Positions 1-32,000 of a stretch of 32,000 nucleotides of DNA are shown piece by piece. This DNA comes from Candidatus Saccharimonadota bacterium (lineage in GTDB: Bacteria; Patescibacteriota; Saccharimonadia; Saccharimonadales; Saccharimonadaceae). Position numbers and translations under genes: made by a program. The stretch spans positions 300,001-332,000 of the forward strand of contig JBAQRV010000001.1 of assembly GCA_049296095.1 (NCBI GenBank), read 5' to 3'. The stretch's first letter is position 1; every line of letters starts with the position of its first letter. The notes under the pieces were generated by a model, which saw only the letters and a list, made by a program, of their open reading frames with translations, was not told where the DNA came from and did not search any database.

Positions 1-1
1 A

Positions 2-1906
2 GTCCAAGCCCAACAAGCCCGTCAAATCCTTGACCGCCTGGTTGGTTTTGAACTCTCGCCAGTGGTCTGGCAAAAGGTACCTGGTGGTAAATCTGCCGGA
101 CGTGTCCAATCGCCAGCCGTCCGCCTTCTCGTCGAACGTGAACGTGAAATCGACGCCTTTGAAGGCTCATTCCAGTTTAAGATTACCGCCGAATTCGAAC
201 ACGACGGCCAGGCCGTCAAAGCTGAACTTCCAAAGAAATTTGATACCGAAGAGGAAGCGACTAAGTTCCTTGACTCATTAAAAGACGCGACCTTCAGGGT
301 CAGCGACGTCACCACCAGCCCAGCCACTCGCAATCCAGGCGCACCATTCACCACCAGCACCCTCCAGCAGGAAGCTAACTCAAAGTTAGGCTTTGGGGCT
401 CGTGCAACCATGTCCAGCGCCCAGAAGCTCTATCAAGAAGGTAAGATCACCTATATGCGTACCGACTCGGTCAACTTGAGCGGGCAGGCAATCGCTGCGG
501 CTAAAGACTTTATTACCAGCAAGTTTGGACCAGAATATTCTCAAGTTCGACAATTCAAAACGAAATCATCCAGCGCACAGGAAGCCCACGAAGCGATTCG
601 CCCAACCGACATGTCTCTCGAAAAGGGAAGTGGTAGTGAATATGACCAAAAGATCTATAACCTGATTCGTACTCGAGCTCTCGCCAGCCAAATGGCACCA
701 GCAAAACTCGAACGCACCACTGTGACAATCGATATCAGCACTGCGAAAGAAACATTCGAGGCCAAAGGAGAAGTAATTATCTTCCCTGGATTCCTCAAAG
801 TCTACGGCGCCAGCAAGAAGGATCCAGAAATCCTCCCAGCTATGAAAGCAAACGACGAATTGGCCCTCCGCGAGGCCAGCGCCCGCCAAACCTTTGCCCG
901 TCCGCCAGCCCGCTACACTGAAGGTAGCCTGGTCAAGAAACTCGAAGAGCTCGGTATTGGCCGTCCTTCAACCTATGCGACTATTATTGGCACGATTCAA
1001 GCGCGCGACTATGCAGTCAAGGGTGACGGTGAAGGTAAGGAGCGTGACGTTATTACCTTAACTATCCACCCTCACCAAGAGGTAGCAAGAGAAATTGTCC
1101 AAGAAAAAACCGGCTCAGACAAAGGCAAACTCGTCCCAACCGCTATTGGCCACATGATTAGCGATTTCTTAACTGACCACTTTGAACCAGTTGTTGATTA
1201 TGGCTTTACCGCCTCAGTCGAAGAGGACTTTGACAAAATCGCCACTGGCGCCCTGGCTCGCAACGTCATGCTCGAAAAATTCTACGAACCATTTCACAAA
1301 CTCGTCGAAGGATCGGGTGGTATCGACCGCTCAACCGTCGCTAAATCAACCGAAATTGGTATTGATCCTAAATCTGGCAAGCCAATCTCAGCTCGCTTCG
1401 GCCGTTTTGGACCAATGTTGCAATTGGGTGATCCTGAAAATAAGGAAGAGAAACTGCAATTCGCCCCAATGCCAGCCGGTGCACGTATTGAAACGGTTAC
1501 TCTTGAACAAGCCCTGAAAGCCTTCGAGCTTCCTCGCGTGGTTGGTACTACCGAGGACGGCAAAGAAATCAAAGCCAATATTGGTCGTTTTGGACCGTAT
1601 ATCCAGGTCGATAAACTCTTTGTTAGTATTAAACCGCTCGATCCACACACCATCACCGAGAAGGAAGCTCTCGATCTCTATGCTGCAAAATTAAAATCTG
1701 AAGCAGAGAAGAACATCTCTGATTTCGGCGACGGCATCAAAGTCCTTAATGGCCGCTACGGCCCATACATCACTGACGGCAAAAAGAATGCCAAGATCCC
1801 AAAGGACCAAAAGCCAGAAGAAATTACCCATGACGAAGCGAAAAAACTCTTAGCTGAAGCTCCCGCTACCAAGAAACGCTCATTCACACGCCGAAAAAAA
1901 GCGTAA
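2..1906 (+). CDS. topA: DNA topoisomerase I (type IA), 5'-truncated by the window edge
   Basis: The frame is open from base 2 (VQAQQARQILDRLVGFELSPVVWQKV...), so the listed Met at 62 is internal. Type IA core motifs are present (ITYMRTDS, GRPSTYA). There are three C-terminal GRFGPY-type repeats (ARFGRFGPMLQLG, NIGRFGPYIQVD, LNGRYGPYITDG) and a Lys/Arg tail. Stop TAA at 1904-1906. Confidence 0.95.
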   Translation, partial: VQAQQARQILDRLVGFELSPVVWQKVPGGKSAGRVQSPAVRLLVEREREIDAFEGSFQFKITAEFEHDGQAVKAELPKKFDTEEEATKFLDSLKDATFRVSDVTTSPATRNPGAPFTTSTLQQEANSKLGFGARATMSSAQKLYQEGKITYMRTDSVNLSGQAIAAAKDFITSKFGPEYSQVRQFKTKSSSAQEAHEAIRPTDMSLEKGSGSEYDQKIYNLIRTRALASQMAPAKLERTTVTIDISTAKETFEAKGEVIIFPGFLKVYGASKKDPEILPAMKANDELALREASARQTFARPPARYTEGSLVKKLEELGIGRPSTYATIIGTIQARDYAVKGDGEGKERDVITLTIHPHQEVAREIVQEKTGSDKGKLVPTAIGHMISDFLTDHFEPVVDYGFTASVEEDFDKIATGALARNVMLEKFYEPFHKLVEGSGGIDRSTVAKSTEIGIDPKSGKPISARFGRFGPMLQLGDPENKEEKLQFAPMPAGARIETVTLEQALKAFELPRVVGTTEDGKEIKANIGRFGPYIQVDKLFVSIKPLDPHTITEKEALDLYAAKLKSEAEKNISDFGDGIKVLNGRYGPYITDGKKNAKIPKDQKPEEITHDEAKKLLAEAPATKKRSFTRRKKA

Positions 1907-1947
1907 AGTTTCATAATTAGTTAATCATTTAATGTTTAACTAGGTAT

Positions 1948-2205
1948 ATGGACGAGAAGCAATTCACCGAACTCAAACAATTCTTCACCTCAACGTTAAG
2001 GGAGTCCTTGAGTGAGCAAAGCAATAGACTGCTCACCGAAATGAATCGTCGATTTGAAGAAAATGATGAAAAACTAGACATGATTCTCAACGAGATCCTT
2101 AATGCCATTGGCCATCGCTTCAATGAACAGGATGCGATAATCGGCGGTCAATCATTAACTCTTACGAACCATGAGAATCGCATTCTCCATCTCGAGAGTA
2201 ATTGA
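1948..2205 (+). CDS. hypothetical small protein (85 aa, predicted coiled coil)
   Basis: Intact ORF in an otherwise unoccupied gap, with codon-like periodicity and heptad-like charged/hydrophobic spacing. The SD is weak (AGGT 4 nt upstream of the ATG). I recognise no family. Confidence 0.4.
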   Translation: MDEKQFTELKQFFTSTLRESLSEQSNRLLTEMNRRFEENDEKLDMILNEILNAIGHRFNEQDAIIGGQSLTLTNHENRILHLESN

Positions 2206-2230
2206 CATTTTCATGTGTTAGTGCTATAAT
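2202..2230 (+). promoter_or_regulatory. sigma-70-type promoter, TTGACA-17 nt-TATAAT with TGn extended -10
   Basis: TTGACA at 2202-2207, 17-nt spacer, TATAAT at 2225-2230 preceded by TGC. It lies about 67 nt upstream of the GTG at 2297. Confidence 0.7.
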
Positions 2231-2296
2231 ATAGGGAACTCACCACAGAGTTACTACGAGAAATCGTCGTTCCCTCATAATTTAAGGAGTGCACTA

Positions 2297-2827
2297 GTGA
2301 TTGTTGTGACAGCCCATTTTGGGCCAGCGTTCAACGATAGTATCGCCACCTTCAAGCAGTACAGTAGCGAGATTCTATCCCTAGTCCTAAGGGACGGAAA
2401 GCGAAGATTCCGCGCTAACGAGATCGCCTATGTTTCCCGCAAGGCGAAGTCGCGCTCGCAGACCATCGACGTCTACATGCAGGTTGATGTCCGAGTCCGC
2501 CTAACCATGGATGAACGCCTTGCCCTGCAAGATACGCTCAACGACTGTTTGCGCGCCATGTTCCCCGAACTACGTATTAACGTCGAACTCGGTATCCATC
2601 TGGAGTTCGTCGGTCCTCACAGGGCACGACGCTGGACAGGGAACAACATCCCTGTGCTCGAGATCATTGAACACCTCCGCGAAGACTTGGCTCTGAACGA
2701 GGCGATCGAAGGACGATCGGAACGTTTGCAGGCGCTGGAGAGCAAGAGTAGGGAGCGAGTCATCGCTAACCTCATCAAGCTCAACAAGCCTGAAGCCATC
2801 CCTGACTTCGTGGTCACCAAGCAGTAG
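2297..2827 (+). CDS. hypothetical protein (176 aa), no recognisable family
   Basis: GTG start preceded by AAGGAG (2284-2289) at 7-nt spacing. It has its own consensus promoter upstream and a hairpin terminator downstream. Confidence 0.6.
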   Translation: MIVVTAHFGPAFNDSIATFKQYSSEILSLVLRDGKRRFRANEIAYVSRKAKSRSQTIDVYMQVDVRVRLTMDERLALQDTLNDCLRAMFPELRINVELGIHLEFVGPHRARRWTGNNIPVLEIIEHLREDLALNEAIEGRSERLQALESKSRERVIANLIKLNKPEAIPDFVVTKQ

Positions 2828-2844
2828 CACTCCAATATGGGATG

Positions 2845-2890
2845 AACCCGCGTCGCCCCGGCCACAAGCCGGATCAGCACGCGGGTTTTC
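2845..2890 (+). terminator. putative intrinsic terminator
   Basis: 9-bp stem AACCCGCGT (2845-2853) / ACGCGGGTT (2879-2887) with a 25-nt loop that itself contains CCGGC...GCCGG. Followed by TTTTCCATTT. Confidence 0.55.
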
Positions 2891-2917
2891 CATTTACAGG
2901 GGTCGCACACCACATCC

Positions 2918-2926
2918 TGTGGATAA
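2918..2926 (-). promoter_or_regulatory. perfect DnaA-box 9-mer (TTATCCACA on the - strand)
   Basis: The + strand reads TGTGGATAA at 2918-2926. The extended form on the - strand is TAGTTATCCACA. It is intergenic, about 70 bp upstream of the -35 at 2997. Confidence 0.5.
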
Positions 2927-2996
2927 CTAAAGCCCCACAACACTATCTATAGCGGATGTCTACTTTATGCTATAATGAATTAACAATATAAAATGT

Positions 2997-3025
2997 TTGA
3001 CATTAGTAACAGAATCTTGTATAAT
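2997..3025 (+). promoter_or_regulatory. sigma-70-type promoter, TTGACA-17 nt-TATAAT
   Basis: TTGACA at 2997-3002, 17-nt spacer, TATAAT at 3020-3025. It lies upstream of the 3060/3087 start. Confidence 0.7.
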
Positions 3026-3086
3026 GATAAGCATATTTGTATAGCAAGTAACTCCTGAGGTGGCCGGGAAAGAAAGACAGAGAATA

Positions 3087-4136
3087 ATGAGCGACTCAAG
3101 CGAAACAAAGCAGCCAATCGATCTTAAAGCAGGTGTCACAGACATCCTGTCTCTCATCGACCAAGAACGCGAACGCGAGATTATTACGCGTCGATTCGGT
3201 CTCTATGACCGCCGTGAAACCCTTGAACAAATCGGTGAGCTTCTTGGCATCACTCGCGAACGTGTTCGTCAGCTCGAAAAGGCGATCCTAATCCGCCTGA
3301 AAATAGCTGCCGAAGATGGCAAGACTGAAGTTGTCTCTAACCTTGAAAAAGTCTTTGTCCGCACCCTGAGCGAGATGGGACGCGTCGCTCGTATCCAAGA
3401 TTTGGCTGACATCCTTTATGGCAAGCCAACCAACGCCCAAGAGCGTGCCCACGTTGCTTTCATTGCCGCTCTCGCTCCTGGTCTGACAGTTATCGACGAA
3501 AATGACAACTATTACCTCGGTGTTGGTATTGCTGAATATGGTGATGAAAAGAAGATCCGCGCTCGTATCGACGAGATCGTCAAAACGATCAAAGAGAACG
3601 GCGAACCAATGACTCTCGACCAACTCCATGACAAGCTCAGCTACGAGCACCCAAGTCACGTCAGTGCGCTTGCTAGCCTCAGCAAACAACTTGCTCACCT
3701 GAAAGATTCATGGGGGCTCACTAAATGGCCAACCGTCAACCCAAAGAACATCCGCGACAAGATCTACGTTATCCTCGCCGAGAACAAGAAACCATTACAC
3801 TTCTCAGATATCGCTAAAGCTATCAAAGACAGCTCATTCAAGCGTAAAGACGTCACTACCCAGGCGATTCACAACGAACTTATTAAAGACAAGCGCTTCG
3901 TCCTCATTGGCCGCGGTATCTACGCCCTCGACAACTGGGGTTACAGCAAGGGAACCGTCTCTGATATTATCGCAAAAGTCTTAAAAGACGCTAAAGAACC
4001 GCTGCACCGCGACGAAATCGTCAAACGTGTTCTCAAGAGCCGCCAGGTAAAGGAAACGACCATCTTGCTCAACCTCCAGAGCAAGCCTCAGTTCAAGCGC
4101 GTTGCCAAAGCGACGTACACGCTCGAACAAGTCTAA
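3087..4136 (+). CDS. sigma-70 region-4-like HTH protein with two C-terminal HARE-HTH-like winged-helix modules (not a complete sigma factor)
   Basis: ETLEQIGELLGITRERVRQLEKAILIRLK matches the sigma-70 region 4.2 HTH, and no region 2/3 motifs are seen. The C-terminal segments KIYVILAENKKPLHFSDIAKAI...RFVLIGRGIYALDNWGY and VSDIIAKVLKDAKEPLHRDEIVKRV...ATYTL resemble the RpoE-delta/HARE-HTH fold. The start is ambiguous: ATG 3087 or GTG 3060. Confidence 0.7.
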   Translation: MSDSSETKQPIDLKAGVTDILSLIDQEREREIITRRFGLYDRRETLEQIGELLGITRERVRQLEKAILIRLKIAAEDGKTEVVSNLEKVFVRTLSEMGRVARIQDLADILYGKPTNAQERAHVAFIAALAPGLTVIDENDNYYLGVGIAEYGDEKKIRARIDEIVKTIKENGEPMTLDQLHDKLSYEHPSHVSALASLSKQLAHLKDSWGLTKWPTVNPKNIRDKIYVILAENKKPLHFSDIAKAIKDSSFKRKDVTTQAIHNELIKDKRFVLIGRGIYALDNWGYSKGTVSDIIAKVLKDAKEPLHRDEIVKRVLKSRQVKETTILLNLQSKPQFKRVAKATYTLEQV

Positions 4137-4153
4137 TCTCACCAGGAGCCAAT

Positions 4154-4840
4154 ATGCCCATACTCACTGAAACCTACCCAGACTACCGTGAGATCAATAC
4201 GCCTTGGGACCCCCAGCCAATTGCATGGCGTTCTGAAGAAAATGACAGCGATTCTACGATAAGCGTTCACCGTAATGACCTCGAACGTATCGATAGTAGC
4301 TCTTCACTTGATGCTCAGGTGAAGAATCCTGCACTTACACACCTCGTTCGCGAGGTGCTTGTTGCGACCCGTCGAGGCGTTATTGGGTTAGAAATGGACC
4401 CAGACGATGTTCAAAGTGACCTCACACTGGTTGATGACCAGTTTAGACAACTAGAAGAGTTGGCTGGCTTTCGAGTTGCTCCAACTGAATGGCACGTCTT
4501 TAAGGATAGACGAGGCCTTACGCGCACACTTGCACGTGTCGCGATTATTGATGGCAACAATAGGCCATTACCTGACGTCAGAAGTTTTGAGGATCTTGCG
4601 CGAATACCAAATCTTTCACCCGAAGACTATGAACTTGCATTCAACTACCTCACAGGGGTCGATAGTTACTTTAACGGTGTTCGAGGAAACCCACTAGGTG
4701 ACATCGACCATCCACGCCAGTACAAGTTCGGCGCACCACGATATTCAGGTAGTGAAGATGCGATATACCTTGTCGACATCGAACCAGACCTTGAGCCAGA
4801 TATCCCATACACTGATTTATATTTTAATGATAAGGCCTGA
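4154..4840 (+). CDS. hypothetical protein (228 aa), acidic, no recognisable family
   Basis: ATG preceded by AGGAG (5-nt spacing), 17 nt after the upstream stop, so it is likely co-transcribed. Confidence 0.6.
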   Translation: MPILTETYPDYREINTPWDPQPIAWRSEENDSDSTISVHRNDLERIDSSSSLDAQVKNPALTHLVREVLVATRRGVIGLEMDPDDVQSDLTLVDDQFRQLEELAGFRVAPTEWHVFKDRRGLTRTLARVAIIDGNNRPLPDVRSFEDLARIPNLSPEDYELAFNYLTGVDSYFNGVRGNPLGDIDHPRQYKFGAPRYSGSEDAIYLVDIEPDLEPDIPYTDLYFNDKA

Positions 4841-4890
4841 GACGAAGATTGCTAATCTACCTCTGAAATGAGAGAATATACATAGACATC

Positions 4891-7506
4891 ATGAGTATCA
4901 TAGGCGACGTTATTAACTTCTTATTACAATGGTATGTTTGGCTGCCTGTTGTTTTGTTGCTCGGATTTCTCACTTGGCGCAATTACCGCAAGGTAGAAGC
5001 CGTCACTGACGTTGAAAGCAATCTCCTCATCCTCGAGATCCCAAAGACCAACGACAAGCAAGAACTGGCCGCCGAACAGCTCTTTGCCAGCCTCCACGGT
5101 ATCCTCCGCGATCGTCATGAGCTAAAGGCCAATGCTGGCATTCAAGAACATCTCAGCTTCGAAATCGCCTCAGTTAATGGCCAAATCCGCTTCTACGCCT
5201 GGGTACCAAAGACTCTCCGCAGCTTCGTCGAGAGCCAAATCTATTCCCAATATCCAACTGTCCAAATCTACGAAGCCGAAGAGGACTACGTCGCTCACGA
5301 ACGCGACCATAGCGTCGTTTACACCTCTGAAATCGTCATGACCGACAATGAAGTCCTGCCGATCAAGACTTTCCAAAACTTCGAAGTTGACCCGCTGGCC
5401 GGTATTACCGGGACGTTGGCCAAACTCGAAACTAGTGGTGAAGAGGTCTGGGTGCAGATACTCGTTAAACCTATCGCTGACGATTGGCACAAAAACTCAG
5501 AACGCTGGATCTCAGGCGTCAAAGGCGGCAAATCAAGCGCCGCCAAGGGTGGTTTTGGTTTTCTCGGTGGCATTCTCGAAGCTCTCTGGAAACCACCTGA
5601 AGAGTCAGCCAAAGAGGCTGCGAAGCCTAAGGAACTGTCCGATCGCGACAAAACTCGTATCGCTGAAGCTGAAAAGAAGGCTACCAAGCTTGGCTACCAA
5701 GTAAAAATCCGCCTGGCCTATCTAGGGGAGAGTAGTACCAGCGCCCGCCAGCGCATGCAGGCAATTGTTGGTACCTTCAAGCAATATAACAGCACAAACT
5801 TAAATGGCTTTAAAGTCGCCAGCGCTTCTTTCAAAAAAGAAGATCTGGCCAAATACCGCCAGCGCACTTTTGGGCGCGGTGCTTTCATTTTAAATATCGA
5901 GGAGCTGGCCTCAGTCTTCCACTTGCCGCACACCAACGTCGAAACGCCGAATATCGTTTGGGCGAGCTCAAAAACAGCCGAACCACCAGCCAAACTACCG
6001 ATCATTACTGGCAACCAGGCTATCGACGAGAACATTAGTGCTTTCGGCCTAACGAACTTCCGTGGTATCAACCACCAATTCGGCATGCTCCGCTCTGACC
6101 GCTCTCGTCACGTCTACATCATTGGACAGACCGGTGCTGGTAAATCAGGTACCCTGGAGCTCTTTGCGCTCAGCGACATCTTCCACGGCCAAGGCTATGC
6201 CATTATTGACCCGCATGGGGACTTTGCTGTTGATAACATGCGCTACATCCCTGGTAGTCGTATGCAAGAGGTCGTCTACTTCAACCCAGCCGACACCGCC
6301 TATCCACTGGGCTTCAACCCACTTGAGGTGTTCGATCCAAGCCAAAAAACCAACGTCAGCTCCGAGGTTATTGGCGTGCTAAAGCGTATGTTCGGCGAAA
6401 GCTGGGGGCCACGTCTCGAATACATCCTCCGATACACCATTCTAGCCCTGCTTGACCGTCCAAGCACCACCATGCTCGACATTACCCGCATGCTGACCGA
6501 CAAAAAATTCCGCAAAGAAACACTTGATTACTGTACCGATACCGTCGTGCTGCAGTTCTGGAACGTCGAGTTTGCCAGCTGGAACGAGAAGTTCCAATCT
6601 GAAGCTATCGCCCCAGTCCTCAACAAGGTCGGTGCCTTTACCGCCAACCCAGTTATCCGTAACATCATTGGCCAACCAAAATCAACCTTCAATATCCGCC
6701 AGATCATGGACGAGGGTCGTATCCTCATCGTCAACCTCTCTAAAGGTCTGATCGGTGAAGACAATGCTGCCATCCTTGGTGCTTTCATGGTCACCAAGAT
6801 CCAACTGGCCGCTATGAGCCGCTCAGACATTCCAAACATTGCCGATCGTCGTCCGTTCTACCTCTACGTCGACGAATTCCAGAACTTCGCGACAGATTCA
6901 TTTGCAACCATCCTGTCCGAGGCTCGTAAATACGGTCTCAACCTGACCGTGGCTAACCAGTACATCTCACAGATGACCGATACTGTTCGTGACGCTGTTT
7001 TTGGTAACGTCGGTACTATGATTTCATTCCGTGTCTCTGCCGACGACGCACCGATCCTATCAAAGCAATTCGAGCCGCAATTCGAACCAAACGACCTCCT
7101 GCAGATGCACAACCGAAACTTCGTGATCAACATGGTCATCAACGGTGAGAAGGCCCCAGCCTTCAGTGCTCGCACGCTCGAGCTCCCTCCAGAACAGATC
7201 GATAACACCGCCCTCATCATCGAGAACACCCGCCGTCTCTACAGCCGAAATAGATCAGAAATAGAACAAGAAATCAGTGAAGCAATCAAGGTTCCGCAAA
7301 ATCTCCAGCCAAAAGCTCAGCAGCAACCACAGTCCCAAGCGCAAGCCAAACAGTGGCCAATCGAAGCAGGGGCGAAAGCAGTAGAGCAGGTGATTCCAGC
7401 ACCATTCGGCTCAGCAGAGCAGGGGAGTGTAGATCCCGACGCACCAGTAAAGAAGAAGCGCAAGCGGACGCGGAAGCGAAAGCCAGCAGCGTTGCAAGGT
7501 GAGTAA
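4891..7506 (+). CDS. membrane-anchored VirD4/TraD/TraG-like (type IV coupling protein-like) P-loop ATPase
   Basis: N-terminal TM segment (WYVWLPVVLLLGFLTW), Walker A (IIGQTGAGKSGT), Walker B (FYLYVDEFQNF), and ARKYGLNLTVANQYISQM typical of the T4CP/TraG-D_C region. About 370 aa of uncharacterised N-terminal domain. Disordered Q/P-rich C-terminus ending in KKKRKRTRKRK. Confidence 0.75.
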   Translation: MSIIGDVINFLLQWYVWLPVVLLLGFLTWRNYRKVEAVTDVESNLLILEIPKTNDKQELAAEQLFASLHGILRDRHELKANAGIQEHLSFEIASVNGQIRFYAWVPKTLRSFVESQIYSQYPTVQIYEAEEDYVAHERDHSVVYTSEIVMTDNEVLPIKTFQNFEVDPLAGITGTLAKLETSGEEVWVQILVKPIADDWHKNSERWISGVKGGKSSAAKGGFGFLGGILEALWKPPEESAKEAAKPKELSDRDKTRIAEAEKKATKLGYQVKIRLAYLGESSTSARQRMQAIVGTFKQYNSTNLNGFKVASASFKKEDLAKYRQRTFGRGAFILNIEELASVFHLPHTNVETPNIVWASSKTAEPPAKLPIITGNQAIDENISAFGLTNFRGINHQFGMLRSDRSRHVYIIGQTGAGKSGTLELFALSDIFHGQGYAIIDPHGDFAVDNMRYIPGSRMQEVVYFNPADTAYPLGFNPLEVFDPSQKTNVSSEVIGVLKRMFGESWGPRLEYILRYTILALLDRPSTTMLDITRMLTDKKFRKETLDYCTDTVVLQFWNVEFASWNEKFQSEAIAPVLNKVGAFTANPVIRNIIGQPKSTFNIRQIMDEGRILIVNLSKGLIGEDNAAILGAFMVTKIQLAAMSRSDIPNIADRRPFYLYVDEFQNFATDSFATILSEARKYGLNLTVANQYISQMTDTVRDAVFGNVGTMISFRVSADDAPILSKQFEPQFEPNDLLQMHNRNFVINMVINGEKAPAFSARTLELPPEQIDNTALIIENTRRLYSRNRSEIEQEISEAIKVPQNLQPKAQQQPQSQAQAKQWPIEAGAKAVEQVIPAPFGSAEQGSVDPDAPVKKKRKRTRKRKPAALQGE

Positions 7507-7507
7507 T

Positions 7508-8155
7508 ATGAATATTAATTATTTTGAATCAAAATATTGGGATACTGCTGCGGAGAAGGGGCTTGATAAGGAAGCTGTCAGGCAAGTGATCGACACCGCA
7601 ACTAATGAAGCAGCTTCACATCTTCCAGCTCTTTCCCCTTACCTAAATATTAGTGTTATCCCTGATGCAGATGAAACAATCCCCGAAACAGGTGAAGGTG
7701 GATATACATGGAGTGATGAGCGTGTAGCTATTTATTTTGATCCCGATGTACCGTATGGAACAGAGTCACTCAAAAACCATCTACGCTCAACGGTCTTTCA
7801 TGAACTCAATCATGCAGCTCGTGCTATACATATTCCTTATACCCGGCAACCTATTGAGGCACTAGTGGCCGAGGGTCTCGCTACAAATTTTGAACGATTA
7901 TATACAAAATCAAATCCACTATGGGGGCAATACGAGGATGACAAAACCATGCAAACATGGCTGAAAGAAGTTCTTGCACTCGAAGAAGGCGTTCGTCACA
8001 CCGACTATTTGTATGATCATCCCGATGGACGCAAATGGATTATATACAAAACAGGAACGTGGTTAGTCGACCGTGTACTAAAAGAGTCAAACCACAGCAT
8101 ACAGGACCTAACAATCATGCCAGCGCAGTCATTAGTTAACCTGATAAACGACTAG
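7508..8155 (+). CDS. DUF2268-like predicted Zn-dependent peptidase (HExxH)
   Basis: FHELNHAAR (HExxH) plus a downstream VAEGLATNFE glutamate, a gluzincin-like arrangement as in DUF2268. ATG 7508 sits right after the upstream stop (7504-7506), and the listed GTG 7499 would overlap it. Hand counts give about 33-48% GC per 60 nt, against about 50% in the neighbours. Confidence 0.6.
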   Translation: MNINYFESKYWDTAAEKGLDKEAVRQVIDTATNEAASHLPALSPYLNISVIPDADETIPETGEGGYTWSDERVAIYFDPDVPYGTESLKNHLRSTVFHELNHAARAIHIPYTRQPIEALVAEGLATNFERLYTKSNPLWGQYEDDKTMQTWLKEVLALEEGVRHTDYLYDHPDGRKWIIYKTGTWLVDRVLKESNHSIQDLTIMPAQSLVNLIND

Positions 8156-8175
8156 TTATTTTGAAAATTGAACAC

Positions 8176-8193
8176 GAACAAATTTAGAACATT
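8176..8193 (+). repeat. left copy of an 18-nt imperfect direct repeat (GAACAAATTTAGAACATT)
   Basis: 16 of 18 nt identical to 8723-8740 (GAACAAAAATAGAACATT). The two copies bracket the AT-rich non-coding gap. Confidence 0.35.
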
Positions 8194-8585
8194 AGACATA
8201 TAGGTTTATATAAACATTAAACACACAAGTCACGCACCGTACCAAAAAGACCATGATAGACCCAGGCAGGTAAGTGCATACAAACAAAACACAAAATAGC
8301 AGGACAAACCAGCGCGGAGAAAGAGCATGAGTGATCACAAACAGAACATAGACTTAACGTCGCCCAATATTTCTTTTACGACACATTCCATATACACAAT
8401 AGATGAGTATGTATACCTTCACTATACCCCTAGTAGAGGAGTGGTTTCGACATAGTACTGGTTATTCATACTTTTATGTACATACGAGTCATACTTTTAT
8501 ATGTTGCTTGGCACTCTCATTGCTAAGCCCTTTATATACATTAACCACGTTGTTGTATTTAATGTCGCATTTGTTATGCGCCTAG

Positions 8586-8594
8586 TTATCCACA
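8586..8594 (+). promoter_or_regulatory. perfect DnaA-box 9-mer TTATCCACA
   Basis: TAGTTATCCACA at 8583-8594, inside the AT-rich gap. It is 5 nt downstream of the palindrome CGCAT-TTGTT-ATGCG (8566-8580). Confidence 0.5.
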
Positions 8595-8722
8595 CCCGAC
8601 CAGTCATATTTGCTTTTTCCGTGAAAAGATTTTCTTCCCCCTATTCTCCTCTCCTACCCCATTGTTTGACGTATATGTATTTGTATATTTTTATATAGTT
8701 TTTTTTGGTACATAATTGTATA

Positions 8723-8740
8723 GAACAAAAATAGAACATT
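8723..8740 (+). repeat. right copy of the 18-nt imperfect direct repeat
   Basis: See 8176-8193. Confidence 0.35.
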
Positions 8741-8784
8741 GTTTGTAAGAAAAAGAGAGGAGAGAGTACTGTGCTTTTCCTTAT

Positions 8785-9696
8785 CTATTGGTAGACGGCG
8801 CGACCACCAATGCGAACATCAATATAGCTTGGCGACTCGCCACGGCTTTGCAGATACCGTAAGGCTCTGGTCATATCCTCGACCTGCTCCCCTGCTCCCC
8901 TGTCGATTGATAATTTTATCAACGATCCTACATCCTTCAGTCGGATCTCGAGCAGACGCGTCGTCCCGCTCGGCAAGATCGCCTCCACTACTTCGTAGCC
9001 GCTGTCTTTAGACAGCCCCACTACCCTACCTACAAAACTCAAAAAACGCGCGCTAGCCACCGTACTTCCCTGCTCTGGGCTAATGCCGCTCTCATCAATA
9101 ATCTGAACGTTTGGGGGTTGAAAATAATTCTTCTCAAAGACGACTCCTTGGTCATCAACGTAGTACTGGCGGCTATTGATTTGCCACCCGGCCAAAGGCT
9201 GGCGAAAAGTCATTGCGAAACGCGTCTCAACAATGTTGTGGGCACCAGTTTGTTGAACCCGAGCAACCTCAGGAGCGATAGCTGACACATAGTCGCTCAG
9301 CTCTTGTTCGTTAAGCAAGAATCGCAGGCGTGCAGCTGGATGAATGCCAAGATAGTCATTAATAATTTTTTCATACTTTTCACCATCAATTGAACTATTA
9401 AGGCTCGTTGTTGAGCTGGTAATAAGTACTTTGGCCGTCATTTGTGTTAAAAGCAGTGCGAGCACGCCAATAGCAATCAGGACAATCAACAAAATCCCAC
9501 CAACCTTGCGTCGCTGACGAGTTAAATGATGAACTTTGGAACGCGGCGAGGCGGCCTCTGCCAAAGTTTCACGGCGAACACCACTCATCGTCTGATTACG
9601 ACGAAATTGCTGCGGAACATACTCCTCAGGGCGTGGCTGACGGTCAGCCAGTCGCCGAGCAGGAACGGTCGGTTTGCGCGAACCGAATAACTTCAC
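8785..9696 (-). CDS. ftsQ: cell division protein FtsQ/DivIB-like
   Basis: Basic N-terminal tail, a single TM (GGILLIVLIAIGVLALLL), then a POTRA-like ectodomain. It occupies the last position of the dcw cluster, and its start overlaps the murG stop by 4 nt. Confidence 0.7.
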   Translation of the reverse strand: MKLFGSRKPTVPARRLADRQPRPEEYVPQQFRRNQTMSGVRRETLAEAASPRSKVHHLTRQRRKVGGILLIVLIAIGVLALLLTQMTAKVLITSSTTSLNSSIDGEKYEKIINDYLGIHPAARLRFLLNEQELSDYVSAIAPEVARVQQTGAHNIVETRFAMTFRQPLAGWQINSRQYYVDDQGVVFEKNYFQPPNVQIIDESGISPEQGSTVASARFLSFVGRVVGLSKDSGYEVVEAILPSGTTRLLEIRLKDVGSLIKLSIDRGAGEQVEDMTRALRYLQSRGESPSYIDVRIGGRAVYQ

Positions 9697-10841
9697 CGAC
9701 GTGCCTCCATGATGAGCTTGGCCATGTCACGAGCAGCATTTGGCTTACTAAAACGCGCGAAGCGCTTAGCCATTGCAGCAGCCTCTTTTGGATCATCTAG
9801 CACGGCCTTTACCTCATCGACGAGCAATCGTGGCATGTCGATCATTGATTCCTCATTCAGCACTCGAACTGCCTCTGCCTGTTCATAGACAACAGCATTC
9901 TTTACCTGATGTCCACCGGTTAGTTTGGCATTAGGAATCAGGATTGTTGGCTTAGCCAGTGCTGCAAGCTCGAGAATCGTGGTCGCGCCAGCCCTCGTCA
10001 CGACAACATCAGCTGCCCCTAGTAGACTGTGCATATTGGTGACAAATGGATACAGCTGAAAATGCTCGCTATCGCTAGGCATCAGAGCACGCAGTTCGTC
10101 GTACTGCCCTGCCCCGGCAATCAAGACCACCGAACCAAGTCGTTGTAATGGACGCAACACTTCTGCGACAGTGTCATTGATACGTTTTGCTCCAAGTCCC
10201 CCACCCGTCACAACAATCAGAGGTCGCAAGGGGTCAATCCCCCACTCTACCTTGGCGGCTCGTTGCTCACGAACACTATACGGACGGAAGGCATCGCTAA
10301 TAGGAATACCAACGTATCGTGCCTTGGTCGCTGGATACGGATAGTACTCGAGAGGTGCACCAGTCCCAATAAATCGAGCCCATCGAGATAAAATACGATT
10401 GGTGAGCCCCGGGTGAGCATCAGAATCGTGAATCACCAATGGGATTTTCAATACGTGCGCCGCCAGTCCAACTGGCAAGCAAACATAGCCGCCTTTAGTG
10501 AAGACGACATCTGGACGCCAGATAGTTAATTTCACCAAGCTCTGTAAAAACCCGATACCGATCAAGAACATGTCACGAGTGTTTTGCAACATCAATGTTG
10601 GCCAGGTAATATGCTGCCAGATCGTCAGATGATGGTAGCGCCGCAGCTTTCCAGCCACAATCGTATGTACAGGTATCGTTGCATCAAATACCTCAACTGT
10701 TGAACGAGCTTGAGGCGCAAAATTGCGATCGCACCAAAAACGAACATCAATCCGAGGATGCTGAGCCCGTAACTCTTTAAGAACCGCTACGACTGGCGTA
10801 ACGTGTCCGCCCGACCCGCCGCCCACTGCCAGAATTCTCAT
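9693..10841 (-). CDS. murG: UDP-N-acetylglucosamine:LPS/undecaprenyl-PP-MurNAc-pentapeptide GlcNAc transferase (MurG)
   Basis: MRILAVGGGSGGHVTP N-terminal G-loop, the GT28 two-domain pattern (VTGGGLGA ... TRAGATTILE), and dcw context. Confidence 0.9.
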   Translation of the reverse strand: MRILAVGGGSGGHVTPVVAVLKELRAQHPRIDVRFWCDRNFAPQARSTVEVFDATIPVHTIVAGKLRRYHHLTIWQHITWPTLMLQNTRDMFLIGIGFLQSLVKLTIWRPDVVFTKGGYVCLPVGLAAHVLKIPLVIHDSDAHPGLTNRILSRWARFIGTGAPLEYYPYPATKARYVGIPISDAFRPYSVREQRAAKVEWGIDPLRPLIVVTGGGLGAKRINDTVAEVLRPLQRLGSVVLIAGAGQYDELRALMPSDSEHFQLYPFVTNMHSLLGAADVVVTRAGATTILELAALAKPTILIPNAKLTGGHQVKNAVVYEQAEAVRVLNEESMIDMPRLLVDEVKAVLDDPKEAAAMAKRFARFSKPNAARDMAKLIMEARR

Positions 10842-12045
10842 TAGCGTTCTCCTTTATTCTTGATGAATGAACTGTATAACGTGAAAGTTGGAATACCAAC
10901 CCAAGCGCCGCCGTGATAAAGACCATACTGGTACCTCCAAAGCTGAGTAATGGAAGGGTAATTCCTGTCAGAGGGAAAATCCCAATCATCGCCGCTATAT
11001 TAAGGATAACATGCGCACCGAACCAACCAAAGACGCCAGCCACAAGCAATTTGAGGCGAATATCAACCAAATGGTCCATTACCTTTAAAAGACGCATAAG
11101 AAGCGCCACAAATACCGCCAGAAGCGCCATTAACCCAATAAAACCAAACGTTTCACCCAGAATTGCAAAGATTGAGTCATTAATCGCTTCAGGAACATAC
11201 CCTGTTGCTTGGACACTATTACCAATACCTACCCCGAACAGCCCCCCGGTACCAATTGCGATCTTGGCATGTTCAATGTGATATGCCTCAGGGTCTTCCG
11301 TTGAGGTGTTATCCCCTTGCAAAAAGGTAAAGACACGCTCAACACGGTGGGGTGAGCTAAAGATCAGAATAAGCCCACCAACCAATATTAGGCCTCCGAT
11401 AATTGCTAGTATCTTCTTGCTGAGTCCAGCAATGAACAGCATCGTAAAGATGAGGGCCGTCAGGGCAATGCCCGTTCCCATATCCTTCTGTACCACAATG
11501 ATGAAGCCGAGTGATACCGCCGAGACAATCGCTACCGGGACAAGCGTTTCTTTGACGTCATTAACCTTATTTTCTTTAGCCTTCATTCCGAGGAATACCG
11601 CCAAATAGACCAATACACCAAACTTGACGATCTCAGCAGGCTGCAGGCTTCCTAATATACCCAAGTTGAACCAACGAACCGCACCGTTTATCTCTTGAGC
11701 AAAGGGCATTCCAGCGGCTCCGGAAATAGCCAAAATGACACAGGCGATCAACCCAGCTATTAACAATTTTGTCCCGTGTTTTATGACCAGCTTATATGGT
11801 AGTACGGCCATGACCGCAAATGCAACCAACGCCAATAACAGACTAATGGTCTGCTTTATAAAGAAATAACTATCGGAATAGTTACTGCCGAAGGCATTAT
11901 TAAGAACGTTAGCACGCTGTGGTCCGATCGCATAAATAACCACCAGGCCAACCAGCATTAGGATACCGGTATATAAAACGATCATGTAGTCGGGCCGATG
12001 CCGACGAACAACATCGCCTGTACGCTCGCGCCACCCCGGTTTCAT
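10777..12045 (-). CDS. ftsW: SEDS-family peptidoglycan polymerase FtsW/RodA
   Basis: Polytopic membrane protein with SEDS-like motifs (FGSNYSDSYFF..., QPAEIVKF, GTGGLFGVGIGNS, FPLTGITLPLLSFGGTSM). I chose the start at ATG 12045 (MKPGWRER...), one nt after the mraY stop, because the longer ORF to 12105 would overlap mraY. The C-terminus overlaps murG by 65 nt. Confidence 0.85.
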   Translation of the reverse strand: MKPGWRERTGDVVRRHRPDYMIVLYTGILMLVGLVVIYAIGPQRANVLNNAFGSNYSDSYFFIKQTISLLLALVAFAVMAVLPYKLVIKHGTKLLIAGLIACVILAISGAAGMPFAQEINGAVRWFNLGILGSLQPAEIVKFGVLVYLAVFLGMKAKENKVNDVKETLVPVAIVSAVSLGFIIVVQKDMGTGIALTALIFTMLFIAGLSKKILAIIGGLILVGGLILIFSSPHRVERVFTFLQGDNTSTEDPEAYHIEHAKIAIGTGGLFGVGIGNSVQATGYVPEAINDSIFAILGETFGFIGLMALLAVFVALLMRLLKVMDHLVDIRLKLLVAGVFGWFGAHVILNIAAMIGIFPLTGITLPLLSFGGTSMVFITAALGLVFQLSRYTVHSSRIKENANENSGSGRRVGRTRYASRSGS

Positions 12046-12046
12046 A

Positions 12047-13081
12047 TTAGATATTGCCCCCAGCAAGTGCCAGCAAGACCCCGACGAATGAAGCAACGGC
12101 CGCAATCACCCAGAAACGCATCGTCACCTTTGTCTCAGGCCACCCGATAGCCTCAAGGTGGTGATGAATCGGTGCAGACAAGAAGATCTTTCGTTTAAAG
12201 ACTTTTTTACTAAAAATCTGGATTAAGCTCGAGCCTGCTTCAACGACGAAGACGATCCCGATAATCGGCAAAAGGAAAAGTGTGTCAGTCAGCATCGCGA
12301 CAACACCTAGCGAGGTACCGAGCGCAAAGCTACCCACGTCACCCATAAAGAAGCGAGCGGGATAAATATTAAACCAAAGATAACTCAACAACGCACCGAC
12401 CACTGTAAAACAGAACCCCGCAATCATAGGATTCCCTTGTAACAATGCAATGATACCAAAGCTTCCAAAAGCGATCGATGCCAGCCCGCCGGCCAGACCA
12501 TCGAGGCCATCACTGATGTTAACTGCGTTACCGGCCGCCACTACCACAAAGGCAAAGACAGGAATGATAAACCAGCCGAGTGCAACACTCCCAATAAATG
12601 GAATGTGAACCGAGTCGATACCGAGCTTTGTAAAGAAGAACCACCCAAGGAAGACACCGATAGCAGTAATCATCAGGAACTTCAACTGTGATCGCAACCC
12701 AGCGGTCCCTTTGCCCGAGCCACGAATGTTAATGATGTCGTCCAATAGACCCACTGCAGCACCGCCAGCGAGTGCCGCGAGCGGTAGCCACGTTTCACGT
12801 CGATCGAGATTAAAGAAGAACGTCACAAGGACAATCGAGAACACAAAGATTGCTCCTGCCATGGTAGGAATATTACGTCTAAATTTATTAGCGTGTAGTT
12901 TTGTAAAGACACTTGCCGCCTCGCCCGTCGTTGAGGTAACGCGTTGCTTTTTCCAGAACTTGAACCTATAGGCAATAAAGGTATAAACCGGGGTCATCAC
13001 CATGGCAATCAAAAAGGCCAAGACGCTTAATACAAAGGTACGGGTTAATTCATCAGTGAGGGCTTCGGTCACAAGTTGCAT
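12047..13081 (-). CDS. mraY: phospho-N-acetylmuramoyl-pentapeptide transferase (MraY)
   Basis: Ten-TM-like profile with MraY motifs (GLLDDIINI, NAVNISDGLDGLAGG, MGDVGSFALG, PIHHHLE). Confidence 0.92.
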   Translation of the reverse strand: MQLVTEALTDELTRTFVLSVLAFLIAMVMTPVYTFIAYRFKFWKKQRVTSTTGEAASVFTKLHANKFRRNIPTMAGAIFVFSIVLVTFFFNLDRRETWLPLAALAGGAAVGLLDDIINIRGSGKGTAGLRSQLKFLMITAIGVFLGWFFFTKLGIDSVHIPFIGSVALGWFIIPVFAFVVVAAGNAVNISDGLDGLAGGLASIAFGSFGIIALLQGNPMIAGFCFTVVGALLSYLWFNIYPARFFMGDVGSFALGTSLGVVAMLTDTLFLLPIIGIVFVVEAGSSLIQIFSKKVFKRKIFLSAPIHHHLEAIGWPETKVTMRFWVIAAVASFVGVLLALAGGNI

Positions 13082-13082
13082 A

Positions 13083-14825
13083 TTATCCTTTCGGTTGAAT
13101 CTTTAAATAGTCCAGCATCCAGTTAGAAATCTCGGTGAAAATCGGCAGTGCATCACGAGCACCTTGTAACTGTTTGTCTTTGCCTGATACTCGTATCATT
13201 ATGACATACTCAACCTCATTCCCACCACCATATCCCAGGTAGCTTCCGATCGATTCTGTATCACTATACCCACCAGGTGCACTGACCTGCGACGTACCGG
13301 TCTTGCCGCCAATATAGTAGCCAGCTTTATCGGTCCGACCAAACGATTCAGCACGAGCATCATGCATCGCCTGCTTGAGCGTATCAGAGGTTGCCTGAGA
13401 AATTAATCCAGTTGCGATTGGTGCATTATTTGGTTTTTGATCAAAACCTTCATCGGTCATATAGCCATCAATGATGGTTGGCTTGTAGTAATTACCTCCG
13501 TTAATGAGGGCGCTAAAGCCAGTCGCAACCTGAATCATCGTCGCGTTCATACCTTGTCCAAATGACATTGTCGCATATCGTACGGCGTTTCCCTGAGCAT
13601 CCTCTGGAGAAATCACTGACCCCTTTGCTTCATTCGCTAACTCAATTCCAGTGTATTCACCCATTCGGAATCGGTTATGGAAATATTCATACATGGTATC
13701 GCGAGCAGTCCGATTCACCGATTCTCCGTCACCTAGGCGCTGAGCAATGGTCACGAACCCTGTGTTGAGCGACCAAGTCAAGGCATGTTGGAAGGTAATA
13801 ATGCCCGTCTGACCTCTTGTTGCATTTCCAACAGTGTAATTATCGCCAATTTTTATTGAGTCTGTGTTGTTGTAGGTATCAGTCGTTTTTACTGCCCCTT
13901 TATCAACTGCTGTAGCTAGTGTGAATGTCTTGATAGTCGAGCCAGGTTCGTAAGGATCCGAGATAACTGCATTATTAAAAGCAGCTGCATCCTCTACCTT
14001 AAAGTACTCGCTAGGATTGTATGTTGGCACATTAGCCATCGCCATAATCTTACCGGTATGTGGATCCATCACCATTGCACTCCCATAGGTAGCACCTGTT
14101 CGTTGCACACCTGCAGCTAAAGCCTGTTCAACACGTGATTGAATATTACGATCAATCGTCAGTACAACATTCTTACCATCTTGCTCTGGAATACGAATAT
14201 TATTATTACCGATCGTGAGGGGAACATTGCTCACGTCAGTGACCGCCTGCAATAGCCCGTCAGTTCCCTTCAGTTCGTCCGCCAATGCACTCTCGATACC
14301 ATAATTCCCCACCCCTTCGGCGTTCACGAACCCAAGTACCTGTGCGGCCAACGACCCCTCAGGATAGACCCGTTGACTCACCTCTTGGAAGCCAATGCCA
14401 TGTAAATTCTCTTCTTTAATCTTGTCGGCTTGTACGCGTGTCAATTTAGTCGCGAGGATCTGGTAGCGAGTGTCCTTCTTATCGAGTAACTTATCGAAAT
14501 CCGTCCGAAGATTACCACCGGCAACCTTCCGCAGAACATCGACAACTTTCTCTTTCTCATCGACCACCACAGGGTCAGCAAACACCGTGTAAACATTCTC
14601 ATTCATCACCAGTTGTACAGTACTATCGCCACTTTTGGCGTAAATAAGCCCGCGACTGGCCGGAATAACAAACCGGCTCTGTTGCTCCGCCATCGCCCGA
14701 GCCTTGTAAGTCTCATGTTGAATAATCTGCAAGTAAAAAAGCCGCACAACGAAAATGGCAGCGATCCCAAAGATCACAGCTGCCAGTATGCGTGAACGAC
14801 TTCCTTTTAACAGTTCTAGTTTCAT
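13083..14825 (-). CDS. ftsI: class B penicillin-binding protein / transpeptidase (FtsI-like)
   Basis: N-terminal TM anchor and dimerisation domain. Transpeptidase motifs are present: STIKTF (SxxK), SLN (SxN) and KTGTS (KTG). dcw context. Confidence 0.9.
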   Translation of the reverse strand: MKLELLKGSRSRILAAVIFGIAAIFVVRLFYLQIIQHETYKARAMAEQQSRFVIPASRGLIYAKSGDSTVQLVMNENVYTVFADPVVVDEKEKVVDVLRKVAGGNLRTDFDKLLDKKDTRYQILATKLTRVQADKIKEENLHGIGFQEVSQRVYPEGSLAAQVLGFVNAEGVGNYGIESALADELKGTDGLLQAVTDVSNVPLTIGNNNIRIPEQDGKNVVLTIDRNIQSRVEQALAAGVQRTGATYGSAMVMDPHTGKIMAMANVPTYNPSEYFKVEDAAAFNNAVISDPYEPGSTIKTFTLATAVDKGAVKTTDTYNNTDSIKIGDNYTVGNATRGQTGIITFQHALTWSLNTGFVTIAQRLGDGESVNRTARDTMYEYFHNRFRMGEYTGIELANEAKGSVISPEDAQGNAVRYATMSFGQGMNATMIQVATGFSALINGGNYYKPTIIDGYMTDEGFDQKPNNAPIATGLISQATSDTLKQAMHDARAESFGRTDKAGYYIGGKTGTSQVSAPGGYSDTESIGSYLGYGGGNEVEYVIMIRVSGKDKQLQGARDALPIFTEISNWMLDYLKIQPKG

Positions 14826-14829
14826 AGGC

Positions 14830-15180
14830 TTATTGTTGGACGTATTGTGTATTGGTTGAGGCCGTCATTTCGCGAGCAACGCTACTGTTTTTGACCGTTT
14901 CAAGTGCCGTGAGGCGGGCGTTTTCGATTTCAAGGTCGCCTTTTTGGTCATTAAGTTCAGCAATTTGGCTATCAATCTTCTGAGACTCGTAGTCATAGCT
15001 GGTGGCACGCGTTGCCTGGGTGAGATAAATCAGCCCAAGAACGGTAATCATCAATGCCACAATAACCGTGTGTGCCACGGGACCCAGCTTAACAGCTGAG
15101 GTGAATCGGGTCGTATTCTGGTTACGAGACCAGTTTTGCTGACGGCGACTCGGAATATAAGTACTTTGTGAGTATGACAT
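14830..15180 (-). CDS. ftsL: FtsL/septum-formation-initiator-like protein
   Basis: Single TM (VIVALMITVLGLIYL) followed by a coiled coil (IDSQIAELNDQKGDLEIENARLTALE). It sits between rsmH and ftsI. Confidence 0.6.
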   Translation of the reverse strand: MSYSQSTYIPSRRQQNWSRNQNTTRFTSAVKLGPVAHTVIVALMITVLGLIYLTQATRATSYDYESQKIDSQIAELNDQKGDLEIENARLTALETVKNSSVAREMTASTNTQYVQQ

Positions 15181-15361
15181 TAGTGGTGGTGTTTCTTTTT
15201 GTGTTAGGTATTTTTATTTTGGTGCTCCTCCCCTAGGCCATGAACCCAGGGGAGAAACTTTTTTGGCGTTACTTGACGCGTACGGCCACGATTTGTGGCT
15301 TGTCAGCGTACTGAACGTGAATGTGAATTGGCATGGTGTTTTGCCCTTCCCTTTTTTTGTT

Positions 15362-16249
15362 TTATTTTTTCACTGCGACCCGTAGTTTTGCACTACGAGA
15401 CCGCGGATTGTGAACATCATCGGTGGCTCCTGAGATCGGCTTTTTCGTGACTGGTTGGAGGATGGCTTCGAGGCCTTCTTCAAACTGGTCTTTGAAATAG
15501 CGTTTGACAAGACGGTCTTCTAAACTATGGAAACTTATCACTGCGACCCTTCCGCCCTTATTCAAAAGGTTTGGCAGGAGTGGCAGTACTTCCTTAATTT
15601 GTCCGAGTTCGTCGTTTACGGCAATGCGGAGCGCTTGAAACGTGCGCGTGGCTGGGTGAATTTTCATCCACTTCCCACGATGGTGTTGCTTGATCAGTTC
15701 AGCGAGTTCTTCAGTACTAGCAAATGGTCGGTTCTTGACGATCAGTTCCGTGATGTGGCGAGCTTGTCCTACGGACTCCTCTCCATAGTCATGGATGATC
15801 GTTTGAAGTTGCCGGACGGTTGCGTTGTTGATGAGATCATTGGCAGTATGTTCTTGCCTTCGATCCATCCGCATATCCAGCGGACCACTATTTGTAAAAG
15901 AAAACCCTCGTTCGCCCTGGTCGAGCTGTGGTGACGACACCCCCAAATCAACCAGGATGAGATCAAATGCCTTCCCTTCCTCTGCGAGCTGTTTAGCAGC
16001 TGACACAAAATCGGTATGCATAAGACGCGCTCCTTTTGATGCAAAGTCTGACAAATGCTCAATTGCATAGTCATCCCGATCAACCAGAACGCTCTCCTTG
16101 TAATTTCCCGTTTGTTCAAGCACGCGACGAGCATGACCTCCATAACCTGCGGTGAGATCGAGATAAGACTCGCCTTTCTTCGGTTGGAGCTGTGCTAGTA
16201 CGGCGTCGAGCAGTACGGGAACATGTTGTGGTGGATGTTCTTTACTCAT
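15362..16249 (-). CDS. rsmH: 16S rRNA (cytosine1402-N4)-methyltransferase RsmH/MraW
   Basis: HVPVLLDAVL...YLDLTAGYGGHA...DLGVSSPQLD...ISFHSLEDRLVK are hallmark RsmH motifs. Confidence 0.93.
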   Translation of the reverse strand: MSKEHPPQHVPVLLDAVLAQLQPKKGESYLDLTAGYGGHARRVLEQTGNYKESVLVDRDDYAIEHLSDFASKGARLMHTDFVSAAKQLAEEGKAFDLILVDLGVSSPQLDQGERGFSFTNSGPLDMRMDRRQEHTANDLINNATVRQLQTIIHDYGEESVGQARHITELIVKNRPFASTEELAELIKQHHRGKWMKIHPATRTFQALRIAVNDELGQIKEVLPLLPNLLNKGGRVAVISFHSLEDRLVKRYFKDQFEEGLEAILQPVTKKPISGATDDVHNPRSRSAKLRVAVKK

Positions 16250-16330
16250 TACGCCCCAGTATACACTGAGTTGTATTCGAGATCACCTAACTGATAGTCA
16301 GGCTGTTTGTTTTCGCATTGTGTTTGTTTT

Positions 16331-16389
16331 AAAAAGTCAGATTAGGTAATGGTGGGAGTAGCACGGATGCTTCTGCCCTAACCTAATCT
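16331..16389 (-). terminator. putative hairpin/attenuator between mraZ and rsmH
   Basis: Perfect 9-bp arms AGATTAGGT (16339-16347) / ACCTAATCT (16381-16389) with imperfect inner pairing. On the - strand the hairpin is followed by GACTTTTTAAAA. Confidence 0.4.
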
Positions 16390-16559
16390 TGTTGAGAGAC
16401 TTATGTGAGGTGGAGTTTTGGGAGGTGTGTTTTTTGAGGAAGGTACGCCTAGTTGTTTAATGTGTCCTAGGATTCCACGCCTCACTACCAGATAGTTGAT
16501 CTCGAGAGTGTTTCTTGTTTGTTTTGTTAAAGAACCGAGCTTGTCAGAAAAATATAACC

Positions 16560-16934
16560 TTATTCGGCATTCGGGAGAGAGATGCGCCAGTAATCCCCGG
16601 CCCTCACAGCTTCGATGTCACGATCGATGCCGGCGTACTCCAAGAGATGCTGCTCAATCGTCACTCGTCCCTGTTTTTGGTCGAGATCGGCTTCAGTCTT
16701 GCCACGTCGGAAACGGACATTCATATCGGCGGTCTTCTCATCGAGAATACTGCCAGGTGCATGAAGTGCCGGTTCAACGTCTCGTTCCCACACAGCGCGG
16801 GGGTAGAGATGAAGGTAACGACCAAATCCCCTAGTAAGGACCACGCCTGATGCAAATTCTGCACGAAGTTCGACGGGAATAGTCAATCGACGTTTATCGT
16901 CTAATCTTCGTTCAAAATAATCTACACTGGCCAT
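16560..16934 (-). CDS. mraZ: transcriptional regulator MraZ
   Basis: Two SpoVT/AbrB-like half-domains (LDDKRRLTIPVELR and LDQKQGRVTIEQHLLEYAGI). It is the first gene of the dcw cluster. Confidence 0.88.
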   Translation of the reverse strand: MASVDYFERRLDDKRRLTIPVELRAEFASGVVLTRGFGRYLHLYPRAVWERDVEPALHAPGSILDEKTADMNVRFRRGKTEADLDQKQGRVTIEQHLLEYAGIDRDIEAVRAGDYWRISLPNAE

Positions 16935-17015
16935 TTGGTACCTTCTCTATGGTTTGTAAGGTTATTTTTTAATGTAATTGTTTGTTTTGTGGGCTCTTCT
17001 TTTCCACTGAGCTTC

Positions 17016-17049
17016 ACTATACTACCCACATTTACCCACTACAACCCCC
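17016..17049 (-). promoter_or_regulatory. mraZ/dcw promoter overlapped by three 10-bp-phased GTGGGT-type repeats (putative MraZ operator)
   Basis: The - strand reads GGGGGTtgtaGTGGGTaaatGTGGGTagTATAGT. The repeats lie at + strand 17044-17049, 17034-17039 and 17024-17029. The -35 is TTGTAG (17039-17044), the spacer is 17 nt and the -10 is TATAGT (17016-17021). Confidence 0.65.
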
Positions 17050-17080
17050 AACTTTGACAATATTTGAAAGTCTGTCCTAC

Positions 17081-17089
17081 TTATCCACA
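17081..17089 (+). promoter_or_regulatory. perfect DnaA-box 9-mer TTATCCACA
   Basis: TACTTATCCACA at 17078-17089, intergenic, about 37 bp beyond the -35 of the mraZ promoter. Confidence 0.5.
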
Positions 17090-17125
17090 GAACTGTTGAA
17101 AACTCCTCATGCTTTACAGAGGTAA

Positions 17126-17165
17126 AGAAAAACCACGATCCCGCACTGGAACCGTGGTATTTTTT
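17126..17165 (-). terminator. putative bidirectional intrinsic terminator
   Basis: Stem ACCACG (17132-17137) / CGTGGT (17153-17158) with a 15-nt loop. It is flanked by an A-run on one side and a T-run on the other. On the - strand the hairpin is followed by TTTTTCTTTAC, directly downstream of the 63-aa gene. Confidence 0.5.
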
Positions 17166-17181
17166 GCTATTATCCTAGCGA

Positions 17182-17373
17182 CTATCGACTGAATAATAGA
17201 GTCACGACCTGATCATCATACTCGGTTGTCAATTTGATAGCCAGCCAGCCGACAAACACTGCCACATTAATCATCAATGACACTAATAACGCCGCTGATT
17301 TAAAATCATCGAATGTTGTCGAAACGCGTCCTGAAAGTCGAGATGTCCGTTTTTGTGTCTTTTTCTTTACCAT
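17182..17373 (-). CDS. small membrane protein (63 aa), unknown function
   Basis: Basic N-terminus (MVKKKTQKRTSR) plus one TM (AALLVSLMINVAVFVGWLAI). It is followed by a terminator. Confidence 0.45.
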   Translation of the reverse strand: MVKKKTQKRTSRLSGRVSTTFDDFKSAALLVSLMINVAVFVGWLAIKLTTEYDDQVVTLLFSR

Positions 17374-17414
17374 AGTTCAACTCTACCTTCCCTGCTTATG
17401 CTTTGTCAAATACA

Positions 17415-18437
17415 CTACTCACGGTCTCTTTGATAGATGGCGAGAATCTCTTTGATGACCGCGTCAGCATCATGACGGATCAAGGACCGCTTTACAGAAA
17501 AATGACTATTCGACGGCTTATGGTCGGCGATCGCTCCGAGAAATGCGCCTCCAACTGCTTTGTAGCCAACAGCGCGCGCCTGCTTAGCATCGTACCTTGT
17601 CAGAGAGTCGCCCTCTGCCCTATACTTCGAGGCTACGGCCCGTTCCGGCTTGGCGCTGTTATAGAGTACGTAGTCCAAGAAAGCTCCTCCCGCAAACCGT
17701 TCAATTTCAGCGGCATGATCATGAACCGTAAAGCCATCGGTCTGGCCTTGCTTACTAACAAGATTTGAGACATAGAATTTTAGGGCGTGAGATCGTCGAA
17801 GAGCCTCTCCTATACCATCGATTACTAGTAGTGGCCCTAGGGAGGTATATAAGTCTCCAGGAGCAACAATAATGATATCGGCTTGTTCGATTGCCGTAAT
17901 AGCCGTTTGGTTTACGTGTGCGGTCGGTACCAGAGATATTTCGGCACGACGCGGGTCACTTTTGAAATACTCCGCATCAATCACCCGCTCACCATGCAAC
18001 ACAACACTCTTGTGAGGCCACTCCATCTTGAGACGAACGTTATCAAGCGTGGCAGGGATCACAACCCCATTCACCCGCAGAATCTCTGATGCGGTATCAA
18101 CCGCCGCGTTAAAATCACCCTCGATTTTTTCTAGCGTCGTAAGAAGTAAGTTACCAAATGAATGGCCGTGAAATGTCCCCTCCTCAAAACGATAACTAAA
18201 CAAATCACGGACTTTTGGAGAGTCACTGAGAGCTACGAGACACTGCCTTACATCACCTGACGGTAGCGTCCCAAATTCATCACGGAGCACACCAGTACTT
18301 CCTCCGTCATCAGCCATACTGACAATAGCAGCAATTTGATTGGTATAATGCTTTAACCTCGAGAGTATAGTAAAGCTTCCGGTGCCCCCGCCTATGACTG
18401 CGACTCGTAGTGACTGCTTGGCAAACGGATCTTTCAC
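17415..18437 (-). CDS. yvcK: YvcK/CofD-family protein (gluconeogenesis factor-like, UPF0052)
   Basis: VAVIGGGTGSFTILSRLK ... MADDGGSTGVLRDEFGTLPSGDVRQCLVALS is the characteristic family signature. Confidence 0.85.
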   Translation of the reverse strand: MKDPFAKQSLRVAVIGGGTGSFTILSRLKHYTNQIAAIVSMADDGGSTGVLRDEFGTLPSGDVRQCLVALSDSPKVRDLFSYRFEEGTFHGHSFGNLLLTTLEKIEGDFNAAVDTASEILRVNGVVIPATLDNVRLKMEWPHKSVVLHGERVIDAEYFKSDPRRAEISLVPTAHVNQTAITAIEQADIIIVAPGDLYTSLGPLLVIDGIGEALRRSHALKFYVSNLVSKQGQTDGFTVHDHAAEIERFAGGAFLDYVLYNSAKPERAVASKYRAEGDSLTRYDAKQARAVGYKAVGGAFLGAIADHKPSNSHFSVKRSLIRHDADAVIKEILAIYQRDRE

Positions 18438-19699
18438 GATCTGCCTCTCAGCCTTTTAATCACCTTCCCAAATGCTATCGCACTCGGACGAAGTGTCCTC
18501 TTGCCTGTTTTGTAATCAACAGCAATCAACCCAAATCGTGGCCACTTGCCGTAGGCCCACTCAAAATTGTCCATCAAACTCCAGTGCATATAGCCAATCA
18601 ACTTTACTCCCCTGTTGAGTGCACTTTGCATTGCAACAATCGTTTCCTTCAACCACCATTGACGATACGCATCCTGGTCATCAGCCAGACCGTTCTCGGT
18701 GATCATAATTGGTAACTTATACTTCGCCCACCATCGTTCGAGCACAAACTCAATGTCGGCCGGTGTCATCGTCCAGTTTAGATCGCTATGGGGTTGATTC
18801 TCTGGGTTATGCATGCGATACCCAAACACTCGCTCTGACTGATAGTAGTTCAGGCCCATGAAATCAGAGTGTTTCACAAATTTCTTGAGGACATAGTCAT
18901 CCTGGAAGTACTGCAAAATTCGTGCACTGATATTACTCAGGTGCGCGGTATCTCCAGGATAAAAGAATACTGAGTTCTTACTGATCCCCACCCTCGCGCG
19001 ACGATTGAGTGTATGGATGATCTTACTCGCTCGGCGAAATGCCAAGGCCTGATTGTTAATCACCCGCCATAGTTTAAAGTTTGACGACTCTGCCGGCGGC
19101 CATTCTTGTACCTTATAGCCCTCGTGTGCATAAATTTCTGGTTCGTTCATAACAATCACGAAACGAATCTGACTGCCGAGCTCGCTCATAATCTTTTCAG
19201 CATATCTGACAAAGTATTTCACATTGCCTCGATGGACAAACCCACCCTTATCAGTAAACCAGGTCGGCAGACTAAAATGCAGCAACGTCACGACTGGCTC
19301 AATATCACGACGACGTAACTCGGCAACATATTCCTTGTAATGGCTAATAGCCTCGCTGTTCCACGAGCCTTCTTTTGGTTCAATACGCGACCACTCAATA
19401 CTAAACCGATAAGCATTCATGTTCATCTTTTGGAGAAGATCGAAATCCTCTTTATAACGGTGGTAGTGATCGGCCAGTGTATCAGAGACGTAGTTCGAGG
19501 GACTCCTGGCTTCATCTTTAACGCGTTCCCAGCTAGGATAGTCGTGGTAATGATACTCAGCCTGGGCAGCCTTTGCCTTGGCATTCTCGAGTTCCCACAC
19601 CGTCCATTGGTTGTGGTTACCGCCCTCAACTTGATGAGCAGCCGTCGCGGCACCCCACAGGAAATGTTTAGAAAAACCACTCTTTTTACTATCTGTCAT
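18434..19699 (-). CDS. glycoside hydrolase family 1 beta-glucosidase
   Basis: FLWGAATAAHQVEGG N-terminal signature, acid/base NEP (VMNEPEIY) and nucleophile ITENG. A 4-nt overlap with the downstream yvcK start. Confidence 0.9.
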   Translation of the reverse strand: MTDSKKSGFSKHFLWGAATAAHQVEGGNHNQWTVWELENAKAKAAQAEYHYHDYPSWERVKDEARSPSNYVSDTLADHYHRYKEDFDLLQKMNMNAYRFSIEWSRIEPKEGSWNSEAISHYKEYVAELRRRDIEPVVTLLHFSLPTWFTDKGGFVHRGNVKYFVRYAEKIMSELGSQIRFVIVMNEPEIYAHEGYKVQEWPPAESSNFKLWRVINNQALAFRRASKIIHTLNRRARVGISKNSVFFYPGDTAHLSNISARILQYFQDDYVLKKFVKHSDFMGLNYYQSERVFGYRMHNPENQPHSDLNWTMTPADIEFVLERWWAKYKLPIMITENGLADDQDAYRQWWLKETIVAMQSALNRGVKLIGYMHWSLMDNFEWAYGKWPRFGLIAVDYKTGKRTLRPSAIAFGKVIKRLRGRS

Positions 19700-19703
19700 A
19701 TAC

Positions 19704-21221
19704 CTATTCTACTACGTCCTCGCCAAAGTGTTTTTGGAGACGCATCCGTATCGAGCCTTCGTGACGACCCAACAACTTGCTCAAACTTTTAATCGAACTG
19801 CCGTTTAGGAATTTCTCTTTCAGCTGAGCGTCCTGAGCAGCTTCCCAGGGACGATAGGCATTTGGATATTCCTCACGCATCTTGGCGATCTTGTCGGACC
19901 AGCCGCTGGCTTTCGGCGCGTCCTTGACTGGCTCGCTTGCTCTCTTGGCTGCCTTTTTTTCTAACGCGGCAAAGCGCTGAGCATCGCGAGCAGCTCGACT
20001 CCGCAAAATCTCATCAATCGTTTGCGCATCTTCACTCACTTTCAAAGCCATCTGATTTATCCCCGTTAAATACAGGTTGTTCAAATTTTTTACTCGGCTG
20101 AGCGCCACATAACCCATCCCCTCAACAAAGGCTTTTCGCAGGTCAATACGAGCCGCATCAAGCGTCATGCCTTGGGACTTGTGAACGGTAATCGCCCAGG
20201 CCAAACGGAGTGGAATCTGGCTAATACTGGCACGTTTTTTGTCGCCATCGCGTAGTTCCCAGGTATCGGGGACCATTGAGACAACCTTGCCATTCTTAAA
20301 CTCAACAATTGGATACTCGGTGTGCGGCTCAAAATCTATCACTGTCCCCAGGCTCCCATTCACATACTTACGTTCGGCGCTATTCTTTACCGACATCACC
20401 AGGGCGCCTTTTTTTAGTTTCAAGGCAGCTGGCGCTAACACCGATCGCTGAAGCGACTCGACGTATCCCTCCGACCCAGTCGTCGTCTGCGAATAGGTAA
20501 TCTCATCCCCCTCGATCTCGGCTAATTTGGCAGCATTCATGCTATCAACATCAACATTCACCGTGTGGAGCTCTGTGAGTATCTCGAACTCATCAGGATA
20601 TACTTCAGAGCGCGTCAGTAAAGTCTCGGCATGATGACGACGCACGTCCCCTGCGCGAATGGCATTGAGTATTTCAAGCAACGTCTCATCGTCCTGGCGG
20701 TGTTGTTCCTGCAAATAGCAGATCACTGGATCGAGTTCCTGCCAGACCCGAGAATTGACAACAAAACCGCCAGCCCGTGAATCACCCCTATTAATAGGTG
20801 GTAGCTGGAAGAAATCACCACTCATAATCAGCTGAATGCCACCAAAAGGCTCGTCGACTTTTCGAACCAGCCGACAGACCTCATCAACCATGTCCAGACG
20901 AAAATCGTGCAACATACTAATCTCATCAATAATCAGGACATCGGTTTTTTCGATAATCTCACGGCGGCCCTTGGCGACATGTTCAGCAAAGCCGTTCGGG
21001 AGCGAATCCTGGACCCCAATCCCCGCCCAACTATGAATCGTCGAACCTCCGAGGTGGGTAGCGGCCAGTCCTGTCGTCGCCGTTACAGAAATGTGCTTGC
21101 CTTCATGTTTGGCAAGCTTAATAAATTGATTCAATACAAAGGTCTTGCCGGCGCCCGCTGGACCGGTCAAAAGCACACTTTCTCCCGAGAGCATTATCTC
21201 GAGTGCTAACCCCTGATTCAT
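19704..21221 (-). CDS. Pif1/RecD-like SF1B DNA helicase with a C-terminal HTH-like extension
   Basis: Motif I LLTGPAGAGKTF, Ia VTATTGLAATHLGGSTIHSWAGIG, II VLIIDEISML, III GGIQLIMSGDFFQLPPI and V ITVHKSQGMTLD. About 100 aa of C-terminal extension. A TATAAT lies 7 nt upstream of the ATG. Confidence 0.85.
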   Translation of the reverse strand: MNQGLALEIMLSGESVLLTGPAGAGKTFVLNQFIKLAKHEGKHISVTATTGLAATHLGGSTIHSWAGIGVQDSLPNGFAEHVAKGRREIIEKTDVLIIDEISMLHDFRLDMVDEVCRLVRKVDEPFGGIQLIMSGDFFQLPPINRGDSRAGGFVVNSRVWQELDPVICYLQEQHRQDDETLLEILNAIRAGDVRRHHAETLLTRSEVYPDEFEILTELHTVNVDVDSMNAAKLAEIEGDEITYSQTTTGSEGYVESLQRSVLAPAALKLKKGALVMSVKNSAERKYVNGSLGTVIDFEPHTEYPIVEFKNGKVVSMVPDTWELRDGDKKRASISQIPLRLAWAITVHKSQGMTLDAARIDLRKAFVEGMGYVALSRVKNLNNLYLTGINQMALKVSEDAQTIDEILRSRAARDAQRFAALEKKAAKRASEPVKDAPKASGWSDKIAKMREEYPNAYRPWEAAQDAQLKEKFLNGSSIKSLSKLLGRHEGSIRMRLQKHFGEDVVE

Positions 21222-21272
21222 TCTATCTATTATAGCGGATGAATCTTAGCTAAATGTTGTGGAATCGAGGTC

Positions 21273-22268
21273 TTATCCCCGCGGCGGCTCGCCCTCAGGA
21301 TCGTCGAGCAACTTCTTCGCCTTTACCTCGTACCGCTTCCCTGTAATCTGGCTGGTAATGTAATCTTCATTTATTAAGTTCACGAACATATCGAGGTCAT
21401 TGCCATCGATAATAATGATCGAGCCGTCGTCATCGCTCATCAGTTCGAGTTCCATATCATCGGCATATTCCAGCGCCTGGGTTTGAGAAACGGCTCCAAC
21501 TTCCAGTTTCTGCAATTTATTGACGATTTTCTTGCGTTCTCGAACGAGTGATTGCAAGTCTAAACCATCAGGGAAACTCAACTTATAATGCTTTTCAATC
21601 TCAGAGACCTTCTGATCAGCCAGTAATTGCTTTTTATATTCAAAGTTAAACAAGCGTTCGAACTTACTTTGATTAAAGATAAAAATATCGTCATCAGCAA
21701 TCAACACTTGATTATCAATCGGCACTTTCCAGCCAAAGTCAGACTTAAAGGCTTCGAACTTGCCACTCTTAAACTCCCAGGCGGTCGCACCAGCCAGCAC
21801 CCCGCCTTGATTCACCTGCTTGACAACGTAGAACGGCTTTGAACCATCCTTGCGACTAAATCGGGCAATGATGCCCTTAATGCGCTTAAAGTCGTGCTCC
21901 TCATGCGCGAACTCGACGATATCAGCCCGCTCATGTTCAATCAGATTTATGAGTGTCTGGGCATGATTCACTTTCTCTAGCTCAATCCGTAGCAGAACGT
22001 TCTCTTCCTTCTCGCTCATCTCGTATTCGCGAACCGTCAACCCAGTTCCCGCACCAAGTGTGACGGTATTCATGAGGTCATAAAGGAAAATCGGCTTCAA
22101 TTGAGCATCAAGCTCATTACCAACAGTGGTCGTATAGGGGGTATAGTTTCGATTAAATAAGAAAAACTCAATGTTGAGTTCGCCTTTGACCGCATCGGTA
22201 CTATTGGCCCATTGAAAAATATCAGTTCGCTCGCGAGTCTCTTCAGTCTTTGGTGTTTGATCGTCCAT
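21273..22268 (-). CDS. DUF4868-like protein (KwaB family of the Kiwa anti-phage system), orphan
   Basis: Size and segment pattern match my recollection of KwaB/DUF4868: a central IKGII...FYVVKQV block, ...VLIADDDIFIFNQSKFERLFNFEYK, and a C-terminal LINEDYITSQITGKRYEV. This comes from memory of the family, not from a search. ATG 22268 is preferred, and the listed TTG 22289 is the alternative. Confidence 0.55.
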   Translation of the reverse strand: MDDQTPKTEETRERTDIFQWANSTDAVKGELNIEFFLFNRNYTPYTTTVGNELDAQLKPIFLYDLMNTVTLGAGTGLTVREYEMSEKEENVLLRIELEKVNHAQTLINLIEHERADIVEFAHEEHDFKRIKGIIARFSRKDGSKPFYVVKQVNQGGVLAGATAWEFKSGKFEAFKSDFGWKVPIDNQVLIADDDIFIFNQSKFERLFNFEYKKQLLADQKVSEIEKHYKLSFPDGLDLQSLVRERKKIVNKLQKLEVGAVSQTQALEYADDMELELMSDDDGSIIIIDGNDLDMFVNLINEDYITSQITGKRYEVKAKKLLDDPEGEPPRG

Positions 22269-22297
22269 GTCTGTCTTTCGTTTAAGCAACAGAGCCT

Positions 22298-22326
22298 ATT
22301 GTATGACCCTGTCCAGACTATGGCAA
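22298..22326 (-). promoter_or_regulatory. sigma-70-type promoter TTGCCA-17 nt-TACAAT for the DUF4868-like gene
   Basis: On the - strand, TTGCCA (22321-22326), 17-nt spacer, TACAAT (22298-22303). It sits in the 52-bp gap after the rnhA stop. Confidence 0.55.
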
Positions 22327-22341
22327 TGATAAAAAATACAA

Positions 22342-22782
22342 CTATACTGCGTCAGGATCAACCCGACCATCGAGCCGCTTGGTGCGCGCAAAATTTGCCC
22401 ATTCATCCGCCATCTCATTCCCAGCGTCGCCTTCGTGGCCACGGACCCAGTTCAAGATCGCATTTGAATTTTGATACAACTCATAAACTTCTTGGACAAT
22501 GTCGAGGTTTTTGATCTCGCCACCCTTTTTGCGCCATCCCTTAGCCGCCCAGCCTGGTGCCCATTTGGTAATGACGTTGATCCAAAACTCACTGTCCGTA
22601 TAAATTTCACACTCTTCATCGCCCGCGTCTTTCATTGCAGCAATCAAAGCCATTCCTTCCATACGAATATTGGTTGAGCTCAGTTCGTGCCCAGCGATCC
22701 ATGGCTGCATGTCACGAATCACCACAAAACCGCCAGGACCAGGATTGGGGCTACAGCTCCCATCGGTGTAATAAATAATCAT
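22342..22782 (-). CDS. rnhA: ribonuclease HI
   Basis: DEDD catalytic pattern: IYYTDGSC, NIRMEGMALI, EIYTDSEF, GNEMADEWA. Typical length of about 146 aa. Confidence 0.9.
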   Translation of the reverse strand: MIIYYTDGSCSPNPGPGGFVVIRDMQPWIAGHELSSTNIRMEGMALIAAMKDAGDEECEIYTDSEFWINVITKWAPGWAAKGWRKKGGEIKNLDIVQEVYELYQNSNAILNWVRGHEGDAGNEMADEWANFARTKRLDGRVDPDAV

Positions 22783-22787
22783 TCCTA

Positions 22788-23090
22788 CTATTCTACTACT
22801 TCAATGCCGTTCCAAAAAGCGACATAGTTCGAGAAATCTTGTTTCACTCTTTCAATTGAGCCATCTTTCGGTTCGGGATAGTACCAAGCACCAAAAAGAT
22901 TGCGGTGGCCATCGACAACAACGTCGTAGTAGTTCGCCACACCTCTCCATGGACAGGTCGTCTCATGATCACTATCTTCAAAAAACTGCCAATTCAGTCT
23001 CTTTGGTGGAAAATACCAGTTACCTTCGATACGAATTAACTCCGAAACGGGCGCTTCCGCAATCGTCTCGCCTTGCCAGACCGCTCTCAT
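22788..23090 (-). CDS. DUF427 domain protein
   Basis: AVWQGETIAE...IEGNWYFP...TTCPWRGVANYYDV...AWYYPEP...VAFW matches the DUF427 signature. Confidence 0.75.
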   Translation of the reverse strand: MRAVWQGETIAEAPVSELIRIEGNWYFPPKRLNWQFFEDSDHETTCPWRGVANYYDVVVDGHRNLFGAWYYPEPKDGSIERVKQDFSNYVAFWNGIEVVE

Positions 23091-23512
23091 TACGCTGGCA
23101 TCACTCCGATAATCAGCGCCATGATTTCAATCGTCACCAACTCGTGCGTCACATTGAGTAGCGTCAATTTTTTACGTCGGCCTTCAAATGAGTCGTGCAT
23201 GTGAATACGAGCGGCCGTGAACCCAGCCCACAGAATCAACCCGACCCAGAGTGAGCTTTGCAAGAACGTACCACCAAAATAATCAGCAATAATAAAGGTA
23301 AAGATAGCAATGACGGTGGCGGTCAATGCCGAGGAGAGGAATGCACCTCCGTAAAGAAGTGCTGCTTTTTTTGGCCCAAAGTTTGGGTCGGTTTTCACCT
23401 TCGCAAGTTTGATCCAGACTTTACCGAACAGCGGCCCATACCACAGTGAACCAACAACCATTGTTGAAATTGCTGCTAGTAAAATTGCAATCCAGTTAAG
23501 TTCGACACTCAT
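23090..23512 (-). CDS. DUF1761-like integral membrane protein (4 TM)
   Basis: NWIAILLAAISTMVVGSLWYGPLFGKVW N-terminal signature, with four hydrophobic segments. A 1-nt overlap with the DUF427 start. Confidence 0.65.
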   Translation of the reverse strand: MSVELNWIAILLAAISTMVVGSLWYGPLFGKVWIKLAKVKTDPNFGPKKAALLYGGAFLSSALTATVIAIFTFIIADYFGGTFLQSSLWVGLILWAGFTAARIHMHDSFEGRRKKLTLLNVTHELVTIEIMALIIGVMPA

Positions 23513-23570
23513 ATGAATCTCCTGATTATGCGACTAGTATGCACTCTCATGAGGTAATTGTCTAGTGGTG

Positions 23571-24896
23571 CTATTTAGCGACTCGAAACCCGACGGTGGA
23601 GTACGCACTACTTGGCGTATCACTCAAAACAAGCGTCAATACACCTGTGTAGTTTGCATTACCCCAATCGCCGCCACGAAGGTAGGTACGCGTGTTCGTG
23701 TTACTGTAGTTACTATAAAGCTGACCTATACCCTGCGTGGACGAATAGCTAGCAACCGTTCCAGATATAGCACTCGGTCGGCTGTTCACAGGGAGACCAT
23801 TCATAAGTAGCGATCCGTTATTCCACTCTTTCCAAGCAAATGCCGACTCACCAGAAAGCCCTGGTTGCTGACCACTAGCAATGGTGGCATTTGTCCATTC
23901 ATATACATTACCAGCTAGGTCCCAAATCACCTCCCCATTCGTGAGTGTTAGTGTGCGGCGCTGATTACTGCCAGTCGTTTGACCAGTACCGCTATAGCCA
24001 TCGTTATCGTCAGTTGAAGCGGCTAACGAGTTGGCCGGAACGTTGTCATTGTGTCCTGAGTAGATATAGCCGCTCCCCACACTGCCCCCAGACCAGTTAG
24101 ACGCGACCGACAACACATTGGCGGCAATCGTCATCCACTCCGCCTCAGTGATAAGGTGACAGCCCGAACAGGCTCCGGTCGCCGTCGCAATCGCACTCGT
24201 CTGCGAGATGCTCACCCACGGCGCCCCTGCCGCCTCACTAACGGTGAAGCCGCTTGAATTCTTGGCCTCGTATTTCATCACACAAAAGTCGTCCGTTCCA
24301 AAGGTCGTGTTACCAGGCACGACAATATAGCCAGTCGGACACGACACGGCCGCAATCGCTCCGTCGGCACCCGTCCAGCTCAACCATTGACCATCCACCA
24401 TTCCAGCAATATCACCGAACGATTGGTAGGTCGGGTCAATGCTCGCACAGGTTTCATCCCAGTTTGCGGCAACGTCCGTCCACTCGACAGTACCCGTGTA
24501 TTCGCTAATGCCCGATTCACCCTTGGCGACAAATCGCTTGAGAGAGCGCGACATCGCGATAATTGCATACTCGGTCGCGCTAGGGTTCAAACATATGTAC
24601 ATATTTGCCATCGTGTTGACATCATACGATCCACCAGTAACTTTTACATCGAGATTGCCGAGTTCGAGGTACGAGTCAGGGTAAGTTCCGCCCGAATCCA
24701 ACGCAAACTGCTTGAAGGCATCGTCTATCTTTTGAAGATCGCTTTTTACCGCACTGTCATGGGCATTATTAACCACCGCACCGTAGCCCACGGCGACGAC
24801 CGCTGCAAGAATAGCGATAATAACAATAACGACAATCAACTCGACAATCGAAAAGCCCTGATGTGAGCGAGGTCGTTGTTGTATCCACCCTGTCAT
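23571..24896 (-). CDS. type IV pilin-like protein fused to an FGE-sulfatase / C-type-lectin-fold domain
   Basis: Class III signal: MTGWIQQRPRSHQG|FSIVELIVVIVIIAILAA with Glu at +5. The C-terminal half has FGE-sulfatase family motifs (LITEAEWMTIA, GNVYEWT, RGGDW, GFRVAK). I chose the start at ATG 24896 because the longer ORF to 24983 would overlap the glyQS 3' end. Confidence 0.8.
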   Translation of the reverse strand: MTGWIQQRPRSHQGFSIVELIVVIVIIAILAAVVAVGYGAVVNNAHDSAVKSDLQKIDDAFKQFALDSGGTYPDSYLELGNLDVKVTGGSYDVNTMANMYICLNPSATEYAIIAMSRSLKRFVAKGESGISEYTGTVEWTDVAANWDETCASIDPTYQSFGDIAGMVDGQWLSWTGADGAIAAVSCPTGYIVVPGNTTFGTDDFCVMKYEAKNSSGFTVSEAAGAPWVSISQTSAIATATGACSGCHLITEAEWMTIAANVLSVASNWSGGSVGSGYIYSGHNDNVPANSLAASTDDNDGYSGTGQTTGSNQRRTLTLTNGEVIWDLAGNVYEWTNATIASGQQPGLSGESAFAWKEWNNGSLLMNGLPVNSRPSAISGTVASYSSTQGIGQLYSNYSNTNTRTYLRGGDWGNANYTGVLTLVLSDTPSSAYSTVGFRVAK

Positions 24897-24933
24897 AGTG
24901 CCTTCATTATACCGCAAGCGGAATAAAAATGTA

Positions 24934-26223
24934 TTAAATCTCGTCGATGCTCTTACGAGTCTGCTCGGTCGTATCACGATCACGGACGGTCACCGTGCCG
25001 TCTTCGAGGGTATCAAAGTCGATAACCACGCAGTACGGCGTGCCGATCTCGTCCTGACGACGATAGCGCTTGCCGATATTACCGTTATCATCCCACATGA
25101 CGTTACCGTATTTCTTTTTCAAGAAATCATAAACCTCACGGGCCTTAGCTACAATCTCTGGTTTGTTGCGAACTAGTGGTGACACAGCATATTTCACCGG
25201 TGCGAGGTGCGCTGGTAGTTTCAAGACGATCCGCTTCTCGCCGTTCACTTCATCTTCGGTATAAGCAGTTGAGAGGACGGCCATCAGGGCGCGCTCGACA
25301 CCGAATGATGGCTCAATCACGTGCGGAACAAACTTTGTATCAGTTCCCTTGATGGTGTATTCCATATTCTTGCCACTCACCCGTTGGATGTTCTGCAAAT
25401 CAAAATCAGTACGATAGGCCAACCCGAGCAACTCTTCCTTACCGATAGGAAAATCAAACTCAAAGTCGATCGTTCGCTTACTATAGTGGGCGCGGTCGCT
25501 CTCAGGAACTTCTAGTTCATGGACGTTCTCATCAGGCAGACCGAGAGCCTGCGTCCACTTCCACACCTGCTGACGCCAATGCTCAAAAGCTTGTTCCCAC
25601 TTCGCTGGATCAACAAAGTATTCGATCTCCATCTGTTCAAACTCGCGGCTGCGGAAGATAAAGTCACGGGGGCTGATTTCATTACGAAATGCCTTGCCCT
25701 GCTGCGCAAGACCGAATGGTAAATCAGGATAAAAGGTATCGACAACATTTTTGTAGTTGGTAAAGATACCTTGGGCAGTTTCAGGGCGGAGGTAACTAAT
25801 GCTTGATTCGTCATCAACAGGACCGACATTGGTCTTGAACATCATGTTAAACTGGCGCGCTTCACCAAAAGTATGCTCCTTGCCGCAGGTTGGACATTTC
25901 GAAGTGTCGATCTTATCAGCACGGAATCGTCCATGACAATTTGAACATTCCACAAGTGGATCAGTAAACGTATCAACATGTCCACTCGCCTGCCACACCT
26001 TTTGATTCATCAAGATCGCCGCATCGACACCATGCATATCATCACGTTCTTCAACAAACATCTTCCACCATAGTTGCATGATATTACGTTTCAAAATCAC
26101 ACCCAGCGGACCATAGTCCCAAGTACCGCTCAGGCCGCCATAAACATCTGATCCAGGGTAAATAAATCCGCGGCGCTTCGCCAACGACACAATGTTTTCC
26201 ATTTTTTGATGTTGTTCGTTCAT
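24934..26223 (-). CDS. glyQS: glycine--tRNA ligase (dimeric class II type)
   Basis: IVSLAKRRGFIYPGSDVYGGLSGTWDYGPLGV N-terminus, class II motifs (FRNEISPR, GVERA), and a C-terminal anticodon-binding domain. Confidence 0.93.
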   Translation of the reverse strand: MNEQHQKMENIVSLAKRRGFIYPGSDVYGGLSGTWDYGPLGVILKRNIMQLWWKMFVEERDDMHGVDAAILMNQKVWQASGHVDTFTDPLVECSNCHGRFRADKIDTSKCPTCGKEHTFGEARQFNMMFKTNVGPVDDESSISYLRPETAQGIFTNYKNVVDTFYPDLPFGLAQQGKAFRNEISPRDFIFRSREFEQMEIEYFVDPAKWEQAFEHWRQQVWKWTQALGLPDENVHELEVPESDRAHYSKRTIDFEFDFPIGKEELLGLAYRTDFDLQNIQRVSGKNMEYTIKGTDTKFVPHVIEPSFGVERALMAVLSTAYTEDEVNGEKRIVLKLPAHLAPVKYAVSPLVRNKPEIVAKAREVYDFLKKKYGNVMWDDNGNIGKRYRRQDEIGTPYCVVIDFDTLEDGTVTVRDRDTTEQTRKSIDEI

Positions 26224-26263
26224 AACTAGGGCTCATTATAGCATATTCGTCTCTGTTGATAGA

Positions 26264-26292
26264 TTGACTTTTATAGCTATTTTTGGTATAAT
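26264..26292 (+). promoter_or_regulatory. sigma-70-type promoter TTGACT-17 nt-TATAAT
   Basis: TTGACT at 26264-26269, 17-nt spacer, TATAAT at 26287-26292. It is upstream of the 26339 start. Confidence 0.7.
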
Positions 26293-26338
26293 ATATGGCA
26301 GTTCTTTCCCAATCCAGTGACCAACCAGAGGAGATGTT

Positions 26339-26989
26339 TTGCCCACGCTACTGAACTCTTTCGAGGCCTACATGAACCATGGCACCAAAGAGCAAAAGAT
26401 CGGCCGTCTCGACGACTCGATCACGACCTTCATCCATGCACTCGGCGTTGCGGAGTCTGACGACCAACGCGCCCAAGCCTGGCAAATGCGAGGCATCAGC
26501 CAACGGCTCAACAAGTACTTTCTCGAAGCTCACAAGAGCTTTGAAGAAGCCCGCATCGCCGCCGGAACCGACAACGTGCGTATCGCCCACATCGACCGCG
26601 ATGACGCGATGGTCTTGATCGATGAATTCGAAAAGACCGGAACTCACGAGAAGCTGAACCGGGCGATCGCGATGCTCAAACACAGCATGTCCGTCTTTAA
26701 CTATGTCGGAGAGCAAGTCGAAGCGGCAATGAGCCGTGGGTTCCTTGGATACGCTCTGTCGTTCTATACCGATCAGACAAGAGCGCTCAAAGAGCTCAAA
26801 GCCGCTGACGCCGTTCTTCGTGACGGCGACAACCGCGACTACGAGCTCAGCAACCTCACTCGGCTGATGGAGATCGAGTCATTCCTCGGAAAACTCTGGC
26901 ACATGCCGCGTTTTCTCAGGCTGATTCGTGTCACTGGCCAGACCAGACGCTACAAGCAAGCCATCCGGCGGCGTCTGTTCGGGAAATAG
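26339..26989 (+). CDS. hypothetical protein (216 aa), helical, no recognisable family
   Basis: TTG start preceded by GAGGAG (26329-26334). It has its own consensus promoter and a GC-rich terminator. It is the only + strand gene between 8785 and 32000. Confidence 0.6.
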   Translation: MPTLLNSFEAYMNHGTKEQKIGRLDDSITTFIHALGVAESDDQRAQAWQMRGISQRLNKYFLEAHKSFEEARIAAGTDNVRIAHIDRDDAMVLIDEFEKTGTHEKLNRAIAMLKHSMSVFNYVGEQVEAAMSRGFLGYALSFYTDQTRALKELKAADAVLRDGDNRDYELSNLTRLMEIESFLGKLWHMPRFLRLIRVTGQTRRYKQAIRRRLFGK

Positions 26990-26998
26990 AGCACCACA

Positions 26999-27030
26999 CC
27001 CCGCCCGTAAAACGGCGGGGTTTCCCATTT
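26999..27030 (+). terminator. putative intrinsic terminator
   Basis: Stem CCCCGCC(C)G / CGGCGGGG (26999-27020) with loop TAAAA, followed by TTTCCCATTT. It lies between the convergent 26339-26989 gene and recO. Confidence 0.6.
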
Positions 27031-27705
27031 CTAAACCGCCGCATGCTCCCGCGCTACCGCAAAAATAACCGGCAAGACTTCATCAACTCCGCCAACTTGC
27101 GCCAATATCTTTAAAGATTTTGAAGCAATCAACCGCAATAACTTAATATGCTCAGCACCAATTTCACCACCGACTACTTCGCGCAGCCCTTGTTCGCCCA
27201 CATCATACCGGTACGCTCGATCAGCCACCAGCTTCTCGCCATTGGTATCTATATTCAAGTTCAATTCATGCCCTAACAACGAAGCATACTTCAGATAAAA
27301 CCACGTCTGTGTCAGCTCCAGTGGAATTGTCCGCGCATCGAGCGCTTTCAGGATTTCTGACAACATATCGAACCACTCTGGCTCATCGACCGTTTCGCTG
27401 GCCCGTGTAATTAACTTAATCGCCTGATAGCCAAATTGCAGTCGATCATAATCTTCAATAATATGGTTATAAAAATGAACCAACCGCGCCGATGTCAGTA
27501 CGCCCAGCTCACCTTTCCCCTCTCCTAGTACCACATCGCTAATTGCAAATAGCTCGATACCGCCAGCTAGCTTACTTTTTTCTCGCCGCACCCCACGAGC
27601 CATGACACTTCGACGACCTTCCGGTGTTAAAAGCTGTAAGATCCGATCAGCCTCGCCGTAATTCGTTCGCCTTAAAACAATCGCCTGCGTGCGATGTGTT
27701 TTCAT
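27031..27705 (-). CDS. recO: DNA repair protein RecO
   Basis: The N-terminal OB-fold signature AIVLRRTNYGEADRILQLLTPEGRRSVMARGVRR and the overall length fit RecO. Confidence 0.85.
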   Translation of the reverse strand: MKTHRTQAIVLRRTNYGEADRILQLLTPEGRRSVMARGVRREKSKLAGGIELFAISDVVLGEGKGELGVLTSARLVHFYNHIIEDYDRLQFGYQAIKLITRASETVDEPEWFDMLSEILKALDARTIPLELTQTWFYLKYASLLGHELNLNIDTNGEKLVADRAYRYDVGEQGLREVVGGEIGAEHIKLLRLIASKSLKILAQVGGVDEVLPVIFAVAREHAAV

Positions 27706-28064
27706 AGCACCGCCTTCACCGCTGCCACCAGATCAATCGGCTTCATTGTTGTTTTGTCTACAACACGTCGAACACCGTATGATGCAACGTCCTCTAGTTT
27801 CAGACTTTCTGCCATATTCGTACAAAGGATGATTGGTATCTTACCCGTATCATCATACGACTGCAGTTCGTGGAGCAACGCAAAAGCCGTTGCCCCCGTT
27901 AAAAGCACATCAAGAATAATCACATCTGGCTGCACGTCATCAATTGCCACAATCGCTGATGGCGCATGTGGTGAATGTGCCACCTCAAAGCCCGCCCCCT
28001 CTAACGTCCGCACTTCGAGTTCTGCCAACCACGGGTCATCCTCGACAAGTAAAATCTTGGTCAT
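27702..28064 (-). CDS. stand-alone response-regulator receiver domain (CheY-like)
   Basis: KILLVEDD acidic pocket, phospho-acceptor in VIILDVLL, conserved T (ILCTN) and K (DKTTMKP). No output domain. 4-nt overlaps with both neighbours. Confidence 0.85.
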   Translation of the reverse strand: MTKILLVEDDPWLAELEVRTLEGAGFEVAHSPHAPSAIVAIDDVQPDVIILDVLLTGATAFALLHELQSYDDTGKIPIILCTNMAESLKLEDVASYGVRRVVDKTTMKPIDLVAAVKAVL

Positions 28065-28771
28065 AATAAACTCAGCTGCTGCGAGGCTTGTAACTCAACG
28101 TAGAAAGTTGCCCCGTCGCGGTGACGTTTAGCACCGATCTGTCCGTTCATCGCTTCGGCAAATTGACTGGCAATATACAAGCCCAACCCGCTGCTTTGAG
28201 GCCGAGCATGAATCGCCTGTGGAGCACGTGCTAATTTCTGCTGCAGGCTTCGCCACATATCACCAGAGAGTGCTGGGCCATAGTCACGAACACCGACTCG
28301 AATCATACCGCTGCCGCGCAGCGCTTGAATTTGCAAATGCACTGCCGTCCCCGGCTGACTATAGTGCAAGGCATTATCACTAAAGTTCATCAAAATCCGT
28401 CGCAACAAATCTCGGTTCGCTACCAACAGTAATGGATGTCTGCGATGACCGACCGCTAGTGTCCGGCCATGGGCTTCAAATAATGGCGTCAGCTCAGCCA
28501 CGATGTCTCGGCAAATCTGCTCGGGATTAATCGGCTCAACCTCAAACATGGCGTCTTCTAACCGAGCTGACTTTGTTAGGTCGCTCGTCAGACGCAGCGC
28601 CCGTTCGCTTGTCAGGGTAATTTGCTCTAAAAGGCGTTGCTTCTCGGCATCTGTGATTGTTTGATCCTCCAGCCTCAGAGCTAGTTGTCGGACCAAAGCT
28701 AAAGGAGCTTTTAGCTCATGCGCCGCCGCAGTTAGCGGCGTGATGTCTATGTGTCCCTCACTCACACTCAT
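28061..28771 (-). CDS. cytoplasmic histidine kinase (HisKA + HATPase_c only, no TM or sensor domain)
   Basis: H-box AAAHELKAPLALV, N box FSDNALHYS, G boxes VRDYGPAL and SGLGLYIA. The GGAGG lies only 1 nt from ATG 28771, so GTG 28765 may be the true start. Confidence 0.85.
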   Translation of the reverse strand: MSVSEGHIDITPLTAAAHELKAPLALVRQLALRLEDQTITDAEKQRLLEQITLTSERALRLTSDLTKSARLEDAMFEVEPINPEQICRDIVAELTPLFEAHGRTLAVGHRRHPLLLVANRDLLRRILMNFSDNALHYSQPGTAVHLQIQALRGSGMIRVGVRDYGPALSGDMWRSLQQKLARAPQAIHARPQSSGLGLYIASQFAEAMNGQIGAKRHRDGATFYVELQASQQLSLL

Positions 28772-28822
28772 GCCTCCAGTGTATCACTGGAAAAGGCTGC
28801 GATGCAAAGATGAGCAGAATGA

Positions 28823-29485
28823 TTATTGTTTAAAGCTAATCGTCGCAACGAGAGCGTCAAAATCGCCCTTAAAGGTCTGCGCATCGGTTCGAATTGTCAG
28901 CGTTTTATCACGGATCTTAAAGATTACCGCCGAGCCACGAATATCTTTCGTGAAGGCACCGTCAAGTCGGGTGCCGTCTTCACCACTCGCCTTTACCGCA
29001 CTGGCTGTCAGATCACCTTTTTTCACGAGTGCATCATAACTTTTCACCACCTGGTCGTAGTCTTTACTCTCAATCGTCACCCTTAGGGCGTATTGTGTCG
29101 ACTGAGACACCGGTGGCACCGAAACAGGATTAAGGTAAGCCTGGTAGATACCGCCCGAGCCCGCATCCTTATCAATGTACACGCTCCACGTCTTTGGATA
29201 ATCAAACGTCACACTGCCGTAGTCATCAGGGCCAGCAAAAGTGCGATTCGGAAGCTTTTCTTCCTTTTCAAAATCAGCCGCATCTTTATCAGCTTGTTCT
29301 TTCACAGCCGCTGAAACAGCCGTCGCAACTTTTGTATCAACGTTATCTTTTTGATCAAAATAATTAAGCAACGCCCACACCAGGACACCACCAACGATCA
29401 ATGTCATCGCGATAAAAACAATCGACAAGATAAACCAAGTATTTGCCGCACCCCGTTCCCGCTGAAGACGATTCATACTGGTCAT
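28823..29485 (-). CDS. membrane-anchored extracytoplasmic protein, unknown function
   Basis: N-terminal TM (WFILSIVFIAMTLIVGGVLVWALL) followed by a soluble domain of about 170 aa. Its start overlaps the upstream stop (TAATG). Confidence 0.6.
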   Translation of the reverse strand: MTSMNRLQRERGAANTWFILSIVFIAMTLIVGGVLVWALLNYFDQKDNVDTKVATAVSAAVKEQADKDAADFEKEEKLPNRTFAGPDDYGSVTFDYPKTWSVYIDKDAGSGGIYQAYLNPVSVPPVSQSTQYALRVTIESKDYDQVVKSYDALVKKGDLTASAVKASGEDGTRLDGAFTKDIRGSAVIFKIRDKTLTIRTDAQTFKGDFDALVATISFKQ

Positions 29486-30009
29486 TATACTTGTGCTTGC
29501 GATGACTGTAAAGGATGGAAGGTATAGAGATGGTAGGCTTCAAAACTCTTTTCACTCTTCATGCCTGGCAATGGATTGCCATGACACATCAAGCTTAATT
29601 TCTTTTGAAGTCGGTCGGCTTCTTGCTGCATCTTGCGCATAATCTTCTTCCCGTCGCGATTGACCGAAAAAATATACACGATTGTTGTGTCATTCGGTAA
29701 GCTCACCTGCCAAAAATTCGCTAGCTTCACGGTAACATTTGTATTACCCCTCGATAGGAATCGTGACAGCAATACAAAGAAAGGATGGATCTCATACCCT
29801 ACCGCCCGCGCCCCCATCTCGGCTGCAACCCGCAGAACAACACCATCACCACTTCCAACATCTACCAGTACATCCTTAGCGGTCACTTTATACAAGTTCT
29901 CGAATGCACGTCGGACAAACTTGCGCTGGCTCGGCACATACGGCGCACCAAAGAAAATAACAAACCCAAAGCCGAGAACAATAATCCCCAAAATGAGTAT
30001 CCAGATCAT
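29485..30009 (-). CDS. class I SAM-dependent methyltransferase with an N-terminal TM helix
   Basis: Motif I VLVDVGSGDGVVL plus an acidic post-I residue (GYEI). N-terminal hydrophobic helix IWILILGIIVLGFGFVIFF. Confidence 0.7.
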   Translation of the reverse strand: MIWILILGIIVLGFGFVIFFGAPYVPSQRKFVRRAFENLYKVTAKDVLVDVGSGDGVVLRVAAEMGARAVGYEIHPFFVLLSRFLSRGNTNVTVKLANFWQVSLPNDTTIVYIFSVNRDGKKIMRKMQQEADRLQKKLSLMCHGNPLPGMKSEKSFEAYHLYTFHPLQSSQAQV

Positions 30010-30216
30010 TTATGACTCGCTGTCGAACTTCTTCTTGACGACCTTGATATCATTCTTAAGTTTTGTAAGATCCTTCTCGATCTCCTCAGCCAGCTTCTCG
30101 GCCGCTTTGAATTTATCAACCGCACTCTCGAGCTTAAATGAGGCGCCTTGAAACCAAGCTACCATCTCTGACAACTCAGTTAATTTTTCTTGAACTGATT
30201 TATTTGCTTCTGACAT
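30010..30216 (-). CDS. xseB: exodeoxyribonuclease VII small subunit
   Basis: 68-aa helical protein (LTELSEMVAWFQ...ESAVDKFKAAEKLAEEIEKDL) immediately downstream of xseA and overlapping it. Confidence 0.85.
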   Translation of the reverse strand: MSEANKSVQEKLTELSEMVAWFQGASFKLESAVDKFKAAEKLAEEIEKDLTKLKNDIKVVKKKFDSES

Positions 30217-31291
30217 CTTGTACCTCCGCTTTCATGATTGTCTTCATTGTTTCTATCTCCAGCACCGACCCCACCCGTTGCTCACCGCGGAGCAGTGCGT
30301 AGCCTCGTTGCAGGACATTGTCTGGATTAAGCTGACTCACCACGACGCGCAGTGTCGCCAAGTGTTCAAACGTCCCATCCAATTTCTCTTGGATACGCCG
30401 AAAGGCGGCATCCAGGCTTTCGCGAGTGCGTGCACTGTATTGATCGATGGCTTGCGCCAGAATATACCCGATTGACGTCGCCTGCTGATGGGCAGCTCGA
30501 ATAATTTCCTGGCGATCTGGCACTAGAATCTGCGCCGCATTGGTCGGCGTCGCCGCACGGACATCTGCGATCATATCTGCTAAGGTATGATCGACTTCGT
30601 GCCCTACCCCAACCAGCGTCGGGATGCGACTCTCGGCAATTGCCCGCGCTAACGGTTCATCATTAAAGGTTGAAAGATCCTCGGCACTTCCTCCGCCGCG
30701 AATAATCACCAGAACCTCAGGCAAAGATTCGAGGCTATTGAAATAGCGAATCGCCCGAATAATCTGATCAGCTGCTGGCACACCCTGCACCTGCGTATGT
30801 GCCACGTCAACGCGTAACCCACCCCATCGTTCATTAATAATTTTGACAAAATCAGCATAAGCCGCCGATTCGGTACTGGTAATCACCCCGACATGTGTCG
30901 GTACCGCCGGCAGTGGACGCTTACGCTCAGCCGCAAATAACCCTTCGGCTTCTAGTTTGGCTTTTAATAACTCAAAGCCTTTCTTAATCGAGCCCTCACC
31001 GACCGGCTTCACCGCCTTCACATTCAGCGTAAAGAATCCTTTTTGATTTAAGCGCGGCGCAGCCGATACAATCACCTTCATGCCGTCTTCGAGGGGCATG
31101 CGCTGCTGAAAGACATTCATGAAACAGCCGACCACTGCCGTCTCGTCTTTAATCTTAAAGCTGATCCATTTTCCTTGAATGACCTTATACTCCGCCACCT
31201 CGCCTTCGATATTAACGATCGGATAGGCGTATTCGAGCGTCTGATTCGTCAGACTGACAAAGTCGCTAACGCTAAGTAGTACGTTTTCCAT
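30200..31291 (-). CDS. xseA: exodeoxyribonuclease VII large subunit
   Basis: N-terminal OB fold (SVSDFVSLTNQTLEYAYPIVNIEGEVAE), then the catalytic core VGVITSTESAAYADF ... IIRGGGSAEDLSTFNDE ... VGVGHEVDHTLADMIAD. Confidence 0.9.
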   Translation of the reverse strand: MENVLLSVSDFVSLTNQTLEYAYPIVNIEGEVAEYKVIQGKWISFKIKDETAVVGCFMNVFQQRMPLEDGMKVIVSAAPRLNQKGFFTLNVKAVKPVGEGSIKKGFELLKAKLEAEGLFAAERKRPLPAVPTHVGVITSTESAAYADFVKIINERWGGLRVDVAHTQVQGVPAADQIIRAIRYFNSLESLPEVLVIIRGGGSAEDLSTFNDEPLARAIAESRIPTLVGVGHEVDHTLADMIADVRAATPTNAAQILVPDRQEIIRAAHQQATSIGYILAQAIDQYSARTRESLDAAFRRIQEKLDGTFEHLATLRVVVSQLNPDNVLQRGYALLRGEQRVGSVLEIETMKTIMKAEVQDVRSK

Positions 31292-32000
31292 ATTTCGCTA
31301 CCGTGAGTTGATAGAAGACATATCCAAATAAGATCGTACCGAGTACCAAGGTCACACGGGCAATCAGCGTCCCGGCAATCGCCACGTCGGCCGACACATT
31401 ACTCGAAGCGAGAAAGGCAATCATAATCGCCTCGTACACACCCGCACCCCCAGGTGTCACCGAAATAGCACTCGCAATCGAGGCCAGGCCGAAGGCAACA
31501 AACAGCAATGCTGGGTTAATCATATAGCCAAGCGCCCAAAAAGCGATCCAGATCAAAGCAACATCAGCGAGATTAGCCAGTATCGCCCACACAAACGGTC
31601 GGATAAGGATACGTCGATCTTTACGAATCGCTATATAATCATCATGTAGCTCCCCGAAAAAGTGAATCAATACTTCAATTTTGACCAGGTTTTTCTTTCG
31701 ACCCCTTGTAAAGAACGACACGACACGATTCGCTAGTCGCGTAAGCCACTGCGAGAATTGCTCTAGACGTGGTTTGCTCTTGATAACCCAAATAACAAAC
31801 CAAGTCGCTCCGATACATAGCACCGCCAGCCCGACGCAAATGAATATAATCATACGGTCAATCCGATGATCGATCACCAAAGCGACAACCGCCACTAGTA
31901 GAATTAATAAGAAACTAATAAAGGTCAGCGCAAACCGAATAATCTGTGCCATCGTTGATCGCCCCACACCCACTCCCCGACGACTCAAGACCCAACTTAA
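31272..32000 (-). CDS. flippase-like / LPG-synthase-TM (UPF0104) family membrane protein, possibly 5'-truncated
   Basis: Multi-TM protein with the family-typical TPGGAGVYEAIM loop. The frame stays open to the window end, so the start (TTG 31988, ATG 31952, or beyond the window) is unresolved. Confidence 0.65.
   Translation of the reverse strand, partial: LSWVLSRRGVGVGRSTMAQIIRFALTFISFLLILLVAVVALVIDHRIDRMIIFICVGLAVLCIGATWFVIWVIKSKPRLEQFSQWLTRLANRVVSFFTRGRKKNLVKIEVLIHFFGELHDDYIAIRKDRRILIRPFVWAILANLADVALIWIAFWALGYMINPALLFVAFGLASIASAISVTPGGAGVYEAIMIAFLASSNVSADVAIAGTLIARVTLVLGTILFGYVFYQLTVAKYGKRTT

Follow-up and report, generated by a model that had tools for sequence, protein, structure and literature searches.

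Results

Organisation of the locus

The window, by which we mean the whole stretch of 32,000 nucleotides that was analysed, carries on its reverse strand a gene of the KwaB (DUF4868) family, flanked by genes for an RNase HI and a PIF1-family helicase. The genes and their associated elements are listed here in the direction of transcription.

22342..22782, reverse strand: RNase HI gene, conserved upstream neighbour (PF00075, E 6.6e-32)
22298..22326, reverse strand: sigma-70-type promoter TTGCCA-17-TACAAT of the KwaB-like gene (10/12 positions)
22269..22297, reverse strand: conserved 5' leader (GTTG...AAACGAAAG purine box), from the -10 box to the ATG (80-locus consensus)
21273..22268, reverse strand: KwaB-like (DUF4868) gene, 331 aa from ATG, KwaA-less subfamily (Pfam, PADLOC, PDB profile, Foldseek)
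21229..21234, reverse strand: TATAAT box 7 nt ahead of the helicase start codon, a leaderless-type arrangement (read in the sequence)
19704..21221, reverse strand: gene for an SF1B helicase of the PIF1 family with a helix-turn-helix-like tail at its C terminus, conserved neighbour on the downstream side (PF05970, E 5.7e-35)

The neighbours are those described in an earlier note on this DNA, namely RNase HI upstream and an SF1B Pif1-like helicase downstream, the latter also carrying a Pif1 2B domain (PF21530, E 1e-5) and ~100 extra residues at its C terminus. The gene at 23090–23512, read there as DUF1761-like, indeed matches DUF1761 in Pfam. For the KwaB-like gene, an alternative start at TTG 22289 would give a protein of 338 aa; it was dropped in favour of ATG 22268 because the deposited protein has 331 aa and the TTG–ATG distance is not in-frame in relatives.

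The promoter of the KwaB-like gene (22326–22298) is the top promoter-like match within 19500–23700, and a TA[CT]A[AG]T box is found ~32 nt before the ATG in 57/79 related loci, regardless of the upstream gene; the earlier proposal that this gene has a promoter of its own is thereby strengthened. The consensus of the leader across 80 loci is TACAATAaatnctaGTTGttannAAAnaAAAgatAnAAtATG, and in 68/79 loci its purine box lies no more than 30 nt from the ATG. The TATAAT box previously read 7 nt from the helicase ATG is present, with an equivalent -10-type box in 49/68 related loci, where the median distance from its end to the ATG is 7 nt.

Homology to KwaB

The product of 21273–22268 is a true homologue of KwaB/DUF4868, as had been proposed, and Pfam, PADLOC, PDB profile and Foldseek searches all agree on this. 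It matches the Pfam family KwaB (PF16162) with 35.9 bits (gathering score 26.3; E 1e-8) and eight PADLOC KwaB models, of which the top one, PDLC00233 (E 6e-14), is aligned over its full length (residues 35–329 versus model positions 17–315 of 320). Searching the PDB with the single sequence returned nothing relevant; a family profile was needed, and this recovered the solved KwaB chains 9o0i and 9mrx over residues 43–318 (E ~2e-11 to 9e-11). The AlphaFold monomer model (pLDDT 85.3) was submitted to Foldseek for comparison with the PDB, and only KwaB structures were returned (E ~5e-13, probability 1.0). The global TM-scores of the model against KwaB structures reach only 0.43–0.51, a consequence, most probably, of the two domains being placed differently relative to each other.

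With the NCBIfam KwaB equivalog NF041623 the protein scores 53.9 bits, under the 200-bit cutoff. This cutoff separates no clades, since the KwaA-linked homologues P0287 and P0191 (65–68 bits) are below it as well. Overall charge does not separate the clades either; the protein is acidic (pI 4.8), and so are all clades. Longer homologues were checked for domain fusions and showed only low-complexity N-terminal extensions or apparently chimeric gene calls.

The residues by which E. coli KwaB contacts DNA (N134, R142, R167, D169, K187, R233) are only partly kept in KwaA-less sequences. R167 aligns with K181 of the window protein, a position at which 39 of the aligned KwaA-less sequences have K or R, and the other five positions vary even among canonical KwaBs. 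Two invariant lysines, K202 and K251, adjoin the positions of K187 and R233. As to the contacts with KwaA, the set considered comprised N42, the P100/N101/Q103 loop and Y157, R21 and R35 being unalignable; P100 is replaced by R or E, N101 by varied residues and Y157 by F, at positions that also vary in KwaA-linked homologues.

Search for a KwaA partner

The gene had been described as lacking a KwaA partner, and no KwaA was found. In Kiwa, KwaA has four transmembrane segments and its gene lies immediately ahead of kwaB in the operon; here that place is taken by the RNase HI gene. The neighbouring genes scanned, including the two upstream ones and the DUF1761 gene, gave no Pfam or PADLOC match to KwaA, and KwaA was absent among the matches listed for the 35 ORFs of the window (25 PADLOC families). 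A six-frame translation of 1.23 Mb, comprising the window and 86 related loci, contained no KwaA-like segment. Among the genes inserted beside the KwaB-like gene in relatives there was no KwaA-like gene, and no cluster of inserted ORFs had more than two predicted TM segments. As a positive control, KwaA (PF28043) was found to overlap the kwaB start in all three canonical loci retrieved (L087, L102, L103).

Distribution and inheritance in Saccharibacteria

In GTDB, relatives of the KwaB-like protein occur in the genomes of at least 491 species. The locus search was made with alignment A2, because the broad A1 diverged too much for this purpose. The best 80 of the at least 491 relatives all show the Saccharibacteria-type synteny, among them the complete genomes CP011211.1 and CP075337.1, and keep the block recO-glyS-rnhA-KwaB-like-Pif1-(GH1)-(CofD)-mraZ; the protein is 66–79% identical among these 80, much like its housekeeping neighbours. 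The same synteny is also seen in a clade only ~40% identical to the window protein. Of 60 loci with 5 kb or more of flank, 58 have the Pif1-like helicase downstream, and of 59 with 7 kb or more, 58 have rnhA upstream.

The median identity of the KwaB-like protein (71%) falls among those of glyS (77), rnhA (75), rsmH (71), recO (70) and ftsI (61), the helicase being the most conserved gene of the block (79%). Its divergence co-varies with that of its neighbours (rho 0.66 for Pif1, 0.73 for rsmH and 0.69 for recO). Absence was noted in 3–4 of ~24 evaluable loci, which had been found via the helicase. The KwaB-like gene is a vertically inherited, near-core chromosomal gene of Saccharibacteria in a fixed position, not strictly universal. 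To a large extent this is the pattern of a syntenic core gene with no tie to variable regions, given its neighbours in 58/60 and 58/59 loci and its housekeeping-level identity, and it runs counter to the defence interpretation of the earlier note.

Both junctions of the gene are hot spots of insertion, often broken by unrelated genes; the gap between rnhA and the KwaB-like gene exceeds 500 bp in 45/73 loci. Representative inserted genes, read by eye, look like SAM synthetase, pyridoxamine-oxidase-like, YaaA, prephenate dehydratase, CYTH, pilin and DNA-alkylation-repair-like genes, together with genes for acidic proteins without assigned function. Two loci, L069 and L071, have no downstream helicase. 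Downstream of the KwaB-like gene, L069 encodes a serine recombinase, a Replic_Relax protein and an FtsK-like ATPase, suggesting that a mobile element has inserted there. Adjacency to Pif1 persists in Southlakia epibionticum and six metagenome loci despite a swapped order. In published Tn-seq of S. epibionticum in co-culture, the orthologues of the KwaB-like gene and of the helicase, to which KEGG K15255 is assigned, were both non-essential.

Relatives in phages and prophages

A neighbour-joining tree of the family, drawn without support values and with an arbitrary root, unites the Saccharibacteria genes with phage and prophage copies in one KwaA-less clade, while the KwaA-linked homologues of L087, L102 and L103 branch outside. 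Twelve distinct viral, prophage or phage-like loci were inspected, and RecT was found within ~6 kb in eight of them. RecT, YqaJ and the KwaB-like gene adjoin in this order in L104 and L105 and nearly do so in L089 and L101; L098 has a PD-(D/E)XK nuclease and an AAA_24 protein instead of RecT/YqaJ. Genes for a helicase or translocase come after the KwaB-like one in L089 (Pif1 and HerA-like), L094 (a nuclease-FtsK-like fusion) and L105 (SF2 helicase).

Searches from other starting points were negative. No KwaB-like gene was seen near any of 80 Pif1-like helicase loci taken from viral contigs, tblastn with the window protein and P0281 gave no match in cultured-phage records, and a search of viral contigs with the phage-type protein P0137 alone returned nothing.

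Discussion

We favour, at about even probability, the view that the KwaB-like protein works without KwaA, binding DNA as an accessory of recombination or repair. It would probably form a dimer binding ssDNA and dsDNA without sequence specificity, as E. coli KwaB does through its DUF4868 part, the property being transferred to the KwaA-less subfamily from a protein only ~14% identical. It is proposed to act in the cytoplasm, where it would assist recombination, repair or the processing of forks by binding DNA. The motor partner in Saccharibacteria would likely be the adjacent Pif1-like helicase, a coupling that is suggested by position; since the whole 20-kb block is syntenic, the adjacency alone is weak evidence for it. 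A role in recombination or repair matches the phage relatives, which lie beside RecT and a YqaJ-type exonuclease and in many cases immediately ahead of a helicase or translocase. The protein is no core replication factor, given its non-essentiality in Tn-seq and its absence from 3–4 of ~24 loci; such dispensability fits a defence role equally well.

A rival reading is a lineage-fixed, KwaA-independent immune effector which, on its own or helped by the Pif1-like helicase and RNase HI, would bind incoming DNA of phages or plasmids and stop it from replicating, and which would by now be passed on vertically within the small genomes of Saccharibacteria. The one function so far characterised in the family is defence against phages and plasmids through DNA binding, both the orthologue and the helicase are dispensable in co-culture, and the gene was lost in some close relatives; moreover, one of the two insertion hot spots flanking it carries the serine-recombinase element, and the helicase weakly matches helicase components of PADLOC candidate systems. 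In Kiwa, however, deletion of kwaA abolishes defence, and membrane tethering has been proposed to prevent self-damage; here the KwaA-contact loop is replaced (P100 to R or E, although these positions vary in KwaA-linked homologues too). The genes inserted alongside are metabolic or without assigned function and not recognised defence genes, the phage copies sit within RecT/YqaJ modules, and neither known defence genes nor Kiwa itself show such vertical inheritance at a fixed position, through at least 491 species and with identity at the housekeeping level. We regard an effector of this kind as possible, if unlikely. It is likewise unlikely, in our estimate, that the locus encodes a chromosomally fixed, KwaA-independent module of immunity or DNA surveillance, in which a cytoplasmic KwaB-like clamp and the Pif1-like helicase would act against foreign DNA in naturally competent cells, and which the phage copies would counter or mimic.

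Natural competence, which has been reported for Saccharibacteria, also raises the thought of a handler of transformed DNA or a nucleoid organiser that binds and protects incoming or chromosomal DNA with no specific link to recombination enzymes. Non-specific binding of ssDNA and dsDNA, the action of KwaB in Kiwa on DNA entering the cell, non-essentiality in co-culture and the strong conserved promoter and leader would all suit such a protein. Its acidic character (pI 4.8) and a neighbourhood showing no link to competence genes would not, and the phage copies point to a role from which a replicating phage genome would benefit as well; we think it improbable. A conventional Kiwa with its KwaA gene elsewhere in the genome appears very improbable indeed. 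The sequence inspected amounts to 32 kb of this genome and ~17 kb around each relative, and the study of Kiwa reports that kwaA and kwaB are sometimes transferred independently; on the other hand, no KwaA-like sequence occurs in the 1.23 Mb that surround the gene across 87 genomes, window included, KwaA overlapped the kwaB start wherever a canonical locus was retrieved (3/3), and the KwaA-contact residues are not kept, variable as they also are in KwaA-linked homologues.

Of the earlier interpretation, the KwaB homology, the missing KwaA and the separate promoter thus stand, and the proposal of a Kiwa variant or defence module is not supported. Both forms of the proposal are at odds with the fixed position in a housekeeping block, the housekeeping-level conservation and a divergence that tracks the neighbours. 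The idea of an RNase H/KwaB-like/helicase module meets the further difficulty that the trio is not a specific unit, since the genes have separate -10 boxes, their junctions are often interrupted by inserted genes and some relatives have the helicase but no KwaB-like gene. Because the gene is essentially syntenic in relatives without a tie to variable regions, the defence reading is unsupported, and a lineage-wide DNA-handling protein is more likely than a mobile defence system. Non-essentiality of the orthologue in Tn-seq and the occasional loss of the gene leave room for a role in defence.

Until now the only known role of KwaB was that of effector in a membrane-anchored defence complex, and the survey in the literature dealt with KwaA+KwaB operons only. 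What is new here is a KwaA-less branch that is fixed and well conserved in hundreds of Saccharibacteria species and recurs in phage RecT/exonuclease modules. The existence of this chromosomal and phage branch suggests a general DNA-transaction role of the KwaB fold; Kiwa may have recruited the fold from such a role, or the reverse may have happened. In practice, it would be wrong to score as defence systems the 'KwaB-like' annotations and single-gene Kiwa matches met with in Patescibacteria or viral contigs. As there is an orthologue in the genetically tractable S. epibionticum and the gene is also present in the complete TM7i genome, the question is directly testable.

Comparison with known systems

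The closest characterised relative is KwaB of Kiwa from E. coli (PDB 9mrx, 9mtn, 9nyu, 9o0i; PF16162, NF041623), with which the window protein shares the family and a two-domain architecture over the full length. The two are of similar size (331 aa versus 315 aa) and both acidic, but their identity is only ~14%, and E. coli KwaB lacks a glycine-rich GAGTG motif that is near-invariant in the KwaA-less clade. In canonical Kiwa, KwaB is held at the membrane by KwaA and traps incoming phage DNA; the window gene, unlike kwaB of Kiwa, has no KwaA partner. The mode of inheritance differs as well, being vertical and in a fixed position for the window-type gene, whereas canonical Kiwa moves on mobile elements, transfer being largely horizontal with more than half of the loci in such elements (in the survey of KwaA+KwaB operons only).

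The phage and prophage proteins (IMG/VR L091–L098, L104, L105, L107; prophage or phage-like L088, L089, L101) belong to the same KwaA-less clade, have the same length and are 28–46% identical to the window protein; in PHROG they correspond to phrog_11123, with function unassigned. L089 shares with the window the order of a KwaB-like gene followed directly by a Pif1-like helicase, 46% identical to the window helicase. The setting is otherwise different, the phage copies lying in early regions beside RecT, YqaJ-type or PD-(D/E)XK exonucleases, Gp157 and SF2/FtsK-like ATPases and the window gene in a housekeeping block.

The third gene of phage RecT/exonuclease modules often encodes SSB, as in the SPP1 type, where it follows exonuclease and RecT, or Gam, as in lambda Red. 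By analogy, the KwaB-like genes of L104 and L105 come directly after RecT and the exonuclease; the family shows no relation in sequence or fold to SSB and Gam, and Foldseek matched the model of the window protein only to KwaB in the PDB. The window helicase, for its part, is far under the RecD2 and RecD equivalog cutoffs and differs from PIF1/RecD2-type SF1B helicases in its extra C-terminal helix-turn-helix-like tail, but shares with them PF05970 and the Pif1 2B domain.

Genomic setting and identity of the KwaB-like protein

The genes of the region, all on the minus strand, are as follows in transcription order.

24934-26223, minus strand, glyS
23571-24983, minus strand, pilin-like protein with FGE-sulfatase domain
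23090-23512, minus strand, DUF1761
22788-23090, minus strand, DUF427
22342-22782, minus strand, RNase HI
21273-22268, minus strand, KwaB-like gene
19704-21221, minus strand, PIF1-family helicase
18434-19699, minus strand, family 1 glycosyl hydrolase (GH1)
17415-18437, minus strand, CofD/YvcK-like protein
beyond the CofD/YvcK-like gene, minus strand, mraZ, rsmH and ftsI

An identical KwaB-like protein and gene order are found in a Candidatus Microsaccharimonas MAG (GCA_049286885.1, JBAQET010000003.1). The left part of the window (62-8155, plus strand) carries a topoisomerase I C-terminal part and a sigma-70-region-4/HARE-HTH protein, together with genes for an 871-aa type IV coupling protein of VirD4/TraG type and a DUF2268 protease-like product; G+C content falls to 0.40 within 7500-9000.

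The product of 21273-22268 is KwaB-like. It scored 35.9 bits against Pfam KwaB (PF16162; gathering score 26.3) and matched eight PADLOC KwaB models, with a top E of 6e-14 and the whole protein covered. The solved KwaB chains 9o0i and 9mrx were retrieved from the PDB with the family profile (E 2e-11 to 9e-11, residues 43-318) and were not found with the single sequence. PDB matches of the AlphaFold2 model (pLDDT 85.3, pTM 0.76) were exclusively to KwaB (9mrx, 9mtn, 9nyu; E ~5e-13, probability 1.0, full length). Global TM-scores against the KwaB structures were only 0.43-0.51, low values that we attribute to a difference in how the two domains are arranged relative to each other. With the NCBIfam KwaB equivalog the protein reached 53.9 bits, below the cutoff of 200, as did homologues accompanied by KwaA.

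Close and mid-range KwaA-less relatives (family alignment A2) show no or almost no variation in a glycine-rich motif, LGAGTGLxVR, which is conserved at ≥90% in a wider set (family alignment A4) and is absent from E. coli KwaB. Its GAGTG (residues 72-76) is flanked by a long helix and a strand in the Rossmann-like half, and could form a loop that binds a ligand.

The scanned neighbours, including the upstream genes and the DUF1761 gene, gave no KwaA match in Pfam (with PF28043) or PADLOC, and KwaA was not among the best 25 of the 42 PADLOC families matched by 35 window ORFs. Six-frame translations of the window and 86 related loci (1.23 Mb) yielded nothing better than E 0.15 with a KwaA HMM made from two sequences, which is narrow and hence of limited sensitivity. 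The canonical loci L087, L102 and L103 served as positive controls, KwaA being called directly upstream of kwaB and overlapping it in each. As far as can be seen from these searches, KwaA is absent from the window and the related loci covered.

Promoters and 5' leader

TTGCCA-17-TACAAT (22326-22298) is the top promoter-like site within 19500-23700, an interval in which the total number of such sites is not above chance. Comparative evidence is stronger than this single match. A TA[CT]A[AG]T box is present ~32 nt before the KwaB-like ATG in 57 of 79 related loci, regardless of the upstream gene, and both a conserved GTTG and a purine-rich box come after it; a -10-like box of the helicase (TATAAT, 21229-21234 in the window) ends at a median of 7 nt before the ATG in 49 of 68 loci. 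Because a conserved box precedes each ATG, each of the two genes has a conserved promoter of its own. The promoter of the KwaB-like gene argues against an obligatory operon.

TATAAT-like boxes 7-11 nt before the start codon occur with many genes of this lineage (helicase, 49/68; GH1, 32/37; glyS, 39/57), suggesting widespread leaderless or near-leaderless mRNAs. The KwaB-like gene differs in having a ~30-nt leader with a purine box. This leader (22269-22297) is conserved at the nucleotide level over 80 loci, with the consensus TACAATAaatnctaGTTGttannAAAnaAAAgatAnAAtATG; the window copy contains CTGT-N14-ACAG, and the leader may hold a candidate regulatory site.

The observation of the earlier note, a KwaB-like gene with its own promoter and no KwaA, is confirmed as a whole: the resemblance to DUF4868/KwaB by the Pfam, PADLOC, PDB profile and predicted-structure matches, the missing partner by the Pfam/PADLOC scans and the six-frame search of 1.23 Mb, and the promoter by the top-ranking site and the box in 57/79 loci.

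Distribution and synteny

In a database clustered at 90%, 2467 relatives were found at E 1e-3 or better; the best 120 of these are 72-100% identical, and those with names are Saccharibacteria. Since only 199 representatives match in a 50%-clustered library of 1.84 billion proteins, the family branch is narrow and densely populated. With each GTDB species represented by a single genome, a relative was found in at least 491 genomes. The best 80 (66-79% identity) are mostly labelled Saccharibacteria, the few labelled as other phyla having the same synteny, and include the complete genomes CP011211.1 and CP075337.1 (TM7i).

The order recO-glyS-...-rnhA-KwaB-like-Pif1-(GH1)-(CofD)-mraZ-rsmH-ftsI is kept in these 80 loci. 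Where the flank suffices, the helicase lies downstream of the KwaB-like gene in 58/60 loci and rnhA upstream in 58/59; L099 and L100, from a clade only ~40% identical, have the same recO-glyS-rnhA-KwaB-like-Pif1 order. Median identity to the window protein is 71% for KwaB-like, 79% for Pif1, 77% for glyS, 76% for mraZ, 75% for rnhA, 71% for rsmH, 70% for recO, 66% for CofD, 63% for GH1 and 61% for ftsI, and the divergence of KwaB-like correlates with that of its neighbours (Spearman rho: Pif1, 0.66; rsmH, 0.73; recO, 0.69). Inheritance of the KwaB-like gene is vertical and position-conserved.

L069 and L071 have no helicase downstream. At the expected helicase position of L069 (9071-16534), a large serine recombinase, a Replic_Relax protein and an FtsK/HerA-like ATPase point to a mobile element inserted at the KwaB-like/Pif1 junction. 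GlyRS identity to the window is bimodal, ~48% in some loci (L025, L035, L045, L053, L060, L074, L081) and 64-89% in most others, while neighbours remain at 65-80%, suggesting that GlyRS was exchanged for a different GlyRS lineage in some Saccharibacteria.

Insertions, loss and dispensability

Both junctions of the KwaB-like gene are leaky and are insertion hot spots, the gap exceeding 500 bp in 45/73 loci towards rnhA and in 39/69 towards the helicase. As judged by eye from cluster representatives, the inserted genes encode SAM synthetase, pyridoxamine-oxidase-like, YaaA, prephenate dehydratase, CYTH, pilins and DNA-alkylation-repair-like proteins, besides many acidic proteins without known function; no KwaA-like gene was among these representatives. 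The inserts (L003-L086) measure 0.5-6 kb, and the acidic proteins form several families, each recurring in 4-12 loci.

In a metagenome search from the helicase side, the KwaB-like gene was present in 20 Saccharibacteria-type loci (upstream of the helicase in 14, downstream in 6) and missing from 3-4, including L189 and L218; ~50 loci with a helicase only 39-50% identical had neither the gene nor the syntenic markers. L189 and L218 are close relatives (helicase 78-81% identical). In L189 (3633-5671) only 2 bp separate rnhA from the helicase; the helicase gene of L218 (5450-7515) is broken into ORFs of 207 and 291 aa by either a frameshift or an assembly error.

Southlakia epibionticum has the order rnhA - hypothetical - helicase - DUF4868 - GH1 - YvcK. 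This reversed order characterises one subclade (L195, L198, L199, L202-L204 and S. epibionticum SEML1_0264/0265), in which the KwaB-like protein is closest to the homologue P0122 and both genes are still on the same strand between rnhA and GH1/CofD. Published Tn-seq data for S. epibionticum class two genes as non-essential in co-culture, DUF4868 (SEML1_0265), with 48-58 insertions and stable read counts, and the helicase SEML1_0264; RNase HI showed a late growth defect (PMC10633639, Table S1). Given the leaky junctions, the loci without the gene, the order swap and the Tn-seq result, the KwaB-like gene is of high frequency and vertically inherited but dispensable.

Relatives in phage, prophage and KwaA-linked loci

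Among relatives with a known gene context, the most distant occur with KwaA, in L087 amid restriction-modification genes and in L102 adjoining a methylase and an HNH nuclease. Relatives at 28-46% identity, intermediate in distance, are carried by viral contigs, a prophage or phage-like elements. None of these 12 distinct loci has KwaA, and RecT is encoded within ~6 kb in eight. In L104 and L105 the order is Gp157 - RecT - YqaJ - KwaB-like; L104 continues with a DnaJ-domain protein, L105 with a small ORF and then an SF2 helicase. In L089 the order is RecT - YqaJ - exonuclease-like - x - HTH - KwaB-like - Pif1 - HerA-like - 2'-5' RNA ligase, and L101 agrees with it through the KwaB-like gene, after which comes a DNA methylase. 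In L094 and L096 a PD-(D/E)XK nuclease and an FtsK-like ATPase form a fusion protein, and L098 encodes a DUF3799 nuclease together with an AAA_24 protein.

The matching PHROGs family, phrog_11123, is annotated as function unknown; a siphovirus fragment of metagenomic origin in BFVD is 59% identical, and cultured-phage records gave no match. L090/L106 (IMGVR_UViG_3300008472_000016, 35 kb), filed as viral, carries the chromosomal rnhA-KwaB-like-Pif1 at one end (65% identical); it probably derives from a Saccharibacteria chromosome and may include an adjacent provirus.

A neighbour-joining tree with E. coli KwaB as root (an arbitrary root, no support values) places KwaA-linked sequences basally and groups all KwaA-less ones into one clade, comprising two chromosomal subclades and several phage groups. 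A KwaA-less KwaB subfamily is common to the Saccharibacteria chromosome and phage recombination modules. We found no published report of it; papers naming both Kiwa and Saccharibacteria yielded only an incidental mention of single KwaB matches in oral viral contigs.

Proposed role and comparison with canonical Kiwa

The fold and family membership of the window protein are established, and by analogy it would be expected to bind DNA. Given no membrane anchor, housekeeping-like conservation and phage relatives placed by RecT/exonuclease and before motor ATPases, we propose a cytoplasmic role for it as a DNA-binding accessory in recombination, repair or fork processing. The Pif1-like helicase is a candidate partner because their adjacency outlasts the order swap, the two are paired in the phage-type locus L089, the helicase has the highest conservation in the block, and one locus has both genes damaged or lost. 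The link is weakened by the separate promoters, the frequent insertions between the genes and the viral Pif1 loci, 0/80 of which have a KwaB-like neighbour. For RNase HI there is no support beyond general synteny.

The earlier note had proposed a KwaA-independent Kiwa variant or a new RNase H/KwaB-like/helicase defence module. This is not supported: the conserved synteny and vertical, fixed-position descent found here are the pattern which that note had itself set against the proposal. An immune role independent of KwaA is still conceivable for a gene that is dispensable and sometimes lost.

E. coli KwaB forms dimers, its N-terminal half being Rossmann-like and its C-terminal half DUF4868. It binds both ssDNA and dsDNA without specificity; KwaA tethers it to the membrane, and it brings phage replication forks to a stall. 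Defence is abolished once kwaA is deleted (10.1101/2023.02.26.530102). Of the six DNA-contact positions of E. coli KwaB, one keeps a basic residue in the window protein (R167 to K181), and the invariant lysines K202 and K251 lie beside two others. The KwaA-contact loop around P100 has charged residues instead. This comparison of contact residues is not decisive. The Kiwa study was restricted to KwaA+KwaB operons. Canonical Kiwa has a phylogeny shaped mostly by horizontal transfer, with more than half of its loci in mobile elements, whereas the KwaB-like gene is inherited vertically at a fixed position in its block.

Follow-up and report, generated by a model that had tools for sequence, protein, structure and literature searches.

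The window, i.e. the whole stretch of DNA that was analysed, is 32,000 nucleotides long and comes from an ordinary part of a Saccharibacterium chromosome. Its genes encode topoisomerase I, an ATPase resembling the coupling proteins of type IV secretion systems, the products of a mraZ/mraW/ftsI/mraY/ftsW/murG cluster, CofD, a GH1 glycosidase, a PIF1 helicase and a KwaB-like protein, as well as RNase H, a DUF427 protein, a DUF1761 protein, a pilin, glycyl-tRNA synthetase (GlyRS), RecO, a two-component system and XseA. The pilin gene, which is the subject of this study, is part of a conserved housekeeping gene order, namely: GlyRS-pilin-DUF1761-DUF427-RNase H. A clade of syntenic orthologs shares this arrangement (GlyRS, pilin, (DUF1761), DUF427, RNase H, PIF1); among its members, the protein of locus L125 is 63% identical to that of the window, and those of loci L127 and L128 are 84% identical.

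The pilin ORF is encoded on the minus strand and runs from the ATG at 24896 to the TAG stop at 23571-23573, giving a protein of 441 aa. A longer version starting from the GTG at 24983 is unlikely, since it would overlap with the end of the GlyRS gene. Exactly this protein recurs in metagenome-assembled genomes (MAGs) and in Logan contigs, and the homolog search returned more than 1,700 homologs; hence, the ORF is more than a chance reading frame. The features of the gene and their positions are listed in Table 1.

Table 1. Features of the pilin gene, with positions counted from the first nucleotide of the window.
Feature	Position	Strand	Basis
Complete modular type IV pilin gene with C-terminal CLec/FGE-fold domain	23571..24896	-	441 codons; ORF list, Pfam
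Prepilin leader peptide, residues 1-14 (MTGWIQQRPRSHQG), last residue Gly before the predicted cleavage site	24855..24896	-	Sequence
Mature N-terminus F15-S-I-V-E19 and hydrophobic alpha-1 polymerisation helix	24762..24854	-	N_methyl, profile matches, AF2
Pilin globular/linker region, residues ~46-180	24357..24761	-	Alignments A1, A2; AF2 model low-confidence here
CLec/FGE-sulfatase-fold ligand-binding domain (predicted), residues 181-441	23574..24356	-	Pfam, AF2, Foldseek
VR-homologous tail, last 41 codons, NTRTYLRGGDWGNANYTGVLTLVLSDTPSSAYSTVGFRVAK	23574..23696	-	Codon alignment to TR003 and the VRs of L003, L004, L206, L207

The N-terminal part of the protein is that of a type IV pilin, as the initial annotation had proposed on the basis of a prepilin signal. 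The class III signal, MTGWIQQRPRSHQG followed by FSIVELIVVIVIIAILAAVVAVGYG (...SHQG/FSIVE), comprises a basic leader ending in Gly at position -1, the hydrophobic residue Phe at +1 and Glu at +5, and a long hydrophobic helix follows. Cleavage by a prepilin peptidase is predicted to occur after the leader Gly. In Pfam, residues 10-34 match N_methyl (PF07963) with a score of 31.4 bits, compared to a cut-off of 21.2. Furthermore, a profile of the family matches solved type IV pilins (Geopilin, PilA, PilE and GspG chains) over the N-terminal ~110 residues with E-values ranging from 7e-14 to 1e-6, and the full-length AF2 model has a helix at residues 17-67. It should be noted that this model, which was built from an alignment of 23 sequences, is poor overall (pLDDT 56), and a model of the C-terminal domain was used instead. 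The globular/linker region that separates the two parts of the protein carries an insertion of ~50 aa, which is specific to the GlyRS-linked ortholog clade according to alignments A1 and A2.

The genes pilB, pilC and pilD, which the initial annotation expected to be sought elsewhere, were looked for in the 47 kb inspected around the gene, and none of them is present there. On the same contig, ~15 kb away, is a gene encoding another N_methyl protein, which carries an RCC1 propeller and is PilX2-like.

The C-terminal half of the protein had been assigned from its motifs to the formylglycine-generating enzyme (FGE)-sulfatase/C-type lectin (CLec) fold, and this assignment survived both an HMM search and a structure search. 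FGE-sulfatase (PF03781) is matched in Pfam with 33.8 bits, compared to a cut-off of 23.3. AF2 modelling of the C-terminal 261 residues, using an alignment of 95 sequences, gave a confident CLec/FGE fold with a pLDDT of 95.9 and a pTM of 0.93. When this model was compared to the PDB using Foldseek, the best match was TaqVP (5vf4; E = 5e-11, TM 0.62), the variable protein of a diversity-generating retroelement (DGR) of Thermus aquaticus. It is followed by FGEs, Mtd of a Bordetella phage and TvpA of Treponema, and EgtB is also among the 34 matches with E<=1e-3.

The Pfam match, together with the database names of some homologs ('SUMF1/EgtB/PvdO family nonheme iron enzyme'), could be taken to indicate a secreted or pseudopilin-anchored enzyme of the formylglycine-generating or sulfoxide-synthase type. 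In FGE, the catalytic cysteine pair sits in the C-terminal subdomain. The protein encoded in the window has cysteines at positions 102, 150, 186, 205, 243 and 246 (C102, C150, C186, C205, C243 and C246) and nowhere else, i.e. C246 is the last one and the final 195 residues are free of Cys. The lack of Cys where FGE holds its catalytic pair argues against enzymatic activity. Moreover, the segment that matches the active-site region of the enzymes is the hypervariable part of the family. With a Cys-free tail and a DGR variable protein as the closest fold, the FGE/EgtB enzyme reading was ruled out as extremely improbable. As far as sequence and model can tell, the domain is a non-enzymatic binding scaffold, i.e. 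a CLec/FGE module of the DGR type.

The family defined by this combination of pilin and CLec domain occurs widely in Saccharibacteria, and its members are bona fide targets of DGRs in several genomes. When the lectin domain was searched against 1.8 billion cluster representatives, at least 835 clusters (50% identity) were obtained at E<=1e-30, and the N_methyl prepilin motif is present in 91 of the 94 homologs sampled. In three relatives (loci L003, L206 and L207), the target gene is followed by a bAvd gene, and two of these loci also have a reverse transcriptase (RT) gene and a template repeat (TR). At L003, which is located on an 821-kb ENA scaffold, the gene for the homolog P0038 (58% identical) is directly followed by bAvd; a gene encoding a 383-aa RVT_1 protein lies on the opposite strand, and there is a 123-nt repeat of the last 41 codons of P0038. 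The 14 mismatches between this TR and the variable region (VR) are all at TR adenines, which are replaced in the gene. L206 is laid out in the same way around P0083, and again all of the mismatches (12 of 12) are at TR adenines. At L207, the P0037 gene is followed by bAvd, with the contig ending inside the Avd gene. Two further co-locations are suggested by matches to the pilin and to RT that share contig sizes, namely: 5,086 and 4,206 bp.

At least six paralogs of the family are present on the L003 scaffold. L004 is a remote target that lies 190 kb away from the L003 cassette and its TR. The tail of L004 is identical to the template at the scaffold positions except for one 3-nt insertion and two point differences. 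Between L004 and L003, synonymous differences amount to 0/30 in the tail as opposed to 56/164 over the remainder of the domain (p=2e-5). Since the tail of L004 matches the scaffold of a distant TR, remote targets exist in this pilin family. In genomes with a cassette, Avd and RT copy the TR with adenine-specific errors into the last ~41 codons of the target gene; ~15 binding-site residues are thereby randomised, with the scaffold kept fixed.

The C-terminal tail of the window protein, YSNYSNTNTRTYLRGGDWGNANYTGVLTLVLSDTPSSAYSTVGFRVAK, reads as it was quoted in the initial annotation, where its layout was considered to be like that of a VR. The comparison with relatives goes beyond this resemblance: the tail can be aligned codon by codon to 123-nt VR/TR pairs from relatives, including those of L003 and L206 in which the TR was verified. 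Judging from these alignments, the homology of the tail to true DGR variable regions, column for column, is secure. The RGGxW...GFRxA layout is not by itself diagnostic of a VR, as it is a general motif of the FGE fold; what is diagnostic is the presence of hypervariable columns between the RGGxW and GFRxA motifs. In an alignment of 95 homologs, the mean entropy of tail columns opposite adenine-bearing template codons is 2.87 bits, versus 1.09 bits for the remaining columns of the tail (Mann-Whitney p=7e-7). In the same homologs, 76% of the adenine-bearing columns exceed 2.5 bits, versus 4% of the columns in the remaining domain. Within the GlyRS-linked clade, variation reaches ~5 codons farther upstream, to ~23711.

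At its 3′ end, where a VR would carry the IMH that matches the IMH* of its TR, the tail (GTCGGGTTTCGAGTCGCTAAATAG) is unlike the ATCGGTTTCCGGGT(T/G)GCCAGG that is common to L003, L004 and L206. A template of the L003/L206 type was considered as the source of the window tail and was rejected, on account of many non-adenine differences that include synonymous scaffold positions. Because of these differences, any TR for the window gene would need to be lineage-specific.

No RT gene, no Avd gene and no repeat of the tail are present in the 32,000-nt window. For RT and TR, this agrees with the initial annotation and was established by a gene survey and a repeat scan. In order to cover more of the surroundings, 47 kb of contig JBAQET010000003.1 (64871-112008) were inspected using the annotation, tblastn with two RTs and one Avd of the family as queries, and an adenine-tolerant repeat scan that accepted up to 10 non-A mismatches in 90 nt; no RT, Avd or TR was found in this region. 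As positive controls, the TRs of L003 and L206 were recovered by the scan with zero non-adenine mismatches. The search for a TR and an RT that had been proposed for the full genome was carried out over these 47 kb, i.e. over ~5% of a genome estimated at 0.7-0.9 Mb.

The contigs of the syntenic orthologs L125, L127 and L128, which are 11-13 kb in length, also carry no RT, Avd or TR. In addition, none of the best 120 of 6,686 RT relatives is located on the 710,317- or 242,054-bp contigs of the organism, and none of the best 120 homologs of the pilin is a second family member from the organism's contigs; both of these results are weak. Using the C-terminal 139 aa as the query, near-identical fragments representing VR variants or paralogs from the same genome were not found, and only short proteins with identities of at best 68% were obtained. 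P0070 was considered as a same-genome paralog and was rejected, since it belongs to another assembly. The window gene is a cassette-less member of a DGR-targeted pilin family.

The codons of the tail bear on whether this gene was ever written by a DGR. At all 10 of the window codons that are homologous to AAY codons of the template, the codon is of the NNY type, while the gene-wide frequency is 59% (p=0.005). A bias towards NNY could also reflect a preference for N, D, Y, S, T and G in binding sites. For four-fold degenerate codons at AAY-homologous positions of the clade, 10 of 11 end in a pyrimidine, compared to a baseline of 55% (p=0.014), and this becomes 14 of 15 among the non-cassette members when L208 is added (p=0.002). 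Such an NNY and pyrimidine footprint is the expectation from adenine mutagenesis of AAY codons, and is hard to explain by amino-acid preference alone.

Sequence divergence within the family provides further information. Between the window gene and L127, synonymous divergence is 0.46 in the tail and 0.51 in the rest (p=0.83), and similar results were obtained with L125, L207 and L003. For cassette-linked tails, the fraction of synonymous differences is 0.00-0.27, versus 0.34-0.62 elsewhere (p values from 9e-6 to 0.04); the low divergence of these tails presumably reflects copying from conserved templates. At the amino-acid level, the window protein and that of L127 differ by 41% in the tail and by 10% in the rest of the lectin domain, which is a ~4-fold excess (p=7e-6). 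With synonymous sites being near saturation, a tail orphaned prior to the split of the window, L127 and L125 lineages should have lost the pyrimidine bias by now. The persistence of the pyrimidine footprint thus hints at DGR writing after this split.

These data can be set against the view that the gene was never a DGR target in its lineage, with the tail being a fast-evolving end of a CLec loop under diversifying selection or relaxed constraint, and with DGRs having recruited paralogs elsewhere. All of the syntenic orthologs seen are without DGR parts on their contigs, and the synonymous rates of the tail equal the background, as would be expected in this case. In addition, RGGxW...GFR motifs occur generally in the FGE fold, and binding sites rich in Y, S, N, D and G arise without DGRs. 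However, the variable columns coincide with the adenines of the template, and neither the NNY codons (10/10) nor the pyrimidine endings of the neutral four-fold codons (14/15, p=0.002) are predicted by amino-acid preference alone. We therefore regard this view as improbable, and consider it very probable that, at some stage, a DGR wrote the binding-site codons of the window gene.

Whether the copy in the window is still being diversified was addressed by comparing alleles. Three NCBI MAG records, as well as Logan contigs, contain the identical protein, tail included, such that at least four assemblies share it. These identical alleles may stem from a single study and a single population, as the runs SRR28062869 and SRR28062879 are closely numbered. 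Of the ~15 variable codons, only 2 are different between the sister strains represented by L127 and L128. These two differences, GAT/AAT and ACT/AAT, are of the A-to-non-A type and both are located at AAY-homologous codons. So small a difference argues against activity, since independent retrohoming would re-randomise most of the variable codons, as is the case for L003 versus L004. In the P0010 and P0052 clusters, the tails are equal bar one or two substitutions, and the pilin domains are very different.

Both the stability of the alleles and the absence of conservation imposed by a template speak for a VR that has been orphaned or is rewritten very rarely. The caution with which the initial annotation had treated active diversification was thus apt, and for this copy the comparative evidence leans against it. 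On balance, we favour the interpretation that the window tail is a DGR variable region that has been orphaned or, at most, is still rewritten on rare occasions, which would make the protein an adhesin of fixed specificity.

The other possibility to be weighed is that the window gene is an active target acted upon in trans by a cassette located elsewhere in the genome, probably beside a paralog, which would use a lineage-specific TR and rewrite the gene at low frequency or under tight control. L004, at 190 kb from its TR, demonstrates that remote targeting exists in the family, and CPR bacteria are enriched in DGRs (PMC8144416). The NNY and four-fold pyrimidine footprints that persist despite saturated synonymous sites, the location of the L127/L128 differences (GAT/AAT and ACT/AAT) at AAY-homologous codons and the 4-fold excess of amino-acid divergence in the tail relative to the sister species (p=7e-6) would all be accounted for, and the inspected stretch represents only ~47 kb of a 0.7-0.9 Mb genome. 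Several observations argue weakly against such a remote cassette: neither an RT relative nor a second family member could be tied to the organism's contigs among the best 120 matches in each case; the VR is identical in at least four assemblies; no synonymous conservation imposed by a TR is apparent; and the sister strains differ at 2 variable codons when homing would have re-randomised most of them. Thus, ongoing rewriting in trans is possible but doubtful.

Taking the orphaned or rarely rewritten variable region as the preferred interpretation, the following picture of the protein can be drawn. Owing to its class III signal and polymerisation helix, it would be built into a type IV pilus, where it would probably be a tip subunit or one of low abundance. 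The gene is the GlyRS-adjacent ortholog, which is without a cassette in cis and whose binding-site codons keep the footprint of adenine mutagenesis. At present it would behave as a fixed allele undergoing ordinary substitution under relaxed or diversifying selection, and the encoded protein may serve as a fixed-specificity adhesin for surface ligands, probably glycans, of the host bacterium. By analogy with known systems, the protein would most probably act as a modular, low-abundance pilin through which a type IV pilus displays a binding site of the lectin fold. The idea of a hypervariable pilus adhesin, which was put forward in the initial annotation, fits the family; it fits this gene less well, given that the evidence leans against ongoing diversification.

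At the level of the family, the fusion of a DGR-type lectin module to a pilin, with cassettes beside family members, offers a testable mechanism by which ultrasmall epibionts might vary their host specificity. Furthermore, the occurrence in one family of cassette-linked copies and of cassette-less, apparently frozen ones provides a natural system for following the fate of a VR after the retroelement is lost or becomes distant. The window gene taken alone is a good candidate adhesin, in which hypervariability is not demonstrated. A more far-reaching scheme, which we put forward only tentatively, is that the type IV pilins of Saccharibacteria bear lectin domains hypermutated by DGRs and that one cassette serves scattered pilin genes, the window gene being a trans target that is still rewritten. 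If true, this would amount to a reprogrammable host-recognition pilus, and would link DGRs directly to the organelle that was shown to mediate the attachment of epibionts to their hosts.

The DGRs of CPR/Patescibacteria were reportedly dealt with by Paul et al. in 2017. It is established that CPR bacteria possess DGRs and that the targets of these adopt the CLec/FGE fold (PMC8144416, PMC11661182). As in the DGRs of CPR/Patescibacteria (clade 2, PMC8144416), the system described here is chromosomal, has CLec targets, often several of them, and is found in epibionts with small genomes. According to Roux et al. (2021), CPR targets are typically without a recognisable transmembrane or conserved domain (PMC8144416), whereas the prepilin motif is recognisable in 91 of 94 members of the present family. 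A 'GspG-type pilin' is mentioned in passing among the rare domains that hold VRs (PMC11661182), and in the literature searched, no paper was found that describes fusions with type IV pilins as targets of DGRs in Saccharibacteria.

In terms of fold, the window protein belongs with TaqVP of Thermus aquaticus (5VF4), TvpA of Treponema denticola (2Y3C) and Mtd of phage BPP-1 (1YU*). As in this class of proteins, the variable residues of the family are within the last ~40 codons, between RGGxW and GFR, and its relatives have a 123-nt TR with adenine-only mismatches, bAvd and RT. For the copy in the window, in contrast, TR and RT were not found within 47 kb. A further difference is that a type IV prepilin N-terminus precedes the fold here, such that the domain would be exposed on a pilus, and not on a phage tail fibre or in the form of a lipoprotein.

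Type IV pili are required by Saccharibacteria for binding to host bacteria (PMC9894109, PMC11623550), and lectin-like minor pilins of Nanosynbacter lyticus TM7x contribute to host binding (PMC8179133, PMC11623550). The window protein resembles PilX1 and PilX2 of TM7x, as well as PilB and PilC of Streptococcus sanguinis, in having a canonical pilin N-terminus with a binding module grafted onto its C-terminal side. It differs from these pilins in that its module has the DGR-type CLec fold and its gene lies outside any pil operon. Among the TM7x pilins this fold is not described, the terms 'sulfatase', 'FGE' and 'retroelement' being absent from the paper. Finally, the tip adhesins of Bacteroides type V pili are diversified by a DGR (bioRxiv 10.1101/2024.11.15.621889). 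The pilin family resembles them in concept, in that the end of a pilus subunit that binds the ligand is subject to hypermutation by a DGR, but it involves a type IV instead of a type V pilus, another phylum and another N-terminal domain.

The tail of a remote family paralog, which lies 190 kb from the template repeat (TR) of a relative's locus carrying a diversity-generating retroelement (DGR), was compared with that template (L004 and L003, respectively, in the table below). The two agree at all scaffold positions. The tail carries a 3-nt insertion relative to the TR, with GGC TAC replacing AAC, and two non-adenine differences, namely ATT to CGT and AAC to GAA. These departures reflect either mutation after homing or a second template in the genome. 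Judged on their protein sequences, three other paralogs on the L003 scaffold (P0055, P0065 and P0069) are incompatible with the L003 template.

The DGR cassette of a second relative (L206) adjoins a conjugation-type T4SS gene cluster, which suggests that this cassette and its pilin target may move on a mobile element. The L003 and L206 templates are ~93% identical, whereas the respective reverse transcriptases are only 77% identical.

The family also includes 'long forms' with two tandem CLec domains, each having a separate VR-like tail (P0004, P0006, P0008, P0009, P0011, P0014, P0015, P0018, P0024 and P0031, as well as P0330-P0337 and others). Among the cluster representatives, proteins as long as 3,761 aa have 2-6 copies of the CLec domain. 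No DGR parts were found within +/-10 kb of the long form at L126.

Features in the window and at related loci
Feature	Location	Strand	Details
Near-consensus sigma-70 promoters	window 2201-2236, 26263-26298	+	TTGACA, 17 nt, TATAAT
VirD4/TrwB-like coupling-protein ATPase	window 4891-7506	+	871 aa; DUF8128 N-terminus
PIF1-family helicase	window 19704-21221	-	adjoins KwaB-like gene
KwaB-like protein	window 21273-22289	-	Pfam KwaB, E 1e-8
Perfect TATAAT	window 24911-24906	-	inside upstream region 24897-24920
N_methyl + propeller protein	L210:708-2243		511 aa; same contig, ~15 kb past window position 32000
Template repeat	L003:12797-12919		
Remote paralog	L004:10001-11203		
Long form (example)	L126:10001-11989		
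DGR cassette beside T4SS gene cluster	L206:9517-15775		T4SS_pilin, TrbL_3, TraC-like, VirB4-like ATPase, CHAP, coupling protein

In the window itself, a TATAAT ends 9 nt upstream of the pilin-gene ATG, which would leave the pilin mRNA with little or no leader. Lacking a -35 element, this TATAAT was not called in the consensus promoter scan. The DNA upstream of the ATG is kept in orthologs, where gene callers lengthen the ORF as 'LRYNEITM...'. In the repeat listing, the two near-consensus promoters appear as a direct repeat family of 36 nt. Rather than a repeat element, they are probably strong promoters, one for the gene that begins at 2297 and the other for the gene that begins at 26339.

KwaB is one of the components of Kiwa, an anti-phage system. 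No obvious KwaA lies beside the KwaB-like gene and the helicase in the window, and among syntenic sister species the KwaB-like gene is missing from two loci (L127 and L128) and replaced in a third (L125). The region around the coupling-protein ATPase otherwise contains housekeeping genes, and the next gene encodes a predicted Zn protease (DUF2268). The ATPase may be related to the T4SS described in Patescibacteria (bioRxiv 10.1101/2025.01.22.634366).

Finally, the protein encoded beyond the window combines a prepilin N_methyl motif with RCC1/WD40-like beta-propeller repeats; the window gene is thus one of at least two genes for modular pilins in this neighbourhood of the genome. This architecture is that described for PilX2 of TM7x, a host-binding minor pilin (PMC11623550).
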